From a virus: 64,000 bases of DNA. Shown here piece by piece: positions 1 to 64,000 of this stretch. Both the position numbers and the translations under genes were made by a program. The DNA is taken from positions 2,258 to 66,257 of IMG/VR virus record IMGVR_UViG_3300045936_000225. One strand, given 5' to 3'. Within the stretch, counting starts at the first letter, position 1. The number at the start of each line of letters is the position of its first letter. The notes under the pieces are model-generated. The model had not been told where the DNA came from. It saw only the letters and a list, made by a program, of their open reading frames with translations, and did not search any database.

Positions 1-40
1 CGACTACTTCCCGAATCTGAACTACGTCTTCGATCCGGAG

Positions 41-517
41 ATGTATCATCGCGGCGAGATGCACCCGATCTATCCTCCGGAATCTCGATTCTCCAATCTC
101 GATGAGCAAGTTGAGCAGCTGCTCGAGCAGCACTCGCACAAGTTTGCAGACGAGGATCGGGCCAGGATCAACAAGGCGCAAGCAGATTTCCGCGCAGAGC
201 TCGCGCGCTATAACGAGGCGCAGGAGTTCCGCGACAGCTACGATCCTGATGTCACCGATCCGAACGAAGTGATCAGTCAGTATGAGCAGATGGACATCGA
301 CGATCTCGTCGGGTCGCAGTTGGCGAAGTATAAAGAGGCTGTGCTCGATGCTGAACGCAATGCTAGGCATGCTCGCGGCGACTCGATGCGCATGCCAGTT
401 GTCGACTTCGTCGATGAATTCCGCAATCGCGTGAAGAAGTATGGCTTCCCGCTGTTCAATGCTGCCGGAGCTGCGCTTCTCGCGCCATGGGATGCTCCCG
501 AGGAAGAAGGCTTCTAG
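41..517 (+). CDS. hypothetical protein, possibly small terminase subunit. The ORF is open to the window start, so the true start may lie upstream of position 1.
   Basis: Reading frame is open from nt 2. It sits immediately upstream of the large-terminase gene. No diagnostic motif was recognised. Confidence 0.4.
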   Translation: MYHRGEMHPIYPPESRFSNLDEQVEQLLEQHSHKFADEDRARINKAQADFRAELARYNEAQEFRDSYDPDVTDPNEVISQYEQMDIDDLVGSQLAKYKEAVLDAERNARHARGDSMRMPVVDFVDEFRNRVKKYGFPLFNAAGAALLAPWDAPEEEGF

Positions 518-520
518 TGA

Positions 521-2101
521 ATGTCGGCCTCTGATAGCGAAGTCCCGTCACACGACCAGGTTTCAGAAGCTGCGATTGAGCAGCTTATGCATTTGGAGGA
601 CGAGGAGCTTGCGTTATTGCAGGCTCAGATGGCGTGGCGCCGCACGGCACGCGTCAAGCAGCTCCCTCCTGACCAGTGGCCGTTGTCTTTCGAGTATCGC
701 GGCGTCAAGGGTCCACGAGACTGGCGCATCTGGGGGCTGCGCTCAGGCCGAGGATTCGGCAAAACTCGCAGTGCAGCGGAGTGGCTCTGGCCTGAAGCTG
801 TCCTCGATCCCGGCTCGTACAATTTCGTCATCGCTCCCACATTCTCTGACGTCCAGATGACCTGTTTCCAGGGCGATTCTGGGCTTTTGAACTGCATTCC
901 CGCTGAATTGCTGCTCGACTACAGCAAAACGAATCTCGTGGCGCATGTTTGGACGGGTGAGGAGCCTTCGGAATTGCGAGGTTTTCCTGCCGAAACGCCT
1001 GAGCGTCTGCGCGGCCCGCAGTCAACACGAGTGTGGGCCGACGAGGTTGCGTCCTGGAACGACGCGCAAGAGTGCTGGGACATGATGCGTTTCGGTCTCC
1101 GCTTGGGAGACGTCAACAGAATCTGCTGGACAGGCACTCCAAAGCCGAAACCGTTCGTCCGTTCGCTGGTCGAGGACAAGGATCCGCTGACATTCGTTAT
1201 CCAGGCCAGCACTTACGACAATCGAGCGCACCTTTCGAAGACGTTTTTCGAGAGTTTGACCAAGTATGAAGGCACGACAATCGGTCGCCAGGAGCTGGAA
1301 GGCGAGCTTCTGAACCCTGAAGAGGCAGGTATCGTCAAACGCAGCCAGTTTCGCCTCTGGCCGCTCGACAAGCCAATCCCGATCTTCGACTTCATCATCT
1401 ACTCGTTGGATACTGCGTTCACGGAGCGCAGTTTTGACCGCAAAGAGATCAAAGCCGACCCTTCGGCGTGCTCCGTCTGGGGCCTGTTCCATTACGAAGA
1501 GCGCGGTGCGGTCATTCACGCTGTGATGCTGCTCGATGCATGGTCAGATTACCTGTCCTTGCCTGAGCTGACTCGCAAGGTCATGAAGGAGAAGGGCTTC
1601 CACTACGGTGCAAGCACCAAACTGGCTGGTCGCGGCACCATTCTTGAGCCTCAGCGAGCCATGCCCGGCACTGGCCGCAAGAGCGACCTGATCATCATTG
1701 AGGAAAAGGGTTCAGGAATCAGCCTTCGCCAGCAGTTGGCTTCACAGAAGATCTTCACTCATCCGTACAACCCTGGTCGCGCTGACAAATTGTCTCGCTT
1801 GCACACGATTTCGCCGTTCTATGCGCATGGCCGCGTGTGGGTGCCTGAGTCGGAGAAGAATCCTGGGCATGCGAAGAGCTGGGCTGAGGGCTTGATCAGC
1901 CAAGTTTGCTCGTTCGTAGGGCCTGGATCGGTGGAACACGACGACTATGTCGATTCCACAACGCAGGCGCTCCGGTACATCATGGACAATCTCCAGATCG
2001 ACTTCGCGACGCCAGTCAAGAAGTTTAGCGACCGCGATCGCAACGACAAGTTGGCGGAAGTGGAGGCTGAACTCAACGCCAAGCGCAACCCTTACGGATA
2101 A
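521..2101 (+). CDS. terminase large subunit (ATPase + nuclease)
   Basis: Walker A-like SGRGFGKT, Walker B-like WADEVASW, and a C-terminal acidic nuclease-type region (YSLDTAF ... DDYVDSTT). It lies directly upstream of the portal gene. Confidence 0.8.
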   Translation: MSASDSEVPSHDQVSEAAIEQLMHLEDEELALLQAQMAWRRTARVKQLPPDQWPLSFEYRGVKGPRDWRIWGLRSGRGFGKTRSAAEWLWPEAVLDPGSYNFVIAPTFSDVQMTCFQGDSGLLNCIPAELLLDYSKTNLVAHVWTGEEPSELRGFPAETPERLRGPQSTRVWADEVASWNDAQECWDMMRFGLRLGDVNRICWTGTPKPKPFVRSLVEDKDPLTFVIQASTYDNRAHLSKTFFESLTKYEGTTIGRQELEGELLNPEEAGIVKRSQFRLWPLDKPIPIFDFIIYSLDTAFTERSFDRKEIKADPSACSVWGLFHYEERGAVIHAVMLLDAWSDYLSLPELTRKVMKEKGFHYGASTKLAGRGTILEPQRAMPGTGRKSDLIIIEEKGSGISLRQQLASQKIFTHPYNPGRADKLSRLHTISPFYAHGRVWVPESEKNPGHAKSWAEGLISQVCSFVGPGSVEHDDYVDSTTQALRYIMDNLQIDFATPVKKFSDRDRNDKLAEVEAELNAKRNPYG

Positions 2102-2108
2102 CACACGC

Positions 2109-2137
2109 TTTACGGCAACAACCCCACGCGTTATAGT
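2109..2137 (+). promoter_or_regulatory. sigma70-like promoter: TTTACG - 17 nt - TATAGT, within the conserved motif GCTTTACGGCA
   Basis: Same 11-mer and -10 arrangement recur at 7644, 11918 and 59900 (- strand); CTTTAC variants at 24074 and 60033. Confidence 0.5.
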
Positions 2138-2185
2138 ACACTTCTCTGGCACGCTATCCGATCCACTTAGAAGAAAGGGCATCCC

Positions 2186-2530
2186 TTGGCCGCACCAACC
2201 GCTCCGACACGTCCCGCCGTTCCCGCTGCTCCTGCAAAGCCTGCCGCCCCTGCTGCGAAGGCGACCGCCCCGGATGAGCTGACGGAGATGAAGGGCGATC
2301 TCGCAGCGATCTCACGCGCGCTCAAGTGCATCGGCAACTGCGCCTTCCCAGGCGCGATGTCCGGCCCGGTGGCCAACACGATGCAGGTGCTAGGGTCCGT
2401 CGAGCAGGAGCTGCAGAAGCAGGTCGCGATGAGGGAACAGGGAGCTACGCAAAAGTCCGCCTCGCCGGCAGCGTCGCCTCAGTCTCCTGGTGCATCTGGC
2501 GCTGCAGCTCCTGCTCAGGCGGGCCGGTGA
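2186..2530 (+). CDS. hypothetical Ala/Pro-rich protein (TTG start)
   Basis: ORF has a AAAGGG Shine-Dalgarno 8 nt upstream of the TTG. N-terminus is low-complexity and A/P-rich. Confidence 0.3.
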   Translation: MAAPTAPTRPAVPAAPAKPAAPAAKATAPDELTEMKGDLAAISRALKCIGNCAFPGAMSGPVANTMQVLGSVEQELQKQVAMREQGATQKSASPAASPQSPGASGAAAPAQAGR

Positions 2531-2589
2531 CGGAGGCTCCCGACTCGCGGCTGTCAGCAGGGAGTTATGCTCCCGGCACTGCGCCGCGA

Positions 2590-2847
2590 GTGTTGCTGGA
2601 TGACATCGAGAAGCTGATCCAGAAGGAAGATTACATCGTCCATGGGACGCTGACGATCTGCATTCTGGAGGTGAAGAACGGCACGCTGGTGACTGGCGAA
2701 GCTGCCTGCGTGTATCCGGAGAACTACGACTCCAAGGTCGGCTTGAAGGTTTCACGAGAGAAGGCAATCGCGAAGCTGTTCGCTCTGGAAGGCTACCTGC
2801 TGGCAGAGCGCCGTTTCAGCGAGCAGAAGTACCTCTCAGGCGGTTGA
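2590..2847 (+). CDS. hypothetical protein (start uncertain; GTG at 2590 proposed)
   Basis: Only the C-terminal ~85 aa of track ORF 2326..2847 look protein-like (LLDDIEKLIQKEDYIVHGTLTICILEVKNG...). The N-terminal part of that ORF overlaps 2186..2530 and looks like off-frame GC-rich noise. Confidence 0.3.
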   Translation: MLLDDIEKLIQKEDYIVHGTLTICILEVKNGTLVTGEAACVYPENYDSKVGLKVSREKAIAKLFALEGYLLAERRFSEQKYLSGG

Positions 2848-2850
2848 TCG

Positions 2851-5508
2851 ATGCCCATCACGAGCCTTCCTGGCGCTCCTGACGACTCTGCCGAGGCAGA
2901 ATTGCCGGAGGCGTCTGTCGAGTCACTGGAACCGCCTCCAGAAGAGGTCGTGACTGACACCGACGATGGCGGCGCCATCATCACGACGGAAGACGATCCC
3001 ACCGGCGACATCTCCACGGATGACTGGTTCAAGAACCTCGCCGATGAGCTGCCAGCGGACAAGATTTCGCTGTTCACCTCCGAGCTCGTGGAGCTGATCG
3101 ATGCAGACAAAGAGTCTCGCAAAGAATTCGATGAGATGTACGCCGAGGGCATCAAGCGCACTGGTCTTGGCGGTGATGCTCCGGGTGGCGCCACTTTCCA
3201 AGGAGCCAGTCGCGTCGTCCATCCCATGCTTTCGAAGGCCGCTATTGACTACAACAGCCGCGCCATGGGTGAACTCTTCCCTGCAGGCGGCGAAATCGTC
3301 CGTGATCAAGTCCTCGGCCAATCGGATGACTACGACTTCAATCCGAAAGATGATACCCAGAAGGCGCTAGGCGAAGTCGCCAAACCGCAGCTGTCGTATG
3401 CTGAGCGCTGCGACAAGGCTGTCCGCATCAAGAATTTGATGAATTGGCAGTTGGTCCACCAGGTTCCGGAGTTCCGGCTGGAAATGGACAAGCTGCTGAC
3501 CCAGACGCCACTTTCCGGCAGTCAGTTCCTGTTCTTCTCGTGGGATGAGCGCAGAAAGCGCCCGACTTGCCGATACTGGCCGACAGACCATGTCTGGTTC
3601 GACTACGGCTCTCCGAGCTACAACATCTCCGAGCGCCTGACTCTCGCTGAAGAGATCACGCACGTCGAGTTCAAGCGTCGTGTGCGGCGAGGCGAATATT
3701 GGCTGCCGAATGGGCTCAACGAGCTTCCTGGCAGCCCGATGCCGAAGCTCGAGACGGAAGCCGACAAGGCGACTGACAAAGCGCAGGGTGTCAAGCCGAC
3801 CTGGAATATCAAGGCCGGCTTCCATTTGATGGCTCGCTGCTACTGCTATCTCGATCTGGAAGACGCATACGAGGAAGCTCCGTATTGCGTCATCCTGGAC
3901 CTTGCCAACGATCGCATCGTCAGCGTCGTTCGCAACTGGGAGCAGGAAGACGAGGCGAAGGAACCGCTCACCTGGGCGAATGAAGTGCCCTTCTTGCCGT
4001 GGCGCGGCGCTCTCACCCTCGGCCTGATCCAGTTCATCGGTTCACTGGCTGGCGCATCGACCGGCGCTGCACGAGCCCTGCTGGACGCTGCGCACATCAA
4101 CAACTTCCCGGCGATCCTCAAGCTGAAGGGCGCCAATTTCGTCGGCCAGACGCAGACTGCTCAGGCCACAGGCATCACGGAAGTCGAAGGCGGAGTCGCC
4201 AACGACGCCGACATCCGCAAGATGATGATGCCGATTCCGTACAATCCTCCGTCGCCGGTCCTGTACCAGCTGCTTGGCTGGGCGAGCGACGAGGGGTCCA
4301 GCTTCGTTCAGATGGCCATCAAGGACCTTGCTGAAGGCAAGCGTGACATGCCAGTTGGCACCACGCTGGCTCTGATCGAGCAGGGTCTGAAGACCATGTC
4401 TGGCATCCACTCGCGGCTCCACAACGCGATGGCTCAGATCCTGAAGACCGTCTACCGGCTCAACAGGATGTACATCACGGACGAGGAGATTCGCAACGAA
4501 GCTGGCGTTCTGCTAGCTCGCCGTAGCGATTTCCAGGGTCCGATGGATGTGGTGCCGATCAGCGATCCGGAAGTGTTCTCGGATGCTCAGCGCTTTGCGC
4601 AGCTCCAGATCATCGCCGATCGCTCGGCCGCGATGCCGCAGCTGTACAAGCTGCGCAACGTCGAGGAGATGATTCTGTCGCGATCTCGCATTCCGAATGC
4701 GAAGTCGCTGCTGATCGATCCTCCGGAGCCGACCGAACAGAATGCCGTCACGGAGAATCTCCGGATGGCGATGGGCCAGCCTTGCGCTGTGTTCCCGCAT
4801 CAGGATCACTTGGCCCACTTGCAGGTGCTGCTCGACTTCACGATCGAGCCGATGCTTGGTGCCAATCCGCTGATCGCGCCGAAGTTCCTACCGCATGCCA
4901 TGCAGCACATCGCCGATCATATCGTGATGTGGTATGCGAATCAATTTGATTCCGTCATGACGCCTGCGATGCGCGACGAGTTCGGCGACGTGAACGTCCA
5001 AGAGGCATGGGACGAGAAGGACGAGGAAGTTCGCTCGGAGCTGGACAAGCTGTACGCAACTGCCTCACCGAAGATCACTGCGATGATGGCAGACAAGTTC
5101 TCCAAGCTGCCTCCGATCATCCAGAAGGCTCAGGCGCTGATGCAGCAGTACATGCCGCCGCAGCCGATGGACCCGTCGCAGGCCACGATCCAGGCGAAGC
5201 AGATGGACGTTCAGGCGAAGAAGGCTGCCGACGACGTCAAGTTGCAGACCACGCAGCTCCACGAAGTCGCAGAAAGCGAGCGCAATACCCAGGACAACCA
5301 GACCAAGCTGGAGATCGCTGGCTGGGAAGTTCAGCTCGCTCAGCAACAGAACGAGCAGAATGCTGTGGACGCCGAGAACGACCGCGTGGCCGACGAGAAC
5401 AATTCCGAGCGCGATCGGCAGGCAAATGCCGAAAACGCAGACAAAGACCGAAAGGCCAGTGGCGGCGGCGGGCCGAACATGACGAATGGAGACCTCTCCG
5501 GAGGCTAA
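2851..5508 (+). CDS. portal protein (large, with coiled-coil C-terminus)
   Basis: 885 aa, directly after the terminase. Acidic N-terminus and a Q/E/N-rich coiled-coil C-terminus. The call rests on position and size. Confidence 0.6.
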   Translation: MPITSLPGAPDDSAEAELPEASVESLEPPPEEVVTDTDDGGAIITTEDDPTGDISTDDWFKNLADELPADKISLFTSELVELIDADKESRKEFDEMYAEGIKRTGLGGDAPGGATFQGASRVVHPMLSKAAIDYNSRAMGELFPAGGEIVRDQVLGQSDDYDFNPKDDTQKALGEVAKPQLSYAERCDKAVRIKNLMNWQLVHQVPEFRLEMDKLLTQTPLSGSQFLFFSWDERRKRPTCRYWPTDHVWFDYGSPSYNISERLTLAEEITHVEFKRRVRRGEYWLPNGLNELPGSPMPKLETEADKATDKAQGVKPTWNIKAGFHLMARCYCYLDLEDAYEEAPYCVILDLANDRIVSVVRNWEQEDEAKEPLTWANEVPFLPWRGALTLGLIQFIGSLAGASTGAARALLDAAHINNFPAILKLKGANFVGQTQTAQATGITEVEGGVANDADIRKMMMPIPYNPPSPVLYQLLGWASDEGSSFVQMAIKDLAEGKRDMPVGTTLALIEQGLKTMSGIHSRLHNAMAQILKTVYRLNRMYITDEEIRNEAGVLLARRSDFQGPMDVVPISDPEVFSDAQRFAQLQIIADRSAAMPQLYKLRNVEEMILSRSRIPNAKSLLIDPPEPTEQNAVTENLRMAMGQPCAVFPHQDHLAHLQVLLDFTIEPMLGANPLIAPKFLPHAMQHIADHIVMWYANQFDSVMTPAMRDEFGDVNVQEAWDEKDEEVRSELDKLYATASPKITAMMADKFSKLPPIIQKAQALMQQYMPPQPMDPSQATIQAKQMDVQAKKAADDVKLQTTQLHEVAESERNTQDNQTKLEIAGWEVQLAQQQNEQNAVDAENDRVADENNSERDRQANAENADKDRKASGGGGPNMTNGDLSGG

Positions 5509-5518
5509 AGGATTTCTC

Positions 5519-5896
5519 GTGCGCGAGCTTCAGAGTCACAGAGTCAATCCGGCGAACGACAAGCTTCGCATTCTCGTGATGGACGGACCCGGTTCTGGCG
5601 GCGCCAACCACGAATATCGCATCCTGAAACCGCACCACAAAGAAGGTTGCGAAGATGTCGTTGCCGTCGACATCTCATTTCAGAATGGCCCGATCGCAGA
5701 AGTTGGCGTCAATGGCGTCACGCACGAGGCGCTGCTGGCCATTCTCATCGACCGGCTGATGTCATTCCAGATGAGTCCGTATGCATGTCAAGAGAATGAC
5801 ATGGCTCTGCAGCGACTTCTGGATGCGCAGCACTGGCTCAAGTATCGCACACTGCTGCGTATGCATCGCGGCGTGGAAGGCACGCGCACGCTGTGA
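5519..5896 (+). CDS. hypothetical protein (head module)
   Basis: GTG start with a AAAGGA Shine-Dalgarno 7 nt upstream. Protein-like composition. Confidence 0.45.
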   Translation: MRELQSHRVNPANDKLRILVMDGPGSGGANHEYRILKPHHKEGCEDVVAVDISFQNGPIAEVGVNGVTHEALLAILIDRLMSFQMSPYACQENDMALQRLLDAQHWLKYRTLLRMHRGVEGTRTL

Positions 5897-6135
5897 GCCG
5901 GGCAGTTGACGTAGAAGCCCTGATTCGGCGAATTGATCAGGAGATCACGTCCTACAGCGTTGAGGCGCTGGCGACTCAGCCCAATACAGGCAATGAAGCA
6001 TATACGCTCGGACGCCACTCTGGAGTGACGCTTGGGCTTCGAATGACCAAAGACATCATCGCAAGGATGATAAAGGAATCGGACGATGAGCGGCGACCTC
6101 AAATCGGTGTCCCCACGCAAGGCCGTGCCTATTGA
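5893..6135 (+). CDS. small hypothetical protein. The 3' end overlaps the next gene by 50 nt, so the stop is doubtful.
   Basis: GTGA start/stop overlap with the previous gene. Confidence 0.25.
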   Translation: MSRAVDVEALIRRIDQEITSYSVEALATQPNTGNEAYTLGRHSGVTLGLRMTKDIIARMIKESDDERRPQIGVPTQGRAY

Positions 6136-6547
6136 AAGCGGATATGTCAACCTGGAAGAAGCCTTCCCGGTCGTCAATCCGAATTTCATCCCGGTCGGCA
6201 ACAAGATTCTTCTGCAGATTCGCACCCCGAAGAAGAAGTCTTCCGGCGGCATCCTGCTAGTAGAAGAGACTCGCGAAGTCGACAAGTGGCAGTCTCAGGT
6301 CGCCAAGGTGATCACCCTCGGTCCTGTGGCGTTCTGCAATCGTAATTCGCTGGAGAAGTGGCCGGAAGGCGAATGGTGCAATCCTGGTCAGTTCGTTCGG
6401 GTGCCGCTGTATGGCGGCGACCGCTGGTATCAGAAGATCAATCCGGATGACGTGAACTCAGACGAGGCAATCTTCCTGGTCATCAAGGACACCGACGTCA
6501 TCGGGGTTGTGCCAGATCCGCTGAGTGTCATCGCATTCATCAACTAG
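6086..6547 (+). CDS. groS: GroES/Cpn10-like co-chaperonin (T4 gp31-like role?)
   Basis: Mobile-loop motif KKKSSGGILLVEE aligns with GroES KSAGGIVL. N-terminal PVGNKILLQI and C-terminal IFLVIKDTDVIGVV match the GroES beta-barrel pattern. An insertion is present. AAGGAA Shine-Dalgarno. Confidence 0.6.
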   Translation: MSGDLKSVSPRKAVPIESGYVNLEEAFPVVNPNFIPVGNKILLQIRTPKKKSSGGILLVEETREVDKWQSQVAKVITLGPVAFCNRNSLEKWPEGEWCNPGQFVRVPLYGGDRWYQKINPDDVNSDEAIFLVIKDTDVIGVVPDPLSVIAFIN

Positions 6548-6566
6548 TGCACTTCAGGAGCGCGCT

Positions 6567-7628
6567 GTGAGCAAAGAAACGGAAGAGAAGAAAGAGGAAG
6601 AGCTGGTTGTCGTCGAGGACGCGCCTGCTGCCGAAGACAAGAAGCCGGAGGAAGAGAAGAAGCCTGCGGCCGAAGCGTCGGATGATGACGAGGACGATGA
6701 CGAGGAAGACGAGAAGGAGCCTGCCGAAGAAGGCGACGCTCGTGCGGCTACCGACGCTGACGCTGACAACGAGGCTGGTCGCCAGAAGAAGCGCAAGACC
6801 TCGAAGGAGCGTCGCGCTCGTCAGAGGGCATACGCGGAGCGTCGTGAACGCGAGCTGAACTACTACGCCAGTCGCAATGCGGTTCTGGAGAAGCAGGTCG
6901 CCGAGATCGACAAGCGCCAGCGCCGTTCGGAAGGCATCACCATCGGCCAGGCCATCAGCCACGTCGACGCGCAGATCAAAGAAGCCGAGCGGCTGGAAGC
7001 CGAGGCGATCGAAGCGAAGAAAGGGCCAGAAGCCGTCGAGGCTCGCAGCATCCGAGAATCTCTGATGGGCAAGCGCGAGCGCCTGGTCGCTGCCGCCGAA
7101 CGTGCCAAGCAGCCGCCGCCAGACACCAGCTCGACGACTCCGCCTCCGGAAATGCAGGCGGCCATGGACTGGATCGGCCGCAACAAGACGTGGTACGATC
7201 CGAAGGGTCGTGACGAGGACTCGGCACTCGCTCAGACGATCGAAGATCGGATGACTCGCGAAGGCAAGTTCAATCCTGCCACGGACGAGTTCTGGGAAGA
7301 GCTTGACAGACGCTTGCAGGCGCGTGGCGTGGGTAAGCGTACCAAAGCCGGCGTGCAAGACGCTGACGATGATGACGCCGACGATGAAGTCGAGGTCGAG
7401 GCCGAGGAAAAGCCTGCAGCGAAGGCTGCAGCCAAGCCTCCTGCGAAGAAGCCGTCTGGCGGTCCTCGGGTCACTGTGAACGGCAGTCAGCGCAGCCTCA
7501 AGGCGAACGAGGTCTATGTCAGCCCTGAGCGCAAGGCTGCGATGATCGAGGCCGGCGTCTGGGATGACCCTGTGTCGCGACAGCGCGTCCTTCGCAACTA
7601 CCAGGAATACGATCGAAACCACAAGTAA
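6567..7628 (+). CDS. scaffolding protein (acidic, coiled-coil)
   Basis: AGGAG Shine-Dalgarno 6 nt upstream of the GTG. D/E/K-rich N-terminus, coiled-coil middle, and a position between portal and capsid genes. Confidence 0.55.
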   Translation: MSKETEEKKEEELVVVEDAPAAEDKKPEEEKKPAAEASDDDEDDDEEDEKEPAEEGDARAATDADADNEAGRQKKRKTSKERRARQRAYAERRERELNYYASRNAVLEKQVAEIDKRQRRSEGITIGQAISHVDAQIKEAERLEAEAIEAKKGPEAVEARSIRESLMGKRERLVAAAERAKQPPPDTSSTTPPPEMQAAMDWIGRNKTWYDPKGRDEDSALAQTIEDRMTREGKFNPATDEFWEELDRRLQARGVGKRTKAGVQDADDDDADDEVEVEAEEKPAAKAAAKPPAKKPSGGPRVTVNGSQRSLKANEVYVSPERKAAMIEAGVWDDPVSRQRVLRNYQEYDRNHK

Positions 7629-7643
7629 GCGATCACAAGTCCT

Positions 7644-7671
7644 TTACGGCACCGCTGCGCTACTATATACT
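7644..7671 (+). promoter_or_regulatory. promoter copy B: GCTTTACGGCA ... TATACT
   Basis: cctttacggcaccgctgcgctactatatact, followed by a AAGGAA Shine-Dalgarno and ATG 7698. Confidence 0.5.
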
Positions 7672-7697
7672 CAATTCACAGTAAGGAATGGCCCAAG

Positions 7698-8264
7698 ATG
7701 GCTAAACAACTGACAAATGAACTTCGTGGCAGTCTGGATGAGGTCCGTGATACGGATGTAGGCGATCTGCGCTCCGACCATGAGTCGGAGGACCGCGCCT
7801 TGACCGAAGATCACGAGATGTCTGACGAGATGCGCCTTGACTTGCTGCGCGGTTCCGCGCAGGGAATGGTCCTTCCGAACTTGCCTGCTATCGACGGCTT
7901 CCACACGTGCTGGCTGTCGACCACGAATTCGCAAGACCCGATTCATCGCCGCATGCAGTTGGGCTACAAGCCCATCAAGCCGAGCGAGATTCCTGGTTTC
8001 GCGTTCGAGAGCATCAAGTCCGGTGAGTGGGCGGGCTGTGTCGGCGTCAACGAGATGATCGCCTTCAAGCTGCCGCTGCGCCTCTACAACGAGTATATGA
8101 AGGAGATGCACCACCGCGCCCCGTTGCGCGAAGAGGAAGGCATCAACGCCATATACGCAGAGGCTGAGCGACAGGCGAAGCAGATCAACAACCAGGCGCA
8201 GCTGCTGACTGACGAGGGCCGTTTCCGCGTGGGCCAAAACATTCCCGAGCCAGATTTCGTGTAG
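7698..8264 (+). CDS. hypothetical head-module protein
   Basis: AAGGAA Shine-Dalgarno. No recognisable protease motif. Confidence 0.5.
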   Translation: MAKQLTNELRGSLDEVRDTDVGDLRSDHESEDRALTEDHEMSDEMRLDLLRGSAQGMVLPNLPAIDGFHTCWLSTTNSQDPIHRRMQLGYKPIKPSEIPGFAFESIKSGEWAGCVGVNEMIAFKLPLRLYNEYMKEMHHRAPLREEEGINAIYAEAERQAKQINNQAQLLTDEGRFRVGQNIPEPDFV

Positions 8265-8328
8265 CAATCGGCTGACGCCGGTTGCCCGAGTTTGGTGAGG
8301 GTGGCCTCACGAATTCAGGGGAAACGAC

Positions 8329-8913
8329 ATGAGCGCAACTCTCACGCCGTTCGGCCTGAAGCCGGCGTATCATCCCAGCGGCACAATCCGCCTGGATGAA
8401 GCGACGATCGCTTCGGGCTATGCCAGCAACATCTTCATGGGTTCGCCCGTGAAGTTCGTTACTGGCGGCGGCATCGCACTGGCTGCGGCCGGTGACAACA
8501 TCGCTGGAGTCTTCGCAGGCTGCCAGTTCACGCGTGCCGACGGCACGATCTACAACGGTCCATACTGGCCCGCTGCCTCGACCTACGTTGCCGGCACCTG
8601 CAAGGCGTACTTGCAGACCACGCTCGGCGACTCGGATGCCATCTTCGAGGTGCAGGCAAGTGCAACGCTGACGGTTGCGGCAATCGGTCGTGTGTACAGC
8701 ACGACGGCGAACGCCTCTGCCAACGGCAGCACTTCAACGGGTATGAGCGACGTACAGCTGGACGCGGCCTCCTCGGCCGGTGCCGGCATACAGCAGCTCA
8801 TGGTTGTCGGCCTTTCCAAGGCTCCTGACAACGACTGGGGGGACGCCTATCCTGTCCTGCTCGTGAAGATCGCCAAGCCGCAGATGGCGGCGTCGATCAC
8901 TTCACTCTACTAA
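8329..8913 (+). CDS. head decoration protein (lambda gpD-like)
   Basis: 194 aa, immediately upstream of the capsid gene. G/A-rich beta-strand pattern PVKFVTGGGIALAAAGDNIAGVFAG resembles gpD. Confidence 0.45.
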   Translation: MSATLTPFGLKPAYHPSGTIRLDEATIASGYASNIFMGSPVKFVTGGGIALAAAGDNIAGVFAGCQFTRADGTIYNGPYWPAASTYVAGTCKAYLQTTLGDSDAIFEVQASATLTVAAIGRVYSTTANASANGSTSTGMSDVQLDAASSAGAGIQQLMVVGLSKAPDNDWGDAYPVLLVKIAKPQMAASITSLY

Positions 8914-8926
8914 GGGAGGCGGCAAC

Positions 8927-9841
8927 ATGGCAGTCCCAATGCAATCAGCTGCTTTCCGCAGCATCGTCGAGCCCATCCTCAACCACGTCTATGACGGCAT
9001 CATGGACCAGCGCAAGGACGAATACTTGCAGGTCTTCGAGGTCGTCAAGGGCACGGAACGGATGTACCACGAGGTGCCCGTGCTGGCCGGTTTCGGCCTG
9101 GCTCCGGAGATCCCGGATGGCCGGCCCGTGACCTACCAGCAGAGTGGCACGCTGTTCATCAAGCGTTACGTCTACAAGGTCTACGGCACCGCTTTCGCGC
9201 TGACCAAGATCCTGGTGCAGGATGGCGATCACATCAAGATCGGCTCCATCTTCGCGAAGCAGGGCGCGCAGGCGATGATCGAGACCATGGAGACCAACGC
9301 TGCGAACATCATCAACCGCGCGTACAATGCATCGTACGTCGGTGGTGACAACGTGGCACTCGGCAGCGCCTCGCACCCGATCGTGGGTGGCACCTTCAGC
9401 AACATCCTGGCGACGCCTGCGGCCCTGTCGCAGACCAGCCTGGAACAGCTCCTGACGCAGATCACCAAGGCCGTGGACAACAACGGCAAGAAGATCCGCC
9501 TGGAGAAGAAGAAGCTGGTGGTGTCGGCGGAGAACGAGTACCAGGCCGAAGTGATCACCAAGTCCGTGCTGCGCTCGGGTGTCGCCAACAACGACATCAA
9601 CCCGATCAAGAGCAAGGGCTTGCTGGCCGGCGGCGTGGCGCTCATGACCCGCATGACGAGCGCGACCCAGTGGGGCGTGCTGACGAATGCCCAGGAAGGC
9701 ATGCAGTACGTGTGGCGCCAGAAGCAGGAGAAGCGTATGGAGGGTGACTTCGAAACCAACTCCATGCGTTACGCCTTCGACGAACGCTACGACTTCGGCT
9801 GGGTCAACCCGCGCGCGTTCTTCAGCACGGCTGGCCTGTAG
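8927..9841 (+). CDS. major capsid protein
   Basis: 304 aa with a strong AAGGGAGG Shine-Dalgarno. It follows the decoration gene and is followed by a strong hairpin terminator. Confidence 0.6.
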   Translation: MAVPMQSAAFRSIVEPILNHVYDGIMDQRKDEYLQVFEVVKGTERMYHEVPVLAGFGLAPEIPDGRPVTYQQSGTLFIKRYVYKVYGTAFALTKILVQDGDHIKIGSIFAKQGAQAMIETMETNAANIINRAYNASYVGGDNVALGSASHPIVGGTFSNILATPAALSQTSLEQLLTQITKAVDNNGKKIRLEKKKLVVSAENEYQAEVITKSVLRSGVANNDINPIKSKGLLAGGVALMTRMTSATQWGVLTNAQEGMQYVWRQKQEKRMEGDFETNSMRYAFDERYDFGWVNPRAFFSTAGL

Positions 9842-9878
9842 TCAACCTCGACCCGTCGAGGCCTGATTACCTGACGGT

Positions 9879-9910
9879 GATCCTCCGGGGGTGCTGCCCT
9901 CCGGAGGATC
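9879..9910 (+). terminator. stem-loop after the capsid gene (10-13 bp GC-rich stem)
   Basis: gatcctccgggg-gtgctg-ccctccggaggatc, followed by agattct. The hairpin reads on both strands. Confidence 0.55.
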
Positions 9911-9984
9911 AGATTCTAGCAGCAAACTCGCCCCAGATGAAGAATGGGGCATCAACGGCCCGATGAAAAGGGCAGGAGTCTGAA

Positions 9985-10725
9985 ATGGGTCTTCTCGACA
10001 ACAGCATCACACAGCTTCCGTTTGGCGTGAGCGATCAGGGCCAGTCCGCCCCGCTCGGCCAGATTCCCTTCCCCACCAAGCCGTTCGTGGACTTCGCGAC
10101 GCAGCTCGACGAGTTCAACACGCTGCCGGTCGACGACGTCGACTACGCCATCACTCTGGCGGCCACCGGCGCGTTCACGATGAACACGACCATCGCCAAT
10201 GGCTGGCTGAACATCGCCACTCCTGCAGCCGCAGACGGCGTGACCCTGCTGGGCCTGGCAGCCTTCCGCTTCCAGAAGGGCGCACTGCCTTCCACCGGCG
10301 GCAAGAAGCTCGCAGCGCGCTTCAAGTTCCGCTTCGGCACCACGGCCTACCTCGCCACGATCCTGGGCATCGGCCTGGCCAATGCAGCTGCTGTCACCGC
10401 TGGCGGCATCACGGACGGCATCGTACTGACCAAGGCCGACGCATCGGCGAATCTGGTCCTCTCGATCCGCTCCGGCAGTGCCACCATCGACTCGGCGACG
10501 ATCGGCACGGCATCGAGCGCCGGCGACATCACCCTGGACCTGTACTACGATGGCGGTGATCGCCTGTACTACGGCACCAGCGGAACCGGGTATGCTGGCT
10601 ACCTGACGATGACCACCGCTCCCACCGGCGTGGTGCGTCCCTTCGTCATGCAGACCGGCGGCGCTCTCGCAGGTGCGACCACGGTGTCGATCCTCGACAC
10701 GCTGTTCGTTTCCAGCGAGCGGTAA
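9985..10725 (+). CDS. structural protein (G/A/T-rich beta protein)
   Basis: GGCAGGAG Shine-Dalgarno. Structural-protein-like composition. Confidence 0.5.
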   Translation: MGLLDNSITQLPFGVSDQGQSAPLGQIPFPTKPFVDFATQLDEFNTLPVDDVDYAITLAATGAFTMNTTIANGWLNIATPAAADGVTLLGLAAFRFQKGALPSTGGKKLAARFKFRFGTTAYLATILGIGLANAAAVTAGGITDGIVLTKADASANLVLSIRSGSATIDSATIGTASSAGDITLDLYYDGGDRLYYGTSGTGYAGYLTMTTAPTGVVRPFVMQTGGALAGATTVSILDTLFVSSER

Positions 10726-10775
10726 TCGCAATTCGGGAGGCGCCGCAAACCGGCGCTTCCTGAGCAGGAGAGATC

Positions 10776-11129
10776 ATGCGCCCGATTCGCAGTGTAGCGG
10801 TTCCTGCTTCGAGCAATTCCGCTGTGGTGGTTCTGGATCCCTTGCAGAAGGGACCCATCTTGGTTCAGCTCGCAGCGATCACCGGAACGCCGGCGATCAC
10901 CGTGCAGTGGACCAACGATGACGTCCAGGCCGCAGGTTACGATCCGGCTACCGGTGCCTGGAAGGCATGCGGCCAGCCCGGCTCGATGGCAGCCAAGGGT
11001 GATGGCGGCGTGCTCACAGACGCCCAGACCGTACCCAAGGAGATCATGCCGGTTGCCATTCGCTTCGTCAATGCGAACGGCGCCAGCACCGGCTCCATGA
11101 ACATCATGCAGTCCGGCATCCTGGGCTGA
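10776..11129 (+). CDS. hypothetical structural protein
   Basis: AGGAGA Shine-Dalgarno. Confidence 0.5.
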   Translation: MRPIRSVAVPASSNSAVVVLDPLQKGPILVQLAAITGTPAITVQWTNDDVQAAGYDPATGAWKACGQPGSMAAKGDGGVLTDAQTVPKEIMPVAIRFVNANGASTGSMNIMQSGILG

Positions 11130-11139
11130 GGGAGAGGCC

Positions 11140-11910
11140 ATGAAAGGTTTTCAGAAGGGTTGCAACTTCAACACTTCGGCAAACGGCCAATTCCGAGCCG
11201 AGCCAGTAAAGCTGGCAACTGGCGGTCTTGCAGGACTGAAGGCTTCTTCGCCGAAACCGTCTCCTCGTGGCATCGCTGGCGCGATTGCTTCGAAGCTTGG
11301 CTCGAGCATGAAACCGGCTGCGCCCAAAAGCGGAATGCTCGGCAAAATCGGATCGAGCCTGAAGAGCGCGGTACAGAAGGTTGCACCGCCTTCCGCGCCC
11401 GTTACCCCAGCCGCCGCGCCTGCAAGGGTTTCGCCGCGACCAGCGCCGAGAGCCTTCAAGGAAGGAGGCGCTGTCATGGCCGGTCAAGGTTCTGGCGTTC
11501 ACCGCGCGCAGATACAGGAACACGGCTATGCTGAGGGCGGCAAAGTCGAGACGAAGGAGCAGTTCAAGGTGAAGCTGATGAAGAAGCAGGATCCGCCTGC
11601 GCCGAAGCAGAAGCTTGCCCGTGCTGCCGATCGTCAGGACTTCGCCGACCTGAACGGCGGCGACGCCCAGCGCGAGACCATCCGAGTCGGTAATACGAAA
11701 GCCTCGTATAAGCAGGCGAAGGACTTCCAGGCCGAGGCGCGAATCGACGAAGGCAAGGGTGGCATCGAGACGTGGAATCAGCGACAGGGCAAGGTCGAGA
11801 ATTACGCCAAGGGCGGCTCGGTCGCAGGCTGTCACACGATCGTGGAACGCCAGATGAAGAAGCACGTCGCAACTCCGGCGCCGAAGGGTCACAAGGGTCT
11901 TAAGGCATAG
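11140..11910 (+). CDS. K/A/P-rich basic protein (possible internal DNA-associated virion protein)
   Basis: GAGGGAGAGG Shine-Dalgarno. Low-complexity basic sequence. Confidence 0.45.
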   Translation: MKGFQKGCNFNTSANGQFRAEPVKLATGGLAGLKASSPKPSPRGIAGAIASKLGSSMKPAAPKSGMLGKIGSSLKSAVQKVAPPSAPVTPAAAPARVSPRPAPRAFKEGGAVMAGQGSGVHRAQIQEHGYAEGGKVETKEQFKVKLMKKQDPPAPKQKLARAADRQDFADLNGGDAQRETIRVGNTKASYKQAKDFQAEARIDEGKGGIETWNQRQGKVENYAKGGSVAGCHTIVERQMKKHVATPAPKGHKGLKA

Positions 11911-11917
11911 ACTGCGC

Positions 11918-11946
11918 TTTACGGCACCCGTGCCTTAGCGTATAAT
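11918..11946 (+). promoter_or_regulatory. promoter copy C: GCTTTACGGCA - 17 nt - TATAAT
   Basis: Exact 11-mer with a 17-nt spacer and perfect -10. It lies upstream of gene 12006. Confidence 0.55.
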
Positions 11947-12005
11947 CCAGGGTATCGGGCAAGCTCATAGTCGCTGGCCGTCCCTTCCCGTAAAGAGGAA
12001 TTCGG

Positions 12006-13058
12006 ATGGCCACCAGCGGAACAGTTGCGCAAACTCGGGTAAACGTTCGTCAACTGATTGACGGTGCAGCACGACGCTGCAAGATCCCGCCGCAGAAGCT
12101 CAGTCGTGAAGACATCTACACGGCCAAGGAACTTCTGTTCGAGATCCTGTCTTCCTGGTCGAATCGCGGTCTGTTTCTTCCTGCCATCCAGTCTCACATC
12201 CTTCCGATGTATTCTGGCGTGCAGACCATTCCGTGCCCGGCCGGAACTGTTGATGCACTTAACACGAACATCCGTCAGCTGACGCGCCTTCGAGGCACTG
12301 CCTCAGCTTCCGAGGGTGACGCCGATTCCGCTTTTGACGGCGACATCGATACGGCTTGCACGCAAGTTGCTGCAGCTGGCAATATCTCAGTCGAGTTGGT
12401 CGATGCTGAAACGCCGACCAATCTCGGAATTCTGTTCAATGCCACAGGCACCGTCAGCTTCCAGGTTCAATCGAGCGACGATGGCTTGTCATGGACTACT
12501 CGTTATGAGGAAACAGATTATTCGGCGGCGGCTGGGGCGTGGTACTGGTGGGATGTCGAGGGCCTGCCGGCTGCTGCGTTTTGGCGGCTCCAAGCGGTGG
12601 CGCCCACCGTGCTCGACGTGGCGGAGTTCGTGCTTGCAGGCAATCCCACGGAGATCCCACTCTCGAAGATCAACCGCGACGATTACATGAACCTGCCGAA
12701 CAAGGTGTTCCCGAGTCGCCCTGTTCAGTTCTACTACGACAAGCAGGTTCCGATTCCGAATGCAGTTCTGTGGCCGGCACCTTCTTCTGAATTCACTTTC
12801 TGGCAGATCGTGATGACGACGCAACGTCTCATTCAAGATCCTGGCGCACTCACGAACGAGATCGAGATCCCTCCTGGCGGTCTTCTCGCTCTCAAAGCGT
12901 CGTTGGCCTATCAGCTTGCCGGCGAGCTCATGAACTCGTTGATGAAGCCGATCGACCTTCTTGATGAAATGAATCGATCCCTCAACGACTTCTGGGCTGG
13001 TCAGACTGATTCAAGCCAGACCAGGCTTGCCCCTGACATCTCACCGTACACGCGCTGA
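12006..13058 (+). CDS. structural protein (adaptor or tail component?)
   Basis: AAGAGGA Shine-Dalgarno, 350 aa. No family was recognised. Confidence 0.5.
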   Translation: MATSGTVAQTRVNVRQLIDGAARRCKIPPQKLSREDIYTAKELLFEILSSWSNRGLFLPAIQSHILPMYSGVQTIPCPAGTVDALNTNIRQLTRLRGTASASEGDADSAFDGDIDTACTQVAAAGNISVELVDAETPTNLGILFNATGTVSFQVQSSDDGLSWTTRYEETDYSAAAGAWYWWDVEGLPAAAFWRLQAVAPTVLDVAEFVLAGNPTEIPLSKINRDDYMNLPNKVFPSRPVQFYYDKQVPIPNAVLWPAPSSEFTFWQIVMTTQRLIQDPGALTNEIEIPPGGLLALKASLAYQLAGELMNSLMKPIDLLDEMNRSLNDFWAGQTDSSQTRLAPDISPYTR

Positions 13059-13390
13059 TGCCGAGGTTTCTGAGTGATACTCGCAGATCAATCATCGCCC
13101 TCGGGCGGTGCGATCGCTGTCACTTCAAATTCTACCTCGACGAACTCTCAGATGATCGCAATACGCCTGGGCTGAAGGTCTGCGCACGGTGCAATGATCA
13201 ATACGATCCGTACAGACTGCCAGCTCCGCCTCCAGACAACATCGTGTTGCCATTCAATCGGCCAGATCTTCCTGCGCTCACTTTCGGCACTTCACCGTCG
13301 TCATTCAGCGGCCTCGCCACTGAGGACGACGACTGGATCGAAGTGGAGCTTTACTACGAAGACGGCACTTATGGAATTGAGATAACGTAG
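13058..13390 (+). CDS. small Cys4 zinc-ribbon protein
   Basis: Motif CDRCH ... CARCN. ATG overlaps the upstream stop (TGATG). Confidence 0.45.
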   Translation: MPRFLSDTRRSIIALGRCDRCHFKFYLDELSDDRNTPGLKVCARCNDQYDPYRLPAPPPDNIVLPFNRPDLPALTFGTSPSSFSGLATEDDDWIEVELYYEDGTYGIEIT

Positions 13391-16300
13391 TGGCCAACGT
13401 CTTCGTACCAATCACTTCGCTGCCGGTTCTACCAGGATCGCCTGGTTTCGGCATGCGCATGCCGATCCAAGCTGCAGGCGTCACCTACCAAGTTGATGCG
13501 CGGCTGTTCCCTCTCAATGTCGATACATTCGTTACCTGGGGTTCGCAAGCTGCAGATCTGCCGAACAGCAAGCAGATCATCGCTGGCGGCGGCATCGTAT
13601 TTGACACTACAACGGTGCCTGGGCAACTCATCATCGAGGCGCCTGCCGGAGCGACACCAGAAGCTCTGACGCGCACGAATGACACCAATGTCACGCTGAC
13701 GCTGACTGGCGATCCCAACAACGCAGTATTCAATGCGACCAACATCGCCGTTGGCTGGAGCGGAACGCTTTCCGCAGATCGCGGCGGCACAGGGATCGGC
13801 GCATACGCGATCGGCGATATCCTGTATGCGAGTGCTGCGAATGCACTTACGGCTCTGCCGATCGGTGCTGCCGGTCAGGTACTCAGCGCGCAAGGCGCTG
13901 GGCTTGCCCCTCAATGGCGTTCCTCCGCTGGCGGCGCCATTTCGATGGGCTACAACTTCAGCACGGACACGGCTGCCACTGATCCCGGTATTCGCAAGCT
14001 GAAGTTCAATTTCAGCGGATTCAATGCGACTGAGATATACATCAACGAGACTGCGCAGGACAGTTTCGACGCGACGACGATTCTCTCGTTGCTGCAGACC
14101 GGCAATCGCATTTACATGCAGCAGCAGAGTGATGGCACTCGTGCAGTAGTATTCCAGGTCACCGGCCCTGCAGTTGACAATGGCTCATGGTGGACAATCC
14201 CGGTTGTCCTGGTTGACTCGCGCGGCGTTCTGTTCGGGAACAACGCAGACCTAGCTGTTGTGTTCATCATGTCGATTTCGGCGAGCGCTGCCGCGAATCC
14301 GACTGCATCGGTTGGGCTTGTCGCAGTCAACGGCGTCGCGACGACCTGGATGCGCAGCGATGCCGCGCCAGCACTCAGCGTTACCATCTCGCCGACCTGG
14401 ACTGGCAACCATACATTTGCTCCAGCAGCTGGCGGAACCGTCTTCTACAGCGCGGATGGCGTCCACACGCTCAGCGGTGCAGACAGCTGGATGGCCGGCA
14501 CCGCTGGTCACGTTGTTTCCTATGGAGGCGGAACAGGAGCTGGCGCCACGCTCAATGAGGCGAGCTTCTTCATCGCCACCACCAACTGGGGTCTGTCAGG
14601 TTGGGAGGATAAGCCATTCATCCTGGCTGTTGGAGGCTCTACTCGTCTCACAGTACTTGCCACGACAGGCGCGTGGGGCCTGGGCGGCGCCAACTATGGC
14701 ACTGCCGGTCAAGTCATCACGTCCAACGGATCAGGCGCTGCGCCAACCTGGCAGACTGTTGCAGGCGGCATCACAGGCCTCGCCAATCCTTCTGCGACGA
14801 TCGGTCTTGCTGCAGTCAACGGCGCAGCCACTACGGCGATGCGCAGCGATGGCGCTCCTGCGCTCAGTCAGGCGATTGCGCCGACGTGGACTGGAGTCCA
14901 CTTCTTTAATGGAGCGCCGAACTACTCCCAATCCGCAATAACCGGCGTGACCATGGGTGCAGAGAGCGGTTATGCTTCTCTCTGGATGACTACAGCAGGC
15001 AGCACTGCCGATTACAGGAAGTGGGCGATTTATATTGGCAATGGCGCCAGCGGTAGATTTCAGCTGTCTGCATGGAATGATGCGACGAACGCCTTTCGGG
15101 ATGCGCTGGTATTCGACCGCACAGGCATTGCCATCACAACGATGTCGTATGGCAATATTACAGACTTGCCTGCGCATTACATGTATGGACTTACGCACTT
15201 TCTGCGCAACGGAGCTGCAGCCACTTACTGGCGCGTTCCTGATGCGACTGCAGACAACAAGGTCACGCAGCTGTTCACGACTGGAGCTGGCGGCGGTCTG
15301 ACGCTTACAGACGACGCAATCGCTATCAGTGCCTTCCTGTTGAACTGGACGCGCTCTGGCAATGCCGTTACATTGATGGAGTATGGCAACAGCACGAACT
15401 GGCCAGAGCACACAGTTTATGGCGCCATCACTGTACGCGGCGGAACGACGACGCCGTGGACAGGAAGCAGCGCGAACTCTCACGTCAAGTTGTTCTCGTA
15501 CAACGGCATCTATCCTGCCCTTGTTCTGAACAACTCCAGTGCACCTGCCAATGAGCGTGCATTCGACTTCTATGTCCATCACAACGCCTCTGGCGGCCAC
15601 AGCGCGCTCATTGGCGAGGCGTTGAATGATGCTGCCGCTGTTCGCGAGTGGCTGCGTGTACTCCGCAATGGTATTGCTATCAGCAACATCACGCTCGGTA
15701 ATGCGACTGATGTTCCTTATGTGATTATACCAGGCTCTCTGCAGGTGGCGCAGAACGAGCCGTGGGGCATCAGCAACGCTTACGGCACATACCCTTCGTT
15801 CGACTCAGGATCAAGCCCGACGATTCCGTATGGCACGAAGTTCGTGCAGGGTGCCTCGAACGGTCCTGGTGGATCTGGCGAGACGCAGTATTACCACATG
15901 CGCATCGGCCTCGGGTCGGAGTACATCAACCGATATGGCATGGACATCGCCATACCGCGCACTCCATCTGGTGGCAATCCATACATGTATATCCGCTTCC
16001 TGGAGGAAGGATCGTTCGCTGGCTGGGCGAAGATTTGGGCTGGATATGCAGACAGCTCTGACCTTGCGCTGAAGTTCAACTCGACTTCGCATCCAGGCAC
16101 ATACTGGTTGGTGAATAACTGGGATGGTACTTACTGGTCCATCACAGGCAATCTTGGCGCGCCTGTGCGTGTCAAATACGCGGATCGATCATCTGTGCCG
16201 GGTGGATTCGGCGATGGTCTCGCAAATCACATTTCGTCTGGTATTACGATCAATAGTGGCGACATCGCCACGAATGGAACCTACACTGTGGTGAATACCA

Positions 16301-16452
16301 GCGGAAGCGCGGTGACAATCACGCAGGGCACTTCTACGCTTTATCTCGCGGGTGTCGGCACGACAGGCAATAAGACGCTCGCTGCTTATGGTATTTGCAC
16401 CATCCGCGGTATTGCTTCGGGTGTCGGCATCATTGCAGGAAACGTTACATGA
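13390..16452 (+). CDS. tail fibre protein 1
   Basis: 1020 aa. Internal duplicated motif (GLVAVNGVATTWMRSDAAPALS / GLAAVNGAATTAMRSDGAPALS ... PTWTG.H.F) typical of phage fibres. Its C-terminal domain is shared with fibre 2. Confidence 0.75.
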   Translation: MANVFVPITSLPVLPGSPGFGMRMPIQAAGVTYQVDARLFPLNVDTFVTWGSQAADLPNSKQIIAGGGIVFDTTTVPGQLIIEAPAGATPEALTRTNDTNVTLTLTGDPNNAVFNATNIAVGWSGTLSADRGGTGIGAYAIGDILYASAANALTALPIGAAGQVLSAQGAGLAPQWRSSAGGAISMGYNFSTDTAATDPGIRKLKFNFSGFNATEIYINETAQDSFDATTILSLLQTGNRIYMQQQSDGTRAVVFQVTGPAVDNGSWWTIPVVLVDSRGVLFGNNADLAVVFIMSISASAAANPTASVGLVAVNGVATTWMRSDAAPALSVTISPTWTGNHTFAPAAGGTVFYSADGVHTLSGADSWMAGTAGHVVSYGGGTGAGATLNEASFFIATTNWGLSGWEDKPFILAVGGSTRLTVLATTGAWGLGGANYGTAGQVITSNGSGAAPTWQTVAGGITGLANPSATIGLAAVNGAATTAMRSDGAPALSQAIAPTWTGVHFFNGAPNYSQSAITGVTMGAESGYASLWMTTAGSTADYRKWAIYIGNGASGRFQLSAWNDATNAFRDALVFDRTGIAITTMSYGNITDLPAHYMYGLTHFLRNGAAATYWRVPDATADNKVTQLFTTGAGGGLTLTDDAIAISAFLLNWTRSGNAVTLMEYGNSTNWPEHTVYGAITVRGGTTTPWTGSSANSHVKLFSYNGIYPALVLNNSSAPANERAFDFYVHHNASGGHSALIGEALNDAAAVREWLRVLRNGIAISNITLGNATDVPYVIIPGSLQVAQNEPWGISNAYGTYPSFDSGSSPTIPYGTKFVQGASNGPGGSGETQYYHMRIGLGSEYINRYGMDIAIPRTPSGGNPYMYIRFLEEGSFAGWAKIWAGYADSSDLALKFNSTSHPGTYWLVNNWDGTYWSITGNLGAPVRVKYADRSSVPGGFGDGLANHISSGITINSGDIATNGTYTVVNTSGSAVTITQGTSTLYLAGVGTTGNKTLAAYGICTIRGIASGVGIIAGNVT

Positions 16453-17042
16453 TGAATCGCAATCTAATCCTGCCACGCAACGAGCTCATCATGCCGAGCT
16501 CGAAGCTGATTTCCATTCCTGATCCGCATGGTTTGTATCGGCGCCATCGACCGAAGAGGCACTGCGGCATTCAGCAGATGATGATGTTGCCGAGTGCAGG
16601 ACCTACGCTTGGCGCCACATTGCCTACTGCCACCGGACCTGCGTTCGGTTATCAGATCGAACTGCTGACGCATGTCTTCGACGGCTCTGCGTCATATGCT
16701 GCCATCACTTTCAGCTCTGGTAATTGGTCGCTTGATGATTTTGCGGGCGGCGCCACGGTGCACACTGCATGGCCTGGTGCAGGCCCGTACACCTGGCTGA
16801 CTGGCGGCGGGTCGATGATCGATTACGACATCATGTTCAATGTGACCGGAGGCGCGCTGAATGGTGGCGGCAGCTCGCCTGGAAACACCTGGGTGAATGC
16901 AGGTGCACTGAGCTCGTTCTATATCGAGCAAGTTGGTTTTACCTCTACCCAATGTTATGGCTCGTTGCACATTCGACCGGCTGGCGGCGGCGCCGACCTC
17001 GCGTCGTGCACCATCTTCCTGTACACCTATTACGACGTCTGA
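16449..17042 (+). CDS. hypothetical protein (fibre-associated?)
   Basis: ATGA overlap with the fibre stop. G-rich beta-type sequence. Confidence 0.45.
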   Translation: MMNRNLILPRNELIMPSSKLISIPDPHGLYRRHRPKRHCGIQQMMMLPSAGPTLGATLPTATGPAFGYQIELLTHVFDGSASYAAITFSSGNWSLDDFAGGATVHTAWPGAGPYTWLTGGGSMIDYDIMFNVTGGALNGGGSSPGNTWVNAGALSSFYIEQVGFTSTQCYGSLHIRPAGGGADLASCTIFLYTYYDV

Positions 17043-17051
17043 GGAATCATC

Positions 17052-17315
17052 ATGACTGACCTCGCAAACCACGTCCGCTCCTCTCTCGAGATGAGGCTGA
17101 CATTCCTCAAGAACCAGATCGGCCAGATCGCAGCTCTGACCGCAGGCCTTCCTGCAATGGAAGCTGAAGCTGCCGAAATCGAGGCCACACTAACCAACGT
17201 AGACAAAGACGTGAAGGTGGAGATTCCGATCGCGAAGCGCGAAATCGCGGTGGAGCCGCGCGGCCCGGTGATTCTGGAGTCGCCTGTCGTAGAGGAGCAG
17301 CCGATTGAACCTTGA
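17052..17315 (+). CDS. small hypothetical protein
   Basis: GAGGA Shine-Dalgarno. Confidence 0.4.
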   Translation: MTDLANHVRSSLEMRLTFLKNQIGQIAALTAGLPAMEAEAAEIEATLTNVDKDVKVEIPIAKREIAVEPRGPVILESPVVEEQPIEP

Positions 17316-17802
17316 GCTGATTCGCACTTCGTACATGCGAGACGCCACGCTGGGTTGGCTTATCGCCGGCGACTTGCGCATTGCAACTCTGGAGGAGCCG
17401 TGGATTCCTGATCCGGACGGTCCAGGCGGACAGCGCAGGGAAGGAGCCTTGCACGAATCGTGCGTTCCTGATGGCACGTATCAGCTGCTGCCATTTGACG
17501 GCACGCGCTTCAAAGGTGTGCACGCTCTGGTGAATCACAGCCTCGGTGTCTACTACTCGGAAGCGGACAAGCCTGCAGGTCAGAAGTGGGGTCGTAGCGC
17601 GATCCTGATTCACAACGCCAACAGCACAGCGAACATCCTAGGCTGCATCGCTGTCGGTCTGCGTCACGGCACTGAGCAAGGCGTGCCATGGGTGTACAAT
17701 TCAGTAGATGCTTTCACCAGGTTGAAGGCGTTGCTTGGCCGCGAGAAGCATGAGCTGATCATCCGCCCTGTCAGCGGAACTGCAGAGAGGATTCTGAATT
17801 GA
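17305..17802 (+). CDS. YkuD/L,D-transpeptidase-like fold protein (possible peptidoglycan-active enzyme); tentative
   Basis: Motif AILIHNANSTANILGCIAVG has His then Gly-Cys in LDT-like order, but the spacing is shorter than the canonical motif. GAGGAG Shine-Dalgarno and TTG start. Confidence 0.35.
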   Translation: MNLELIRTSYMRDATLGWLIAGDLRIATLEEPWIPDPDGPGGQRREGALHESCVPDGTYQLLPFDGTRFKGVHALVNHSLGVYYSEADKPAGQKWGRSAILIHNANSTANILGCIAVGLRHGTEQGVPWVYNSVDAFTRLKALLGREKHELIIRPVSGTAERILN

Positions 17803-17957
17803 AGAAGATCATCCTGATCATCGCGTTATCGCTCGGTGCCTGCAACACCACGAAGGACGGCATTCGCTATGATGATAGCGCTGGCGTGCCTCCTGGGTAT
17901 GAGGATCTTTGCAAGCGCGAGCCTGAGGCTGCGGAGTGCGGAGGCAAGCAGCCGTGA
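17799..17957 (+). CDS. small lipoprotein (52 aa), o-spanin-like; not in ORF track
   Basis: GAGAGGA Shine-Dalgarno 7 nt upstream of TTG. Signal peptide MKKIILIIALSLGAC with a lipobox-like LGAC. The mature part carries Pro and Cys residues. TGA overlaps the next start (GTGA). Confidence 0.4.
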   Translation: MKKIILIIALSLGACNTTKDGIRYDDSAGVPPGYEDLCKREPEAAECGGKQP

Positions 17958-18361
17958 GAATGGATGACCTCCACAACGTTCAGCGCCTGATCAATCGCGC
18001 CGTTGAGTATCGCGAGGATTACGATCAGTATGGACTGATCGAGCACTGGACCGAGGCCGGTGCTTTTGGCGATTGCGAGGACTATGCCATTCGCAAACTT
18101 CGTGTTTTGCTTCTGGCTGGTTGGGACATCAAGAAGCTGCGCCTGTGCTTCTGCTGGGTGGACTTCAAGGCGCCGAAGCAAGGTCATGCGGTGCTGATCG
18201 CAGAGCACAACGGCAAGTTGTACGTTCTCGACAACAATGCCGATCACGTGTATTCTGTTGCTCAGCGCCCGAACTATATCTGGGGATCCTGTCAAGTGGA
18301 AGGTGGCTCACGTGCGTGGGCCAAATGTAGTGAAGTGTTTCCCAGGTACGACCTGGAATGA
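17954..18361 (+). CDS. transglutaminase-like cysteine peptidase (BTLCP / peptidase C93-like)
   Basis: GDCEDYA motif (Cys), downstream GHAVL (His) and VLDNN (Asp) form a Cys-His-Asp triad in the typical order. GGAGG Shine-Dalgarno. Confidence 0.55.
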   Translation: MRMDDLHNVQRLINRAVEYREDYDQYGLIEHWTEAGAFGDCEDYAIRKLRVLLLAGWDIKKLRLCFCWVDFKAPKQGHAVLIAEHNGKLYVLDNNADHVYSVAQRPNYIWGSCQVEGGSRAWAKCSEVFPRYDLE

Positions 18362-18375
18362 TGGAGGTAGATGAC

Positions 18376-18588
18376 ATGTCCGTGCTTTCGACGATCAACA
18401 ACAACAAGACGAAGATCACCGGTGCATTGCTGGTGGCATTCGGCGTTCTGCAGACCCAGTCCGAGCAGATTCGTTCCCTACTCACACCGAACATGTTCGC
18501 CGGTTTCACCATCGTGGTTGGCGTTGCGGTCGCCGTTCTCGGCTTCCTCAACAGCGCCGCGTCCACGCCACCGGAGGGCCAGAAGTGA
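18376..18588 (+). CDS. small 2-TM membrane protein (class II holin-like)
   Basis: 70 aa with two hydrophobic helices (ITGALLVAFGVL; MFAGFTIVVGVAVAVLGFL). GGAGG Shine-Dalgarno 8 nt upstream. Confidence 0.45.
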   Translation: MSVLSTINNNKTKITGALLVAFGVLQTQSEQIRSLLTPNMFAGFTIVVGVAVAVLGFLNSAASTPPEGQK

Positions 18589-18938
18589 TGCTCACCCAGA
18601 AGCGAATGTACATGGCCGTCTGCGTCATGGCGATGCTCGTCATGACTGCCTGCGCGGCTCTGGGAGTGCCGAAACCCGAGACGTGGAACCAACGAGTCGT
18701 CGCAGCGTACTCGTCAGTCACAGCAGCTCGCGAGACGGCCACCATCCTGGTGAACCGCGACAAGCTCAGCGCAGCGGACGCCCAGAACGTGCAGAATACG
18801 CTCAACGAAGCTCGCAAGGGCATAGAAGTGGCGGAAGCGCTGTACAAGCTCAAACCGGCAGACGGTGAGGACAAGCTCGTTTCGACGCTGCGAATCCTCC
18901 AGGCCGCACAAGCCTATCTGGCAGGGGTGCAGAAGTGA
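18588..18938 (+). CDS. secreted or lipoprotein-like protein with signal peptide
   Basis: N-terminal MAVCVMAMLVMTAC|AALG (signal peptide or lipobox). TGATG overlap. Confidence 0.4.
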   Translation: MLTQKRMYMAVCVMAMLVMTACAALGVPKPETWNQRVVAAYSSVTAARETATILVNRDKLSAADAQNVQNTLNEARKGIEVAEALYKLKPADGEDKLVSTLRILQAAQAYLAGVQK

Positions 18939-19153
18939 ACGGCAAGAATGCAGCGCTGCTGATCGAACTCGCCCTTGCGCTCACGATTCGCCTGCAGGAG
19001 ATCCAGCTCCTGTTCCAGAAGGCAGCCGTCGAAGGCCGTGACGTGACCGACGAGGAGATCGCCGAGTTCCGTAGCAAGGACGATGCTGCGGCCAAGGCAC
19101 TCGACATCGCCATCGCGCAGAAGCGCGAGCGCGAGGCCGCGACCGGAGGCTGA
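18935..19153 (+). CDS. small hypothetical protein
   Basis: GTGA overlap with upstream gene. Confidence 0.3.
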   Translation: MNGKNAALLIELALALTIRLQEIQLLFQKAAVEGRDVTDEEIAEFRSKDDAAAKALDIAIAQKREREAATGG

Positions 19154-19158
19154 TTGCG

Positions 19159-19674
19159 ATGTGGGCAGCTGCAGGAAAGATCTTTGGCTTCTTTGCTCCA
19201 CCGAAGAGTGAGGACTTGGTTGACATGCTTGAGGTGAAGGACCAAGAGAACTACAAGAAGGCGTACAAGATACTGTCCGCTCTCAAGTGGTTCAACCGCA
19301 AAGTTGCCATGACCATGACTGCAGCTGCCCTATTCGCTGCCTGGATGTTCACGCCTTATGGTTTCGTTTGGGCTGGTGATCAGAAGGTTTACGTCAATGA
19401 TGCTGTCGAGAAAGTCCAGCAGACGGTTGACACCAAGATCAAAGCTGTGGAAGATCAGCTAGTTGCCATCAAGAGCCAGAACGTTTTGATGCAGAGCTTG
19501 CTCAACGAACTGGTCTCCGAGAAGGTAGCGACTGACATCTGCCGCACTTATCAGCGCTGGATCAAAGAGGCTAATCGCCCTGAGCGTCTGGCAATTCGCG
19601 CAGAGCTCGATAGTTATCAGGCGCGATACAAGACTCGCACTGGCGAGAATTATCCGGAGGTTCGCTGCCAATGA
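19159..19674 (+). CDS. N-terminal TM + periplasmic coiled-coil protein (i-spanin-like)
   Basis: GGAGG Shine-Dalgarno. TM segment AMTMTAAALFAAWMFTPYGFVWAG, followed by a coiled-coil region. Confidence 0.45.
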   Translation: MWAAAGKIFGFFAPPKSEDLVDMLEVKDQENYKKAYKILSALKWFNRKVAMTMTAAALFAAWMFTPYGFVWAGDQKVYVNDAVEKVQQTVDTKIKAVEDQLVAIKSQNVLMQSLLNELVSEKVATDICRTYQRWIKEANRPERLAIRAELDSYQARYKTRTGENYPEVRCQ

Positions 19675-20315
19675 GCACTTCAATGACCTTCACTTCGCTG
19701 AAGGAAGACGTGCGACGCTATCTGGAGCGTGGCGGCACTTCTGACACGACCGTGTTCGCACAGATTCCATCCCTGATCGGCCTTGCTGAGCGCGCTATCG
19801 CTCGCAAGCTGAAAGTCACCGGCACCGTCAATGTCGTGACGAGTACGCTCGTGGCAGGCACGAACGTCTATGCGAAGCCTGATCGCTGGCGCAAGACGAC
19901 GAGCATGGAGTTCGGTCTCGGCACCGAGCAGGAGCGCACGCCTCTGTTCGCTCGCAGCTACGAGTACTGCCGCGAGTACTGGCCGAATCCGACGCTTCAG
20001 GACGTGCCGCAGTTCTATGCGGACTACAACTACGGCAACTGGTTGATCGTGCCGACACCCGTCGCAACGGTGCCGTGGCAGATCATCTACTACCAGCAGC
20101 CACCTTTGCTAGAGGACGCGAACCAGACGAACTGGCTCACTGACCTCGCGCCGGCTGCTCTGCTCTATCGCACTCTTCTGGAGTGCGAGCCATTCCTCAA
20201 GAACGATGCGCGCATTCAGACGTGGCGCGGATTGTACGACGAGGCCACTGAAGCGATTGCAATCGAAGACCTGGAAAAGATGACGGATCGCAGTAGCGAC
20301 CGCACGGGAGACTGA
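19671..20315 (+). CDS. hypothetical structural protein
   Basis: ATGA overlap with the upstream gene. Confidence 0.45.
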   Translation: MSTSMTFTSLKEDVRRYLERGGTSDTTVFAQIPSLIGLAERAIARKLKVTGTVNVVTSTLVAGTNVYAKPDRWRKTTSMEFGLGTEQERTPLFARSYEYCREYWPNPTLQDVPQFYADYNYGNWLIVPTPVATVPWQIIYYQQPPLLEDANQTNWLTDLAPAALLYRTLLECEPFLKNDARIQTWRGLYDEATEAIAIEDLEKMTDRSSDRTGD

Positions 20316-20316
20316 A

Positions 20317-22107
20317 ATGGGCTTCAACGACACCTTTGGCGGCTCGGCCATCTATCCCAGTGATGCGACTTACGTCGAGCTTGCGCTCACAGCCGACGTG
20401 GAGCTGAGCTGGCCGATCGAGCAGCAGATCGGTGGCGACAACATCGTGGCCGACATCCTCGACCTCGATGCCAGCTTGCCAGGCCTGTCGGTCACGCTGC
20501 CGGATGCGCGCAATGCCACGCAGGGATTCACTACCCTGTTCAACAACGTCGGCGCCGAATCTGTCACGATCAAGAACTCTGCCGGCGGAACGATCGCGTC
20601 AGTCTCGCCCGGCTCTGCCTGGCAGATCTACCTGAGCGACAACTCGACGGCTGCCGGCACGTGGCGCACCTTCCAGTACGGCGCGTCTGTTTCGGTAGTT
20701 GACGCTGCTGCCCTCGTGGGCAACGGCCTGATCAACATCGGCATCGCCCTGTCACTGAATTTTGCTGTCACAGAGATCAGCTCGACTCCAACGACCCTCG
20801 ACTCTGACTCTCGCGCTCGCCTCTTCAACTGGACCGGCGGCGTTGGAGTGGTGGACGTCTCGTCTCCTGCCTCGCTCGGCAATGGCTGGGTTACGATGCT
20901 GCGCAACAGTGGCAGCGGTAACATCACCGTCACTCCGGCCTCAGGAACGATCGACGGAGAAGCGACCAAGGTGCTTGCGCCCGGCTCCTCCCTGTTCATC
21001 GTATCTGATGGTACCAACTTCATCACGATGATCTCGTCGGACTCTGGCTCCGGCGGCTTCAACCTGCTCTCGATCAACGTTGCCGGTGGCGGCGACTACA
21101 CGCTATCAGGCGTTCAGATCGGTCAGGTTGGATATCAGTTCACCGGTTTGCTGACGGCAAATCGCAACATCATCGTGCCGAATACGATCGCCGAGTACTG
21201 GATCGACAACCAGACCGCGGGAGCTTTCACCCTCACGGTGAAGACTGCAGCTGGCACCGGCATCACTGTGACGCAGGGTAATCGTGCGATCCTGTACTGC
21301 GATGGCACGAATGTTCTGGACGCGAACTCAGCCACAGCACTCTCGCTGCCGCTGTCCATCGCGAATGGCGGAACGGGTGGTAACTCGCAGGCAACGGCTC
21401 AGGCTGCGCTGAATGTTCCTCCGACCAGTCGGTCTATCTCTGCAGGCACCGGACTGACTGGCGGCGGCGACCTGTCCGCGAACCGCACTCTGACCCTCGC
21501 CAACACAGCAGTGACACCTGGCAGCTACACCTTCGCTTCCATCACCGTGGACGCGCAAGGTCGCTTGACGGCAGCTGCGAGCGGTGCAGCCCTCGCCAAC
21601 TTGACCATCACCAACGCGGGTGGCGGTGCTCCTGGAGTGACCTACAATGGTGGCGGTGCGATCACCATCGACTACTCCACGGTAGGTGCGCCGAAGGCAG
21701 ATGGCACTGGCGCGAGCGGCACTTGGGGGATCAACATCACCGGAAGCGCTGCGACGGCAACGAACGCTACCAACGCGACCAATGCAACGAACGCTACCAA
21801 CGCGACCAATGCTTCAGTGGCAGCCAAGGCATACTTGCCGCAGAATGGTGGCGGTCTGGCGAATGGTGAGATCTATCTCGCCGGTGCAGGCTTCACCATC
21901 AACACCGGCACCTTGGTCGCTGGCGGAACTTACAGCGTGTTCAACAACTCAGGCTCTGCGATCACGATCACGCAAGGCGTTGGCGTGAACCTGATACTGG
22001 CCGGCGACGGTACCATCAGCAATATCATCGTGGCGCCATACGGCATCGCTACCATTCTCTGCACGACCAACAACGTGGGTATCGTCACCGGCAACGTATC
22101 CATATGA
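20317..22107 (+). CDS. tail fibre protein 2 with (TNA)n repeat
   Basis: 596 aa. C-terminal ~90 aa are homologous to the C-terminus of fibre 1 (TITQG ... LAG ... YGI.TI ... GNV). Contains a perfect 2 x 27-bp tandem repeat. Confidence 0.7.
   Translation: MGFNDTFGGSAIYPSDATYVELALTADVELSWPIEQQIGGDNIVADILDLDASLPGLSVTLPDARNATQGFTTLFNNVGAESVTIKNSAGGTIASVSPGSAWQIYLSDNSTAAGTWRTFQYGASVSVVDAAALVGNGLINIGIALSLNFAVTEISSTPTTLDSDSRARLFNWTGGVGVVDVSSPASLGNGWVTMLRNSGSGNITVTPASGTIDGEATKVLAPGSSLFIVSDGTNFITMISSDSGSGGFNLLSINVAGGGDYTLSGVQIGQVGYQFTGLLTANRNIIVPNTIAEYWIDNQTAGAFTLTVKTAAGTGITVTQGNRAILYCDGTNVLDANSATALSLPLSIANGGTGGNSQATAQAALNVPPTSRSISAGTGLTGGGDLSANRTLTLANTAVTPGSYTFASITVDAQGRLTAAASGAALANLTITNAGGGAPGVTYNGGGAITIDYSTVGAPKADGTGASGTWGINITGSAATATNATNATNATNATNATNASVAAKAYLPQNGGGLANGEIYLAGAGFTINTGTLVAGGTYSVFNNSGSAITITQGVGVNLILAGDGTISNIIVAPYGIATILCTTNNVGIVTGNVSI
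21757..21810 (+). repeat. perfect tandem duplication, 2 x 27 bp (gcaacgaacgctaccaacgcgaccaat), encoding (ATN)n inside fibre gene 2
   Basis: Read directly from the sequence. The protein carries seven tandem N-A-T triplets. Confidence 0.85.
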
Positions 22108-23663
22108 GCACCAGCAACATGACGCCAATCACTATCAGCTCCGCGCCGGGCATCCAGCGCGACGGCACGTTATTGGCAGGCGAGGGCTTCGTCGACGGCG
22201 AGTGGGTTCGCTTTCAGCGAGGCTTGCCGCGCAAGATGGGCGGCTATCGGCAGGTGAGTCCAAGCCTTGCTGAACTCGCACGCGGAATGCGCGCTGACAT
22301 GAGCGGCAACTCCATCTACCTGCATATCGGAAGCACCTCGTATCTCACACAGGTGGTTACGAATCAGCAGGGCATCCTCTCTGGTCAGTTCAATCGCACT
22401 CCTGTCGGATTCGTTCCTGATGACAATCACTTGTGGACGCTCGATACGTTCACGGAGACGCTTGGTGGCACCCTTCAGATCATCGGTTGCGCTACCAACA
22501 CGCTTCTGGACATCGCAGACAATACAGAGAAGACGATCTATTTCGGACCGCTGACCACGACAGCTCAGCTCACAGCAGCTTTCGCTGGCGATCCGATGGG
22601 CGCGGGAGTCTCTGGCGGCGTAGTCGCTCTGTGGCCGTTCTTCATGGGATACGGTTCGGATGGCGAAGCGAAGTGGACTGCGCCGAACGATCTGACTGCG
22701 TGGAATACCAGATATCACCTGACAGGCTCGAAGATCGTCAAGGGCATGCCGATGCGCGGCAACGGCAATGGACCTGCCGTCATCCTATGGTCTCTGACTG
22801 ACGTCATCGTCGGGCAGTTCGTAGGCTTTGACTCCACAGCAAGCAGCTACGTCTTCAATTTCACCACTGTGTCGACTCAGTCGTCAGTTCTGTCGTCGCA
22901 GGGCTTCATCGACTACGACGGCGTCTACTACTGGGTTGGCGTTGATTCCTTCAAGATGTTCAATGGCGTTGTTTCGGAGATACCGAATAACAAGAACGTC
23001 AATTGGTTCTTCGACAACCTGAACTTCGTGCAACGCCAGAAGGTGTTTGCTTACAAGGTGCCACGTTTCGGTGAAATCTGGTGGTGCTTCCCTTTCGGAA
23101 CTGCCACCGAGTGCACGCATGCAGTAGTATACAACATCCGCGAGAGGACTTGGTACGACACCGAGTTGCCTGCGTCAATGCGCACTGCCGGAGCTTTCGC
23201 GCAATCGTATCGCTTTCCGTTCATGTGCGACGCCACTGTCAATTCGGTCACGAGCGACTACACGCTCTGGCAGCATGAAACAGGCGTTGATGAAATCACC
23301 AATACGCCGAATGCAGTCAAAGCTATTCGTGCGCGCATCCGCACCGGAGAGTTCAGCCCTATCCTGTCTGGTCAGGATCAAGGCTTCCGTATCTCTCGCA
23401 CGGAGCCTGACTTCATTCAGGTCGGTCCGATGACTGTTCGCGTGATCAGCCGCGCGAATGCGCGTGCTCCGGAAGTGGCAGGCGAGATCTTCACTTTCGA
23501 CGCTCCGCCTGCAGCTGCACCTGAAGACCAGCCCGTGAACATGAAGGAGGCCAAGCGATTGATGGCCCTGGAGTTCGAGTCCAACGTTGCCGGCGGCGAT
23601 TTCCAGATGGGCAAGACTCTGGCGTATGTGGCACCAGAAGACATGAGGAATACAGGACCATGA
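22104..23663 (+). CDS. tail/structural protein
   Basis: 519 aa, ATGA-coupled to fibre 2. Confidence 0.5.
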   Translation: MSTSNMTPITISSAPGIQRDGTLLAGEGFVDGEWVRFQRGLPRKMGGYRQVSPSLAELARGMRADMSGNSIYLHIGSTSYLTQVVTNQQGILSGQFNRTPVGFVPDDNHLWTLDTFTETLGGTLQIIGCATNTLLDIADNTEKTIYFGPLTTTAQLTAAFAGDPMGAGVSGGVVALWPFFMGYGSDGEAKWTAPNDLTAWNTRYHLTGSKIVKGMPMRGNGNGPAVILWSLTDVIVGQFVGFDSTASSYVFNFTTVSTQSSVLSSQGFIDYDGVYYWVGVDSFKMFNGVVSEIPNNKNVNWFFDNLNFVQRQKVFAYKVPRFGEIWWCFPFGTATECTHAVVYNIRERTWYDTELPASMRTAGAFAQSYRFPFMCDATVNSVTSDYTLWQHETGVDEITNTPNAVKAIRARIRTGEFSPILSGQDQGFRISRTEPDFIQVGPMTVRVISRANARAPEVAGEIFTFDAPPAAAPEDQPVNMKEAKRLMALEFESNVAGGDFQMGKTLAYVAPEDMRNTGP

Positions 23664-23842
23664 GTAAATGGGGAGTTGTCCACAACGAAGCTGACAGCAG
23701 CCGTCACGTCGTTCCGTGCGATCAGTCCGGCGTGGTTCTGCCGCATCACCAGACCGTCAAGGACTGTCAGTGTTGCAAGTATGAGGTCAAGGAAGGCTTC
23801 ATCGTCCACAAGGATCCAGAGCGCGGCGGTGTGAACGCATGA
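23660..23842 (+). CDS. small Cys-rich protein
   Basis: ATGA overlap. Confidence 0.35.
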   Translation: MSKWGVVHNEADSSRHVVPCDQSGVVLPHHQTVKDCQCCKYEVKEGFIVHKDPERGGVNA

Positions 23843-24069
23843 TCATCAATCCGGACGGTATGAGCTTTGGTTCCTGGGCTAATGCCGTGGCTCAGCAGGT
23901 CGGCATGCAGAGCGACACTGTTCGCCTGTTCCAAGACGAGGGCTGGCGCGATTGGTCAAAGAAGTTGATTGCGCTACCTGTCATAGCTAATCAGTCGCCG
24001 CCGCGCCCTGACTACTTCGACGAATGGCCGGCATGGGCCGAAGCTTTCAACCGTTCCGTTCAATACTAG
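23839..24069 (+). CDS. small hypothetical protein
   Basis: ATGA overlap. Confidence 0.4.
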   Translation: MIINPDGMSFGSWANAVAQQVGMQSDTVRLFQDEGWRDWSKKLIALPVIANQSPPRPDYFDEWPAWAEAFNRSVQY

Positions 24070-24073
24070 GACT

Positions 24074-24101
24074 TTACTCCATGGGCGTCTTAAGCTATAA
24101 T
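24074..24101 (+). promoter_or_regulatory. promoter F: CTTTAC - 16 nt - TATAAT, ending 6 nt before ATG 24108 (leaderless transcript likely)
   Basis: gactttactccatgggcgtcttaagctataatagcagcATG. Confidence 0.45.
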
Positions 24102-24107
24102 AGCAGC

Positions 24108-24530
24108 ATGTTGAACCAGAATCTGTCAGATGACAGCTTCTGGAGGTATGGCGGTCCCCCGCCGCAGGCTGCACAGTCGCCAGCGCAAGCTTTCCAGGCC
24201 CCTCAGCCTCCGCAAGCCTTTGCACAGCCTGGCGCGCCCGGTAGCGCCCAAGCGCCCGCTGCAATGCTTTCCCGAGGCGGCCAGCCATTCGCAGGTGCTG
24301 GGCCTGTTGCCGGCGCTGGCGACGGCAGGGAAGATCTCATCGACGCCAAGCTGAGCGACGGCGAATACGTCTTTGACGCCGAGACCGTTTCATTGCTAGG
24401 CAATGGCAGCACCGACGCGGGTGCAGCCAGACTTGATCAACTTCGCCAGCGCATTCGCGCTCACAAAGGCGCCGAACTCTCCAAGGGCAAGTTCAGCCCA
24501 GATGCACTGTCTCCTGAGGAGTATCTATAA
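24108..24530 (+). CDS. P/Q/A-rich hypothetical protein (start uncertain)
   Basis: Track ORF 24024..24530. The ATG at 24108 sits just after the promoter -10. Confidence 0.35.
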   Translation: MLNQNLSDDSFWRYGGPPPQAAQSPAQAFQAPQPPQAFAQPGAPGSAQAPAAMLSRGGQPFAGAGPVAGAGDGREDLIDAKLSDGEYVFDAETVSLLGNGSTDAGAARLDQLRQRIRAHKGAELSKGKFSPDALSPEEYL

Positions 24531-25837
24531 TGGGCTGGCTCGAATCTGCAATCGACATTGGCAAGGACGTCCTGTCAAGCAACAAGGGCAAGATTGCCAG
24601 CGGTATCGCAGGCGCTGTGCTCGGCTCTGGCAGCAAGAAGAGCGGTGCTGGCGAATCAACCAGCGGCACTACCTCTGGCAGTACAATCACCCAGATGCCT
24701 GCCTGGATGAATGACTATGCCCGTCAGCTGATGACTCAGCAGACGAACCTGAGCAATCAGGGTCACATTCCATACAACGCTGCTCAGGTTGCAGAGATGT
24801 CGCCAGACCAGCAAGCTGCCGCAGGAATTGTGCGCGGCAACACAGGTCAGGCTGGCGCTGTCATCACTGACGCGATGGGGAATTACAACCCGAATGCCGG
24901 TACTGGCATGCTAGCGAAGGCTGGCAACTACCTTGACAACGCTGGCAAATCCTGGCTCGATCCGGGTGTCAGCGAAAACTACATGACTGACTTCCAGGCC
25001 CACGTCACCAATCCTGCAGTCTCTCAGGCGATGCGTACCTGGAACGAGCAGATCAATCCTGGCATCCAAGGGACGTTTGCAGGATCGAAAGGAGTCGGTG
25101 CTTTCGGGTCAGATGCCATGGCACGCACCATGGCCAATGCCGGCGTCGATCTTTCGACGAAGCTCGGCGAAAGCATGGCAGGATATCTCAACACTGGCTA
25201 TTCCCAGGGCATGGGTCAACACAACACCGAGAACACCCAGCGCGGCCAGCTTGCGACAATTGCTGGCAATCTTGGCACGACCGAGGCTGGCATGGCAGGG
25301 GATGCCCTCAACAATCAGATTCGTGGCGCGAGCGCCTGGCAAGGCGCTAACGCAGCCGACGTTTCTGCTCTCCAGAACGTTGGCGCCCAGCAGCAGGCGA
25401 TTGACCAGAAGAAGCTGGATGTCGCCAGAACCGACTGGGACGATGCGAACGCCTATTCTCAGAATCAGATCAAGCAAGGTGCAGGCCTTCTCGGTCAACT
25501 GGCAGGCAACGTCGACAAGTCCGTCGTCAATTCCAGTGCCACTACCGGCGCCAAGCAGGGCACCAATTATGTGGATCCTCTCACCGGTGCCATCCAGGGC
25601 ATGGAGCAAGCCGGCCAGTGGGGAGAGATTCTCGGCACCCTCGGCAAGAATACTGGCGTGGTTGGCCCGAAGATGGATCCTCGACAGATGCCGACTGGTG
25701 GCCCTACAGGGAAGCCGACGGAAATTACAGAAGAGATTCCCGGCGACGGCTGGGCGCGCGGTGGCCGCGTTCCTGGCGGAATGCTTCGCCGACTCGCTGA
25801 ATCTGATCGGAGAGCTCGCGGCGGGAGGGCCTACTGA
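24530..25837 (+). CDS. internal virion protein (G/Q/N-rich)
   Basis: 435 aa, low-complexity G/N/Q-rich. Typical composition for podovirus internal or ejection proteins. Confidence 0.5.
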   Translation: MGWLESAIDIGKDVLSSNKGKIASGIAGAVLGSGSKKSGAGESTSGTTSGSTITQMPAWMNDYARQLMTQQTNLSNQGHIPYNAAQVAEMSPDQQAAAGIVRGNTGQAGAVITDAMGNYNPNAGTGMLAKAGNYLDNAGKSWLDPGVSENYMTDFQAHVTNPAVSQAMRTWNEQINPGIQGTFAGSKGVGAFGSDAMARTMANAGVDLSTKLGESMAGYLNTGYSQGMGQHNTENTQRGQLATIAGNLGTTEAGMAGDALNNQIRGASAWQGANAADVSALQNVGAQQQAIDQKKLDVARTDWDDANAYSQNQIKQGAGLLGQLAGNVDKSVVNSSATTGAKQGTNYVDPLTGAIQGMEQAGQWGEILGTLGKNTGVVGPKMDPRQMPTGGPTGKPTEITEEIPGDGWARGGRVPGGMLRRLAESDRRARGGRAY

Positions 25838-28800
25838 TGGCTGGCGCAAACAACTGGGATACGGTCGACGAAGAGGCAGCCGCTGCCTATCCGGAATACT
25901 ACGTCGACGACGCGCCTGCACCTGGAGCTCCAGGGCAGATGCCGACTGCCACCGACATCGGTGCAGCAACGGCTCAGGCGCAGTATGACATCTATCACCC
26001 TGCTTCCGATCCTGAGCAGTTCCGTCTCGCCAAGCAGTATGCGATGGCTGGCGACAACCTGGACAAGGAACTCGAGGATCTTCTCGGTCAGCGCGACAAG
26101 CAAATTCCGAGCACCGTCGAGCGGCTGAAGGCTGCACGAGCGCGGCTGGAAGGTCGTCCTCTCCTTGGCAACGATCCGAATACGCGTCTTCGCGTCATGG
26201 CAGCTGCAGGCGCCGATGGCACCTGGGCTGACAACTCGGCCGCTCGCGCCAAGGGTCTTCTGGCTCATGACCAGAACGTCTACAACCAGGAAACGCAGCG
26301 ACAGGGCGCTCTCGACGTCTACGATGATGCGATCGAGGGAACGCAGACCAAGGGCATCGACGCCCAGATCACGGCGCTGCAGAAGCGTATCGCCGAGCGC
26401 AACGATCTGCGTCAGAAGTACATGGGCATGCGCCCGCCTGCTGGTCGTTCCGGCGGCGCTGGCACTGCAGAGGTGAAGGCCGGACTGCAAGCTGAGGAGG
26501 ATCAGGTTCAGGTCAACGCTCAGATGGCGGACCTGGATCAGCTGATCGAATGGGGCGATGCCGCCGCATCGGAAGGCGTCAGCTTCTCTGGCCCGACTTC
26601 GTGGCAGGCTTTCTCCCCATATCTCGGTGGTCTGACCGAGAAGATCTTCGGGCCTGGATCCAAGGAGCAATTCGTCCGGCAGACTGGCGGCTTCGGCGAC
26701 GAAATGCGTCAAAAGGCAGAACGCATCACGCAGGCGTCATTGCGCCCGATCCTGGGTGCTCAGTTCACGCAAGTTGAAGGTCAGAACCTGCTTGCTCGTG
26801 CATATGACGTCACCAAGGACTGGCCAGTCAACAAAGCGCGTATGATGGCTCTTCGGTATCAGCTGGAGAACCTCAGCGACGTGAATCGCGCGCGCATCGC
26901 AGCTATCCGCTCCAGTCCTCCGGATCGAATGACCGCTGGTGCACGCAGGGCAGCTTACGATCTGAAGATGGATCTCGAGTATGCAATGGAGCGCGCTGGT
27001 GACGCTGCCATGCAGTCTCTCGGCTTGCGGCCAGGAGGTGCTGGAGCTGCGCCTGCTGCCGATGCAGGTCAAGGCTACGACGAGCAGTTCCTGCAGGACA
27101 TGGCGAATCCAGAGTACCGCGCCAACGCTTCTGCCGACGAGCTGGAAGTCTATGCCGAATATCTGGAGAGCCAGATCGGTGAACAGCCTGCTGCGACGCC
27201 TGCTCCTGCGCCGAAGAAGGAAACTTCCGGGATCATCGACTACGTTTTTCGTCCCTCACTCAAGAAGGCGAAGGGTGGCGCCGTCAAGCTGGCAGAGGGC
27301 GGCGATGCAGCTGAGGAGCGAAGGCAACAGGCTCTCGCGCGCATACAGGCTGCAGAAGCTGCTCACAAAGAGACTTCGACGATCCCTGCCAGCCTGCGCC
27401 GCGAGATCGACGATGAGCAGAACGACAACCCATTCGAGACGGCCATAGGCCTCGTCCCGGAAGCACTCCGCGGCATCGTCGGCGGATATGCAGGGTACAA
27501 GGCCAAGCCTTTCATGACCGACGCCTACAATGCAGTCACGAGCAATCCTGGCCAGCGAGTGGTCGCTCAGGGTTACATCGACGATCAGTCCGAGATCGCC
27601 GATGCCGTTCCCGAGCTTCGCCGCAAGCAGACGACATACGGTCAGTCTGGTGCTGAACTGATCGATGTGATGCCGCGCTCGGTCCGTCAGAACGTCGTGG
27701 CGCCTGCGATGGCTTCTGCACCTGCAGCGGGCCGTCAGTTGCAGAAGGGTCGGGAAGCTCAGAACGAGGAGGCGAAGAAGACTCGTATCCCTCAGGCAGT
27801 CATCACCGGACTGTCTGCTGATCACCCTTACGAGCAGGCATATCAGTCGCTAAAGGATGCGCGCAAAGCTGCTGGCGATCCAGAGTTCGGTGCCGTCTGG
27901 CAGGCTCATCCTTCGATGAAGGGTACTCGTGAGCTGAATGGCCTGATCAAGCAGCTGCAGGACAGCGCTGTTGGCCGCATCGCCCTGAACAACGCTCGTC
28001 AGGAATGGACGCGTCGGCAACGTGACGGCGAGGTGCCTGCAGGCTCTCCTGTAGGACGAGGTCCTGGTGGATTCGGCCCTTACACGACCGAGTATTTGCA
28101 CACGATTCAGAGTCACCTGTACGATTTGATGCGCAAGACGGAAGGTCTCCATTCCATGGAGGCTCAGTCTCTGCGCAATCCGTTAATCGAGTACATGGAC
28201 CGTAGCACAGGTGGCGCTCAGTCGCCATATGCCTCTGCTCGTGCCAACTGGGCTGCCAACAGTCGCGGCATGGAAGCGATGGAGACCGGTCTGAACGAAG
28301 TGCTCAAGATGCGCCCCGATGAGTTTGGCGCTCTCTGGGCTACACTTGATCCTGTGCAGAAAGAGCACATGCGAACTGGTATCGCCAACGCGATCGATCG
28401 TGACGTGGTCAACAGGGCCTCAGACGCCAATCCGGCTCATGCGCTGCTGAATCGCCCTGCTACCAAGGAAATTCTGCAGATCGCTGCAGAGACTCCTGCA
28501 CGTTACAAGGCTATGGTCAAGCGCCTGGAGTCGGAGCGTGATTCCTGGGATATCGCCCAGCAGGAAGCTCGCCGCAATATCAACCCGGTCACTGAAGAGC
28601 GTCGTCGCCGATCGACCGGCAACGCGGTTGACAACAAGGTCACTCGTCTGATCGCCGGCCTGGATCGCCTGCGCCACCCGATGAACTGGTTCAACGCGCA
28701 GGAACAGCGCGGCTCCGAGCCGATGTCTCGCAAGCGTGGAGAGCAGGTGATCGGTGCCGCGCGCACCGGCAGCTTGCCGGAAGTGGAGCGCCTTGCGCGC

Positions 28801-28953
28801 CTCCAGGGCCGGATGCAGAACAGGAAGCGAGGTGCAGGTTTGCTCGGTCTTCTGTCAGGCAGTTTGGCCGCAGGCGCTCCGTATGCTTTCGAGAGTGATG
28901 AGGAGCGTCTGGAGCGGTTGCGAGAAGAAGCGCGCAAGAGGGTAACGCAGTGA
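25837..28953 (+). CDS. large internal virion / DNA-ejection protein
   Basis: 1038 aa, mixed coiled-coil. ATGA-coupled to neighbours. Confidence 0.55.
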   Translation: MAGANNWDTVDEEAAAAYPEYYVDDAPAPGAPGQMPTATDIGAATAQAQYDIYHPASDPEQFRLAKQYAMAGDNLDKELEDLLGQRDKQIPSTVERLKAARARLEGRPLLGNDPNTRLRVMAAAGADGTWADNSAARAKGLLAHDQNVYNQETQRQGALDVYDDAIEGTQTKGIDAQITALQKRIAERNDLRQKYMGMRPPAGRSGGAGTAEVKAGLQAEEDQVQVNAQMADLDQLIEWGDAAASEGVSFSGPTSWQAFSPYLGGLTEKIFGPGSKEQFVRQTGGFGDEMRQKAERITQASLRPILGAQFTQVEGQNLLARAYDVTKDWPVNKARMMALRYQLENLSDVNRARIAAIRSSPPDRMTAGARRAAYDLKMDLEYAMERAGDAAMQSLGLRPGGAGAAPAADAGQGYDEQFLQDMANPEYRANASADELEVYAEYLESQIGEQPAATPAPAPKKETSGIIDYVFRPSLKKAKGGAVKLAEGGDAAEERRQQALARIQAAEAAHKETSTIPASLRREIDDEQNDNPFETAIGLVPEALRGIVGGYAGYKAKPFMTDAYNAVTSNPGQRVVAQGYIDDQSEIADAVPELRRKQTTYGQSGAELIDVMPRSVRQNVVAPAMASAPAAGRQLQKGREAQNEEAKKTRIPQAVITGLSADHPYEQAYQSLKDARKAAGDPEFGAVWQAHPSMKGTRELNGLIKQLQDSAVGRIALNNARQEWTRRQRDGEVPAGSPVGRGPGGFGPYTTEYLHTIQSHLYDLMRKTEGLHSMEAQSLRNPLIEYMDRSTGGAQSPYASARANWAANSRGMEAMETGLNEVLKMRPDEFGALWATLDPVQKEHMRTGIANAIDRDVVNRASDANPAHALLNRPATKEILQIAAETPARYKAMVKRLESERDSWDIAQQEARRNINPVTEERRRRSTGNAVDNKVTRLIAGLDRLRHPMNWFNAQEQRGSEPMSRKRGEQVIGAARTGSLPEVERLARLQGRMQNRKRGAGLLGLLSGSLAAGAPYAFESDEERLERLREEARKRVTQ

Positions 28954-29663
28954 GCGGCAAAGAAGGATTGCTGTCAAGGCTCAAGTACAATCTTGAGCCG
29001 ATCACGGACGCGACTGTGAATGTCGGCAAAGGCATCGCCATGCCGATCGCTCGTATGATGAGTGGTCGAAGCAGCGAAGGAATCATCACGCCGCTAGGCT
29101 TCTCTCCAGAGACTGGCACGTTCAATCCTCAAATCGTTCACGACATCAAGAGCCTCTGGAACAAGGAGTCTCGTGACGAGACGTCTCGCTTTGATCAGCA
29201 GCTTCATGACGACTGGGGCGTCGGCTACTCGGGCTCTGCCGAGAATGGCGACTTCGACAGCGACGCTGACATGGCCCAGTTCGTCGGCAATTTCGTGCCG
29301 ACTCCTGCAGGACTTCCGAAGCTTGCCTCCTATCTGCCCAAGGCCGGCGGACTGCTTGGCAAGATCGCCAGAGGGACTGCCCACGCCGTCGATACTGCTG
29401 CCGACTTTGCCATGCCTGCGAAAGCCTCTGGCCGCAAAGCTGCCGACTATGCAGCGGACACTGGTCGCGGCCTTTTGATGGGCTCTGGCTTGCTCGGCGC
29501 CACGACCGCCGGCGGTGCAGCCTACGGAGCGATGCGCGGCCCTCCAGAAGTCAGCGCCGATGAATGGATGAATGCCTTTCACACCTTCCTGAAGGAAGGA
29601 GATATGGACGCCGCCGAAGGTGCCCTTGACGCATACTACGAAGCCCAGGCGAGGTCGCGATGA
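28950..29663 (+). CDS. internal virion protein
   Basis: ATGA overlap. Confidence 0.45.
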   Translation: MSGKEGLLSRLKYNLEPITDATVNVGKGIAMPIARMMSGRSSEGIITPLGFSPETGTFNPQIVHDIKSLWNKESRDETSRFDQQLHDDWGVGYSGSAENGDFDSDADMAQFVGNFVPTPAGLPKLASYLPKAGGLLGKIARGTAHAVDTAADFAMPAKASGRKAADYAADTGRGLLMGSGLLGATTAGGAAYGAMRGPPEVSADEWMNAFHTFLKEGDMDAAEGALDAYYEAQARSR

Positions 29664-31330
29664 GCGGTTTTCTCAAGAAGCTCGGTGAGTCTGCCGAGAA
29701 TTCGGCGAGCAAAGGCAGGGCTGTTGAAGCTGACTGGACCGGCAATATTGAGACGCTTCGCAAGGAAGCCCTTGCACGCGTAAAGCCGGGGAGTAGCCGC
29801 CGCGCCGCTCCTGCAAGCCCAGTCACCACGGCGATGAAAGGCAAGCTTCGCCAGATCCACGCACCGAGCACCAAACCGAAGGAAGGCATCAATCCGCGGC
29901 GGGAGGCCCAGCGCGATCTTGCTGCAGCTCAGAGAAAGATCGCTTATGCTGATTCCATGGATGCTCAGCCGCGCGAGTTCGAGTACTTCGCTGACCTCGA
30001 CAAGTTGAAAGGCTTCAACGATACATTCGGCATGCCATATGGTGATGCTTACATCGAAGCTGCCGAGCGCTCACTGCGCAACCAGCTTGGCAAGGTGCCG
30101 GAAGCGAATCCTCTATTCACACGCGCAGCAGGTGACGAGTTCTATGTTTCTGGCGATGATTCGAGCATGATCGAGTCGGCCCTGCAGCGCGTCAGCCGTG
30201 ACCTGAATCGTGGCGTCACTATCGATCGAGGCCCTCTCGGCAAGCACACCGTCGCCGGTGTCGGTTCGCTCAAGTACGGCAAAGGTCGCAACCTGGATGA
30301 AGCTGACGCAGCTCTTCGTAGCGACAAGACGAAGTGGAGTGAGATCGATCAGCGCACGGGTCGCAGGCATGGCGACGCTCGCTCCGACATGAGCGGCGCC
30401 CAGCACTTGTACGAGTACGAGGACCCTGAGTTGGACTGGCAGCACATCGGGTTCAAGCGTGGCGGCCTTGCGACCATCGGCAACTATCTCGCTGCATACG
30501 AGGCAGGCGAACGCCCTCGTGATGCGATGACGCTTGCCGATCAATACCCCGACGCCTTTGAAGGCGAATACGAGGATGGTGACGAATTCCTCGGTGAGGA
30601 TGACGAGTACGAATACTATGCATGTGGCGGCCAAGTACAGCACTTCTTCCTCGGCGGGATAGGCAAGAAACTCAAGAAAGGAATCAAGAAGGTCGGGAAG
30701 GTTGCCGGCAAGATCGCGAATGCACCTGGCAAGGCACTGAGCAAGATTCCTGGGGTCAAGTCGATCGCGAAGGTGGTAGCGAAAGCTGCACCGGCTCTCG
30801 GCTTCATTCCTGGTGTTGGCACGGTGGCCGGTGGATTGATCGGCGGTATCGCCGGCAACATCGCCTCCGGCGGCAAGACCTCAGGATTCCTGCGAGGTGC
30901 TTTGTCAGGCGCTTCCGGCGGTGTCGGTGGCGGCATCGCAGGTAGCGTTGCCAGCAAACTTGGTGGCGGAACCCTTGCCAAGCTTGCAGGGACGGCGCTG
31001 GGGGATATAGCGTCAGGCGCGATGCAAAGGGCTGGCGCCAAGCTGCTCAAGGACCCTTCCGGGAAATCTCTGACGCCGGAAGAGCTGCAGGCCGTTCAGT
31101 CTCAGCAGGCTCAAAGAGCGCAGGCTACGTTGCCGCAGCCTGCGAGTATCGGCACCATGAACAATGCCGCGGATCAGAGAACGTCAGCTCTACAAGCGGT
31201 CAGTCAGGCACCGGCCAATCAGTTCGCCCAGAACTATCAGCCGGCACCTCCTGCTCCAGTAGTCCCTGGGTCGAACTCCCAGGGACTGCTGAGCATGATC
31301 AAGCAGCAGCAGGCGGCTCGGGCGGCTTGA
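29660..31330 (+). CDS. internal virion/ejection protein with C-terminal glycine-zipper membrane region
   Basis: C-terminus reads GGIGKKLKKGIKK ... GFIPGVGTVAGGLIGGIAGNIASGG ... GGVGGGIAGSVAS. Confidence 0.5.
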   Translation: MSGFLKKLGESAENSASKGRAVEADWTGNIETLRKEALARVKPGSSRRAAPASPVTTAMKGKLRQIHAPSTKPKEGINPRREAQRDLAAAQRKIAYADSMDAQPREFEYFADLDKLKGFNDTFGMPYGDAYIEAAERSLRNQLGKVPEANPLFTRAAGDEFYVSGDDSSMIESALQRVSRDLNRGVTIDRGPLGKHTVAGVGSLKYGKGRNLDEADAALRSDKTKWSEIDQRTGRRHGDARSDMSGAQHLYEYEDPELDWQHIGFKRGGLATIGNYLAAYEAGERPRDAMTLADQYPDAFEGEYEDGDEFLGEDDEYEYYACGGQVQHFFLGGIGKKLKKGIKKVGKVAGKIANAPGKALSKIPGVKSIAKVVAKAAPALGFIPGVGTVAGGLIGGIAGNIASGGKTSGFLRGALSGASGGVGGGIAGSVASKLGGGTLAKLAGTALGDIASGAMQRAGAKLLKDPSGKSLTPEELQAVQSQQAQRAQATLPQPASIGTMNNAADQRTSALQAVSQAPANQFAQNYQPAPPAPVVPGSNSQGLLSMIKQQQAARAA

Positions 31331-31487
31331 CATCCTCCGCCTCGACGGGAGGCGGACCCTTCGTTGGTGGCTTGATGATGCGACCTTCGTCATCCATCAT
31401 CGGAGCCGACTTGATCATGTACCACGTCACGAAGATCATCACAACGATGACGATCGACGCGCCCACAGCCAACAGGCCGCGGATCAT
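31299..31487 (-). CDS. small N-terminal-TM protein with Pro-rich tail, translationally coupled to the SPFH gene
   Basis: ATGA overlap with the SPFH stop. TM segment LLAVGASIVIVVMIFVTWYMI, then KPPTKGPPPVEAEDVKPPEPPAAA. Confidence 0.4.
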   Translation of the reverse strand: MIRGLLAVGASIVIVVMIFVTWYMIKSAPMMDDEGRIIKPPTKGPPPVEAEDVKPPEPPAAA

Positions 31488-32488
31488 CGCGGCGGCGTCC
31501 CGGAGGGCAGAGTCACGATGCCGCCTGCCGCCGTGAGTGGCAGGTATTCCGACACCTTGATTCCATTCCAACGCTCTGCTTCGATCTTGTCAGCGTCAGC
31601 GTGCGTCTGTTCGATCACCAGCTGACGGAGCTTGATCTCGGTCTCCAGGTTCTGGGCAACCAGTCGGTTATAATCTGAGATACCCTGACCTTCCGCCCTC
31701 TTGGCTTCTGCGCGTAGCAAGGCAGCTTCCTTGTCGCCCTGAGCCGTGGCGATGTTGGCCTGTGCACTTGCTTCCGCTGTAATCTTCTTGGCGCGCTGCT
31801 CCTGCTCCACACGATCGGCATCAGCCTTTGCCTGAGCGACCTTCTGCTGCGCCTCCATCGTGTCCTTGATTCGCTGATCGAAGGAGTCGTCCCAATCCCA
31901 GTTGGTCAGGTTGACCTGGGTGATGGCAACAGGATATTCCTTGAGCTTGGCGCTGGCAGCAGCCAGAGCGTCAGTCGCAATCTTGTTCGCGCTGCGTGCC
32001 AAGTCGAAGATCGTGTACTTGCCTACTTCAGCCTTGAGAGCTTCGTATGCGGTGTTGTTCACCAAATCTTCGAGCACGGATCTGTTTGGATATTTCGTCA
32101 CAAGATCCATGATCTTGGCCGTGTCGTACCTCCAAGCAACCTTGGCGCTCAATCCGAGCGTTTGATTGTCGCTAGAGATCGCACCCTTTGTGCCGACTTC
32201 GATGACGACGTCCTGCGTGACTGGCTTGGAACTTGCCGTCTCGAAATGCGAGAACATCGGCATTTTCCATTGCATGCCAGGGCCGTAGTCCTGCTTCGAA
32301 ATCCTGCCGAGCGTGACCTTGACTGCACGCTCATCCGGACTGATGATCTCGAAGCTACCGAAAATCAGCAGTAGCAGGATGAACCCGCCGACGCAAAGTG
32401 ACGTCAGCTTGAACATCCACAGAATCCTCGCCTTCTGGTGAGCTGCTTCGGCCGCACGCTGAGCAGCCGCCTCTTCTAGATAACCCAT
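31484..32488 (-). CDS. SPFH / band-7 (HflC/stomatin-like) membrane protein
   Basis: N-terminal TM, an SPFH core, and a long A/E/Q/K-rich coiled-coil C-terminus typical of HflK/C and stomatin. Confidence 0.7.
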   Translation of the reverse strand: MGYLEEAAAQRAAEAAHQKARILWMFKLTSLCVGGFILLLLIFGSFEIISPDERAVKVTLGRISKQDYGPGMQWKMPMFSHFETASSKPVTQDVVIEVGTKGAISSDNQTLGLSAKVAWRYDTAKIMDLVTKYPNRSVLEDLVNNTAYEALKAEVGKYTIFDLARSANKIATDALAAASAKLKEYPVAITQVNLTNWDWDDSFDQRIKDTMEAQQKVAQAKADADRVEQEQRAKKITAEASAQANIATAQGDKEAALLRAEAKRAEGQGISDYNRLVAQNLETEIKLRQLVIEQTHADADKIEAERWNGIKVSEYLPLTAAGGIVTLPSGTPPR

Positions 32489-32515
32489 CTTGAACTCCTT
32501 CCCGTGGTGGTTGAA

Positions 32516-32875
32516 CTATTCCGACTTGTCGGCTCGCGTCTGTGCAGCCTCGTTGCTGTACCGGAGACCTTCGTACCGCTTGCTGAGCTTCGCGATATTG
32601 GCGTTGAGCGTTTCCTCCCTGCTGATGCCAAGGCCCTGCCGCAGACCTTCCATGTAGAACTCCAGGTCGCCGAGTTCCTCGACGATGTTGTCCCGGTCCA
32701 CTTCCTTGTTGTAGATCGCGACCTTCTTGACCGCATCCAGGAGCTCGCCTGCCTCGCCGCTGACACCCACGGCCATATGCAGCAGGTGAGTGCTCTGCGG
32801 CGTCAGGTCAGCGATGATCGCGGCGCCGGACTTGGCGAGCACGCTCACCATCTCTGCGTGATTGATCTGGCTCAT
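32516..32875 (-). CDS. MazG-like nucleotide pyrophosphohydrolase
   Basis: EAGELLDAVKK ... EELGDLEFY motifs. Confidence 0.6.
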   Translation of the reverse strand: MSQINHAEMVSVLAKSGAAIIADLTPQSTHLLHMAVGVSGEAGELLDAVKKVAIYNKEVDRDNIVEELGDLEFYMEGLRQGLGISREETLNANIAKLSKRYEGLRYSNEAAQTRADKSE

Positions 32876-32936
32876 CGGTAGCTCCCCTTGACCCGGCCAT
32901 CAGTTCCGAACATCATCGCGCCTGCATTGATGTCAT

Positions 32937-33299
32937 TCATCCCGTACGACCGTCAATGCGGATCTGCGGGCCACGCACCGCAAGGTGAGGTTGCGCCGGC
33001 GTGACGCTGATTGGCGGCATCGGACCTGCATCCTCGTTCACGCGGTCGATATATCCGAGCGTGCGCGCAAGGTCTTCACGCAGCAAGCCAGTTTCGCGCC
33101 TTGCCGACTCTACGTCCTTGCCCAGCCCTTCTGCGATCTTCACCGATCGATTCAGCGCTCCCTGCAGATCATTGTTCTCCTGCTCTAGATGAGCGATGCG
33201 CTTCGCTGCCGCATCCTCGACTGCCTCCAGTTCCGAGATGCGGCACTTCAGGAGCTCCACATCCACTTCCTGGGGTTTCAGAATTCTGTTACTCGCCAC
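32937..33299 (-). CDS. coiled-coil hypothetical protein
   Basis: ORF only. Confidence 0.4.
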   Translation of the reverse strand: MASNRILKPQEVDVELLKCRISELEAVEDAAAKRIAHLEQENNDLQGALNRSVKIAEGLGKDVESARRETGLLREDLARTLGYIDRVNEDAGPMPPISVTPAQPHLAVRGPQIRIDGRTG

Positions 33300-33492
33300 G
33301 ACCTTCTCCTTGTTTGTTTGCTAAATCAACCATCAACTCGATCTTGGTGATGTACATCTGCCCACGCCACATGTAACCTTCCAATCGCGTCTGATCGTAC
33401 ATATTGATCTGCGTGATTGGTTTGCCGAAACGCTTTGCCAGCCAGAATTTCCACTGCGGCTGCAGGGAGAACTTCATGTCTGGATTTGGCAT
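33289..33492 (-). CDS. small hypothetical protein
   Basis: ORF only. Overlaps the upstream gene by 11 nt. Confidence 0.3.
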   Translation of the reverse strand: MPNPDMKFSLQPQWKFWLAKRFGKPITQINMYDQTRLEGYMWRGQMYITKIELMVDLANKQGEGRGE

Positions 33493-33695
33493 CAGACCCT
33501 CTGGCGGTATTCTTGATACATCTGGATTCGATCATCCAGAATCGCGTCCTTGCCCTGAGCCAGCCGCGCTACGACGTCAGCGAGGTCCAAGGCAGATCTG
33601 TACCGCCTTCCCTTGGCTTGCTCCCATTCAAGCTGTTGCTTCAGTCTTAACACCTCGGCCTTATGCTCTTCAATTGGAATCGTGTCATTGCTCAT
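33492..33695 (-). CDS. small hypothetical protein
   Basis: Coupled overlaps with neighbours. Confidence 0.35.
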   Translation of the reverse strand: MSNDTIPIEEHKAEVLRLKQQLEWEQAKGRRYRSALDLADVVARLAQGKDAILDDRIQMYQEYRQRV

Positions 33696-34576
33696 GATAT
33701 GTCATCCTTGTCTCGGAACCACTTGAAGATCGGCTGGCGCGGCTTCTCTTTGACGCCTGTCACCGCGAAGTGCTTGAAGGTGAACAGCCGTCCGAGGTAC
33801 TTGTCGCGGTTGTCCCAGACTTCCCTTCTGAGAGCGTCGTCAAAGCCGCTGCCGACGTCGACCTCTCTGCCGCTTTTGGTTCTGGCAATGAGAGAGCCAA
33901 GCGTGTCTTTGCCGACCATGTTCTCTTTGTGGCCAGAACGCTTCGTATAGCCTCGCTCATCTTTGAACGCTTCGTTGGCATTGTGCATCTGCTCCTTGAA
34001 GCCGATGATCGTGGCCTCTTCATCCACCCACTGCTTCAGCTTCATGAGGTACTGCTCCCTCATGGTGCTGCGGCCATTCTTGTATGGTGCAGAACCGGAA
34101 CGAGCGATCACGCCCTCGAAACCATGCAGAAGAGCTTCGCGTTCGTATGCCTCCAGCTCTTCCACGCTGTTCACTATCTCCTGAAGGAGCAATGCGACGC
34201 TTGGGAATTTCGAATCCCAGACGACGCGCTCCAGGTGCCCGTATCGCCGCGTGAATGGTGACTTGGCTTGAAGCTGATAGTCGAAGACGTGGAAGGTGAC
34301 GTCAGGCTCGCCTTCGATGCTCATGACGCCGCTGGACGTCTTCTGCATCAGATTCTTGTCATTGATCGGCCCGACGCAGAGCTCGCCATCAAACCCTTCG
34401 GGAAGTCCCTTGAAGAGCTCCTGCGTGAACTTGTTGCGGATCGGCTTCAGGCTGCGACTCAGCAGCTGGCCGCCCTGCACGGTTGCTCGGATGCCATCAA
34501 GCTTGTAGCTGACGTACAGAGGAAAGCGCAGCACCTTAAGATCTTCAATGGTGGCTGCGAGCATTGGCTTGAGCAT
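33692..34576 (-). CDS. ATP-dependent DNA ligase
   Basis: KxDG adenylation motif (SYKLDGIRA), FDGELCV, EGVIAR and LMKLKQW motifs. 294 aa, T7-ligase size. Confidence 0.85.
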   Translation of the reverse strand: MLKPMLAATIEDLKVLRFPLYVSYKLDGIRATVQGGQLLSRSLKPIRNKFTQELFKGLPEGFDGELCVGPINDKNLMQKTSSGVMSIEGEPDVTFHVFDYQLQAKSPFTRRYGHLERVVWDSKFPSVALLLQEIVNSVEELEAYEREALLHGFEGVIARSGSAPYKNGRSTMREQYLMKLKQWVDEEATIIGFKEQMHNANEAFKDERGYTKRSGHKENMVGKDTLGSLIARTKSGREVDVGSGFDDALRREVWDNRDKYLGRLFTFKHFAVTGVKEKPRQPIFKWFRDKDDIS

Positions 34577-34911
34577 CAGATCATCCTCGCGAAATCTGGT
34601 TTCGGTGCATCTTCACCCTTGGTGATTCGATGCTCCTTGATCCTGTCACACTTTTTCGCGAGCGTATTCATGAACATCTTGTACATCTTCAGGTCAACCA
34701 ACCTGGCTGATGCTTCGCGAAATCCTTGGCGGCCAGACTCAATGCAGCCTAGTTGAAGCGCATTCTTCAGAGTTCGATTCTCCTGCATCAGCGCTTCTTT
34801 AAGAGCTTGATCGCCCTGCACTTTCTCAATGATATGCGTTCCCACCGCTCGATGGGTGTGCATAATCATGTTGTAGACGGCTGTATCGCCAGCCCAATAG
34901 ATCTCGATCAC
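34576..34911 (-). CDS. hypothetical protein
   Basis: ATGA coupling. Confidence 0.4.
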   Translation of the reverse strand: MIEIYWAGDTAVYNMIMHTHRAVGTHIIEKVQGDQALKEALMQENRTLKNALQLGCIESGRQGFREASARLVDLKMYKMFMNTLAKKCDRIKEHRITKGEDAPKPDFARMI

Positions 34912-35258
34912 AGCATCTCCGGAAACCCGTTCTTCACGGATACCTCGTTGAACTTCTCGCGCACTGCTTCGGCGAGATTGATCCCCTCCCGCTGCGCGAT
35001 CAGGTCGAGATAGAGGTAGACGTCAGCAATCTCCTTGCGGAGTTCGACGCGCAGCTCTTCCTCGGAGACTGTGTTGCCGACAAGACCATCGCGCACGCGA
35101 TTGAGCTTCTTGACGACGTTGCAGAGCTCGCCGGCCTCGCCTGCCAATGCAACTGCCCAGTCCGACAGGGACCATTCAACGAGCCCATCCGGATGCCAGC
35201 GAAGACAACGAGCCAGATTGACGCGACTGATGTTTGCGATTGAGTCGTTGTTCACCAC
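34908..35258 (-). CDS. MazG-like NTP pyrophosphohydrolase (second copy)
   Basis: EAGELCNVVKK ... EIADVYLYL motifs. Confidence 0.55.
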   Translation of the reverse strand: MVNNDSIANISRVNLARCLRWHPDGLVEWSLSDWAVALAGEAGELCNVVKKLNRVRDGLVGNTVSEEELRVELRKEIADVYLYLDLIAQREGINLAEAVREKFNEVSVKNGFPEML

Positions 35259-35737
35259 TGATATCCTTCTGCGTCCAGGTAGACTTGAGTGTGTCGGCGC
35301 AGATGATCCTTCGTGACCTTCTGACCGATGCCGATGTGCGTGGCTCGGATGAAACCTCGCCAGCAGAAATCACTAGCAGGGGTCCCTCGGTGCGCATCGA
35401 GCTGCGTGAACCGATGCCAGGTCTGAGGCCGGATATAGCCGTGCTCGAACTGAGTGAGTGGCGGCCCGCTGATCCAGACGTACATCGGAAGCTCAGGCTT
35501 ACACTCGTGGATCTGTTGCACGCCTCCAACCCGAGGTACGTTGTCTCGGTGCCAGTTTGGGATGCACGGGAACTGCCGCGGCATCAGCATGTGCACCTTG
35601 ACATCGAAGACGAAGTTTCCTGCATCATCCGGAAAGGTCTTCAGGATTGGCATGACGTCTGGCATGAGGTTGTTGACCACAGCCCAAGGTGCTGATCGCA
35701 GCCCGCAGTGCTGCTTGCTCCAGTCAATCGTGATCAT
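35252..35737 (-). CDS. hypothetical protein
   Basis: Internal ATG overlaps the upstream stop (ATGA). The N-terminal extension of the track ORF was judged spurious. Confidence 0.4.
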   Translation of the reverse strand: MITIDWSKQHCGLRSAPWAVVNNLMPDVMPILKTFPDDAGNFVFDVKVHMLMPRQFPCIPNWHRDNVPRVGGVQQIHECKPELPMYVWISGPPLTQFEHGYIRPQTWHRFTQLDAHRGTPASDFCWRGFIRATHIGIGQKVTKDHLRRHTQVYLDAEGYQW

Positions 35738-35919
35738 GATGGAGTCGCCTGTGCTGCGATTTTCTCGCGTGTTTCTTTGACGAAGTACTCTGCGCCGATG
35801 ACGCTGATGCATCGGCATTCATCTTTGGTGCCTTTGGACTCGCAGACGCTGAAGTGGCCTTCAATGTACAGCTCCAAGGGCTGGCCGTTGTAATGATTGG
35901 TCAGAACCAACCGGATCAT
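35734..35919 (-). CDS. small Cys-containing protein
   Basis: ATGA overlap at both ends. Confidence 0.35.
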   Translation of the reverse strand: MIRLVLTNHYNGQPLELYIEGHFSVCESKGTKDECRCISVIGAEYFVKETREKIAAQATPS

Positions 35920-36296
35920 GAGGGCTTGCCCTGTTGCGGATCCACCATCATGCCGCCGCGCTCTGCGCGACAGACTGCGCACTGGCACCCCTGAGCCTGG
36001 CAGACCTTGACGCCGTCCATGCGCTTCTCGATCTCCTCAAGAAGCTCCTTGACAGAGATTTTGAAGTGCTGTGCAAGGGAGTATACGACGGTCGCGGCCG
36101 AGTCCTTCAGAAGCTCGTCATGATGACCCTCCGCTTCCTTCGGCGTCATTCCTGCAGCCATCATGGCTTTCGTGGCATGTGCCGGCTGCTGATAAACAGC
36201 GAGCGCTGCAGCACCGTCTTCCGAGACGTGCATGATGATGATGGGATTTACGACTAGCGTCACGGCATCACTCAGTATTCTTATCGTCACAGTCAA
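35916..36296 (-). CDS. hypothetical protein with C-terminal CxxCxC
   Basis: ORF only. Confidence 0.4.
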   Translation of the reverse strand: MTVTIRILSDAVTLVVNPIIIMHVSEDGAAALAVYQQPAHATKAMMAAGMTPKEAEGHHDELLKDSAATVVYSLAQHFKISVKELLEEIEKRMDGVKVCQAQGCQCAVCRAERGGMMVDPQQGKPS

Positions 36297-36657
36297 CCTC
36301 TTCTGGCGCCCAGTTATCGCAAGCGAATTCGCTTGCGTCGTCTATATTCCTGCAAGTGTCGGTCCAGTCGTGCCGTCCGTCCTTGCTCATGATTCTGATC
36401 TGGTGTATCTCAGGGCCGCAGCCCGGATCGCACTGCTCTGGCGGCCCGCTGATGATTGGCGGAATGCCCGGCGTGATGTCAAACACGATGAGGCAATCTA
36501 TCTGGACGGAGCCTTCATCGCACTCGCCGCAGCCGCCTGTCTCTTCAACCTCTTGGAAGGCTGCAGCGGCACGCACTACCGTGCGCTCACCAGTCCCTTT
36601 GCAGTGCTCACAGGAAAACCTTCCGGTCCACTTTAATTCTTGTTCTTTATGAACCAT
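36268..36657 (-). CDS. Cys-rich hypothetical protein
   Basis: Multiple CxxC pairs. Start placed at the internal ATG with GGTGGG upstream. Confidence 0.35.
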   Translation of the reverse strand: MVHKEQELKWTGRFSCEHCKGTGERTVVRAAAAFQEVEETGGCGECDEGSVQIDCLIVFDITPGIPPIISGPPEQCDPGCGPEIHQIRIMSKDGRHDWTDTCRNIDDASEFACDNWAPEEVDCDDKNTE

Positions 36658-36721
36658 TTCGCCCACCAAATTCCGCCATATCTTGAGTATACTCGTCAGG
36701 CGGCGCAAAGTAAAGGTTCTG

Positions 36722-36898
36722 CTTCATCGAGGAACGCCGAGCTTCGTTGCTAGTTCGTGGCACTTCTTGGCGTCAGGAAGAGGCGCTTTACCTCTCGACG
36801 CGCGAAACAAGTAGTCCTCTACAGCAGCTCTTCGGTCCAAGGACTTCTCGTAGCCGCGCCAGAAGCGCAACCGATACCGCATCCTTATCAGCCATTCG
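36722..36898 (-). CDS. small HTH-like protein (58 aa); not in ORF track
   Basis: C-terminus KKCHELATKLGVPR resembles a helix-turn-helix. Confidence 0.25.
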
Positions 36899-36902
36899 CG
36901 CA

Positions 36903-37124
36903 TCAGGCTAGTGCTTCCAGGATGCGTGTGAGCGACTGGCCGAGCGACAGGCCGATCAGCACGGAGAGCAACATCTGCAGGCGCGGCGGCAGCCTCTTCA
37001 TGTAGTAGGACTTGATTTTATCCATGGCAGCTAAATCAGCCTGTAGCTGATTCAGAAGCTTGTCAGCTTCATCCGCCCTCTTCCGCCATAGCTCCTTGAG
37101 ATCCGCTGTTTCAATCGCGCTCAT
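36903..37124 (-). CDS. small C-terminal-TM protein
   Basis: Excellent GAGGAGG Shine-Dalgarno 6 nt upstream of the internal ATG. C-terminal hydrophobic helix. Confidence 0.45.
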   Translation of the reverse strand: MSAIETADLKELWRKRADEADKLLNQLQADLAAMDKIKSYYMKRLPPRLQMLLSVLIGLSLGQSLTRILEALA

Positions 37125-37134
37125 GATTTCCTCC

Positions 37135-38628
37135 TCAGTTGTCGCCGAGCACAGTTGCGGCCGTCTGACCCTTGTGCTCAAGAGCGAATGCGATATCCTC
37201 GTCGACAGTATCAACGGCGCAGAGCATGATGTAGGTGCACTTGTCACCTTGCTGCCCGATGCGATGGATTCGATCTTGACTCTGAGCCAAGTTGCCCCAG
37301 TTGTAAGACATGCTGGCATATATCATGATATCCGCTGCCGTCAAAGTGATGCCGATGCCGCCAGAGCCTGGCTGACCGACGAAGCCGCGCTTTGCTCCGC
37401 TCTGGAACTCGTCGATCGCCTTCTCGCGATTGGTTTGCGAGACGCCACCGTGATACTGCACATGGGAGATATTCATCTTCTCCAACAACGCGCAGATCGC
37501 CCTGATCTCCTCGCGGAAGTGGGCGAATATGATGAACGGCTTGTCGTTGGGGATGTCGTCGATCACCTCTTCCAACAACTCTAGCCTGGGATTGCCGTCA
37601 ATCAGGTACTGCGCCAGCGTCGTCTCATCTGGCTGCTTCATCAAGACGAAGCCTGACGTCACCTGCTGCAGCTTGACCTGCGCCGTTAGCGAGGTTGCCT
37701 CCAGAAGATCGTCGCCAACCTCCAGGTAGTGCTCTTCCTTGATCTGATTGTAGGCCATCCGCTGGCCGGGAACGAGGTCGAAATATCGCCTCTCGAACAC
37801 CTTCTCCGGCAAGTCTAGGCAGTCCTTCTTCAACACTCGGAAGGTGTGCGGTGCCACGCGATCGCGGAGCTCCTCCAGATTGCGCCACTTAGGACGCCCG
37901 TTGAAGTCCTTCTCGACGATCTGCGGCCCTTTCCAAGTGCCCTTTTGCTGTGCAGCTTTGATCGCCGGATTCTTGGCTGCACGGGCAGCGATATGGCGCA
38001 TGATGCCTGAGTGATCAGGCGCGATATGCGCGTAACGTGCGACGAACGCGCGGTGCGTTTGACCCCAGAATCCAGGCTTCAGAAATTCGAACTGGCTGAA
38101 GAGATCGGGAGGGCTGTTTGTCAGTGGAGTACCGCTCATGATTCGTCGAGCGGTGCTCGTCGATGCCAGTTGCAGAACCCGCTTAGTGACGACCGCAGTC
38201 GGCGTCTTGATGCGCTGTGATTCATCAACAACCAGCATGACCTTGCGGCCCTTCATGAACTTCATCGCAACGTCGTAGCCTGCCTTATGAGCAAGCGCGT
38301 CGATGTTGATGGCCAAGATCTTCAGGCTCTTCGCTCCGTCCCGGAGTAGGTCCTCTAGAGGCTTGACTGACTTGCCGCTGTTGTATGCCCAAGCCCTGAA
38401 TGGAGGGCTGAGATGCGTCGGGATCTCTCGCCGCACGAAATTTGTGTGGACGCCTTTCGGCGCAATGATCAGTAGCGCGTCGATCTTGCCGGCGTGGAAG
38501 CAGCGCTCTGCATCCGCAAGAATCATCCAACTCTTGCCGGTTCCCTGCTCGGCGAATATGGCAGCCCAGCGTCTGCCGTCAAGGAAGGTCAGGGCCTCAC
38601 CCTGATGAACCATAGGTTGCGTCTTCAT
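37135..38628 (-). CDS. SNF2/SF2 DNA helicase
   Basis: Walker A EQGTGKS, DExQ box VVDESQRIK, motif VI QDRIHRIGQ. Confidence 0.85.
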   Translation of the reverse strand: MKTQPMVHQGEALTFLDGRRWAAIFAEQGTGKSWMILADAERCFHAGKIDALLIIAPKGVHTNFVRREIPTHLSPPFRAWAYNSGKSVKPLEDLLRDGAKSLKILAINIDALAHKAGYDVAMKFMKGRKVMLVVDESQRIKTPTAVVTKRVLQLASTSTARRIMSGTPLTNSPPDLFSQFEFLKPGFWGQTHRAFVARYAHIAPDHSGIMRHIAARAAKNPAIKAAQQKGTWKGPQIVEKDFNGRPKWRNLEELRDRVAPHTFRVLKKDCLDLPEKVFERRYFDLVPGQRMAYNQIKEEHYLEVGDDLLEATSLTAQVKLQQVTSGFVLMKQPDETTLAQYLIDGNPRLELLEEVIDDIPNDKPFIIFAHFREEIRAICALLEKMNISHVQYHGGVSQTNREKAIDEFQSGAKRGFVGQPGSGGIGITLTAADIMIYASMSYNWGNLAQSQDRIHRIGQQGDKCTYIMLCAVDTVDEDIAFALEHKGQTAATVLGDN

Positions 38629-39149
38629 GGTGAACCTTTCCTAAGCGCCGGCCCGCTAGGCCACGCCGGAGGCTGAGTTTTCTGACTAAATACGCGCTGC
38701 CACAGCTCCGGGAGGCCCGCTACGGCGTATCCCGCCTTCAACTCCTTCCTAGTCATCCCCCGGGAAGGCGTGACAACGGCTTGCAGCGTAGGCGCGGCGG
38801 CTACCGCCGGCCCGCGCGCGTGCAAGACCTTCGGAATATCCTTGCCTGGAATGAGATACCATTGACCTAGCGTGTCCTTCGCTACGACATAGCTGCGGCC
38901 TCCATGAATGGCTATGCTCATGTGCCACTTAGGTTGATCCTTCTCGAAGGTGTCGTTCTTGATGATCGGTGTAGTGGCCATAACCGGCACGATCAGGTGC
39001 TTCGTCTCGAACCAGACGGTCTGTCCTTGGCTGAGAAGGTGTAGATCGGCAGTTCCGCTGCCGAGGCCATTCTCGATGCGCTCCATACGAATGCCATACG
39101 GCTTCGTGCGTTTGAGCTCATCGTAGACTTTCTGCTCAGGCTTGCGCAT
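38625..39149 (-). CDS. VRR-NUC (PD-(D/E)xK) nuclease
   Basis: GTADLHLL ... TVWFETKH motif. ATGA-coupled to the helicase. Confidence 0.5.
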   Translation of the reverse strand: MRKPEQKVYDELKRTKPYGIRMERIENGLGSGTADLHLLSQGQTVWFETKHLIVPVMATTPIIKNDTFEKDQPKWHMSIAIHGGRSYVVAKDTLGQWYLIPGKDIPKVLHARGPAVAAAPTLQAVVTPSRGMTRKELKAGYAVAGLPELWQRVFSQKTQPPAWPSGPALRKGSP

Positions 39150-41965
39150 CAGAACTTGAATCCGTCGTTGAGCTCTGGACGCGTCAGGCAGCGGAGCCTG
39201 CTGATGCTAATCATTGAGAAGTTCTGGAGATACTTGCCACGAATTAGCAGCCAGTCCTTGCCGTCCAGGAGGTTATCTGCAGCATACTTGCCCGCACCCT
39301 CCCAGTTATATGTCTTGATGCGCGCAAGAATCGGTTTGCTGACGCTGTCGTCAACTACGAACATGTCGAGGAACAGAGACTGGGTTGATCCGTCGCGGCC
39401 CATGTACGCCTTGTTGCCGCGACGCTGGAAGCGGACCGCTTCATTCTCGTCACGACGCTCGCGGCGGATCAGTTTGGCGATAACGACAGCCTCCTCTCCG
39501 TCCTTCAGCTTGCCGATCAGTTTGACCTTGCCACGGATGCCGTGCAGCTCAGGATTGGCATAGACAGCGCCCCACAACTTCTTGCCTTCCTCCAGATCTC
39601 GAAACCGGATCTCTGAGGACAGCAGCTTCTTGCGATCCACGTCGGTCAGTTGACCAGCTTTGCGTCGCGCGAGGTACTGGCCTGCTTTTGCAGGTCCGAT
39701 TCCCTTGATGTTCTGGTAGCCGCCATACAGCACGCCATCACGAACGCTCCATCCTGCATCGCTCTTGTCGGGATCGAAGGCCACGTAACTGATGCCTTCG
39801 TCACGAAGCTCTCGAAGCATCTCGATAACTTGCTCGTCATCCTTGGCGTTGCTAAGCAGTGCCGCTGCATACTGGAGTGGCCAACGTGCCTTCACGTATG
39901 CAGTCCAGTAAGTGACGATGCCGTAACTGACAGCATGGGCGACGTTGAAGAGCCAGGAGCCGGCGAACACCATCTGCCGCCAGATTTCGCGCGCAGCGTC
40001 CTCGCCGATCACGTCGTTGGCGCCTGCCGTGAACTTGTCACGCATCGAGTCGAAGTACTCCTGACCCTTGCGGCCAGACATCGACTTTCTGATCTCAGCA
40101 ACGTCCTTCCATGACATCTTGCCGATCTCTCGGCAGATGAACATTACCTGTTCTTGCCAGACGATAACGCCAAACGTGTCACCCGTATATCGACGAACTT
40201 CCTCTGGGACTCCGGACTCCCAGCTTTCTTGACCACCCATCCGCTTGATATAGTTGTTGGTGCCGCCGGAGGCCAAGGCACCTGGACGAGCAAGGCCGCC
40301 GATATGGGCGATCTGCATGAAACTGGTAACGGGGATCTGCTTCGCAACACGTCGAGCAGCAGCTCCTTCAAGCTGGAAGAGTCCAGAGAACTTGCCGCTA
40401 TTGATGACATCGAATGCCTCCTGGGAGTCCAGCTTGAGGTCGTAGAACTCCTGGTTGCTCATGACGCCACACTCCTCCAGCACTCCGAGAGTGCGTAGTC
40501 CGAGTGCGTCGATCTTGAGCAACTCCAGGTACTTGACGTCCTCCTTGGTCAAGCAGGCGACGCCTTCTGAGTTCACCGTGCAGTAGTGATGGATCGGCTC
40601 GTCGTTAACGAGCACTCCTGCAGCGTGGACCGACGTCGTGAACGGCGTCTGCTCAGCGCGGCCGACGACGGCCATTTCTGGGAATTCGCTCGCGAACTTC
40701 TTGCCCTCTGCCGTCTGGATCATCGTGTCTTCCAGAGCGAATCCGTATCGCGAGTCGCCGGAGGAGTACTCGATCAGTTGGTTGAGGAGATTGAAGGTCT
40801 TGTACTTCGGAACTCCCATCTTCATGCCGCATGTCGTGAGCACACTTCGCGGCTGCATCGTCACGACGTTGCCGAGTCGAGCGACGTGCTCCTCGCCGTA
40901 CTTCTCGCGAAGGTACTCGAATGCCATTTCGCGTCTGACGTCAGAGAAGTCAGAGTCGACGTCAGGCGGGTCGGAGCGCGTCACATCGATGAAGCGCTCG
41001 AACAGAAGGTCATGCTGGAGCGGGTCGATCTCCGTGATCTGCAGCACGTAGCAAACCAGTGATCCGCTCGACGATCCGCGGCCAGGACCGACGAGCATCT
41101 TCGTCTTCGCATACCGCATCAGGTCGCCGACGATGAGAAAGTAGCTGTCGAAGCCCTTCTCGCCGATCATCTTGCGCTCGTATTGCAGACGCTTCTCGTG
41201 CGCATCGGTCCAGACGATGTGGCCGCGACCGATGCGGTATTGCTTGCCCGCCTCGATTTCGGCGTCTAGGTCGCCGGCAAACTCTGGCAGCTTGCCGCGC
41301 GGCAGCTTCAATCCCTTGACCCTCTCCGCAGCCTCGTAGGTGCCCTTGATGGCAGCGCGCAGGATGTCAGTCGGCAGGTGGTTCATAACCACCAGAATCT
41401 CTTGCTCGCTCAGTAGCCATTGAGGCGTGGTGCGCTTTTGGTCAACTACGGCGAGGTGGAAGTCCCAGTCCTCCCTTCTCGCGAAGAAGTTGTCGCTGGT
41501 CAGCACGAGAGGCTTGCCAGTCTTCTTGTACAGCTCCAGCTGCTGCCTCGCCGCGACCAAACTTCTCGGATTGAAGTCGATGTAGTCGAATGCTGACGGG
41601 TCATCGAGGTTCGGGCCAGAGAAGACGACCGCTGAATCACGCAGTTTGCGCAAATCGCTTTGGTGAATATCAACAGGATGCGCGCTCGTCCAGGTGTAGA
41701 AACCCTTGAGGTCAGTAGCGAGAGCCCAGACACCTTGAGCGACACCGTCTACCATCGTGACTGGGAATTCCATGCCAAAGGCAGGGATCACCGACTTGCC
41801 CTTGAGCTCCTTCTCCCAAGTGACATGACCCCATGTTCCCGTATCGACGAGACCTGCAACCGGCGTCTGCAGTTCCTCCAGCCGCTCCACGAGATCAGAA
41901 ATGTGGCCGGTTGCTTTCTTGATGCTGAAATTGCTGCGCACCCGCAGCTGAGGGAATCCTGTCAC
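39149..41965 (-). CDS. dnaE: DNA polymerase III alpha-like (DnaE family) catalytic subunit
   Basis: N-terminal PHP domain. Palm and fingers motifs (LLKIDALGLRTL, GLFQLEG, WQEQVMFI). 938 aa. Confidence 0.85.
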   Translation of the reverse strand: MTGFPQLRVRSNFSIKKATGHISDLVERLEELQTPVAGLVDTGTWGHVTWEKELKGKSVIPAFGMEFPVTMVDGVAQGVWALATDLKGFYTWTSAHPVDIHQSDLRKLRDSAVVFSGPNLDDPSAFDYIDFNPRSLVAARQQLELYKKTGKPLVLTSDNFFARREDWDFHLAVVDQKRTTPQWLLSEQEILVVMNHLPTDILRAAIKGTYEAAERVKGLKLPRGKLPEFAGDLDAEIEAGKQYRIGRGHIVWTDAHEKRLQYERKMIGEKGFDSYFLIVGDLMRYAKTKMLVGPGRGSSSGSLVCYVLQITEIDPLQHDLLFERFIDVTRSDPPDVDSDFSDVRREMAFEYLREKYGEEHVARLGNVVTMQPRSVLTTCGMKMGVPKYKTFNLLNQLIEYSSGDSRYGFALEDTMIQTAEGKKFASEFPEMAVVGRAEQTPFTTSVHAAGVLVNDEPIHHYCTVNSEGVACLTKEDVKYLELLKIDALGLRTLGVLEECGVMSNQEFYDLKLDSQEAFDVINSGKFSGLFQLEGAAARRVAKQIPVTSFMQIAHIGGLARPGALASGGTNNYIKRMGGQESWESGVPEEVRRYTGDTFGVIVWQEQVMFICREIGKMSWKDVAEIRKSMSGRKGQEYFDSMRDKFTAGANDVIGEDAAREIWRQMVFAGSWLFNVAHAVSYGIVTYWTAYVKARWPLQYAAALLSNAKDDEQVIEMLRELRDEGISYVAFDPDKSDAGWSVRDGVLYGGYQNIKGIGPAKAGQYLARRKAGQLTDVDRKKLLSSEIRFRDLEEGKKLWGAVYANPELHGIRGKVKLIGKLKDGEEAVVIAKLIRRERRDENEAVRFQRRGNKAYMGRDGSTQSLFLDMFVVDDSVSKPILARIKTYNWEGAGKYAADNLLDGKDWLLIRGKYLQNFSMISISRLRCLTRPELNDGFKF

Positions 41966-42273
41966 TTTGGAATCTCCACGTGATGAACGTAATTGCGCAG
42001 GCGCTTGATCTTGCCTGTCACGTGCCTAGCGATCTCAGTATCAGACAGGAATGGACTCTTGACATTCTCTCTGAGCACGAGGAATGCGGCCGAAAGATCG
42101 CCGAGTTCCTTCGCCAGCGAGGTGATGTTCTTCTCCATCGACACCGGGTGATACGATCGAAGACCGTGCCTCTGGATCTTGGCGATTGCCTGGATGACCT
42201 CCGCGCACTCTTCCGCGACGATCACGAGGGCTTCCATCTCCGCTGGCGTCAGTTCGTTGAATTGTTCCATCAC
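41962..42273 (-). CDS. MazG-like or all-alpha NTP-PPase-like protein (third copy; tentative)
   Basis: EECAEVIQAIAKI ... ELGDL motifs. Confidence 0.4.
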   Translation of the reverse strand: MMEQFNELTPAEMEALVIVAEECAEVIQAIAKIQRHGLRSYHPVSMEKNITSLAKELGDLSAAFLVLRENVKSPFLSDTEIARHVTGKIKRLRNYVHHVEIPK

Positions 42274-42950
42274 GCCCTCGAAGTACGAACTTGAGTGGTG
42301 CCATCCACGACGCTCTTGTCGAAGCCGATCTTACGCGGCTCACCATACCCGGTTGGCCTGCAGAGTTCGGGCGGTCTAGTGCCATCAGGGATCAGTGACA
42401 CCAGCTTGTGGTGCTTCACGATCTCTGCGAGCGCCCTGACGTCGTCCATGCCACGGTGAGTCTGTTTGTATTCCTTGCCTGTGGTCGCCTTGTACAGCTC
42501 GATGAGCTTCATTCGGCGACCCCAGAGCGGGTCGAATTCCTGGACGGTACAGATGTTGTGGCGCGGCCACGGGAAGTCCTTGCAACCGCATCGCTCCAGC
42601 TCGCCGGCGAGCAATGCATGGTCGAAGGGAAGGTTGTGGCAGATCAGGCCGTCGGTGTCCTCGAAGAAAGCGATGATCTCGTCAAGGTGAGCTGCGAAAG
42701 CAGGCTTGCCGGCGAGATCGGCGTTCGTGATCCCGGTAATCCCGGTGATCTCAGGCGTGATCTGCTGTCCCGGATAGCACAGAAACTCCAACTCCGCGAG
42801 CTCGTTGCCGAACACGTCGACCTTCAAAGCCGCGAATTCAATGATGCGCGGCTGCAGGTCCTGCTTCGCATACGGATGCAGGGTCAGCCCTGTGGTTTCC
42901 GTGTCGAATATGATGGCCGTTTTGACGGCTGCGTCAACGATCGAATTCAT
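42270..42950 (-). CDS. dnaQ: DnaQ-like 3'-5' exonuclease (DEDDh)
   Basis: Exo I IIFDTETTGL, Exo II HNLPFDHALL, Exo III HRGMDDVRAL. ATGA overlap defines the start. Confidence 0.8.
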   Translation of the reverse strand: MNSIVDAAVKTAIIFDTETTGLTLHPYAKQDLQPRIIEFAALKVDVFGNELAELEFLCYPGQQITPEITGITGITNADLAGKPAFAAHLDEIIAFFEDTDGLICHNLPFDHALLAGELERCGCKDFPWPRHNICTVQEFDPLWGRRMKLIELYKATTGKEYKQTHRGMDDVRALAEIVKHHKLVSLIPDGTRPPELCRPTGYGEPRKIGFDKSVVDGTTQVRTSRA

Positions 42951-44653
42951 CGACGAATCCTCTTGCTGTGACGAGTCCACAAGACTGCTCCGTCCCAGAT
43001 ATGGTCGGCGCCCCATTCGTCTGCGCTGGCTAGATCTGGGAAGAATCCGCTTCCGTTTTTGTTGGCCGAGGTATTGCACAGGAGGCCTGGACCGCCGCTC
43101 GCAGCCGCATAACCTTGGAGGATCGAACGGACGATTGCACAGTCCGAAAATCCGACCGTCTGGATCCTGGCAGTATTGTCGATGTGCGTGATAGCAGGGA
43201 ATTTACCTGCGCATTCCGGCCTGATGACGTGGTCGAACAGCATGTATGGGTCCGGCGTCCCAGGATGGAAGAGAGCAGGTGCATCTTCTTCGAGGACAAT
43301 CGGCGCCACAGGTCTCCAGTGTTCACGGTTCTTGTCCATGTTGAGGGTGTTCTTGTTGGGGGACTCTGTAGCAGCCATCAGCAGGCTGCGATGACCGAGT
43401 GCACGCGGCCCGATCTCTGCCCGGCCATGAAGCACGCAAACGTAATCGTCCGGATGCTCCCAGAGCCAGCGCCCGAGTTCGTGCGGCTGCATCGGAGTCT
43501 TCGTAAACTTCGGATGCGCGCTGTACGGCATCTGGTCAACAACCAGCTGAGCAGGCGACATACGCGGCCCGCAGTACACGTCCCAGTCAAGCGCCGTCTT
43601 CTCGCCAGCAGCCCATCTGGCCGCAGCTGCTGCACCGATGGCGCTGCCCGAGTCATTCGGGCAAGGAGGAACCCAGACGTCGATGTCCATGCGCCGGATC
43701 TGGCTGTTCCACTTAATGTTCAAGGCCGAGCCGCCGACGAACACGAGGTTCATCGTTTTGCCATGTTTCTCCAGCCCTTCGACGATCTTGTCGCCCATCC
43801 ACTGATGGATGCTGCGAAGTAAATCTGCATCAGTGATGCTCTCTTCCGCTGTCGCGTAGAGAACGAGCTGCATGAAGGCATTCTCCGGCCTGCAGTCATT
43901 AAATGCGCTTTCCACTCGCTTGTCTGGATAGACTTCCGGTCTGCGCCCATCACTAAGGATGTGATGAGCGTTCTCGCAAGCCTGCAGGACTGCGTCAGAA
44001 ACCTTGCCGTGACCGATCCATGACATCAGCTTGCCTGGCCAGTCGCGACGACTGATCGACTTTGTGTAATCGCCGTGACGAAGGCGCTCCATGCCTGCTG
44101 TCTTGAAAGGTCCTGCATAGTATCCCATGATGCCATACAGCGTGCCGTACAGGTTGAAGAGGGCTTTGCCGCCGGTGATGCCTTTCTGAGGATCCACCTG
44201 ATAGAGCATCGGACGCGTTCCGCCGTCCCACATCAGGACGTCGCAGCGCTCTCCCGCGTATGGCGACATTAGGTACGCACCAAGTACGTGACCCGTGATA
44301 TGCGGCGTACTGCCAACGACCGTACCGAGATCTAGGCGCAGAGTCTCGCGCGCGAAGTTCGATAGCGTGACGAACTGGAATTCGATGTCTGGCCAGTAGC
44401 CTGCAACGTCCAGCTCGATTGGCCGGAAGAGCTTGCCGGCACGCCATCCGTCGATGCACAGAACGTCGCTGTTGTGGAACTCGAATCCCTCGCTGTCCAG
44501 CGCTTTGCGCACGGCAGAAAGCGATTCCGCCTCTGTGTACCGAGGATTGTTGCCGAATTTCTCCAATTCCAGGCTCCACTGGAGCTTGCCGGTTGCGTCG
44601 ATCATCGCCACTGCGGCATCATGCGTGAACTTCACGCCAACAAAACGAGTCAT
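42947..44653 (-). CDS. NodU/CmcH-family carbamoyltransferase
   Basis: N-terminal FTHDAAVAMID (HDxA motif of the Kae1-like domain), C-terminal HIDNTARIQTV (as in HVDGTARVQTV), ~570 aa. GAGGTG Shine-Dalgarno. Confidence 0.7.
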   Translation of the reverse strand: MTRFVGVKFTHDAAVAMIDATGKLQWSLELEKFGNNPRYTEAESLSAVRKALDSEGFEFHNSDVLCIDGWRAGKLFRPIELDVAGYWPDIEFQFVTLSNFARETLRLDLGTVVGSTPHITGHVLGAYLMSPYAGERCDVLMWDGGTRPMLYQVDPQKGITGGKALFNLYGTLYGIMGYYAGPFKTAGMERLRHGDYTKSISRRDWPGKLMSWIGHGKVSDAVLQACENAHHILSDGRRPEVYPDKRVESAFNDCRPENAFMQLVLYATAEESITDADLLRSIHQWMGDKIVEGLEKHGKTMNLVFVGGSALNIKWNSQIRRMDIDVWVPPCPNDSGSAIGAAAAARWAAGEKTALDWDVYCGPRMSPAQLVVDQMPYSAHPKFTKTPMQPHELGRWLWEHPDDYVCVLHGRAEIGPRALGHRSLLMAATESPNKNTLNMDKNREHWRPVAPIVLEEDAPALFHPGTPDPYMLFDHVIRPECAGKFPAITHIDNTARIQTVGFSDCAIVRSILQGYAAASGGPGLLCNTSANKNGSGFFPDLASADEWGADHIWDGAVLWTRHSKRIRR

Positions 44654-44943
44654 TTGGTCACCTCTTCCAGCATCGCCGAGTAGACCATCGCGTCGTGCGC
44701 ACTGTCCTTGTGGCCGCCGCGATGGAGGTTGTTTGAGTAGCGCTGAAGCTTGAGCAATGCTGCCAGCCACAGCGAGAAACGGTTCCAGTCATCCGCCGTC
44801 TTCAAGTCCGGCAAGCCGTCTGGGAAGAACGCCTGCAGGATGGCTCCGAGTTGCAGGTAAGTGTCGCCATACGCCGCGTTGCGCACGCGGAATGTAGCTG
44901 CGCCTTCTTCCAGAATCTCAGGAGCGCGTCGTTCTTCAGTCAT
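44650..44943 (-). CDS. hypothetical protein
   Basis: ATGA-coupled upstream of the carbamoyltransferase. Confidence 0.4.
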   Translation of the reverse strand: MTEERRAPEILEEGAATFRVRNAAYGDTYLQLGAILQAFFPDGLPDLKTADDWNRFSLWLAALLKLQRYSNNLHRGGHKDSAHDAMVYSAMLEEVTK

Positions 44944-45442
44944 TGTAATGCCCATCCCCGTCCAACGAACGGTGAGTTGTATTGACGCCAAATTCCGATG
45001 CGTACATGTTCAGGATGTCCAGGCGGTCGTCATATGCCATATGAATTTGACCGCAAATACCGAGGAGTCGGCGCATCATGTCGCGCTTCACTTCAACGCT
45101 TGAACGCGAATCGTAATTCGCGCGCATCCAGATGTGGTCGGGCGAGGGTCGTTTCCCGTGCTTCACGAACCACTTCACGCGAAGACGACGATACGCCTCC
45201 GGCATGGCCGTGAAGAAGTAGACGTCGTACCTGCGCCGAACATCGTCCTTCAGTTCCTCGATGAAATCGGCTTTATCACCGACGCAAGCGAGATGGTACA
45301 TGTGATATCTGGCCCAGTCTTGCTTGTACGGCGACTGATCCTTCGGGAGGATCAGGTACTGCCTGTGCGTGTCCAGACTGATACAGTTGTCGATGTCGCA
45401 TACGATGACGCGACGCTTCGGCCAGTGAGGGCGATTACTCAT
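44936..45442 (-). CDS. HAD-superfamily phosphatase-like protein (tentative)
   Basis: VIVCDIDNC (DxDx motif I), FFTAMPE, KWFVKHG, MAYDDRLD. Confidence 0.35.
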   Translation of the reverse strand: MSNRPHWPKRRVIVCDIDNCISLDTHRQYLILPKDQSPYKQDWARYHMYHLACVGDKADFIEELKDDVRRRYDVYFFTAMPEAYRRLRVKWFVKHGKRPSPDHIWMRANYDSRSSVEVKRDMMRRLLGICGQIHMAYDDRLDILNMYASEFGVNTTHRSLDGDGHYND

Positions 45443-45698
45443 TGTTCGGGATGCCTGCCGCAAATAGAGCAGCTTTGCCAAGGGCAGCTGCGTCAATTCG
45501 TTCCTGAGAGGTCGTGGCATTAAGCATCGCGACGATTGCGCGAGCCATTACAGGCGCTGCGGCCATACCGACGATCTCTGCGGGTTTGCCGTCTTTGCCT
45601 TGCATCGCGAGAACTCGGGTCTGTTTAAAGATCCCAAGAATCCGCGAGTCTTTGCCCAAAGGCTTGACGTCGTAAGCAGCCGAGTGTCGGCTGCTCAT
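45435..45698 (-). CDS. hypothetical protein
   Basis: ORF only. Confidence 0.4.
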   Translation of the reverse strand: MSSRHSAAYDVKPLGKDSRILGIFKQTRVLAMQGKDGKPAEIVGMAAAPVMARAIVAMLNATTSQERIDAAALGKAALFAAGIPNNE

Positions 45699-45728
45699 GC
45701 GTAGCTCTTCATCTTATCTCTCCGAAGA

Positions 45729-45750
45729 GGCCGGGAGCCCACTCCCGGCC
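45729..45750 (-). terminator. hairpin after the SSB gene (9-bp GC stem ggccgggag/ctcccggcc)
   Basis: Followed on the - strand by U-rich tcttcggagagataag. Confidence 0.5.
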
Positions 45751-45794
45751 CATCTGCTATTATAGCTCCGTCTTAGCGCACGCGCTACGGCGCA

Positions 45795-46226
45795 TTAGAA
45801 CGGGATGTCGTCATCGAAGGTGTTCGAGTGTCGCTGCTGAGAAGGACTAGAAGCCCTTGCACCCGGCGCGCGGTCCCTACTACCGCCGCCACCGGCTGCA
45901 CGGCTCTCGCCGCGCTCCTTCGGCTTGCCCTGCAGAGTAACCTGAGCAACGTTCAGCTTGATCGCGGCATCAAACGTGCCGTCCCGCTTCTCGAACGTCT
46001 CCAGGTCGATCTCGCCGCAGACCGTGACGGGCGTGCCCTGGAGCAAGTACTGCGCGAGCTTCTCGCCGCGCTTGCCCCAGAGGGCGCACTTGATCCAGAG
46101 CGTATGCTCGCGGTCTCCATATCCGGCCTTGACGCCGAGGCTGAAGTTCGTGACGCCGCTCTCGCCGATGTTGGGTTTGTATTCGGCATCCTGGCCGAGA
46201 TAGCCTGCGAAGTGTCCGTAGTTCAT
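45795..46226 (-). CDS. ssb: single-stranded DNA-binding protein
   Basis: OB-fold pattern and the C-terminal acidic tail DDDIPF. GGAGA Shine-Dalgarno. Confidence 0.85.
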   Translation of the reverse strand: MNYGHFAGYLGQDAEYKPNIGESGVTNFSLGVKAGYGDREHTLWIKCALWGKRGEKLAQYLLQGTPVTVCGEIDLETFEKRDGTFDAAIKLNVAQVTLQGKPKERGESRAAGGGGSRDRAPGARASSPSQQRHSNTFDDDIPF

Positions 46227-46660
46227 TTGATCTCCGTGGTTTTCTCTTCGCTGGTCGGGCCTGACTGCGGATAACAGCCATTCTCGCCTGGAAAGGAAAT
46301 GCTGCCGATGGCCTTGGTGCGCACTTCGGTGTTGCGGAACACCAGCTCGAAGCATTCCTTGTAGGTCTCGGCACGGGCGACGGCGACTTGCTTCGCAGTA
46401 TCAAGTTCCTGCTGCTTGTTAATGGAGAGGCCGAGCTTGTTGAGTGCGTCCTGAGCCAGGACCTTCGACTCCTTTGCCTGTTGAGCTTCTGGACTCAGGC
46501 GCTGAATTTCGCGACGAGCCTGATCGAGCTCGGAGGTCAGCTGACGAGCCTTCTCCTTGAGCGCCTGGATGCCAGCGAGCGCGTCTACGCTGAACGTGCT
46601 CTTCTGGATCAGGTCCTGGATTGCCGCCTCGAGAGGCGACGCGGTTGCTTGTTCTGCCAT
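46223..46660 (-). CDS. coiled-coil hypothetical protein
   Basis: ATGA-coupled. Confidence 0.45.
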   Translation of the reverse strand: MAEQATASPLEAAIQDLIQKSTFSVDALAGIQALKEKARQLTSELDQARREIQRLSPEAQQAKESKVLAQDALNKLGLSINKQQELDTAKQVAVARAETYKECFELVFRNTEVRTKAIGSISFPGENGCYPQSGPTSEEKTTEIK

Positions 46661-46661
46661 G

Positions 46662-47378
46662 TTACTTTACTCCTCGCATCTTGTCGACGATCTTCAGGAG
46701 CTTCCCGCGCGTGAGCAGATCAGGGAAGTGCTCGAGAGCGAATGCCTCGATCTCTGCGAAATAGTCGCGCGGCTTCTCGAAGATGAAGTCCTCTGCCCAA
46801 GGCCACACCTTCAGGACTTCGTCAACCATCAGGTTCATCACCATCTGATATTCGTCTTGGGTGCGGCCACCGGTGCGCGATCTCGCGAGATCAGCGAATG
46901 AGCGAAGATTGTACTTCGCCACGATGTTCGTCTCGACATTGCCGGGTAGTACTGCACGAGCATCTTCCGGTGCATGGCCGCGACGGATCAGATACTTGTA
47001 GAGCTCCTGCGTGCGAGCGTTGTGGTCATTGACCACCTCCGTCGCCGAAATGTCCTCCTTGAACTTCCTCGGCATGACGAATCCGAACTGCGACATGTCA
47101 TTCACGCGCATCGACTGCTGCGCATATGACGCGTGCCTCGAACGCACGAACTGATGCGTGAAGTTGCGGCTCACACCCTCGATCATGAAGATCAAGTCGC
47201 CGAACTCGTGTGAAGAGCGGATGGTGTTGGCGATGTACTTCAGCTCTTCGAGCTTGCGCTCTTCTGGCCAAGCACGGATGGCGTCGAGCAATCCAGGCGA
47301 CATGTTGAGTCGCGTGCTCTTGGTGAAGATGAGGATTTCCTTGGCCTCATGCGTTGCGTAAATGAGTGTGACTTTCAT
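46662..47378 (-). CDS. thyX: flavin-dependent thymidylate synthase
   Basis: ThyX signature RSRHASYAQQSMR (RHR-x7-S). AGAGGAAA Shine-Dalgarno. Confidence 0.8.
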   Translation of the reverse strand: MKVTLIYATHEAKEILIFTKSTRLNMSPGLLDAIRAWPEERKLEELKYIANTIRSSHEFGDLIFMIEGVSRNFTHQFVRSRHASYAQQSMRVNDMSQFGFVMPRKFKEDISATEVVNDHNARTQELYKYLIRRGHAPEDARAVLPGNVETNIVAKYNLRSFADLARSRTGGRTQDEYQMVMNLMVDEVLKVWPWAEDFIFEKPRDYFAEIEAFALEHFPDLLTRGKLLKIVDKMRGVK

Positions 47379-48295
47379 CGCGACAGTTTCCTCTGATATT
47401 TGTCGCCCGACATGAGCGACTTGATTGCGGCGATATCGCCGATAAGATCGTCGAGCAGGATGTTCCTCCAAGTGGCGAACCTGCCCAGCGAATAGATGTT
47501 GAATTCTTCAGATAGCCGGTGGATTCCCTCGCGGCGACGCTTGTCATCGATCGGCGCGATCTTGCCGTATTTCTGGAACGTGTCCGTCTGCAGGATGAGG
47601 CCGCGAATGCCGAATACCTGTTCCAGGAACTCAGCTTCGTCAGTCTTCTCGAAGGCGCTGCTCGCAGTCGTCTCCGGAATGACACTCTCGGCGATCAAGG
47701 TGTTTCCTGTGATCGTCGCTCGATACAGCGTCAACTTCGGGTCCGGGAAGTAGATCGTCTGGAAAGTGTCGCAGTCAGGGATCTTGTATCGTCGCACCTG
47801 GATAGGTGCGAAATTGAAGTTCTGGCCGACGATCTCGAGATTGAAGTCACCGAGCGCGGCCAGGAGCGTCGGCATCGGTATCGTCGAGACTACCGGAAGT
47901 CCTGATCGCCATCCATCAAACGTCGATCCCCAGACAACGCGGTCGCCGACATTCTCAAGCAGCCGCGCGACGAGATCGTCTGGGGCGACGTAACGCTCGG
48001 CAGGCTCAAGGTTCCAGATGCTGCGATCTATGATGCGCCCGGCCACCTTATAGGCATAGCGATTGGCGTGCCGAATGCTCGGCTCCACGAACATGCCGCC
48101 AGAATAGATCGCCTTCCGCACTGTGATCTTGCGGAATGGAATGCCTGTGAGCGCACTGACCTGTTCTCCACGAAATCTCAGCACGGCCTTGTGATTGTCG
48201 CGTGCAGTGGGCGATGCCTCGTGTATCTTCGCCTTTGGCCATGCGTGCGCAGCGATCAGCCCCGACAATCCTGCGCCGATAATGATTGGTGTCAC
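47375..48295 (-). CDS. FAD/NAD(P)-binding Rossmann oxidoreductase
   Basis: N-terminal IIIGAGLSGLIAAH (GxGxxG). ATGA-coupled to thyX. Confidence 0.55.
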   Translation of the reverse strand: MTPIIIGAGLSGLIAAHAWPKAKIHEASPTARDNHKAVLRFRGEQVSALTGIPFRKITVRKAIYSGGMFVEPSIRHANRYAYKVAGRIIDRSIWNLEPAERYVAPDDLVARLLENVGDRVVWGSTFDGWRSGLPVVSTIPMPTLLAALGDFNLEIVGQNFNFAPIQVRRYKIPDCDTFQTIYFPDPKLTLYRATITGNTLIAESVIPETTASSAFEKTDEAEFLEQVFGIRGLILQTDTFQKYGKIAPIDDKRRREGIHRLSEEFNIYSLGRFATWRNILLDDLIGDIAAIKSLMSGDKYQRKLSR

Positions 48296-48296
48296 T

Positions 48297-48731
48297 TTAC
48301 TTCCTCTGCGGAGGTTTCCGCATCTTCATCACGAAACGTCGAATTCGCTCCAACTCGTCCAGGTACTGCGTGTGCTTGACGTCGCAGAAGAAGAAATCGT
48401 CCGCACACTCTATTATATACCAACAGGCCGCAACTACCTTACTTGCTTCCTGTGCGCGCCCAACGATACTGGCGAGTTGGACCTTAATCGGCTGAGGGAA
48501 GTCGCGCTCCGCGAATTCGGCGCAAACCTCACCGATCGTCTTGATGTAGTGAGCAAGCGCCTCGACCTTGAGAAACTTGCAGTTTGGGTCGCCATGCTTG
48601 CGACACTCCGCTTCGAATTCACGAAGCAGATCCTCGTCAAACATGTCCTCGACCTCGACAGGCGTGTCCCGTTCGATGGCCACCTCGATGGCGGCATCAA
48701 CGTAGACTTCTATCGATTCCTTGATGTTCAC
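48297..48731 (-). CDS. hypothetical protein
   Basis: ORF only. Confidence 0.45.
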   Translation of the reverse strand: MNIKESIEVYVDAAIEVAIERDTPVEVEDMFDEDLLREFEAECRKHGDPNCKFLKVEALAHYIKTIGEVCAEFAERDFPQPIKVQLASIVGRAQEASKVVAACWYIIECADDFFFCDVKHTQYLDELERIRRFVMKMRKPPQRK

Positions 48732-50275
48732 TTAAAGTCCCCGCTATCAAAGGGTTCTTCGGTTGACTTGCGCTTGCGGTGAATCACTTCACCTTTGAGC
48801 ACTTCGTTGCGGATCTCTGCCGCAGCCCAAGTGTGCATATGCTCTCCGCCTGGCAAGATGTAGACTGATTCCTGGCCATTCTCGGCGCTGAACTGGACCT
48901 TGTTCTTCGTGGGCTTGGCTTTCGCCATGGACGCTGCGAAGCGCAATTGCTCCGGAGTCATCTTGAAGCCCTCATCTGAATCGAAGGTCTGGCAGATCAT
49001 GAGCCGGAAAACTGAACGTTTGATCGCCCTGGAAGGCCACTCCTTGGCGATGTGAATGGCAGCCACCACATACTCTGGCAGCGCCCTCTCGTGCATCTCA
49101 GCTGTGCCCTTGGATGAAGGTGCACGGCCAGTCGCATCAAAGGCCGAGATATCAATCTCGTTGAGGAACTGGTAAGCTGCTGTCAGGAAATCTGGATTCT
49201 GAAGCGCTGTGTACAGCCGATCGTAGTATTCCCTGCCACCCGGATGCGGCGTCAGAGGATTATCAATCACATACACGCGGCGATCGTTCGGCTCAACTGC
49301 GATGGCACCCGGCTTGTTGGTTGCGCCGATCTTGTGAGCGAAGTTACCGATCGTGAACTGCTCGCCGCCCTTCGGCTCCAGTACGATCATTTCCTCGGTA
49401 ATGAACTGGTGGAAGTTCTCCTTGTTCGAGAACTTCTCGCTCACTTCTTCAGCAAACAGGAAGCGAGCGAACATGCGCCTACGATTGAACTTCTGGGCGT
49501 AGATCTGCTCGAATGTGCCCGTACAGATGACCTGAGCAGGGAACATCCGTTGAAGGAATCTCCCGATCCAGCCGCGCCCAACGCCGTCGTGCGGCGTCGA
49601 ATGAAACAGCAGCCAGTTGACTCGCTCCTCCGGTTTCTGGATTGAGTGAGCCAAGAACTGCAAATGAATGCGAGTCGGCTCGTTCTCCATGCACAGGAAC
49701 TTTAGGTGATCCACGAACATCTTGATGTGTGGAAAAGCGATCTCAGGGGCGAGCTTTTCCTGTAAGGCGTAAGGAGAAGGCTTACAGGAATTGACGCAAG
49801 GTTCAAGGTTGGCGTTGGTGAAGAATGGAAAAGAGTGTGCAGGCGCGAAGTCGTATTTTGTGACAGTTCGTCGAATTGGAGACTGGGACCAGATTGGGAA
49901 CAGCGCCATGAGGCGGAGGCGGTTCGGCGCTCCTTCCGCGTTGTTCGGGTTGTCCCGGTCCCTTGTGACCTTGGATGCCGCGAGGGCATTCTCCATCGCA
50001 GAATACGTGCGAAATAGTCCGGTACGAAGATCAAGGAACTTGTCCGATTCTTCAACATACACGAACCTCTCGTTCATTTCCTGTTCACTGGAGAATATCA
50101 CAGGAAGAGCTGAATCCTTTGCTTCCTCCATCTCCTGATGAAGACGTTCCTCGGCACTAAGTGTGGTGCCTTCGGCGTTGCGTGCCTTCACCTCAATCAT
50201 CCGGACGTATTCCTCGACCGTCGATTCCTTGACGGGACCGTCGTCCCCTAGCAACTCATCAAGTATATCACCCAT
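48728..50275 (-). CDS. replication-associated protein (primase partner; no P-loop seen)
   Basis: 515 aa, ATGA-coupled downstream of the primase. Confidence 0.4.
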   Translation of the reverse strand: MGDILDELLGDDGPVKESTVEEYVRMIEVKARNAEGTTLSAEERLHQEMEEAKDSALPVIFSSEQEMNERFVYVEESDKFLDLRTGLFRTYSAMENALAASKVTRDRDNPNNAEGAPNRLRLMALFPIWSQSPIRRTVTKYDFAPAHSFPFFTNANLEPCVNSCKPSPYALQEKLAPEIAFPHIKMFVDHLKFLCMENEPTRIHLQFLAHSIQKPEERVNWLLFHSTPHDGVGRGWIGRFLQRMFPAQVICTGTFEQIYAQKFNRRRMFARFLFAEEVSEKFSNKENFHQFITEEMIVLEPKGGEQFTIGNFAHKIGATNKPGAIAVEPNDRRVYVIDNPLTPHPGGREYYDRLYTALQNPDFLTAAYQFLNEIDISAFDATGRAPSSKGTAEMHERALPEYVVAAIHIAKEWPSRAIKRSVFRLMICQTFDSDEGFKMTPEQLRFAASMAKAKPTKNKVQFSAENGQESVYILPGGEHMHTWAAAEIRNEVLKGEVIHRKRKSTEEPFDSGDFK

Positions 50276-51258
50276 CAGCGACCCCAGGATTCGTTGGCGA
50301 CGTTGAGATCCTCAACGCAGCGCTCATTTAGCAGCTCGGTTAGGTCAGCCCAGCGCCTCCCTTGGCAGTGGCCGTGGAAGCACTTGAAGGAACCGTAGAA
50401 CCGATTCTCTGCGGCCGGCTCGCGAATGTCAGCGCCGGTTTTATTGCCACCAGTATGTTCATCACCCCATGGACAGACTACTTCGCGCCAGCCACCCAGA
50501 TTAGGCTCGCTCTTGCGCGGAATGACACCCATGGCTCGACAAAGTCGAACAGTCAGATCGAATGCATCCCGACGAGCTGTTAGCTCCTCCTCGGAAATGT
50601 CCTCAGCGATCAATGGCCGCCGATACGTGGCGGCATAGTCAAGCTTCAGCTCCGCGGCGAGGTTCTGCCAGGACCACATCTTGCCGTCCTGCTTATTCCA
50701 GGTCACCCTGAAATCGCCGCCATACTTCGGCTTCGTGTTGCGGAATCCAGGAATGCGCACAACACGGTTCGTGCCCATCATACCTGGATCAATGCCTGCG
50801 GCATACCGATCAACGAATGATCTCTGCAGTGCTTCAAAGGTGCCTTGCGCGCATCCTGGCCGCAGGAGGTACCACCACTGCTGATTGCCGGGAGAGGTCT
50901 CGACAATCCACGTCGGTTCTACATGAGCGAACGTGTCGGGAAAGAGTTTGGCGCTTCCGCTGCTTCCGACGTCGTCGATGACGAACGCTCGAGCTGACTG
51001 GAATAATGCCTTCTGACGTCGAAAACTACCGTCTGGTGCCTTACCGAAGGTGCTGACGCAGACGTAGCCGTTGTGTTGAGTGTCGATCCTGAGCGGCGCA
51101 CCCGGCTTCCAAGGAATGGGGCGCCACCCTCTGTCTGAAGATCCTTCAGGATTGACAGGAATGTCTTGGAGAATGAATCGTTCAATTGGTGAGCATCCGC
51201 CTGTCTTGGCAGCCAGCTGCTCGAGAAATCTTATGGCCAGTGCTTCGTGGCTTTCCAA
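50275..51258 (-). CDS. DNA primase (prim-pol-like N-terminal domain + C-terminal zinc ribbon)
   Basis: AFVIDDVGS (hhhDxD), and CPWGDEHTGG ... FKCFHGHC zinc-ribbon typical of phage/plasmid primases. Confidence 0.55.
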   Translation of the reverse strand: MESHEALAIRFLEQLAAKTGGCSPIERFILQDIPVNPEGSSDRGWRPIPWKPGAPLRIDTQHNGYVCVSTFGKAPDGSFRRQKALFQSARAFVIDDVGSSGSAKLFPDTFAHVEPTWIVETSPGNQQWWYLLRPGCAQGTFEALQRSFVDRYAAGIDPGMMGTNRVVRIPGFRNTKPKYGGDFRVTWNKQDGKMWSWQNLAAELKLDYAATYRRPLIAEDISEEELTARRDAFDLTVRLCRAMGVIPRKSEPNLGGWREVVCPWGDEHTGGNKTGADIREPAAENRFYGSFKCFHGHCQGRRWADLTELLNERCVEDLNVANESWGR

Positions 51259-51423
51259 AGTTCGCTCCCAACTGCCCTCCTGTTAAAGAGGGAGCCACGT
51301 CTTGCGCCCATTACGTGGCCAGAATGGTAACAACCGCGTCGCTTTACTGCTGGGGACTAACCTGCAGCGGGAGCCAGCGGCTACGCTTGGAAAATTGTTC
51401 TTATAGGGTCCTTCGATGCTCGC

Positions 51424-52380
51424 TCAGAACTTGTCGTCGTCCCCGGAGCTTGCAGCGCCGCCGGCTGAGCTACTACCCGACTCCGCGCCTGCAAGGTCAA
51501 CCTTGACCTCGTTGCCCTTCACCGAAGTGTAGAAGGCTGCACCCATGTCGAAGATCCACTTCTTCTGGACAGGGCCGTCGAGTGCCACGCTCACGCCGTA
51601 CCAGCTGCCCTGGTCATTCGACTCCTTGACCGTGGTGATGCGGTAGACGTAGCCGAACGTTGGCGCGATCGCCAAGGTGCCGGCGCCGGTCTTGATGGTA
51701 CGTTCCCGCATCATCGCGTTGAAGAGCTTGCTCTTCTTGATCTGCGTGGAAGCGAGGCTCATCAGCACGCGGCTCGGCAGCTGGTCAGGATCTTCCTCGT
51801 CGAGGATCAGGCCGTAGTGCAGCCGGTTGTCGGCGAGACGGTCGCACATGTCCTTGTCGACCTTGCCGTCCTTGATGTAGTAATCGCGGCCCTCGAAGCT
51901 GACAAGCTCGCCATTGTCACGCTGCCGCGCGACGTCGGCTTCGCTGACCTCGCCCTTGAAGCCGCCACCGGCCTTGCGCGCTCCCCAGCGAAGCAGCTTG
52001 CGCTCGAAGTAGCACGGGACGAACAGGAGTCCGGTCTTGCCGTCGTAGAGCTTGCCGGTCACGCTGTTGTACAGCTGGCCCTGCTTGGCCTCCTCGATGT
52101 ACTTGCCGTCCGATTCGTCCAGCTCCGGGCTGAGCGGCTGGAGGACCTTGAGGAATGGGATTGCGACATCGGCGCCGGACATCGCGTCGGTACCAGCACC
52201 TGCGTACTGGTCCATGCTGAACTGTTCAGCTGCTGCGACTGCCTGTGCAGCGGGTGGCGCCTGAGTTGCTACCGCCTTTGTGGGCTGGGCTGCCGGCTTG
52301 GCCGGTGCTGCTGGTTTTGCTACCGCCTTTGTGGGCTGGGCTGCCGGCTTGGCCGGTGCTGCTGGTTTTGCTGTTGCCAT
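51424..52380 (-). CDS. putative gp2.5-like ssDNA-binding/annealing protein with repeated AKPAAPAKPAAQPTKAV N-terminus (tentative)
   Basis: Acidic C-terminal tail ending SGDDDKF (cf. SSB DDDIPF). GGAGA Shine-Dalgarno. Contains the 2 x 51-bp tandem repeat. Confidence 0.4.
   Translation of the reverse strand: MATAKPAAPAKPAAQPTKAVAKPAAPAKPAAQPTKAVATQAPPAAQAVAAAEQFSMDQYAGAGTDAMSGADVAIPFLKVLQPLSPELDESDGKYIEEAKQGQLYNSVTGKLYDGKTGLLFVPCYFERKLLRWGARKAGGGFKGEVSEADVARQRDNGELVSFEGRDYYIKDGKVDKDMCDRLADNRLHYGLILDEEDPDQLPSRVLMSLASTQIKKSKLFNAMMRERTIKTGAGTLAIAPTFGYVYRITTVKESNDQGSWYGVSVALDGPVQKKWIFDMGAAFYTSVKGNEVKVDLAGAESGSSSAGGAASSGDDDKF
52268..52369 (-). repeat. perfect 2 x 51-bp tandem repeat encoding AKPAAPAKPAAQPTKAV x2
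   Basis: Read directly from the sequence. Confidence 0.85.
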
Positions 52381-52462
52381 TGATATCTCCAAGTCAAGGA
52401 TGATGTTGCGGCACCCTCGTAACCGCGTGGAACTCTATTATAACTCCGCCACGGCGCAACCG

Positions 52463-52672
52463 CTAGGGCGGAATTGTCACGACGTCAATGCTAACTGCCA
52501 CATATCGCGGCCCCGCACCCGCTTGCTTGGGATGGGACACGCGAATAGTTGAAACGATGCTCTGAGGGTGATCGCGCTCGTAAGCCTCGATCGCCCCGGC
52601 AATGCGCATCTCAAGACCTTCAAGATGCGGGTTTCGGATTGCTGAAGACAAACTTGCTCCTTTGATCTTCAT
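52463..52672 (-). CDS. small hypothetical protein
   Basis: ORF only. Confidence 0.3.
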   Translation of the reverse strand: MKIKGASLSSAIRNPHLEGLEMRIAGAIEAYERDHPQSIVSTIRVSHPKQAGAGPRYVAVSIDVVTIPP

Positions 52673-52777
52673 GCGTCCATACGGCACGGAAGATCGCCAG
52701 TGACAGCAGGCCGTCATACTTCGGCGCGCAGCAAGTAAGCTGCGAGCGGACATACGCGCGGATGATCGGATTCAGGC

Positions 52778-53458
52778 TCACTTCTTTTTCTTCTTGATCC
52801 GAGTGATCTTCGCGTTGTCATAGACGCGAACGTTGAAGAGATTCTCTGGCGGCATGACACCCGCCTCCACAGACTGCTTCGCCCAGCTCTTGAGCGTGCT
52901 CGGATGGACACTCATCTTGACGTCCGCATCGAATCCTGCCTTCTCCAGAGCCTTCTGCGCAGCCGCAACCTTCTCGTGGTCGCCAGCACCGAAACGGGAG
53001 GTGACCTCAGTCTTGATGACGTCACCGTGATTGTTCTCGACCATCCAGGCATAGGCGTCAGGCTTCTTCTCATCTGGGATGGAGATGTCGACGCCGCTAG
53101 TGATCTTGACCTCGATGTCGCCGCGAGTCACCTCGTTCATGCCGAGCTCGTGGAGCAGGTTGGGAAGGTCCTCCTGCTGTACGCGGCGAAGGGTGCTCTT
53201 CGCGCGTTCCAGCTCTTCTTCGAGGGAGTCGATGCGCGCCGTCTGCTCATCGGCATATCGGATGAGTTGGTCGAGGCGCTGCCCAGGATTCAGGTTCTGG
53301 GTTACTGGCGCTTGACGGACATGATCGATGGCAGCGCCGGTGGAGTAACGTTCGAGATCGGCGGCTGTTATCTCTTGCCAATCTCTCTTATCGGGTCGTT
53401 CGATGCTCGACGAGGCTTTACTCATCGCGGCTTCCTTCTGGTTATCTGCCCACGCCAA
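52778..53458 (-). CDS. hypothetical protein with KKKKK C-terminus
   Basis: ORF only. Confidence 0.45.
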   Translation of the reverse strand: MAWADNQKEAAMSKASSSIERPDKRDWQEITAADLERYSTGAAIDHVRQAPVTQNLNPGQRLDQLIRYADEQTARIDSLEEELERAKSTLRRVQQEDLPNLLHELGMNEVTRGDIEVKITSGVDISIPDEKKPDAYAWMVENNHGDVIKTEVTSRFGAGDHEKVAAAQKALEKAGFDADVKMSVHPSTLKSWAKQSVEAGVMPPENLFNVRVYDNAKITRIKKKKK

Positions 53459-53477
53459 TCGTGAGCAGGAACTGCTA

Positions 53478-53738
53478 TTATAGCCTAGAACGGTCCTGAC
53501 GTAAAGCTTGCGTTATCGGCTTCACCCAGTACTGCCAGACACCCTTTCCCCACGCGGCAGCATACAGAACGTTCAAGAGCGTGATTCCCCATTGGCTGGC
53601 CGAGATCGATGCATAGAACCAGAAGGGCTGCCCGGCAATGCCGAACAGGCAAGCGTACTGGCGAATCCGCTCAGACTTCGCTTGCGTCAGGAAGATGGCA
53701 ACAACGCCAGTGAGTGCAATGCCGACCTGGTCAATCAT
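53478..53738 (-). CDS. small multi-TM membrane protein
   Basis: Three hydrophobic segments in 86 aa. Confidence 0.45.
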   Translation of the reverse strand: MIDQVGIALTGVVAIFLTQAKSERIRQYACLFGIAGQPFWFYASISASQWGITLLNVLYAAAWGKGVWQYWVKPITQALRQDRSRL

Positions 53739-53897
53739 TGATTGGCTCTGCCATGTTGATGAACAGGCACTTATTGATCGGCAGGATCATCAGATTGCCC
53801 TGCGGCGTAGGCCTGACTATGAGCGCATCAGCGCCAACGAAAGTTCGTCTGAGTTGATCCCATAGCCGCGCAATCGGATAGAAGTCTTCCTGCTTGC

Positions 53898-54116
53898 TCA
53901 TCGCTGCTGAATCTTCGCGAGGTAGTTCCTCATGCAGGGGAGGCCGCAGAAATGCAGCGGCTGATCGATCGGCGGCTGCACGAACGTAGCGAATATCGGC
54001 ATTCCGCTAATGTGCAGAAGCGGCTCGCATTCCACATTGATGCGGAAGCGTGGCATCGAATTGGTGACTGTTAAGTCAGCCTGACAGTAGTCGCACTCGA
54101 TTTTGACCGTCTTCAT
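53898..54116 (-). CDS. small zinc-ribbon protein
   Basis: CDYC ... C ... C pattern. Confidence 0.4.
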   Translation of the reverse strand: MKTVKIECDYCQADLTVTNSMPRFRINVECEPLLHISGMPIFATFVQPPIDQPLHFCGLPCMRNYLAKIQQR

Positions 54117-54260
54117 GCCATCGCCGCCTGATTCTCTGCGCAGCGAAAGTCATATCCAGCGTAGTAGGCGAGCCACGCGATATCCCTGTTCTCAACGATG
54201 TGATGCTGCGCGCAGAAGCGATTGAAGTCAGCCCACATCACATCGCTGATGCCTTCCGGC

Positions 54261-54557
54261 TTACCTATCCGCATACAGAACTCTGCCTCCTTCGTCTTCG
54301 ATCTTCAGCACGCGATAGTCGGTCTCGCCGCAGGGATAAAGCTCGCGCATCGCTTCCTGAACGCTCACTCCTGCAGCATACTGAAAGAACAGGTGGCGAT
54401 TACAGTCGCAGCGGAAGTTGCCTTCCTCCCAGATGTATGGCCAGAACGGCGCCACATCTTCAGCGCCAGGCTGCGGATGATCAGGTTGCTCCATGTCCGT
54501 CTCGTAGATGCGCACCAGCTGATCGGAGTGGCGACGGATGTGGATTTTGAGCTTCAT
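54261..54557 (-). CDS. hypothetical protein
   Basis: ORF only. Confidence 0.45.
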   Translation of the reverse strand: MKLKIHIRRHSDQLVRIYETDMEQPDHPQPGAEDVAPFWPYIWEEGNFRCDCNRHLFFQYAAGVSVQEAMRELYPCGETDYRVLKIEDEGGRVLYADR

Positions 54558-54814
54558 TCTAAGTCAACAACTACCGACTCTAGTTATGCGTTGACCGCTA
54601 ACGCTTCTGGTCCCTGTCTGCATGATGCCAACTCGTTCATTATGCATGGCAAACTTATTCCGGGCGAAGACTATTCCAAGTGGGTCTGAGACGCAGAGCC
54701 GGTAGGTCTTGACTCAGGAGAATGGCCGCGTCCTCTGCAGGTCCGCGGCCATTCAAGTCTGACAGACTTCAGGCACGATGCGCGGCATTGCTGGCGCGCA
54801 CCTTTGTGGCTGTG

Positions 54815-55288
54815 TCAGTCCTCGTCGGCCTCGTCGTTGCCTTCGTCCTCGACGACCTCGTCGTCGCTGGCCACGCCGGCGTTCTTCAGCTTCTTCGCGT
54901 CACGGTCGGCGATCGCTTCCGGCTGCGCGCCAACCCACTCGGCGATCTTGCCCTCGGCGGTTCCGTAGGCCACCTCGGTGAAGGTGTGTCCTTCGAACTC
55001 GCAGGTGCCGCCGTTCTTGCGCATCTTGACCAGCAGCTTGCCGGCCTTCTTGTGCGCACCCGGGACCTTCGCAGCGTCCAGGGCCTTGCGCGGCGATGCG
55101 TACACGACGCCGTTGAACTCGCAGTGGCTCTTCTTCACCACACGACCGGCGGTCGCCGCAGGGGCAGCGGCCTCTTCGACCACCTCTTCCTCGGAGGCTT
55201 CGTCGGCGACCGGAGCCACCTTCTCTTCCACCACTTCCTGCTTCACCGGTGCCGGTGCCGGCTTCGCAGCCGCTTTTGCCTTTGCCAT
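54815..55288 (-). CDS. H1/AlgP-like KAKAAAKPAP N-terminal protein with acidic C-terminus
   Basis: GGATGAGG Shine-Dalgarno. Internal duplicated CEF.G motif. Confidence 0.45.
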   Translation of the reverse strand: MAKAKAAAKPAPAPVKQEVVEEKVAPVADEASEEEVVEEAAAPAATAGRVVKKSHCEFNGVVYASPRKALDAAKVPGAHKKAGKLLVKMRKNGGTCEFEGHTFTEVAYGTAEGKIAEWVGAQPEAIADRDAKKLKNAGVASDDEVVEDEGNDEADED

Positions 55289-55390
55289 GATCCTCATCCT
55301 TTGCCCGTTGGGGCGGTTGTAAATTCAAGCTCAGGCGTAGGATAGCCTATCCAAGCCCTTGCGTAAACAGGTTTTTGGCTTGCGCGCCCA

Positions 55391-55645
55391 TTATTTGGCG
55401 TGCGTTAGAGCGCGAAGCTTCGGCATCAGAGCAGGGTGAACCACGAGTGATTCACCCATACCCATATCGGCCAGCATGAACATCGCAGGCGTTTCCTTCA
55501 TACCGAAACTCTTCAGGAACTTCTTGTCCATGCGCAGCCAGTGCCGCCTGCTCTTCGCCTTGCGCTTCGGATAGACGCGAGCGCGCTCTCTGGTGACCGC
55601 AGCTACGCTCTGGATGATGCGTAGCGCGGCAGGATCCCTGAACAT
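55391..55645 (-). CDS. hypothetical protein
   Basis: ORF only. Confidence 0.4.
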   Translation of the reverse strand: MFRDPAALRIIQSVAAVTRERARVYPKRKAKSRRHWLRMDKKFLKSFGMKETPAMFMLADMGMGESLVVHPALMPKLRALTHAK

Positions 55646-55830
55646 CAGATCAGCCTTGTCATCTTACCGAGAACGAAGGCGATGGCCAGGATGAGCGCAA
55701 AGCCCGGGAAGATGAAGATGGTCACGACAATCGCTACTGCGATCAGCGCCCATCCAATCACCCAGAGACCGTGCCGCGCAATGGCGATGAAGAACAGCGC
55801 CACATTATCCGCTGCTTCAATCGCCGCCAT
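55645..55830 (-). CDS. small 2-TM membrane protein (start uncertain)
   Basis: Hydrophobic helices. Overlaps the phosphatase gene 3' end. Confidence 0.3.
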   Translation of the reverse strand: MAAIEAADNVALFFIAIARHGLWVIGWALIAVAIVVTIFIFPGFALILAIAFVLGKMTRLI

Positions 55831-56371
55831 CACTCGCCGGGAATACATTGGCCACGCCCGCTGAGAAAGGGCGATCCACGCTTGTTTGGACCACTGGTTC
55901 ATCGAAGCCCTCCACTACTTTGTCGAACAGAACTGGGGTGTAATTCGTGCGCTCCAAAGAGACGCAGCGATAACGGTGATCAGGAACTACATTCGCGTGC
56001 ATGTGCCCGTGAATGTTCAGCTTCCACCTCTGAAGTTGATTCGGGTGGCAAGGCAGGTGCGTCAGCAGGAAGTCGCGATACGATACGGCGCCAAAGACGC
56101 GATCGAAATTCGCGAGGTAGACGTCCATGGTATGGGTGTCATGGTTGCCCATCACCAGCTTCTTCCTGCCATTCAACTGGCCGAGGCATTTCCATCCTTC
56201 GCGGAAATAGACGTCACCAAGGTGCCAGACGATATCCTTTGGCCGCACCACCGAATTCCAGCGAGCGATGATATCGCGATCATGCTCCTCAACCGTGGCA
56301 TATGGACGGAACGTGACCGCTTTGAGGTGGCCAAAGTGAGTGTCAGCCGTGACGAAGACGCGATTGCTCAT
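55817..56371 (-). CDS. calcineurin-like metallophosphatase (Ser/Thr phosphatase family)
   Basis: DTHFGH, GDVY, GNHD, GHMH motifs. Confidence 0.75.
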   Translation of the reverse strand: MSNRVFVTADTHFGHLKAVTFRPYATVEEHDRDIIARWNSVVRPKDIVWHLGDVYFREGWKCLGQLNGRKKLVMGNHDTHTMDVYLANFDRVFGAVSYRDFLLTHLPCHPNQLQRWKLNIHGHMHANVVPDHRYRCVSLERTNYTPVLFDKVVEGFDEPVVQTSVDRPFSAGVANVFPASDGGD

Positions 56372-56769
56372 TGGCCTCTGACCTCATCATTGAATTCGTG
56401 TTGCCAGCCTTTGCTGATGGCATATGACTCTCGCAGAACGTGACCGACGGCACGAGAGAACTTGTTGATGCGCACCAGAGCTTCGGGATCCTTGATCATG
56501 TCGAAGTAGATGCGCGCTTGCTCGCAGACCTTGCACAGTGTGTCGAGCTCACGCCATGTTGCCTGCGGCCACCAAGCAGTGTTACCTTCGTAGCACTCCT
56601 TGGGCTTCGTCGTGAGTGTCAACTCCCAACGACTCAGAATAGCTCCGTCGTTTGCTGTCGATCTGCAGACAGCGTCATAGTGCACCAAGGCAAGACGACG
56701 AAGATCAACGACAGTGAGGAGGTCAAGGTCGAGATAGAATTTGACCTCGCCATACATCTGCACCTTCAT
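56368..56769 (-). CDS. hypothetical protein
   Basis: GAGG Shine-Dalgarno before the internal ATG. Confidence 0.45.
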   Translation of the reverse strand: MKVQMYGEVKFYLDLDLLTVVDLRRLALVHYDAVCRSTANDGAILSRWELTLTTKPKECYEGNTAWWPQATWRELDTLCKVCEQARIYFDMIKDPEALVRINKFSRAVGHVLRESYAISKGWQHEFNDEVRGQ

Positions 56770-57124
56770 TTGAACCTCGGATGCAGCTTGATCTCCACCT
56801 TGCCGTAGAGCTCCTCCTGCGGTGAGCCGCCATGAGGTCGAGGGCAAGCTTGTGATTGCCCGGCATGCTGGTGCCGCCATCGCTCCAGTAGTAGCAATGA
56901 GGGCACGGCGGACGACCGCAGAAGTCATGCGGCAGAGGTGAGATTGCGATCCACATCAGAGTTCCTTGCAAGTAACGAGATATGTCTTTCCTGCCATGTC
57001 AATGACAAGCCTTTGCTCCACGAGGTCTACCAGCTTGACCTTCATGCGACCGCCCATGCCATGGTGCTCCAGACCGTCAATGACGATCTGGAGTGCATCA
57101 TTCACCTTCTCGATGCCAGTGGTC

Positions 57125-57583
57125 TCAGCCATCGACAAACTCGTTAAGCACGGAGTTGTCGAGGCGTTCCTGGAAGGCAGTCGTCCGAAGGTGCTGCCAC
57201 CAATCAGGATAGGCGTAGACGTCATGCGTACGCTGCATCGTTGACAGGAAATCCCGATGATCCTTGAGCGAATAGAAGAAATCAGCCTGCTCAGCCGTCA
57301 ACACCGTCTGCATGACATCTAAGCTGTGACGACGATTAGTGCCATCTTTCATGACGACAGCGCGCTCAACGAGTGTGGTCACTCCGCGACCCTCAAGAGC
57401 TTCGGTGTACAGCTCATCGGGAATGATGCAACCAACAGCGCACGAAAGGCCGCCAGGAGCGCGATATCTGCAGCTCCATGAAGGTGGCGAGCCGCGCTTT
57501 CCCTCATTGATGTTGCACTCTGCCTTCTTCTTCTGCGTGAGAAGGTGTCTTGAGATTCGATCAAAGAGTTCTTGTCTAGTCAT
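57125..57583 (-). CDS. hypothetical protein, intact paralogue of the frameshifted gene at 61202-61718
   Basis: Shared motifs RHLLTQ ... CAVG.IPDEL ... DFF. Confidence 0.5.
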   Translation of the reverse strand: MTRQELFDRISRHLLTQKKKAECNINEGKRGSPPSWSCRYRAPGGLSCAVGCIIPDELYTEALEGRGVTTLVERAVVMKDGTNRRHSLDVMQTVLTAEQADFFYSLKDHRDFLSTMQRTHDVYAYPDWWQHLRTTAFQERLDNSVLNEFVDG

Positions 57584-58032
57584 CTCGGCTCCACTGGGTT
57601 GACGCGGCCAAGCACATAGTCTGGCCGCCGTTGATCTGGCTGAGGGCAGACGGCGATGATGCGATAACCTGCCTTCAAATCTTCGTTCAGCTGTTCGGTG
57701 CAGTAGTCAGTGCGCACGAGCACTTCGTTGATGAGGAGCAAGCCGAGGCCGGGCACGGTGACGTTGCACCGCGCATTCATCGGCAGCGGCCTGCTGTCCG
57801 TTTCGACATCCAGGTTGTCGATGTGCCGAGTCGGATAGTAGATGTGCTTCTCGATCTTGTATGGAACGAGAGGGACCTTGTCGAGATCGACGAGGTGGTG
57901 CTGCCACCAATTGATCTCGCCCTTCTCATTGATGATTGGCACTTCATCCAGAGATGCCTTCTTCAGCAGCTCCTGCTCAAGCTCTGATGGCTGGTAGCTG
58001 CTGTCAAAGGAGATCTTGCATATGCGCGTCAT
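57580..58032 (-). CDS. hypothetical protein
   Basis: ATGA-coupled. Confidence 0.45.
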   Translation of the reverse strand: MTRICKISFDSSYQPSELEQELLKKASLDEVPIINEKGEINWWQHHLVDLDKVPLVPYKIEKHIYYPTRHIDNLDVETDSRPLPMNARCNVTVPGLGLLLINEVLVRTDYCTEQLNEDLKAGYRIIAVCPQPDQRRPDYVLGRVNPVEPR

Positions 58033-58229
58033 GACGCAACCTCCAGCTGATGGCGATCGAAGTCCACCTGATCACCAACGCGATATGCGCGCTGATGAGC
58101 CTGCTGCGGAACTTCGGTCAGCAACACCTCGTAGACCGGCACCTCGTCATGCTCCGAGATGCCGATCAACTCGCCGAGGCAACCGGCAGCGCGCCCGTCA
58201 AGGACGCGCACTTTGTCGCCGATCTTCAC
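58029..58229 (-). CDS. small hypothetical protein
   Basis: ATGA-coupled. Confidence 0.4.
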   Translation of the reverse strand: MKIGDKVRVLDGRAAGCLGELIGISEHDEVPVYEVLLTEVPQQAHQRAYRVGDQVDFDRHQLEVAS

Positions 58230-58483
58230 AGCTCGCCACGCAGCGCGTGGAGCGCCAACATGGTGAGCGTCTCTGAGAGCTCCACCCGCTTGTTGCCGCG
58301 CCTGTACTTGGCGATGATGGCGGCCTCTGCCTTGAGCAAATAGGCCAGAGCGTCCTGCGTATTGGCAGCAGGCTTCTCGCCCATCGCCTTGAGGCGCTCT
58401 GCCTTGCGCTTCTCACGCGTGGCCTTCGCCATCGCCTTCTTCGCCTTGGACCATGGGCCGGTCCTGCCGTTCTTCTTTGCCAT
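58226..58483 (-). CDS. small basic protein
   Basis: ATGA-coupled. Confidence 0.4.
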   Translation of the reverse strand: MAKKNGRTGPWSKAKKAMAKATREKRKAERLKAMGEKPAANTQDALAYLLKAEAAIIAKYRRGNKRVELSETLTMLALHALRGEL

Positions 58484-58485
58484 GA

Positions 58486-58788
58486 CTACTTAGCCCTCTT
58501 CTGCAGGGCCTTCTGCTTGGCGCGCCGGATCGACTGAGCGTTCGGCTCCTTCTTCCGGTCAATCTTGGCAGACTGGTCGGGCACGGCCTTGATCTCGCTG
58601 ATCAATGCCATGCGGCTGTCGTACTTCTTCAGCCTGTCACGACGCCCCATGATCGCCCGGATGCCACGGCGCTTCCACATATTCATGGAAGCGGCGCAGT
58701 TGATGCAGAAGCCGGTCTTCTCAGCCCGCTTCTCCTTCAACTCCCCATCACACTTTGGCATTTCGCATGCCACCATCTTATCAGCCAT
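58486..58788 (-). CDS. basic zinc-ribbon protein
   Basis: CxxC ... CxxC. GGAGAG Shine-Dalgarno upstream of the ATG at 58788. Confidence 0.4.
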   Translation of the reverse strand: MADKMVACEMPKCDGELKEKRAEKTGFCINCAASMNMWKRRGIRAIMGRRDRLKKYDSRMALISEIKAVPDQSAKIDRKKEPNAQSIRRAKQKALQKRAK

Positions 58789-58789
58789 C

Positions 58790-59509
58790 TCACTCTCCAT
58801 TTGCCGCGACATTGCGGCTGCTCAAAGCAAATGAATACTTGTCATACAGGCGCGGCGAGCGCGGACGGCGATCAAGCCATGCGCGCGTGCTAGCCAACGC
58901 TTCACGAATGCGAGCCTGCTCCTTCTTCGCGAGGAGCATAGCGCGGATCTTGCCAGCGATCGTCCAGTCCATACCATTCAGTGACGAGTCACTGGCAATC
59001 ATATGGCGCAGACACGCGGCGATGGACGGGAAGCGCATGAGGCTCGACCCGTCAGTATGGTCTATCACGAGATCAATGCTATGAATACCAGCATCGCTGC
59101 TCGATGATCGACGCTCCAAACCTTCGTCGGGAATCGTATTCGGATCCCACTCAACGATGGGCTTGACCTTGCGGTTCACCCACTTGCCGCCGGTCCAGAC
59201 TTCGACATTGCGCATCTTGCTGAACCGACGCACCTTCTTGCCGTCCGGCTTGACAACGATCTCGCCCTGACCTTCACCCTTGCGAATGGTACTGGGCGCA
59301 CCGCCCGAGTAACGCAGCCCGCTCGCATAACGCAGCAGGCCGTCATTACCCAGGAGATTGAGGCAGCGGTCTTCAAGGAAGGCGCGCTGCTCAGCCGTAC
59401 ACGGTGACGGCACGACGATCTCCATACCGCCATGCCGATTGAACCACGCGGCCAGCACCGATGTCGGCACTGACGCGATCGTGGCCCGAGAAAGAACTAC
59501 TGAACTCAT
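58790..59509 (-). CDS. hypothetical protein
   Basis: ORF only. Confidence 0.5.
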   Translation of the reverse strand: MSSVVLSRATIASVPTSVLAAWFNRHGGMEIVVPSPCTAEQRAFLEDRCLNLLGNDGLLRYASGLRYSGGAPSTIRKGEGQGEIVVKPDGKKVRRFSKMRNVEVWTGGKWVNRKVKPIVEWDPNTIPDEGLERRSSSSDAGIHSIDLVIDHTDGSSLMRFPSIAACLRHMIASDSSLNGMDWTIAGKIRAMLLAKKEQARIREALASTRAWLDRRPRSPRLYDKYSFALSSRNVAANGE

Positions 59510-59658
59510 CGGCGCAGTGAGTCAGCGTGACGCTTCAGCCAGTTGCGCTCGTCGCTGTAGTTCACGACTTTCGGCGCTGGCCAGCCCTTGTTCGTAAAGA
59601 CCCTGCGGAAGAACCGCTTGATCTTGCCGCGCAAGGTGTACGTTGCCATTGCGGTCAT
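59506..59658 (-). CDS. small first gene of the leftward early operon (50 aa); not in ORF track
   Basis: GGAGGG Shine-Dalgarno 8 nt upstream of the ATG. Stop overlaps the next start (ATGA). Confidence 0.35.
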   Translation of the reverse strand: MTAMATYTLRGKIKRFFRRVFTNKGWPAPKVVNYSDERNWLKRHADSLRR

Positions 59659-59857
59659 TGCGTTAACCCTCCAAGGTGCAGAATAAATCTCAACGGCGTA
59701 GTATAGCTCGGCAAGGGCGCAAACGTAAAGGGCCTGCTTGGACGCCAGTAGGATATATTAGAGACGCTTGCACGAGCGTTAGGCGGCTACCGCCCACCCG
59801 CTACGCGTGCAAAGCATTCGCATCTTGGCGCCCGCCGGCCCGTGGGCGTAATAAGGA

Positions 59858-59900
59858 ACGCGCGCCCGCGCGTACTACTCTAATTTAGCGCTGCCGTAAA
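59858..59900 (-). promoter_or_regulatory. leftward copy of GCTTTACGGCA with weak -10 (TAGTAC) overlapping a GC palindrome ACGCGCG-cc-CGCGCGT
   Basis: Lies in the divergent 59.66-60.12 kb control region. Confidence 0.35.
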
Positions 59901-60032
59901 GCGTTTGTTGGACCGGCATATCGCCATCAACGACGACGGCAACACGGCGATCGATGCAATGCGCTGCTATAGGGTCGCTCCATGCTCGTGCGGCGTCGTA
60001 CGCTGCTGTGCGGCAAGGTGCTACAACCACCT

Positions 60033-60088
60033 TTACTTTTGGCGCGCGTGGCGTATACTAGGACGCAGGGTAGCACTCTTGCTACCCC
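60033..60088 (+). promoter_or_regulatory. rightward promoter (CTTTAC - 16 nt - TATACT) followed by inverted repeat GGGTAGC-actctt-GCTACCC
   Basis: Located 35 nt upstream of the AAGGAA Shine-Dalgarno and ATG 60124. Confidence 0.45.
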
Positions 60089-60123
60089 GAATAGAGTTAC
60101 TCACCTCAGCAAGGAATAACAAC

Positions 60124-60339
60124 ATGAGTGAAGCTTCTGTTACGACCAGGATTGATGCGCGCGATAACCTCAGGACGCCAGCCGAGCTGTCGCTCCCGAT
60201 GAATCGCGAACAATCCATCCGGGAGGCCAAGCGCCTCCTCTTCATCGGCCGCATGGACTGGGCCGAGAGCTTCTGCGCGAAGAACGGCCTGGCGCTCGGC
60301 CAGGACGAGTCCGGCAACACCATCGTCATTGAGGAGTGA
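60124..60339 (+). CDS. small early protein
   Basis: AAGGAA Shine-Dalgarno 7 nt upstream. Confidence 0.45.
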   Translation: MSEASVTTRIDARDNLRTPAELSLPMNREQSIREAKRLLFIGRMDWAESFCAKNGLALGQDESGNTIVIEE

Positions 60340-60347
60340 CAGCCACC

Positions 60348-61205
60348 ATGAATCAGCTCGCAATCAACAACTTGACTCCGCTGATGGCATCGCACATCGC
60401 CACTCAGCCCGGCCTCGGTCTCAAGCCGATCAGCCGCGAGTACATCCGCAAGCATCTGCCCGCCATCTACGGCAGGCAGGCGGCCGGGATGTCCCAGGTC
60501 TACACCTACATCAAGACCGGCGCGCTCATCGACGCTCTCGCCGACGAAGGCTGGATCGTCACCTCGGCCTTCCAGCCCAAGCCGCAGAAGCGCGATCCCG
60601 CCACCGTCCAGCACGTTGTCAAGCTCCACCAGAGCAAGGACATTGACCGGCTGCTGTCGGGCGACTGGGCGGAATGCCCGGTGATGATCCTCCACAACTC
60701 TGGCAATGGGCGCAGCAAGCTCCGCGCCTCCTTCGGTGTCTACCGCTGGGCCTGCAGCAACGGCATCGTCGTCGGCAAGACGCTCCGGGCCATCGCCATG
60801 ATCCATCAGGGCTTGTCCAGGGCCGGTGTGGCGGCCCTGATCCAAGAATTCGCGACTGGCAGTGCCGAGGTGAGCGCAATGATGGACCGTATGCGCTCTA
60901 TTGTTCTGAACGAACAACAGAGGACAGCCCTGGCTCGTGAAGCCGTCGCGCTGCGTACTGGGCGCACTCTCGAGGAGGCCGAGCGTGACTTCGATCTCGC
61001 AGGCGTCCTGACCCCTGTCCGCGTTGCTGACTCGGGCCATGACCTCTGGACCACGTTCAACGTCCTCCAGGAGCGCGTGATGCACGGTGCCCTGCCCTTG
61101 CGCACCGGAGGCCGCGGACGCGCTGTTGCTCCCGTGCGCGACACGCTCGGCGGCCACGCCATGAACGAGCAGCTCTGGGGCCTGGCAGAAAGGATGGCAG
61201 CATGA
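60348..61205 (+). CDS. DUF932-like phage/plasmid protein (tentative)
   Basis: GAGGAG Shine-Dalgarno. Motif ILHNSGNGRSKLRASFGVYRWACSNG. Confidence 0.4.
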   Translation: MNQLAINNLTPLMASHIATQPGLGLKPISREYIRKHLPAIYGRQAAGMSQVYTYIKTGALIDALADEGWIVTSAFQPKPQKRDPATVQHVVKLHQSKDIDRLLSGDWAECPVMILHNSGNGRSKLRASFGVYRWACSNGIVVGKTLRAIAMIHQGLSRAGVAALIQEFATGSAEVSAMMDRMRSIVLNEQQRTALAREAVALRTGRTLEEAERDFDLAGVLTPVRVADSGHDLWTTFNVLQERVMHGALPLRTGGRGRAVAPVRDTLGGHAMNEQLWGLAERMAA

Positions 61206-61718
61206 GCAACCTGATCCACTTCCCGAACGGCAACCCCGTTCGGATGAAGAACTGGGAGCTCTTCGACGCCGTCGCGCGTCACCTGCTCACGCAGAACGCG
61301 CAGAGCTGCTCCATCGGGCCGAACGGCGGATGCGCCTATCGCGGCGACCAAGGGCGCAAGTGTGCTGTCGGCTTCATGATCCCCGACGAGCTCATGACTC
61401 CCGACATTGAGGGCGCCAGCATCGAGGGGCCTCGTGACACGAGCGTTGGTAGACAAGGGCATCATAGAGCGCAGAGATACAGAATCAGGATCCGTCGCTG
61501 AATGCTCGCTGTCCGCCGCCCAAGTCGACTTCTTCGCCGGCCTCGTCCTCAAGATGCCGATTCTGCGAACGCTTCAGAATATTCACGACAACGAGCCGGT
61601 TGACATCTGGCCGCAGCAGATCGTGGCGGCGGCGGAGCGGCATGATTTCCGCATCGGCCGCGAGCTCAATCGTCTCATCGCCGAGCGCAAGGGTGAAGTC
61701 ATTCAGGAGGATGAGTGA
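61202..61718 (+). pseudogene. frameshifted paralogue of 57125..57583 (two ORFs, 61202-61501 and 61407-61718, in different frames)
   Basis: The N-terminal half matches in one frame and the C-terminal half in the +1 frame. The shift maps to a GGGG run at ~61425-61428. Confidence 0.5.
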
Positions 61719-62017
61719 TGACAGCAGAATCGCTGCCTGACGTCACGGTGACATTGACTGTCCCGTGCAAGAACATTCGGCATGAGCTGGCCAAGATCTT
61801 CGTTGAGCGAATCAGTCATCAGGTGCTGTCTGTCAAGCAGCGCAACGCACTGGCTCTCGAGTTCGTTCTCGGAGCCGCATGCGCTGCTGCATTGATCTCC
61901 GGTAAGATGTCGCCGGAGTACCAAGCGCTCTCCATCCTTTCCGTATTCGTGGCGATGAACGGATATGAAGAGCTCGTCAAGACTGCCAACGACGTGCGGA
62001 GGGTGCACAATGGCTGA
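61718..62017 (+). CDS. hypothetical protein with hydrophobic segment
   Basis: AGGAGG Shine-Dalgarno. TGATG coupling. Confidence 0.4.
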   Translation: MTAESLPDVTVTLTVPCKNIRHELAKIFVERISHQVLSVKQRNALALEFVLGAACAAALISGKMSPEYQALSILSVFVAMNGYEELVKTANDVRRVHNG

Positions 62018-62312
62018 CTATGTCATCGGTGACAAGATCGTCTGGGGCGACGTTGATGGCCGCAACACTACGCTTCGCGAAGGCGTGGTGACCAAGGTGG
62101 CCGCAAATGGCGATTACGTGTGGGTTGATCGCGAGCACAAGCCTGAGGACTGCATCTACACGAGCTTCTGCTGGCCTGCTGAGTATAAGGAAGAGCTCCT
62201 GCTGGTGATGAAGGAGCGCGCCAGCTTGCGCAAGGCGTTTGATGACTCGATGAAGCTGGTGTACCAGCTGCGCAACAGGGTCCGGAATGAGCGGGATGGC
62301 AGCAAGGTATGA
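62010..62312 (+). CDS. hypothetical protein
   Basis: GGAGGG Shine-Dalgarno. ATGGCTGA overlap. Confidence 0.4.
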   Translation: MADYVIGDKIVWGDVDGRNTTLREGVVTKVAANGDYVWVDREHKPEDCIYTSFCWPAEYKEELLLVMKERASLRKAFDDSMKLVYQLRNRVRNERDGSKV

Positions 62313-62671
62313 GCGCATGGTGGCGAGCTCTGCTCAGGCTTCAGGAGGCGATCGGTAGATCTGACTTGAGGCGCGAAAGGATTAGGCTGATGAAGCCTAA
62401 TCCTGCCGCAGCTCTAGAAGCGCTGGCAGTGTATGATGAGCGCAGGTACAAGCTGATGTCGCTTCTGACGTTGCTGAGACCGCCACCAGCGCTGAGCCGC
62501 AAAGATGTGAAGACAGCGTCGCAACTGAAGCGTGTGCGTGAGCTTGACGATGAAGCTATGCGCAAGTTTCAGCGTGAAGTGAGGACGAACGCTATTGACG
62601 CCAAAATCCTCGTTGCACGCAAGTTGATGGATGAGGCATGGGCTGCATACCTGAGCGCACGCGATGGATGA
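62309..62671 (+). CDS. hypothetical protein
   Basis: ATGA overlap. Confidence 0.45.
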   Translation: MSAWWRALLRLQEAIGRSDLRRERIRLMKPNPAAALEALAVYDERRYKLMSLLTLLRPPPALSRKDVKTASQLKRVRELDDEAMRKFQREVRTNAIDAKILVARKLMDEAWAAYLSARDG

Positions 62672-62710
62672 TTGATCGTATCTGGTCGAGCGATGCTCAA
62701 TGATGTGTCG

Positions 62711-62737
62711 AGGCCGCGCCAGCGATGGTTGCGGCCT
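62711..62737 (+). terminator. hairpin after the last rightward gene (aggccgc ... gcggcct)
   Basis: 7-bp stem with a 13-nt loop. Weak U-tract. Confidence 0.3.
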
Positions 62738-62754
62738 TGTCATTGGTAGCTTCC

Positions 62755-63087
62755 TAACCCCGTAGCATTGAGTTCCGGGCGCACGTAACCCTGTCAGCTA
62801 TTCTGTTGCACTGGCCGCAAAACCCTGTGGTACGAGGTTACTCCTGACTTCTAGTAGTTACACGTAAGTCCTTGATTTACTTAGCTTTTATAGTCTTCCT
62901 AACCCTGTTAACCCTGTTAAGGATAGATTCTAAAACCTTTTCGGAGTGAAAAAAAAGGGTGGCGGTAAGGCCCCCTACGGGGTTAGGGTTACGGTATTAT
63001 GACGAGGTTATGAAACGCTGATTTAGAATGATTTGTAACCCTGTAGTAACCCTGTCAGCCTGCGGCTGGGCCTCAGTCTAACCCTGT
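62755..63087. repeat. iteron array: about 10 copies of TAACCCTGT, direct and inverted, with an A8 tract and AT-rich spacers
   Basis: Perfect copies at 62786, 62900, 62909, 63036, 63047, 63079. Variant copies at 62755 and 62820. Inverted copies at 62965-62990. Confidence 0.8.
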
Positions 63088-63173
63088 CACGTTTTACGAC
63101 GCGCATCAGCATTCGCGCGGCTCTCACAGCGCGCGTAAACCCGCCCCACGGTAGGCCCATAGAATGCGCCTAC

Positions 63174-63257
63174 AACGCCTAGCATCGGTTATAGGCGGAC
63201 TTGCGTCGCCCTAGGGCTAACGCCTAGGGGTAGGCGTTGCTCGGCTAATAGGCGTTG
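63174..63257. repeat. second repeat family TAGGCGTTG (x3, one inverted) with a CCCTAGGG palindrome
   Basis: Copies at 63174-63182 (inverted), 63231-63239 and 63249-63257. Confidence 0.6.
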
Positions 63258-63277
63258 TACGACGCGCCACGACAGCG

Positions 63278-63571
63278 TCAGTCAAAGCGAGGACGCATGT
63301 AGTCGCGTCCGTGAATCGCTAGTTGACCTTGAACATAATCTCGACGATCGTCGACCGTTAAGATGAGCTTGCCTCTCAATATGCCTAGATTGCATCTGCG
63401 ACATGCAGGAAATGTGATCGTAGATCGAGGTGCCCAATTCTTTGGAGGTACGTGATCTTTGGTCGTGGCAGGCTCATCGCAATAGCTGCATCGGGCGCAG
63501 TGCTTGGCTCGAAGGGATCGGATTGTCATGTTCATAGCGTCTATTATCGCTCTTATGGCAGCTGACGTCAA
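63278..63571 (-). CDS. HNH endonuclease
   Basis: HCARCSYCDEPATTKDHVPPK ... CRRCN (Cys4 + His HNH motif). Confidence 0.6.
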   Translation of the reverse strand: MTSAAIRAIIDAMNMTIRSLRAKHCARCSYCDEPATTKDHVPPKNWAPRSTITFPACRRCNLGILRGKLILTVDDRRDYVQGQLAIHGRDYMRPRFD

Positions 63572-63753
63572 GCCTGCCGCGCGCTGCCATGTTAAAGCAC
63601 CTTTGCTTCCGCATCATGTTAAATGGCAACCGAGCGCAGTTCTGCTGGCGTCGGTCGTATCTCGTTGATGTGACACTCGAAGCACACGCCCAGGATCGGA
63701 TTATCGCTTCTTGCACTAGGCAGCGCAGCGCTCAACCCTTCGTCGTTAGAGGA

Positions 63754-63777
63754 GGGGAGCGGCTCTCACCGCTCCCC
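63754..63777. terminator. perfect 9-bp GC hairpin GGGGAGCGG-ctctca-CCGCTCCCC
   Basis: Immediately downstream of the partial - strand ORF at the window end. Confidence 0.45.
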
Positions 63778-63784
63778 TATCCGA

Positions 63785-64000
63785 TCAGACCCGAGCCTCG
63801 GCACGCCACGGCTTGCCGTCGATGTTGGCCGGACCCTTCTTCAGCAGGGAGAGGACCTTGCCCGCCATCTTCTGGGCCTCCGTCTTCTCCATCCCGCTGG
63901 CCTTCAGCGCCTCGGTTGCCGTATCGTAACGCTCGTCGCCGATGTACACGTAGTACCGCGTGACGTTTCGCGTTCCGACCTTCAGCTCCGCGAGGGTGAG
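63785..64000 (-). CDS. partial ORF, 3' end only; the gene continues beyond the window
   Basis: Open frame to the window edge, ending ... GKPWRAEARV*. Confidence 0.35.
   Translation of the reverse strand, partial: LTLAELKVGTRNVTRYYVYIGDERYDTATEALKASGMEKTEAQKMAGKVLSLLKKGPANIDGKPWRAEARV

Follow-up and report, generated by a model that had tools for sequence, protein, structure and literature searches.

Short, nearly identical sequences recur upstream of genes in an uncultured tailed phage, raising the question of whether they are promoters and, if so, which polymerase reads them. The stretch of DNA analyzed here (64,000 nucleotides, hereafter the window) holds most of the phage genome, which belongs to a lineage of approximately 66 kb. 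The window begins inside a 568-aa gene upstream of TerL, and contig L042 of the same phage (1-2233) reaches 2,233 nt further upstream, so that the window is not the whole genome; this extension shows no overlap with the window's end. An identical DUF932 protein was also found, by protein search, on a 66,369-nt contig. Genes were called with a codon-usage caller, while neither tRNA genes nor Rfam families at gathering score were detected in the window. No near-identical DNA turned up when 12 kb were compared by megablast with 50,697 phage records, and the nearest isolates are the Caulobacter phages RW, RLK, KcrB and GB2A, with 50% TerL identity. TerL-based locus searches of IMG/VR and of GTDB genomes yielded no relatives, a metagenome scan gave one related locus (L047), and the sequences of the relatives were gathered by protein searches and contig look-ups. 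The gene layout is as follows.

41 to 31330, + strand: packaging and structural genes
521-2101, + strand: TerL
2527-2847, + strand: gp49_66-like gene
2851-5508, + strand: portal
6086-6547, + strand: GroES-like gene
8927-9841, + strand: major capsid gene, identified via PF25209 hits in relatives
31.3 to 59.66 kb, - strand: replication and nucleotide-metabolism genes
39149-41965, - strand: DNA polymerase
48728-50275, - strand: primase
31.3 to 59.66 kb, - strand: also a RepB-primase domain, SNF2 helicase, SSB and ligase
31.3 to 59.66 kb, - strand: also a ThyX-like protein, carbamoyltransferase and three MazG-like proteins
60124 to 62671, + strand: short rightward gene block

The three MazG-like pyrophosphohydrolase genes, the Nol-like carbamoyltransferase gene and the ThyX-like gene are all located on the - strand (32516-32875, 34908-35258, 41962-42270, 42947-44770 and 46662-47378), a set that suggests modified nucleotide metabolism and possibly DNA base modification.

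An earlier note on this DNA had reported one 11-mer, exact at four places, as a repeated phage promoter motif. The repetition is real and three of the copies of GCTTTACGGCA are indeed exact (2107-2117 and 11916-11926 on the + strand, 59892-59902 on the - strand), whereas the copy at 7641 reads CCTTTACGGCA, with one mismatch. Positions 2108, 11911 and 59900 had been assigned to sites that do exist, 1-5 nt away, and the CTTTAC variants placed at 24074 and 60033 are genuine, at 24072 and 60031. However, the inventory was incomplete, since it lacked 53506, 59730, 36715 and the variant 63572(-). The 10-mer CTTTACGGCA has four exact copies against 0.02 expected from dinucleotide shuffles, and the bipartite pattern CTTTAC-N17-19-TATANT is matched eight times (0.02 expected; 0/100 shuffles reached eight), on the + strand at 2108, 7642, 11917, 24072 and 60031 and on the - strand at 59730, 53506 and 36715. 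The ninth site is the CTTGAC-N18-GATAAT variant at 63572(-). A PWM scan returned ten matches of at least 14 bits, namely the eight training sites, 63572(-) and one marginal match (14.2 bits) inside gene 37135-38628, with a mean of 0.13 matches in random sequences at the same threshold. In generic sigma-70 scans this promoter family headed the ranking in each segment, with hexamers scoring 9-10/12, the remaining matches occurring in chance numbers. Across IMG/VR, GCTTTACGGCA-N14-TATANT was found at 41 loci with one match each, about the estimated chance for 16 specified bases. The predicted promoters are listed below.

2107..2137, + strand: structural-block promoter 1, GCTTTACGGCA-N14-TATAGT
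7641..7671, + strand: structural-block promoter 2, CCTTTACGGCA-N14-TATACT
11916..11946, + strand: structural-block promoter 3, GCTTTACGGCA-N14-TATAAT
24072..24101, + strand: structural-block promoter 4, CTTTACTCCA-N14-TATAAT
60031..60059, + strand: rightward promoter P_R, CTTTAC-TTTTGGCGCGCGTGGCG-TATACT
59700..59730, - strand: leftward promoter P_L, CTTTACGTTTGCGCCC...TATACT
53477..53506, - strand: replication-module promoter, CTTTACGTCAG...TATAATAGCAG
36686..36715, - strand: promoter CTTTACTTTGCGCC...TATACT
63543..63572, - strand: variant CTTGACGTCA-N14-GATAAT, also read GCTTGACGTCA-N14-GATAAT
55339..55368, - strand: weak variant GTTTACG-N17-TATCCT, upstream of a 157-aa gene (54815-55288)

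The geometry of the nine sites is that of sigma-70 promoters. An invariant C directly precedes the -35 hexamer, which is TTTACG or TTTACT at eight sites (4/6 positions in common with TTGACA) and TTGACG at 63571, while the -10 hexamer is TATAGT, TATACT, TATAAT or GATAAT, always with A in the second and T in the sixth position. A spacer of 17 nt separates the hexamers at seven sites; the other two have 18 nt (59729) and 16 nt (60032), and all nine lie within 17 +/- 1 nt. All nine are co-oriented with a start codon that follows the -10 at a distance of 6-65 nt, and a Shine-Dalgarno sequence comes after most of the sites. The intergenic placement claimed for every copy applies to all sites but one: 53506(-) overlaps the 3' end of gene 53478-53738 by its last codons. 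Sites 2108, 7642 and 11917 begin about 6-14 nt past the preceding stop codon, and no terminator-like site was detected between that codon and the promoter.

Could the motif belong to an RNA polymerase or sigma factor encoded by the phage, or be a chance repeat? The strict use of TTTAC instead of TTGAC might reflect a specificity other than that of the host. However, each site consists of two blocks with a spacer of variable length, not a contiguous block of ~20 bp as for T7-type polymerases; neither Pfam scans of ~70 proteins nor PHROGs scans of 20 revealed an RNA polymerase or sigma domain; and outside the structural block the only open reading frame of RNA-polymerase size is the DNA polymerase (39149-41965). 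A T7-type promoter was thus rejected on the bipartite architecture of the sites and the lack of a detected polymerase gene, and a chance repeat on the shuffles, not one of the 100 matching the observed counts. The probability that we assign to these readings together is close to nil.

We consider it probable that the motif represents about nine promoters for the host holoenzyme with its primary (sigma-70-type) factor, heading phage transcription units. CTTTAC would then cover the -35 region, with the hexamer TTTAC(G/T) after the invariant C and the -10 TATAnT 16-18 nt downstream, and host RNA polymerase carrying the primary sigma would read the early, replication and structural transcription units. 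The earlier note had proposed sigma70-type promoters as well, or else a site for a phage-encoded factor; the first suggestion is now backed by the hexamers and their spacing, over-representation, co-orientation and the conservation of both blocks. From the sequence we infer host-holoenzyme binding, the transcript start points and the timing of each class. What speaks against a host sigma factor is that the -35 is TTTAC, and not TTGAC, at 8/9 window sites and at all sites of the relatives, which would be unusual if selection were simply for the strongest sigma-70 promoter. In E. coli, lac-type promoters have the -35 sequence TTTACA. A literature search for CTTTAC phage promoters gave nothing relevant.

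The gene order downstream of the sites is in keeping with such transcription units. Four internal promoters (2108, 7642, 11917 and 24072) would serve the structural block, and the first three would most likely supplement read-through transcription of the portal, capsid, tail and internal-protein modules. As had been noted before, these three lie within the block; they stand ahead of a hypothetical gene with gp49_66 and the portal, of the head module and of a 350-aa structural gene, respectively. Promoter 2107..2137 begins 6 nt past the TerL stop codon (2099-2101) and precedes a 114-aa gene (2186-2530), gp49_66 (2527-2847) and the portal (2851-5508). The second, 7641..7671, starts 13 nt past the stop codon of gene 6567-7628 and is followed by a 188-aa gene (ATG 7698), a 194-aa gene and the major capsid gene (8927-9841), while 11916..11946, which starts 6 nt past the stop of gene 11140-11910, leads into the 350-aa gene (ATG 12006) and a 1020-aa gene. 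Downstream of 24072 are a 140-aa gene and then genes of 435, 1038, 237 and 556 aa.

On the - strand, 53506, 36715 and the weak site 55368 would drive replication and nucleotide-metabolism genes. Downstream of 53506(-) we found a DUF7307 gene (ATG 53425), a Pam3 gp34-like gene, the RepB-primase and the primase, and 36715(-) heads a block that starts with a 129-aa Cys-rich gene (ATG 36657), continues as the ligase/MazG block and ends with the ligase and a Band 7 (SPFH-domain) gene. P_L and P_R form a divergent pair in a 466-bp control region (59.66-60.12 kb) and would be its two outward promoters, P_L preceding a 50-aa gene (ATG 59658) and the leftward small-gene block, P_R a 71-aa gene (60124-60339) and the DUF932 gene (60348-61205). 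The motif supplies a ready map of transcription units for an uncultured phage lineage with no close relative in phage databases: a divergent early control region, replication-module promoters and, within the structural block, four internal promoters.

Several features of the predicted 5' ends should also be mentioned. The ATG at 24108 lies 6 nt past the -10 of promoter 24072, and the 140-aa gene is probably leaderless. At the variant 63572(-) the ATG (63535) lies 7 nt past the -10, and the gene product is small and weakly HNH-like. With L047 4020 included, the start codons at these three places lie 6-9 nt past the -10, a distance that would imply leaderless or near-leaderless mRNAs for the 140-aa gene, the HNH-like gene and the L047 gp49_66. 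The predicted first bases of the P_R transcript form a stem-loop, GGGTAGC-ACTCTT-GCTACCC (window 60068-60087), the stem of which is kept in L053 (GGTGGCA...TGCTACC) and L055 (GGTAGCA...TGCTACT) with an altered loop; the structure may stabilise the 5' end or act as an operator.

The motif was subsequently sought in relatives, as the earlier note had proposed, and was found in some of them. The comparisons covered 2108, 7642, 11917, 53506, P_L, P_R and the weak site 55368(-). The closest relative, L051/L053, is a 64,732-nt contig with a 92% identical capsid and ~78% nucleotide identity over alignable DNA. In L051, the orthologs of 2108, 7642 and 11917 are located at 2789, 8713 and 13376, where CTTTACGGCA is combined with TATAGTAC, TATACTCA or TATAATCC at three syntenic positions. 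Over these three sites the blocks are identical in 54/54 positions and the spacers in only 25/42 (Fisher p = 8e-8). L047, with 86% TerL identity, has CCTTTACGGCA-N14-TATAGTAC at 3980, directly after TerL, and its spacer matches in 6/14 positions. The ortholog of 53506(-) is found at L053 3491, CTTTACGTCAG...TATAATAGCAG, with both blocks identical. P_L is kept in L053 at 9393 and, as ATTTAC, in L055, which comes from the same metagenome as L047; P_R is kept in L055 at 2986, and in L053 its -10 is retained and its -35 lost. The orthologous place of the weak site 55368(-) in L053 (4124-) has TAGCGT-N16-TATACT instead.

Both blocks are under purifying selection: constant blocks beside diverged spacers indicate that promoter function is what is being selected. 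Judged by this comparison the elements are functional, with selection acting on both hexamer regions and sparing the intervening DNA. A sister lineage (L046/L048/L058; capsid identity 71-75%) has CTTTAC promoters with TAGGAT or TAAA(A/C)T at P_R and at the three corresponding syntenic places, the counterparts of 11917 being at 12772 in L046 and 14357 in L058. In contrast, the motif is absent from L043, L044, L059 and Caulobacter phage RW, a group that includes relatives whose TerL is 62-65% identical. RW, the nearest isolate (50% TerL identity), has no repeated promoter motif of a comparable kind, and its published description does not discuss promoters. The absence from RW and from relatives at 62-65% TerL identity indicates that the motif is specific to the lineage or host and not a family trait.

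One exact copy of the 11-mer does not behave like the others.

59858..59902, - strand: orphan copy, composed of GCTTTACGGCA, TAGTAC, the palindrome ACGCGCGGGCGCGCGT and, last, a T-rich tail

All copies had been described as paired with a TATAnT hexamer, and the other sites are; here, at 59901(-), TAGTAC stands at the right distance, with 3/6 matches to a TATAnT-type hexamer and without the final T. The palindrome ACGCGCGGGCGCGCGT and the T-rich tail look like a terminator, and a structured small RNA is not indicated, the fold being no better than shuffles (z = -0.30). The orphan copy lies within a ~190-nt segment (window ~59835-60000) that is inverted in L053, where it carries CTTTACTTTCAGG and TATACG plus a 16-bp GC palindrome, and absent in L055. 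The segment has the behavior of a small regulatory cassette that is mobile or can be inverted. By analogy, the orphan copy resembles a PeSL, the promoter/stem-loop cassette of T4-like phages (PMC2839356, PMC4122927), more than a working promoter.

It could be argued that all copies are chiefly homology patches for recombination and module shuffling, kept uniform by gene conversion. The gene after the post-TerL promoter does vary (the window has a 114-aa gene there and L051 its 98-aa homolog, L047 has none and L048 has other small genes), the orphan at 59901(-) joins a promoter-like box to a stem-loop within the inverted or absent segment, and two L051 sites have 27-nt identical promoter flanks. 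However, a stem-loop adjoins the orphan copy only, and the common sequence, 10-11 nt plus 6-8 nt, is so short that it offers poor homology for recombination. Furthermore, the syntenic positions are stable in two lineages, and spacers that diverge around fixed hexamer blocks point to selection on promoter function. We therefore hold this explanation to be very improbable and retain host sigma-70-type promoters as the preferred reading.

A further feature is the sequence directly downstream of the -35. At about -29 to -26, GGCA occurs in four window copies, three in L051 and one in L047, and it is found at the three structural-block promoters 2108, 7642 and 11917. Sites 53506 and 63572 have the extension GTCA(G), and P_L, P_R and 36715 have TTTG(C)GCGC. 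Sigma-70 is not known to contact these GGCA/GTCA/TTTG positions. The GGCA extension is likewise under selection, and it may mark a class-specific regulator; together with its class-specific alternatives, it offers a handle for finding a phage transcription regulator and is the sole part of the finding that might lead to something new.

It is conceivable, though in our view rather unlikely, that the sites also need a class-specific activator, repressor or sigma-remodelling protein encoded by the phage, which sets temporal classes; such a factor would supplement the host-polymerase model and not replace it. It would read GGCA with a GCAC-NN-GTGC-like dyad at structural sites, GTCAG at replication sites and TTTG(C)GCGC at the early pair. 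The extension varies by module, and L051/L053 show the same partition (GGCA three times, GTCAG and TTTTGCGCCC). GGCA is constant where spacers diverge, 5/7 structural-block sites of the window, L051 and L047 read GGCA(A/C)NCGTGC, a short dyad as read by eye, and the sister lineage has its own common extension after CTTTAC, TCTTCA or TTCTCA. On the other hand, no DNA-binding or sigma-related domains were found in ~70 proteins, and the -35 and -10 are already good, which gives the sites no activator-dependent look. In addition, structural-block site 24072 has no GGCA and site 2108 no dyad, the 27 nt of identical flanks at L051 2789 and 13376 could stem from gene conversion, and in L058 early and late sites have the same extension. 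The phage encodes ~30 small proteins without a family match, which leave room for a novel regulator or sigma-binding protein.

A narrower version, to which we attach slightly less weight again, holds that the structural-block sites form a regulon in which CTTTACGGCA and the dyad (GCAC-NN-GTGC, in the upstream spacer half) are read by a phage regulator or sigma-remodeller setting late timing. The T that replaces G in the third -35 position throughout the lineage would belong to this specificity or would reflect recognition of modified thymidine, the latter suggested by the ThyX-like, carbamoyltransferase and MazG-like genes of the phage.

The window contains other elements outside the promoter family. 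A second promoter-like class combines a strong -10, TATAATAG(C/A)AG, with TAGCG(C/G) replacing TTTAC at the -35.

52437-52465, - strand: second promoter-like class
45759-45787, - strand: second promoter-like class
48410-48417, - strand: second promoter-like class, at 48417 the -10 only

Members of this class precede the Pam3-gp34-like gene and the gene that follows SSB. In L053, TAGCG(C/T)-N16-17-TATACT occurs at 2741(-) and at 4124(-), the latter being orthologous to window 55368. ATAATAG heptamers point along the direction of transcription in 6/6 cases in the window. Downstream of SSB, directly past a TATAATAGCAG box, lies a 9-bp GC stem, GGCCGGGAG-TGGG-CTCCCGGCC (window 45729-45750, - strand), which may be the SSB terminator or the 5' hairpin of the next transcript.

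A three-hairpin element follows the major capsid gene in the intergenic region (window 9842-9984), with the loops CCUGAUUACC, GAUGAAAAC and GAUGAAAA, and was found in the following relatives.

L051 10916-11058: three-hairpin element
L043 17593-17701: three-hairpin element
L044 19422-19529: three-hairpin element
L046 11098-11207: three-hairpin element
L058 10916-11028: three-hairpin element
L059 10916-11026: three-hairpin element

The element is kept even in relatives without the promoter motif. Compensatory changes occur in 11/22 pairs, 88.7% of the cells are paired against 74% in shuffles (0/500 shuffles as high) and slid controls collapse, while no Rfam match was obtained. It may be a terminator, an attenuator or a protein-binding RNA, and its novelty may exceed that of the promoters. 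Finally, nine TAACCCTGT iterons (six exact, one inverted) are found at window 62755-63087, in noncoding DNA of ~600 nt that is AT-rich in part and separates the rightward early genes from the packaging genes; L055 has similar AACCCTGT repeats. The cluster probably serves as an origin of replication or as a site recognized for packaging.

How do these promoters compare with known systems? In T4 middle promoters, the MotA box ...TGCTTtA has its centre at -30 and stands 11-13 nt ahead of the -10. The window sites share the letters GCTTTA and a sigma-70-type -10, but their GCTTTA ends 19 nt before the -10, as opposed to 11-13 nt for the MotA box, and the element occupies the canonical -35. A MotA middle promoter was ruled out on this spacing, and no MotA/AsiA match was obtained in Pfam/PHROG scans. 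PeSL cassettes combine an early promoter with a neighboring stem-loop terminator, flank variable genes and coincide with the breakpoints of indels. The likeness to them consists in short, repeated, promoter-bearing intergenic units, with variable genes beside the post-TerL copy, and in the orphan copy (59858-59902), which unites a promoter-like box and a stem-loop. Unlike PeSLs, the canonical copies have no stem-loop and stand at stable syntenic positions before core genes.

The layout of lambda-type PL and PR is one of divergent host-polymerase promoters in an early control region. The two divergent sigma-70-type promoters between the leftward and rightward blocks (59700-59730 and 60031-60059) resemble it. 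Unlike the lambda-type layout, no repressor, Cro-like or integrase gene was identified in this phage, and there are several internal structural-block promoters instead of a single late promoter with antitermination.

Among bacterial promoters, the alphaproteobacterial sigma-70 consensus of Sinorhizobium meliloti is CTTGAC-N17-CTATAT (PMC2873474), and the consensus for Caulobacter RpoD is TTGaCgS / GCtANAWC (PMC8144410). The phage promoters share with the rhizobial consensus the leading C before the -35, hexamers 16-18 nt apart and a TATAnT -10, and differ from it in the T for G at the third -35 position (8/9 sites); the -35 fits the Caulobacter RpoD consensus, but the -10 does not. They further depart from sigma-70 promoters in the extra conserved GGCA, GTCA or TTTG just past the -35. 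The signal is of a familiar type and leaves the current picture of phage transcription unchanged, as a lineage-specific version of host-type promoters, and its consensus, C-TTTAC-N17-TATAnT, which resembles the alphaproteobacterial type, provides a clue to the primary sigma of the host.

Follow-up and report, generated by a model that had tools for sequence, protein, structure and literature searches.

What does a phage gain from carrying an SPFH/Band-7 gene, and does the small membrane protein encoded directly behind that gene at this locus work as its partner? Annotations of phage SPFH genes are already common (phrog_200; among T4-like, Vi01-like and N4-like phages), with copies in T4-like 44RR, Aeh1 and RB43, in Vi01-like phages, in N4-like GIB1, Burkholderia CSP3, Faecalibacterium FP_Toutatis and jumbo phages, and they have been treated as accessory genes without an assigned function (PMC1524935, PMC13239085, PMC10269572). 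The first-pass annotation of this DNA called the function of SPFH proteins in phages uncharacterised, and the searchable literature bears this out: many genomes of phages and giant viruses have an annotated SPFH protein, and no function has been demonstrated for any phage copy.

The 64-kb stretch analysed here (the window) carries phage markers for terminase, tail fibre, virion structural protein, DNA ejection protein, DNA ligase and PolIII alpha, and no integrase or lysogeny gene was found among the window ORFs scanned. The SPFH gene is flanked by a MazG-like gene upstream and by a 62-aa ORF downstream. Both the ORF list and the sequence reproduced the coordinates first given for these two genes (Table 1), and the proposed convergent operon junction was also recovered: the structural/ejection operon on the plus strand runs to 31330 and the operon on the minus strand to 31299, so that the terminal genes of the two operons overlap by 32 nt. 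The 556-aa convergent gene, whose last 32 nt overlap the 62-aa ORF, is context and lies outside the SPFH module. A strong hairpin sits immediately 3' of the stop codon of the 62-aa ORF, within the 3' end of the convergent gene, and has a folding energy of -29.9 kcal/mol (z -3.9) as minus-strand RNA and of -35.1 kcal/mol (z -7.0) as plus-strand RNA. It has no U-tract and was missed by a consensus terminator scan; it is likely a 3'-end or terminator structure of the minus-strand operon.

Table 1. Features of the SPFH locus and its convergent neighbour, in window coordinates.
Feature	Position	Strand	Basis
SPFH/Band-7 gene, 334 aa	31484..32488 (ATG 32488, TGA 31484)	-	ORF list, Pfam, PHROG, AF2, Foldseek
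Strong Shine-Dalgarno GGAAGGAG	32495..32502	-	6 nt upstream of SPFH ATG, read from sequence
SPFH TM anchor, residues 31-49, LCVGGFILLLLIFGSFEII	32342..32398	-	Kyte-Doolittle 19-residue mean 2.45
SPFH (Band_7) domain, residues 48-224	31817..32347	-	Pfam envelope
Long continuous helix, residues 201-305 (~105 residues)	31574..31888	-	DSSP on AF2 model
Conserved C-terminal motif Y-L-P-L-T-A-A-G-G-I-V-x-L-P, residues 315-328	31505..31546	-	Homologue alignment
ATGA start/stop overlap of SPFH gene with 62-aa ORF	31484..31487	-	...CCG CGA TGA / ATG ATC CGC
62-aa single-pass membrane mini-protein ORF	31299..31487 (ATG 31487, TGA 31299)	-	ORF list, codon usage, L192 homologue
Hairpin, 13-14 bp core stem within extended stem	31249..31298		Inverted repeat
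556-aa convergent neighbour, last gene of structural/ejection operon	29660..31330	+	ORF list, PHROG and Pfam matches

Sequence and fold together identified the product of the larger gene as a membrane-anchored SPFH protein. Pfam Band_7 (PF01145) matched residues 48-224 with 79.5 bits (E=4.1e-22; gathering cutoff, 23.6 bits), and phrog_200 matched residues 24-318 with 140.7 bits (E=1.3e-40). The first-pass annotation had staked its proposal on an SPFH fold, and the predicted structure shows one: in the AF2 monomer model (mean pLDDT 80), alpha/beta strands and helices at residues 45-199 are followed by a single helix at 201-305. The homology and structure searches that it had suggested returned prohibitin, HflK/C, stomatin and QmcA. 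Foldseek with the AF2 model matched cage subunits of these and of erlin and flotillin at probability 1.0, with E from 1e-13 to 1e-10 for prohibitin, HflK/C, stomatin, erlin and QmcA, a fold search that does not separate the SPFH subfamilies. Profile comparison against the PDB gave prohibitin (2.6e-15), HflK (8e-14), QmcA (1.3e-11) and HflC (1.8e-11).

The protein is ordered as an N-terminal helix, predicted to be cytoplasmic, a TM anchor, the SPFH domain, the long helix and a conserved C-terminal tail. In the AF2 model the anchor falls in a long N-terminal helix (residues 2-43), and a hydrophobic segment was present in all 22 of the aligned homologues. Positive-inside analysis gave an ambiguous picture, as a conserved ER-x-VKV motif puts positive charges after the TM helix and obscures the orientation of the anchor. 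Because PHROG labels the family 'lipoprotein', a lipobox was considered and ruled out: residues -3 to +1 read TSLC, so there is no canonical lipobox. The helix at 201-305 aligns with the coiled-coil regions of prohibitin and HflK/C (Foldseek, hmmsearch), and on the model it corresponds to the wall that the coiled coils form in SPFH cages. In the C-terminal motif, Y315, P317, T319, A320, G322 and V325 were nearly invariant and P328 invariant across the 22 homologues. This region has low pLDDT in the monomer model and may act as an oligomer cap; such a conserved tail is compatible with a ring or cage oligomer without proving one. To our knowledge, every solved SPFH protein is a homo-oligomeric ring or cage.

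The closest relatives of the SPFH protein (56-73% identity) form a clade known only from metagenomic phage-like contigs. DNA megablast of positions 29000-36000 against GenBank phages returned nothing, as did tblastn with the SPFH and 62-aa proteins at default stringency and single-sequence scans of viral contigs with both. Relaxing tblastn to E<=10 gave only relatives of <=29% identity, and no cultured phage held a closer relative of the SPFH protein than this. Cellular relatives from Treponema and other gut and rumen bacteria were 30-41% identical; NCBI names the Treponema ones 'prohibitin family protein'. These cellular relatives are homologous over their full length and share the conserved NWDW and YxPLTAAGG motifs, but they differ in being chromosomal, in having lipoprotein-like N-termini (VNSC) and in lacking a conserved neighbour. 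Phage SPFH proteins of PHROG 200 belong to this domain family too and are built alike, with an N-terminal anchor, an SPFH domain and a coiled coil. The window clade also differs from them in its recurrent small TM partner, which was not directly downstream in the four cultured-phage SPFH loci inspected.

We then asked how the pair compares with cellular SPFH systems, since the first-pass annotation had likened it to SPFH-NfeD or HflK/C pairs. The best profile and fold matches, prohibitin and HflK-HflC, have an N-terminal TM anchor, SPFH domain, long coiled-coil helix and conserved C-terminal segment in common with the window protein. They are, however, heteromeric pairs of paralogues, whereas the window has a single SPFH gene, and neighbour clustering over 112 related loci found no second Band_7 gene within ~2 kb; without a second SPFH gene, the window pair is not an HflK/C pair. 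Orthology to HflC was likewise ruled out, with 45.3 bits against the 134.4-bit cutoff of the HflC equivalog (TIGR01932), and PRK11029 scored 20.6 against a cutoff of 427. SPFH-NfeD operons (QmcA-YbbJ, FloA-NfeD, PH1511-PH1510) likewise link an SPFH gene tightly to a membrane-protein partner within one operon, and the window has such an adjacent partner, joined by the ATGA overlap. The phage partner, located downstream of the SPFH gene, differs in having no NfeD/OB-fold or ClpP-like domain: neither it nor six analogous partners gave any NfeD/OB-fold signal even at E<=10, and the 37 residues beyond its one TM helix, 10 of them Pro, are too short for an OB fold. The window pair is therefore not an SPFH-NfeD pair either, and the likeness that was proposed holds for the operon logic of an SPFH gene with a membrane partner and fails for family membership. 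The QmcA-YbbJ cage is built of 26 heterodimers, as summarised in PMC13086221 (PDB 8z5g), and by analogy the ATGA coupling would be compatible with a similar stoichiometric co-assembly.

The 62-aa ORF was described initially as an ATGA-coupled TM protein with a Pro-rich tail, and this description stands: codon usage, a homologue and recurrence all indicate a real gene. The protein has an MIR N-terminus, one TM helix at residues 4-25, a juxtamembrane motif that is conserved (W-x-MIKSAPMMDDEGRIIK) and a tail both acidic and rich in Pro, with 10 Pro among the 42 residues (21-62) past its 17-residue hydrophobic core. Under a codon model trained on the long genes of the window, its frame scored 0.525 bits/codon, higher than 79% of windows from real genes and than all windows from non-coding frames, and gene calling picked it up in two independent assemblies of this phage. 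A homologue lies directly after the SPFH gene of another contig, L192 (BLASTP E=2e-8), and the two small proteins have the motif W-MI[KE][SR][AS]P[MF][MI]DD[ED]GRIIK in common. Given these results, it is highly improbable that the SPFH gene alone is real and the 62-aa ORF a spurious frame in a GC-rich intergenic or overlap region. In favour of a spurious frame are a weak Shine-Dalgarno, the 32-nt overlap with the convergent gene and sparse homology: a word-indexed search found no homologue, an alignment-based search found the L192 protein only, phmmer run in full against 1.84 billion representatives gave only a Pro-rich low-complexity match, and a two-sequence profile of the small protein found nothing in viral contigs. 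The codon score, the conserved motif in L192 and the positional enrichment in the close clade (see below) argue against it, and the ATGA coupling makes a separate Shine-Dalgarno unnecessary. No Pfam, PHROG, NCBIfam or PADLOC family matched the protein at E<=0.01, including known holin, spanin, antiholin and exclusion (Imm/Sp/Sie) families; the sole match at E<=10 was Rz1 (E=0.58) on the Pro-rich tail, which we judged to be noise.

The pairing itself recurs in the close phage clade and is partly conserved in sequence. Under a strict criterion chosen after the data had been seen (an N-terminal TM and a start -4 to +41 nt from the SPFH stop), a small TM ORF came after the SPFH gene at 7 of the 14 close-clade loci, compared with 5 of 242 long ORFs of those loci other than SPFH (~2%; Fisher p=1.8e-7), an enrichment of about 20-fold over the local background. 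The 14 loci are non-redundant (the window and 13 others) and were drawn from about 43 close-clade proteins (P0001-P0043). By clade, the counts were 7/16 for the close clade vs 7/148 for the distant clade, which is mostly Treponema. Chance pairing had been our initial reading, based on the first close homologues (L001-L006), which had no small TM partner, and on a looser count over the whole family (14/110 vs a 10% background, no enrichment); it was overturned once the close clade had been sampled more widely. Three of the seven pairs have 4-nt start/stop overlaps (ATGA in the window, GTGA in L189 and L035), and five of the seven partners begin M-[ILT]-R followed by the TM helix. Partner-bearing genes are scattered over the SPFH tree, including L189, the sister of the window, a spread that fits an ancestral pair with losses. 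In tblastx, L192 and the window had only the SPFH gene and the small ORF in common and were otherwise unrelated contigs.

The partners, which are 27-84 aa long with one TM helix, showed no significant similarity to one another beyond the window-L192 pair, and their sequence is evolving very fast. Their tails are acidic and Pro-rich, basic, or Ser/Thr-rich; with such different charges, the partners may not be one family or share one topology. A partner is missing from half of the close clade, L194 among them, which shares the replication backbone of the window; the SPFH protein can therefore work alone. Clustering of neighbouring ORFs found no other conserved partner (NfeD, second SPFH or other) in 112 metagenomic/viral or 75 cellular loci, and the contexts of the SPFH gene vary widely across related loci. 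Since the pairing returns in roughly half of the related phages, it seems to be a genuine membrane module of two genes.

We propose that the locus is a two-gene phage accessory module, in which an SPFH cage and a co-translated TM partner would sit in the host inner membrane and regulate a host component, a reading to which we give a probability of about 0.5. The module would occupy the distal end of an early/middle operon for replication and nucleotide metabolism. By analogy with its solved relatives, the prohibitin/HflK-type SPFH protein is expected to sit on the inner membrane of the host as a homo-oligomeric ring or cage that would fence off a membrane patch. Both proteins have membrane anchors. 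The single-pass mini-protein, apparently coupled in translation through ATGA, would most likely use its TM helix and juxtamembrane segment to join the SPFH ring and would serve as a minimal NfeD-type partner, though it is not an NfeD. We infer the cage, the contact between the two proteins, their topology and the target from these parallels. The module would probably allow the phage to confine a component of the host inner membrane, or to regulate it, in the course of infection, with an FtsH-type protease as the leading putative target. A bolder form of the proposal, in our view rather improbable, is that the SPFH protein and its dedicated partner make a phage nanocage that captures a specific machine of the host membrane, for example FtsH or an effector of defence or abortive infection that acts on membranes, and thereby protects the infection.

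In a rival explanation, the SPFH protein is an accessory membrane protein that stands alone, and the 62-aa ORF encodes an unrelated small phage membrane protein (for example holin/antiholin-like, exclusion-type or toxin-like) that tends to be inserted at the same accessory hot-spot and has no physical or functional interaction with SPFH. This would account for partners that are mostly not detectably homologous and whose tails vary in charge and composition, for the partnerless half of the clade, for the many gene contexts without another conserved neighbour, and for the small TM ORFs that lie upstream of, or two genes away from, the SPFH gene in some distant phages. We nevertheless consider it somewhat unlikely. 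The window-L192 pair moves jointly between backbones that have nothing else in common, the pairing is enriched about 20-fold over the local background, 4-nt overlaps occur in three lineages, the distribution on the tree is consistent with ancestry, and a separate candidate lysis cassette is present elsewhere in the window, at 17305-18938.

Two further explanations assign the proteins a specific function and take up ideas of the first-pass annotation, whose suggestions of FtsH, membrane microdomains and superinfection exclusion are speculative. The SPFH protein might be a phage mimic of HflK/C that binds host FtsH and changes how phage or host substrates are degraded, in the way that HflK/C affect lambda CII. 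Prohibitin and HflK, its nearest solved relatives by profile, are both scaffolds or partners of FtsH-family proteases, and the prohibitin-family moron in Burkholderia phage CSP3 has prompted the same suggestion (PMC10269572). We regard direct mimicry as unlikely, however, given the sub-cutoff HflC equivalog score, the missing second SPFH gene and a fold search that does not discriminate SPFH subfamilies; with no integrase or lysogeny gene among the scanned ORFs, a CII-type rationale is also not evident. The pair might instead be an envelope module for superinfection exclusion, lysis timing or membrane stabilisation, which could, for instance, keep the inner membrane intact or energised up to lysis or prevent other phages from delivering their DNA. 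The early/middle operon encodes both products, each a membrane protein, the SPFH gene of Vi01-like phage PhiSH19 adjoins an annotated superinfection exclusion gene (PMC3220722), and cellular SPFH proteins are tied to membrane stress responses (PMC8581546). This argument is purely circumstantial, and the envelope explanation seems to us quite improbable: the small protein has no homology to known exclusion, holin, antiholin or spanin families, and no PADLOC-DB defence model matched either protein (0 families at E<=0.1).

If the two proteins do not interact, the finding shrinks to another uncharacterised phage SPFH accessory gene. Our preferred reading of a two-gene module carries more: the close clade offers a compact, experimentally tractable system of one SPFH gene and one mini-protein of 30-80 aa. 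If the two co-assemble, no smaller SPFH-partner pair would be known, and the system would be useful as a model of client recruitment by SPFH cages. Should the nanocage form of the proposal be true, it would represent a previously undescribed strategy of host takeover or anti-defence, together with a minimal, NfeD-independent type of SPFH partner. The host target, once identified, would explain why phages carry SPFH genes.

The window is a phage genome: structural genes lie on its plus strand (large terminase, tail fibre, virion structural protein and DNA-ejection proteins) and replication and nucleotide-metabolism genes on its minus strand (PolIII alpha, SNF2 helicase, DNA ligase, MazG, ThyX and a RepB-type primase). 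The same phage is present in two other public assemblies, with 100% identity across the ~930-950 nt compared, a stretch that runs from the 3' part of the SPFH gene through the small ORF and across the junction. The 62-aa ORF was called as a gene by the gene callers in both. The SPFH gene and the small ORF come last in the replication and nucleotide-metabolism operon, a gene order that makes early or middle expression of the pair probable. The convergent operon junction reported in the first-pass annotation is exact: the final 32 nt of the small ORF overlap the 3' end of a 556-aa plus-strand gene. The minus-strand operon also encodes two MazG-like pyrophosphatases, a carbamoyltransferase, ThyX and Pam3 gp33/gp34-like proteins, a set that makes up a possible nucleotide or DNA-modification module.

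Coordinates of features in the window and at related SPFH loci
Feature	Position	Strand	Remarks
SPFH gene, 334 aa	ATG 32488 to TGA 31484	-	ORF list
Shine-Dalgarno GGAAGGAG	32495-32502	-	strong; 6 nt upstream of SPFH ATG
Small ORF, 62 aa	31487-31299	-	start overlaps SPFH stop as ATGA
556-aa gene	29660-31330	+	ORF list; last of structural/ejection operon
Hairpin	31249-31298		directly 3' of small-ORF stop, within final ~25 codons of 556-aa gene
MazG-like/carbamoyltransferase/ThyX/Pam3 gp33/gp34-like set	32516-32875, 34908-35258, 42947-44770, 46662-47471, 51424-53458	all -	in replication operon
Candidate lysis cassette	17305-18938	+	within structural operon
DUF5675 protein	17305-17802	+	candidate lysis cassette
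Peptidase_C93/BTLCP transglutaminase-like cysteine protease	17936-18361	+	candidate lysis cassette
Two small TM ORFs, 76 + 117 aa	after the cysteine protease gene, within 17305-18938	+	candidate lysis cassette
L192 hairpin	4627-4670		equivalent place, inside convergent gene there too
L193 CsrA-like and TROVE (Ro60-like) domain proteins	3176-3349 and 6510-7892		near SPFH
L194 segment resembling window	1-4945		PolIII-alpha, 174-aa gene, SNF2 helicase
L199 two small TM ORFs, 47 + 37 aa	1154-1410		abut SPFH gene upstream

The convergent 556-aa protein carries a GGDEF-like domain at residues 110-224 (Pfam GGDEF, 28.6 bits vs a cutoff of 23.8; the NCBIfam GGDEF models scored under their cutoffs) that reads DLDKLKGFNDTFGMPYGD...RAAGDEFYV, with AGDEF replacing GGDEF. 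Its C-terminal half is Gly-rich and matches tape-measure, tail-lysin and endolysin PHROGs. The protein is probably a virion component that is ejected, and its GGDEF-like domain may be nucleotide-cyclase-like.

Against Pfam Band_7 the 334-aa protein scored 79.5 bits (E=4e-22; cutoff 23.6), and its match to PHROG 200 had E=1e-40. A profile built from 22 homologues matched solved structures of prohibitin (2.6e-15), HflK (8e-14), QmcA (1.3e-11) and HflC (1.8e-11), as well as stomatin and erlin. The AlphaFold model (mean pLDDT 80) displays an N-terminal helix including the TM anchor, an alpha/beta SPFH domain at 45-199, a single continuous helix at 201-305 and a low-confidence C-terminal tail. Foldseek matched this model to all solved SPFH cage subunits with probability 1.0, and to many phage and giant-virus SPFH models. 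Homology and predicted fold thus bear out the SPFH identity first read from the sequence, and the gene encodes a membrane protein of prohibitin/HflK type. The C-terminal tail is among the best-conserved parts of the family across the 22 homologues, with Y315, P317, T319, A320, G322 and V325 nearly invariant and P328 invariant; by analogy with solved cages, it may be an oligomerisation or cap segment. The proposed HflK/C-like membership did not hold: an HflC orthologue is ruled out by the TIGR01932 score (45.3 bits vs a cutoff of 134.4), and an HflK/C pair is ruled out because no second SPFH gene adjoins. PADLOC returned no match for the SPFH protein.

Close relatives (56-73% identity) were confined to phage-like metagenomic contigs (65-106 kb) and fragments, and no cultured phage among 50,697 GenBank records had a relative with more than 29% identity. 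Among cellular proteins, the nearest relatives (30-41% identity) are mostly chromosomal 'prohibitin family' proteins of Treponema whose N-termini resemble those of lipoproteins; these Treponema proteins look like exported lipoproteins. Phage SPFH/Band-7 genes have been on record since at least 2006, in the T4-like phages 44RR, Aeh1 and RB43 (PMC1524935), and are annotated in Vi01-like phages (PMC3220722, PMC10892097) and in an N4-like phage, where the authors call the reason for its presence unclear (PMC13239085). An HflC/FtsH/lysogeny idea like that of the first-pass annotation was already raised for Burkholderia phage CSP3 (PMC10269572). Our literature search found neither a functional study of a phage SPFH protein nor a description of a small TM partner to one. 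The window gene is a new, divergent member of a known, functionally uncharacterised phage family.

Initial database searches with the small protein (MIRGLLAVGASIVIVVMIFVTWYMIKSAPMMDDEGRIIKPPTKGPPPVEAEDVKPPEPPAAA) returned no homologue, as for an ORFan. Using a codon model trained on the long genes of the window, and scoring the small ORF outside its overlap with the convergent gene, we obtained 0.525 bits/codon for its frame, above 79% of equal-length real-gene pieces and above every non-coding-frame piece of that length; the remaining five frames ranged from -1.09 to +0.15. At L192 (NCBI JAWVGZ010003832.1, SPFH homologue P0028), a 52-aa ORF starting 8 nt after the SPFH stop is homologous to the window protein (BLASTP E=2e-8), with conservation of the TM end and the juxtamembrane motif (W-YMIKSAPMMDDEGRIIK in the window, W-MIERSPFIDDDGRIIK in L192). 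By tblastx, nothing besides the SPFH gene and small ORF was common to L192 and the 64-kb window. The junction at the L192 pair is convergent as well, and a hairpin lies directly 3' of the small ORF. The 62-aa ORF is a gene. The window hairpin lacks a U-tract and is very stable, at -30 kcal/mol (z -3.9) on one strand and -35 kcal/mol (z -7.0) on the other. That of L192 is canonical with a T-run.

Genes downstream of SPFH in the first close homologues sampled were non-membrane, and a loose pairing test was positive at 14 of 110 loci against a 10% background. A strict criterion, chosen after the data were seen, required an ORF of at most 100 aa (minimum 25 aa for the 14-locus count, 20 aa for the all-loci count), a TM helix that begins no later than residue 15 and a start -10 to +45 nt from the SPFH stop. 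Under it, and with more of the close clade sampled, 7/14 non-redundant close-clade loci were positive; other long ORFs in these loci were followed by such an ORF in 5/242 cases (Fisher p=1.8e-7). The comparative evidence comes from ~14 independent loci. The seven are the window (ATGA overlap), L189 (GTGA overlap; partner MIRFIF...), L035 (GTGA overlap), L190 (partner MIRVAV..., with its own AGGAG), L192, L033 and L193. Across all loci, seven of 16 were positive in the clade of at least 50% identity vs 7/148 in the distant clade; pairing in the close clade is unlikely by chance even at the loose criterion's 10% background, where our own binomial estimate gives a probability of ~5e-4. In five of the seven partners the TM helix comes directly after an initial M-[ILT]-R; significant sequence similarity was limited to the window and L192, and the tails vary (acidic/Pro-rich, basic or Ser/Thr-rich). 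An ancestral pair, lost about three times, is the simplest explanation of the pattern: in an NJ tree of the SPFH proteins the partner-bearing genes include basal branches and the window's sister L189, and the partner-less genes form three derived groups. Together, the codon score, the L192 homologue and the 7/14 recurrence show that the single-pass mini-protein is real and linked and that the pair recurs in a phage clade, a stronger case for the coupled TM protein than the first-pass annotation could know.

Other loci differ in arrangement. L194 (Logan SRR12927082_68518) has an SPFH gene at a comparable position and a window-like PolIII-SNF2 backbone (~50% amino-acid identity); the next gene after SPFH encodes a DUF7873 protein of 255 aa, and neither the small TM ORF nor a convergent junction is present there. 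L193 is a phage-like contig of 86.7 kb (JGI 3300082533 Ga0672938_0000060) with a close SPFH homologue. In the distant clade, L091, L095/L096, L085 and L016/L020, a few rumen/gut and jumbo-phage contigs, carry hydrophobic ORFs of 27-40 aa with basic C-termini (e.g. MIKFLIGGIVVLAFNQFLLAVYLLRKHR), ~10 nt or less from the SPFH stop; these ORFs fall into two small, separate sequence families. L199, from the cultured Rhizobium phage V1VFA-S (MT778838.1), hints that in distant phage SPFH loci small TM ORFs may adjoin SPFH in either order.

The classic operon partner of a bacterial SPFH protein is NfeD, whose defining feature is an OB-fold domain at the C terminus; a ClpP-like protease may or may not accompany it. 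As in NfeD operons, the SPFH gene of the window is tightly, partly translationally, coupled to a membrane partner, which would be expected for stoichiometric co-assembly. Unlike NfeD with its OB fold, the window partner has 37 residues after the TM helix, ten of them proline, and the suggested NfeD-like membership fails, since none of the seven partners gave an NfeD match even at E<=10. Neither phage nor cellular loci displayed any other conserved neighbour of the SPFH gene, NfeD included. A stoichiometric example of similar operon logic is the QmcA-YbbJ cage of 26 heterodimers (PDB 8z5g; as summarised in PMC13086221). The recurrent mini-partner is a new form of the SPFH-plus-partner theme.

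We propose that the SPFH protein would assemble into a homo-oligomeric cage seated on the inner membrane of the host, with which the mini-protein would co-assemble via its TM and juxtamembrane segment, and that the two together may wall off or regulate some component of the host membrane. Prohibitins and HflK/C scaffold FtsH-type proteases, and only because these are the nearest solved relatives would FtsH be the leading candidate for that component. The presence of a separate candidate lysis cassette makes it less likely that the pair supplies the main lysis functions. The SPFH/mini-protein pair is a tidy, testable module of a well-known superfamily in an uncultured phage clade.

Follow-up and report, generated by a model that had tools for sequence, protein, structure and literature searches.

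What does a carbamoyltransferase of the NodU type act on when its gene (CT) lies in the replication operon of a phage? Tentatively, we favour an acceptor at the nucleotide level, which could be nascent DNA or a nucleotide in free form. The window, the whole 64,000 nucleotides of viral DNA that were analysed (positions 2,258 to 66,257 of IMG/VR record IMGVR_UViG_3300045936_000225), contains CT among the following genes:

48297..51258, minus strand: 144-aa protein (p144), DUF5906 helicase-like protein and RepB-type primase; upstream operon end
47375..48295, minus strand: FAD-binding flavoprotein, phrog_4828, ATGA-coupled to thyX
46662..47378, minus strand: ThyX, flavin-dependent thymidylate synthase, 238 aa, Pfam Thy1 6.6e-33
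46223..46660, minus strand: 145-aa protein (p145), function unassigned, Pfam matches weak and sub-threshold only
45795..46226, minus strand: single-strand DNA-binding protein (SSB), Pfam SSB 1.5e-12, phrog_44 6.6e-21
45435..45698, minus strand: 87-aa protein (p87), function unassigned, kept in related loci L003 and L004
44936..45442, minus strand: HAD-superfamily phosphatase (HAD), PNKP-phosphatase-like, ~168 aa, motif I DIDNC
44650..44955, minus strand: p113, helical protein of 97-101 aa, DUF6378-like, ATGA-coupled to CT
42947..44653, minus strand: CT, TobZ/NodU/CmcH family, 568 aa; accessory gene of interest
42270..42950, minus strand: DnaQ-like 3'-5' exonuclease, Pfam RNase_T 3.5e-23, phrog_192
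41962..42273, minus strand: MazG-like nucleoside-triphosphate pyrophosphohydrolase, Pfam MazG 1.3e-4 (22.6 against a cutoff of 22), phrog_4856 7.7e-20
39149..41965, minus strand: DNA polymerase III alpha-like replicase (PolIII-alpha); downstream end of the conserved operon

The operon and its conserved core

Nearly all gene junctions overlap by 1-4 nt, and ATGA or GTGA overlaps occur at eight of them (DUF5906/p144, FAD/ThyX, p145/SSB, p113/CT, CT/DnaQ, DnaQ/MazG, MazG/PolIII and p174/SNF2); the CT/DnaQ junction, ATGA-coupled, reads TCGATGAATT. The translational coupling described in an earlier note on this DNA, including that of the flavoprotein gene to thyX, was confirmed, as was the location of the block between DnaQ and the genes of the DUF5906 helicase and the RepB-type primase (48728-51258; Pfam 1.9e-9 and 3.2e-14, respectively, with overlapping junctions). 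The genes probably belong to a single long early operon, coupled in translation, in a phage of the PB1-like supergroup; the order would be primase, helicase, flavoprotein, ThyX, SSB, HAD, p113, CT, DnaQ, MazG, PolIII-alpha and SNF2. PolIII-alpha is ~44% identical to its counterparts in Burkholderia, Luteibacter, Xanthomonas, Xylella and Pbunavirus phages, and the genome also encodes an ATP-dependent ligase and MazG-like pyrophosphatases.

The flavoprotein has the fold of UDP-galactopyranose mutase, protoporphyrinogen oxidase and amine oxidase. The SSB was found as previously described. The HAD open reading frame spans 44936-45520, with a start at 45442 being more likely; its CDIDNC motif and its match to phrog_415 (2e-17) bear out the assignment as a DxDx HAD-like protein, the Pfam HAD_PNKP score of 23.1 bits lying below the cutoff of 27.6, and PF25109 was found in the orthologues of two related loci (L005 and L006). 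Between HAD and CT lies p113, which was missing from the earlier gene list. Its counterpart in PB1-like phages is the C-terminal domain of their 'polynucleotide kinase/phosphorylase' (phrog_4889 positions 240-325, E 1.4e-15), and weak PF19905 matches occur in 15 of 22 members of the p113 family. AF2 predicts a bundle of four helices (pLDDT 78.6), for which a fold search of the PDB gave no significant match. Pfam and PHROG profile searches with the 87-aa protein yielded no family match.

The flavoprotein, ThyX, HAD plus p113, DnaQ and PolIII-alpha follow one another exactly as in the PB1-like replication module (Pbunavirus ORF65-ThyX-'PNK/phosphorylase'-exonuclease-DNA polymerase). The PB1-like isolates, however, lack CT and have HAD and p113 fused in one protein (phrog_4889), whereas in the window the two are split and SSB, p87, p145 and CT are added. 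Of 80 flavoprotein-centred IMG/VR loci on related viral contigs, 78 have the order flavoprotein-ThyX-(HAD)-p113-DnaQ-PolIII-alpha without CT, and the CT-less version is also found in the isolates Pseudomonas phage SN and Ralstonia phage PY059YO380. Every gene of the operon except CT is thus a conserved core gene of this phage group with a role in thymidylate supply or DNA replication, and the proposal that five of the genes constitute one dedicated module had to be abandoned. A dedicated multi-step pathway in which the flavoprotein, ThyX, HAD and CT together generate a new modified nucleotide, as the earlier note had it, is consequently very unlikely. It would suit the tight coupling, the insertion of CT directly at the flavoprotein/ThyX or the HAD/p113 junction in several relatives, and the additional tailoring genes (methyltransferase, SDR) of some CT-bearing loci. 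Against it stand the retention of flavoprotein, ThyX, HAD and p113 in relatives devoid of CT, a ThyX that does not co-vary with CT, and CT-bearing loci with no visible ThyX or flavoprotein (e.g. L025 and L006), some of which are incomplete contigs.

An intact and mobile carbamoyltransferase gene

The earlier description of a 568-aa carbamoyltransferase with N- and C-terminal motifs is borne out by the open reading frame, by both Pfam domains (Carbam_trans_N 3.5e-40, Carbam_trans_C 2.9e-35; PF02543 138.9 bits, PF16861 121.8 bits) and by the motifs THDAAVA and THIDNTARIQTV. CT is assigned to phrog_1601 (7.9e-56). The NodU equivalog model NF041651 is collinear with CT over the full length (E 1e-114), although the score of 384 bits falls far below its cutoff of 1000, and PDB matches (7xb6, TobZ, GdmN, NovN) cover the C-terminal half only. 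In TobZ, studied by Parthier et al. in 2012, and in the phage 5-hydroxymethylcytosine (5hmC) enzyme discussed below, the C-terminal YrdC-like domain reportedly condenses carbamoyl phosphate and ATP to carbamoyl-AMP. The N-terminal Kae1-like domain, which has a His-His-Asp-Asp metal site, then transfers the carbamoyl moiety to an acceptor amine or hydroxyl. H11, D12, H118, H122, D334, K441, R443, H490, D492 and N527-T-S are invariant in the CT alignment A1, and the metal-site and carbamoyl-AMP-site residues conserved among the O-carbamoyltransferases NodU, NolO, TobZ, CmcH, GdmN and NovN are kept. Judged from its sequence, CT is an intact member of the NodU/TobZ family that retains the residues of a working enzyme.

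In all 21 non-redundant CT-bearing phage loci, CT lies inside this nucleotide-metabolism/replication operon, which makes a link to nucleotides plausible. It occupies four different junctions (flavoprotein/CT/ThyX, HAD/CT/p113, p113/CT/DnaQ and DnaQ/CT). Its most constant neighbour is p113, present in 19 of the 21 loci and in 69 of 78 loci without CT. In a neighbour-joining tree of ThyX, the CT-bearing contigs do not group together but occupy at least 8 separate positions. CT is a sporadic, horizontally mobile accessory gene that has repeatedly entered the same operon. Of the earlier nucleotide or DNA modification reading, the nucleotide link is still plausible and the five-gene module does not hold.

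Relation to natural-product carbamoyltransferases

The content of the slot in relatives without CT counts against a nucleotide-level acceptor: about half of them carry a classical SDR and a protein of the Glyoxalase/bleomycin-resistance (VOC) superfamily, typical small-molecule enzymes that are anticorrelated with CT (p 0.001 and 0.0004). CT may then act on a non-nucleotide small molecule, for example an antibiotic, a sugar or a derivative of an amino acid or peptide, and its position would mean no more than that it is expressed early with its neighbours and readily exchanged between conserved flanks. One form of this reading has the CT, SDR plus VOC, and methyltransferase genes that alternate in the slot neutralise natural products directed against phages, whether these target DNA or not. 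We regard this as a serious rival, possible although on the unlikely side. It agrees with NodU being the best named family for CT and with the genomic setting of the closest cellular homologues, which are found in natural-product clusters of the NRPS and ATP-grasp kinds. Homologues from actinobacteria and Chryseobacterium that belong to NRPS clusters are ~40% identical to CT; the bacterial cluster enzymes are as similar to CT as are other phage CTs (0.42 both), which likewise counts against a nucleotide-level acceptor, and the two groups have 110 conserved columns in common, with only 3-4 that are clade-specific. The earlier note had regarded closest homologues of the polysaccharide or nodulation-factor type, with a conserved sugar-binding pocket and no nucleotide link, as fatal to its reading; the closest cellular relatives conform to this halfway, lying in natural-product clusters.

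The phage CTs differ from these homologues by an 8-residue insertion (positions 193-200) and by Y179/P206/E257. They are also markedly less acidic, with a median net charge of -8 as opposed to -25 in the bacterial homologues and -6 in the verified DNA enzyme, which weakly favours a nucleotide-level acceptor and speaks against a small molecule. Natural-product carbamoyltransferases belong to biosynthetic clusters, in contrast to CT in the replication operon of a lytic phage; the confinement of CT to such operons in 21 of 21 loci, at four junctions, argues against a small-molecule substrate, as does the window, which encodes no sugar-, lipid- or antibiotic-handling partner adjoining CT. The 'Nol-like carbamoyltransferase' auxiliary genes of cyanophages and pelagiphages are phage-borne and share phrog_1601 with CT, but their products are only 27-31% identical to it over ~60% of the protein. 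The cyanophage genes, unlike CT, do not lie beside ThyX, DnaQ and PolIII; they are thought to lie in secondary-metabolite-like clusters (PMC7824862), which agrees with a small-molecule substrate.

Comparison with the phage 5hmC carbamoyltransferase

The earlier note knew of no described phage DNA modification that relies on a NodU-type enzyme. This is outdated, since a phage 5hmC carbamoyltransferase of this type, which forms 5-carbamoyloxymethylcytosine, was characterised in 2021 (Yang et al., eLife 10:e70021; PMC8670742). The 5hmC that it carbamoylates can be part of ssDNA or RNA or be present as free 5hmdCTP (PMC8670742). Homologues occur in Xanthomonas phage Xp15 (gp39) and in Acinetobacter and Bacteroides phages, and in Xp15 the gene also lies among replication and nucleotide genes. 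Both enzymes are of the two-domain NodU/TobZ type and come from tailed phages with such a gene setting; carbamoyl phosphate and ATP are the expected substrates of CT, as of the 2021 enzyme. MazG-like pyrophosphatases and an ATP-dependent ligase are a further shared feature of the gene setting. Nevertheless, CT is only 26% identical to the 2021 enzyme over 164 residues, the latter is a distant outgroup in the tree and, at the discriminating positions defined with MetaGPA, CT has V/G/R instead of I/C/T. The TobZ state is present at two of these three positions (G421/R423, C/T in the 5hmC enzyme). The CT clade is distinct from that of the 5hmC-carbamoylating enzyme, and both the low identity and the TobZ-like residues count against a nucleotide-level acceptor. 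No isolate or cultured phage carrying this CT clade was found.

The 2021 enzyme is accompanied by a ThyA-type dCMP hydroxymethylase, CT by ThyX. The window ORFs that were scanned yielded neither a hydroxymethylase of the ThyA type nor a TET/JBP enzyme, a DNA methyltransferase or a dCMP deaminase, and the related loci showed no ThyA homologue within 10 kb of CT. ThyX exceeds the TIGR02170 equivalog cutoff (92.9 versus 87.9). The earlier note had credited it with an RHR-x7-S signature; the identification as ThyX stands, but the motif reads RSRHASYAQQSMR, with Ser in place of the canonical His when aligned to M. tuberculosis ThyX, and R[T/S]R is found throughout the clade. The same motif strings occur in phages with and without CT, and no residue separates the two (largest column frequency difference 0.44). 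ThyX is an ordinary enzyme. This and the absence of a hydroxymethylpyrimidine-forming enzyme from the scanned ORFs argue against the known 5hmC route, and the undetected partners and the uniform ThyX count against a nucleotide-level acceptor in general.

A hydroxymethyl group might still be supplied by the R[T/S]R-type ThyX or by an unrecognised enzyme, which would make CT a 5-hydroxymethylpyrimidine carbamoyltransferase. The superfamily and the kind of genomic setting match Xp15, the exocyclic methylene intermediate of ThyX could in principle be trapped by water (discussed in PMC8989533), and Pfam Thy1 is enriched in the MetaGPA cytosine-modified contigs (49 against 275, p 1.8e-40). This is nonetheless highly improbable given the score above the curated thyX cutoff, the identical ThyX motif strings, the position of CT far outside the verified 5hmC clade, and the absence of RepB_primase-bearing contigs from the cytosine-modified set (0/36), which also weighs against the nucleotide-level reading. 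Moreover, we know of no report of base replacement in the hundreds of PB1-like isolates with the same ThyX, a point on which literature searches turned up no evidence for or against.

The acceptor

RNA, for example a tRNA base modified in a manner similar to t6A synthesis by Kae1/TsaD-YrdC, or a side chain of a host or phage protein, as with HypF, is an unlikely acceptor. The fold family is ancestrally tRNA-modifying and the 2021 enzyme also modified 5hmC in RNA, but no tRNA genes were found in the window and, to our knowledge, characterised enzymes of the two-domain NodU/TobZ type have DNA or small molecules as their acceptors.

The nucleotide-level reading draws on the coupled operon with its core neighbours, on the invariable location of CT within it at one of four junctions, on the scattered ThyX-tree positions, on the conserved catalytic residues and on the 5hmC-enzyme precedent. 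The acceptor would be either a (deoxy)nucleotide or nucleoside in free form or phage DNA that is nascent or single-stranded, and the product a carbamoylated nucleotide or base that may serve the phage during replication, most plausibly by protection against host nucleases.

Gene content of the replication operon

The carbamoyltransferase (CT) gene lies in the genome of a tailed phage, the plus-strand half of which carries the large terminase gene together with the head and tail genes. The analysis covered the window, outside which lies a further 2.4 kb or so of the 66,369-bp source record. A megablast search of the 8.3-kb region from 42000 to 50300 yielded no match among GenBank phages. A single string of minus-strand genes begins near 51.3 kb and extends to 37.1 kb.

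Operon genes in the order of transcription (all on the minus strand)
1. RepB-type primase
2. DUF5906 helicase-like protein
3. 144-aa protein
4. 306-aa flavoprotein
5. ThyX
6. 145-aa protein
7. SSB
8. 87-aa protein
9. HAD-like phosphatase
10. p113, a helical protein of 97-101 aa (44650-44955)
11. CT, 568 aa (42947-44653)
12. DnaQ-like exonuclease
13. MazG-like pyrophosphatase
14. PolIII-alpha
15. 174-aa protein
16. SNF2 helicase

Twelve of the 15 junctions in the operon consist of a 4- or 1-nt overlap or a 1-nt gap, and these tight junctions include the ATGA overlaps of flavoprotein and ThyX, p113 and CT, and CT and DnaQ. The gene content and the coupling agree with an earlier note on this DNA, which had however overlooked p113 and misread the ThyX motif (see below). 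RepB_primase is a hallmark of the phage group to which the window belongs.

Family and catalytic residues of the carbamoyltransferase

The NodU/CmcH/TobZ-type carbamoyltransferase proposed in the earlier note was recovered. Both the N-terminal Kae1/ASKHA-like domain (PF02543, 138.9 bits; Pfam gathering cutoff 24) and the C-terminal YrdC-like domain (PF16861, 121.8 bits; cutoff 27) score above the gathering thresholds, and the site residues of TobZ are kept. The metal site, composed of HxxxH and two Asp residues, is represented by H118 and H122 (PHITGHV), D143 (WDGG) and D334 (NDSGS), the last of which pairs in the alignment with the Asp of TobZ ASDIG. Across an alignment of 23 sequences there is no variation at H118, H122 or D334 and almost none at D143. 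The carbamoyl-phosphate/ATP site of the YrdC-like domain contains all of the motifs GPRALG, K-x-R-E..RP.AP, H-x-D-x-T-x-R and NTS-x-N, the residues of which align one by one with those of TobZ and 7xb6 and are invariant in the CT family alignment. Judged by the retained metal-site and carbamoyl-AMP-forming residues, CT looks functional. Its alignment to the NodU model NF041651 spans the full length, but the score of 384.3 bits is far below the equivalog cutoff of 1000, which places CT outside NodU proper.

A mobile gene in a conserved operon

Homologues of CT in syntenic contigs are 68-70% identical, and beyond these a broad set is found at 34-46%. CT was located inside the operon in all 21 non-redundant phage loci, at four different junctions.

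Junctions occupied by CT across the 21 phage loci
1. between the flavoprotein and ThyX
2. between HAD and p113 (a fused pair in PB1-like phages)
3. between p113 and DnaQ (the window)
4. after DnaQ

In a tree of ThyX, the loci with CT (CT+) occupy at least eight separate places among the loci without CT (CT-). CT is an accessory, mobile gene. Its four junctions and its scatter on the ThyX tree argue that it has been gained or exchanged repeatedly and that selection keeps it linked to the early genes of nucleotide metabolism and replication. Its location could also be favoured by recombination between conserved flanks.

The surrounding genes behave differently from CT. Pseudomonas phage SN (PB1-like) contains the flavoprotein, ThyX, PNK/phosphorylase, exonuclease and polymerase genes in the same order without CT, and a similar arrangement occurs in Ralstonia phage PY059YO380. 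Of 80 IMG/VR loci retrieved around the flavoprotein gene, 78 displayed the order flavoprotein-ThyX-(HAD)-p113-DnaQ-PolIII-alpha-p174-SNF2, with CT absent. PolIII-alpha shares about 44% identity with its counterparts in Burkholderia, Luteibacter, Xanthomonas, Xylella, Serratia and Pbunavirus myophages; the hosts of the isolates nearest in this protein are Burkholderia, Luteibacter, Xanthomonas and Pseudomonas. The flavoprotein, ThyX, HAD, p113 and SSB genes therefore belong to the core of a large group of phages and are not to be read as partners recruited for CT. The dedicated module of five genes (CT, HAD, SSB, ThyX, flavoprotein) envisaged in the earlier note thus gives way to a conserved core operon.

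Comparison with the phage 5hmC carbamoyltransferase

The former view that no phage DNA modification involving a NodU-type enzyme was known is out of date. A phage 5-hydroxymethylcytosine (5hmC) carbamoyltransferase has been described that forms 5-carbamoyloxymethylcytosine, with ssDNA, RNA and 5hmdCTP as substrates, and that is accompanied by a ThyA-family dCMP hydroxymethylase, PRA-PH and dCMP deaminase (Yang et al. 2021, PMC8670742). Known carbamoylated DNA comes from a single enzyme clade and depends on 5hmC. A tblastn search with this verified enzyme matched Xanthomonas phage Xp15 and Acinetobacter and Bacteroides phages; relatives of the window were not among the matches. The verified clade takes in the Acinetobacter and Bacteroides phages as well as Xp15 gp39, which adjoins ThyA and dCMP deaminase genes.

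The verified enzyme and CT share 26% identity over 164 aa, and in the tree the verified enzyme stands, together with Xp15 gp39, as a distant outgroup. At the positions of TobZ W408, G421 and R423, which are discriminating in the MetaGPA data set of Yang et al. (2021), CT has V/G/R, TobZ W/G/R and the verified enzyme I/C/T; CT agrees with TobZ, and not with the verified enzyme, at two of these three positions, the states of the verified enzyme being read from one sequence only. The ThyA-family dCMP hydroxymethylase and dCMP deaminase partners of the verified enzyme were not found among the scanned ORFs of the window. Pfam and PHROG scans of about 50 ORFs of the window revealed no source of a hydroxymethyl-pyrimidine, and phmmer searches of all ORFs of the fetched loci, with E. 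coli ThyA as the query, revealed no ThyA-like ORF. CT is separate from the 5hmC carbamoyltransferase clade, and a known hydroxymethylase is absent among the scanned ORFs. CT represents a second, large phage clade, known to date from no other source than uncultured viral and metagenomic contigs, which has a different set of partners and entered the replication operon repeatedly without a hydroxymethylase.

None of the 36 RepB_primase contigs belonged to the cytosine-modified set of MetaGPA, in which Thy1 is enriched among the cytosine-modified contigs (PMC8670742). Overall, the phage group of the window does not appear to be cytosine-modified. A literature search on DNA modification in PB1-like phages or on ThyX-type hydroxymethylases retrieved nothing relevant.

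ThyX and the flavoprotein

ThyX exceeds the curated cutoffs of Pfam Thy1 (114.5 bits; cutoff 24.8) and of the thyX equivalog TIGR02170 (92.9 bits; cutoff 87.9). Instead of the RHR motif reported in the earlier note, residues 78-90 (nt 47107-47145) read RSRHASYAQQSMR; relative to the signature RHRxxSxxxxSxR, the two Arg, the two Ser and the last Arg are retained, whereas His is replaced by Ser. Nearly all ThyX proteins of the fetched homologous loci L001-L117 have R[T/S]R in place of the canonical RHR. A second motif variant in these loci is the upstream change of THQ to AQQ. An analysis of differential conservation (20 CT+ versus 70 CT- phages) revealed no discriminating column in ThyX, and a ThyX specialised in CT+ phages was rejected. 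Since ThyX of CT+ phages has no distinguishing residue and the two groups have identical motif strings in common, a hydroxymethyl route fed by ThyX is unlikely.

The flavoprotein belongs to phrog_4828, has over 2,200 homologues and falls in no Pfam family. Of the 80 related viral loci L038-L117, 79 encode it immediately upstream of ThyX; in the window the pair spans 46662-48295. It is of the UGM/PPO/amine-oxidase type, with both the N-terminal GxGxxG and the two-domain fold present, and is 11-17% identical to the UGM, PPO and renalase class. Sequence searches in Pfam, NCBIfam and the PDB gave no matches, and the informative result came from the fold search alone. The flavoprotein could be a reductase or another partner.

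The HAD-like protein and p113

Motif I of the HAD-like protein is DIDNC (consensus DxDx(T/V)). The protein matches phage 'polynucleotide kinase' families; its match to phrog_415 has an E-value of 2e-17, it scores 23.1 bits with PF25109 (HAD_PNKP) against a cutoff of 27.6, and its orthologues are recorded with PF25109. p113 corresponds to the C-terminal domain of the PB1-like 'PNK/phosphorylase' and is a DUF6378-like four-helix protein without a recognisable catalytic motif. Pfam scans of 22 members gave only weak DUF6378 matches, PDB sequence and profile searches gave no PDB profile match, and a Foldseek search with the AF2 model gave no significant fold match (S-2L MazZ, TM 0.42, E 8). Assignment of p113 to the MazG-like all-alpha NTP pyrophosphatases was rejected, as the EExxE/ExxD metal motif is missing and the only conserved acidic residues are D80 and D84. 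Some CT+ phages possess two paralogous p113/DUF6378-like copies (L020 11987-13474, L023, L024), separated in these loci by an SDR or VOC gene.

Bacterial homologues, the p113/DnaQ slot and the acceptor

In Streptomyces and Chryseobacterium, homologues of CT reside in natural-product clusters of the NRPS or ATP-grasp kind, and the identity between phage and bacterial CTs (0.42) equals that among phage CTs (0.42). These relationships speak for a non-nucleotide small molecule as the acceptor, a serious rival reading, which we rate somewhat below an acceptor at the nucleotide level. The bacterial members L007, L008 and L119 form one tight group (63% identity) within a far more diverse phage radiation (42%). 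The two groups share 110 conserved columns and only 3-4 are clade-specific, too few to be informative about the acceptor.

The slot between p113 and DnaQ also bears on a small-molecule acceptor. In about half of the CT- relatives it contains a classical SDR and a VOC/Glyoxalase_4 protein. The pair was located at L006 11644-13113 and in about 40 of the loci L039-L117. Both genes are anticorrelated with CT, SDR being present in 3/21 CT+ versus 42/78 CT- loci (Fisher p 0.001) and VOC/glyoxalase in 2/21 versus 40/78 (Fisher p 0.0004), in tests that ignore phylogenetic relatedness. A small Methyltransf_11-type gene (150-190 aa) is found in or near the operon of five CT+ loci, versus 4/78 CT- loci, and is somewhat commoner in CT+ loci (4/21 versus 4/78 as tested, p ~0.06).

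Methyltransf_11-type genes of CT+ loci
L018, 6797-7324
L021, 8729-9196
L025, 9225-9803
L010, 9420-9995
L026, 1353-1928

Because SDR, VOC and methyltransferase are small-molecule-type enzymes, the slot may serve metabolite chemistry rather than DNA chemistry. Compared with their bacterial counterparts, phage CTs are less acidic, and their net charge is similar to that of the verified DNA enzyme, a weak indication of DNA binding. If CT acts on a small molecule, lytic phages would have recruited, unusually, a tailoring enzyme of the natural-product type.

The exclusive and repeated placement of CT in the replication operon, together with the 2021 precedent, leads us to favour, tentatively, an acceptor at the nucleotide level, in the form of a free nucleotide or nucleoside, or of nascent DNA. 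If CT acts on nucleotides, a new acceptor would follow, and with it a previously undescribed modification of DNA or nucleotides as well as a new enzyme tool. It is improbable, though worth stating, that the ThyX-linked CT clade carbamoylates a non-5hmC acceptor in phage DNA or dNTP precursors, for which an exocyclic amine, a sugar hydroxyl or a thymine-derived group are candidates. This would constitute a second, chemically different carbamoyl DNA modification, and the slot in which CT, SDR plus VOC, and methyltransferase alternate would be a hot-spot of genes with which PB1-like phages tailor their nucleotide chemistry.

Other features of the window

The 64-kb window contains three separate genes for MazG-like NTP pyrophosphatases (41962-42273, 34908-35258 and 32516-32875). 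Downstream in the same minus-strand string are the genes of an SPFH/Band-7 family protein and an ATP-dependent DNA ligase with OB_2 (31484-32488 and 33692-34576); the OB_2 ligase domain is strongly enriched among the modified contigs of MetaGPA. A perfect 51-bp tandem repeat of 2.1 copies at 52266-52372 doubles the Ala/Pro/Lys-rich N-terminal segment AKPAAPAKPAAQPTKAV of a Pam3_gp34-like protein.
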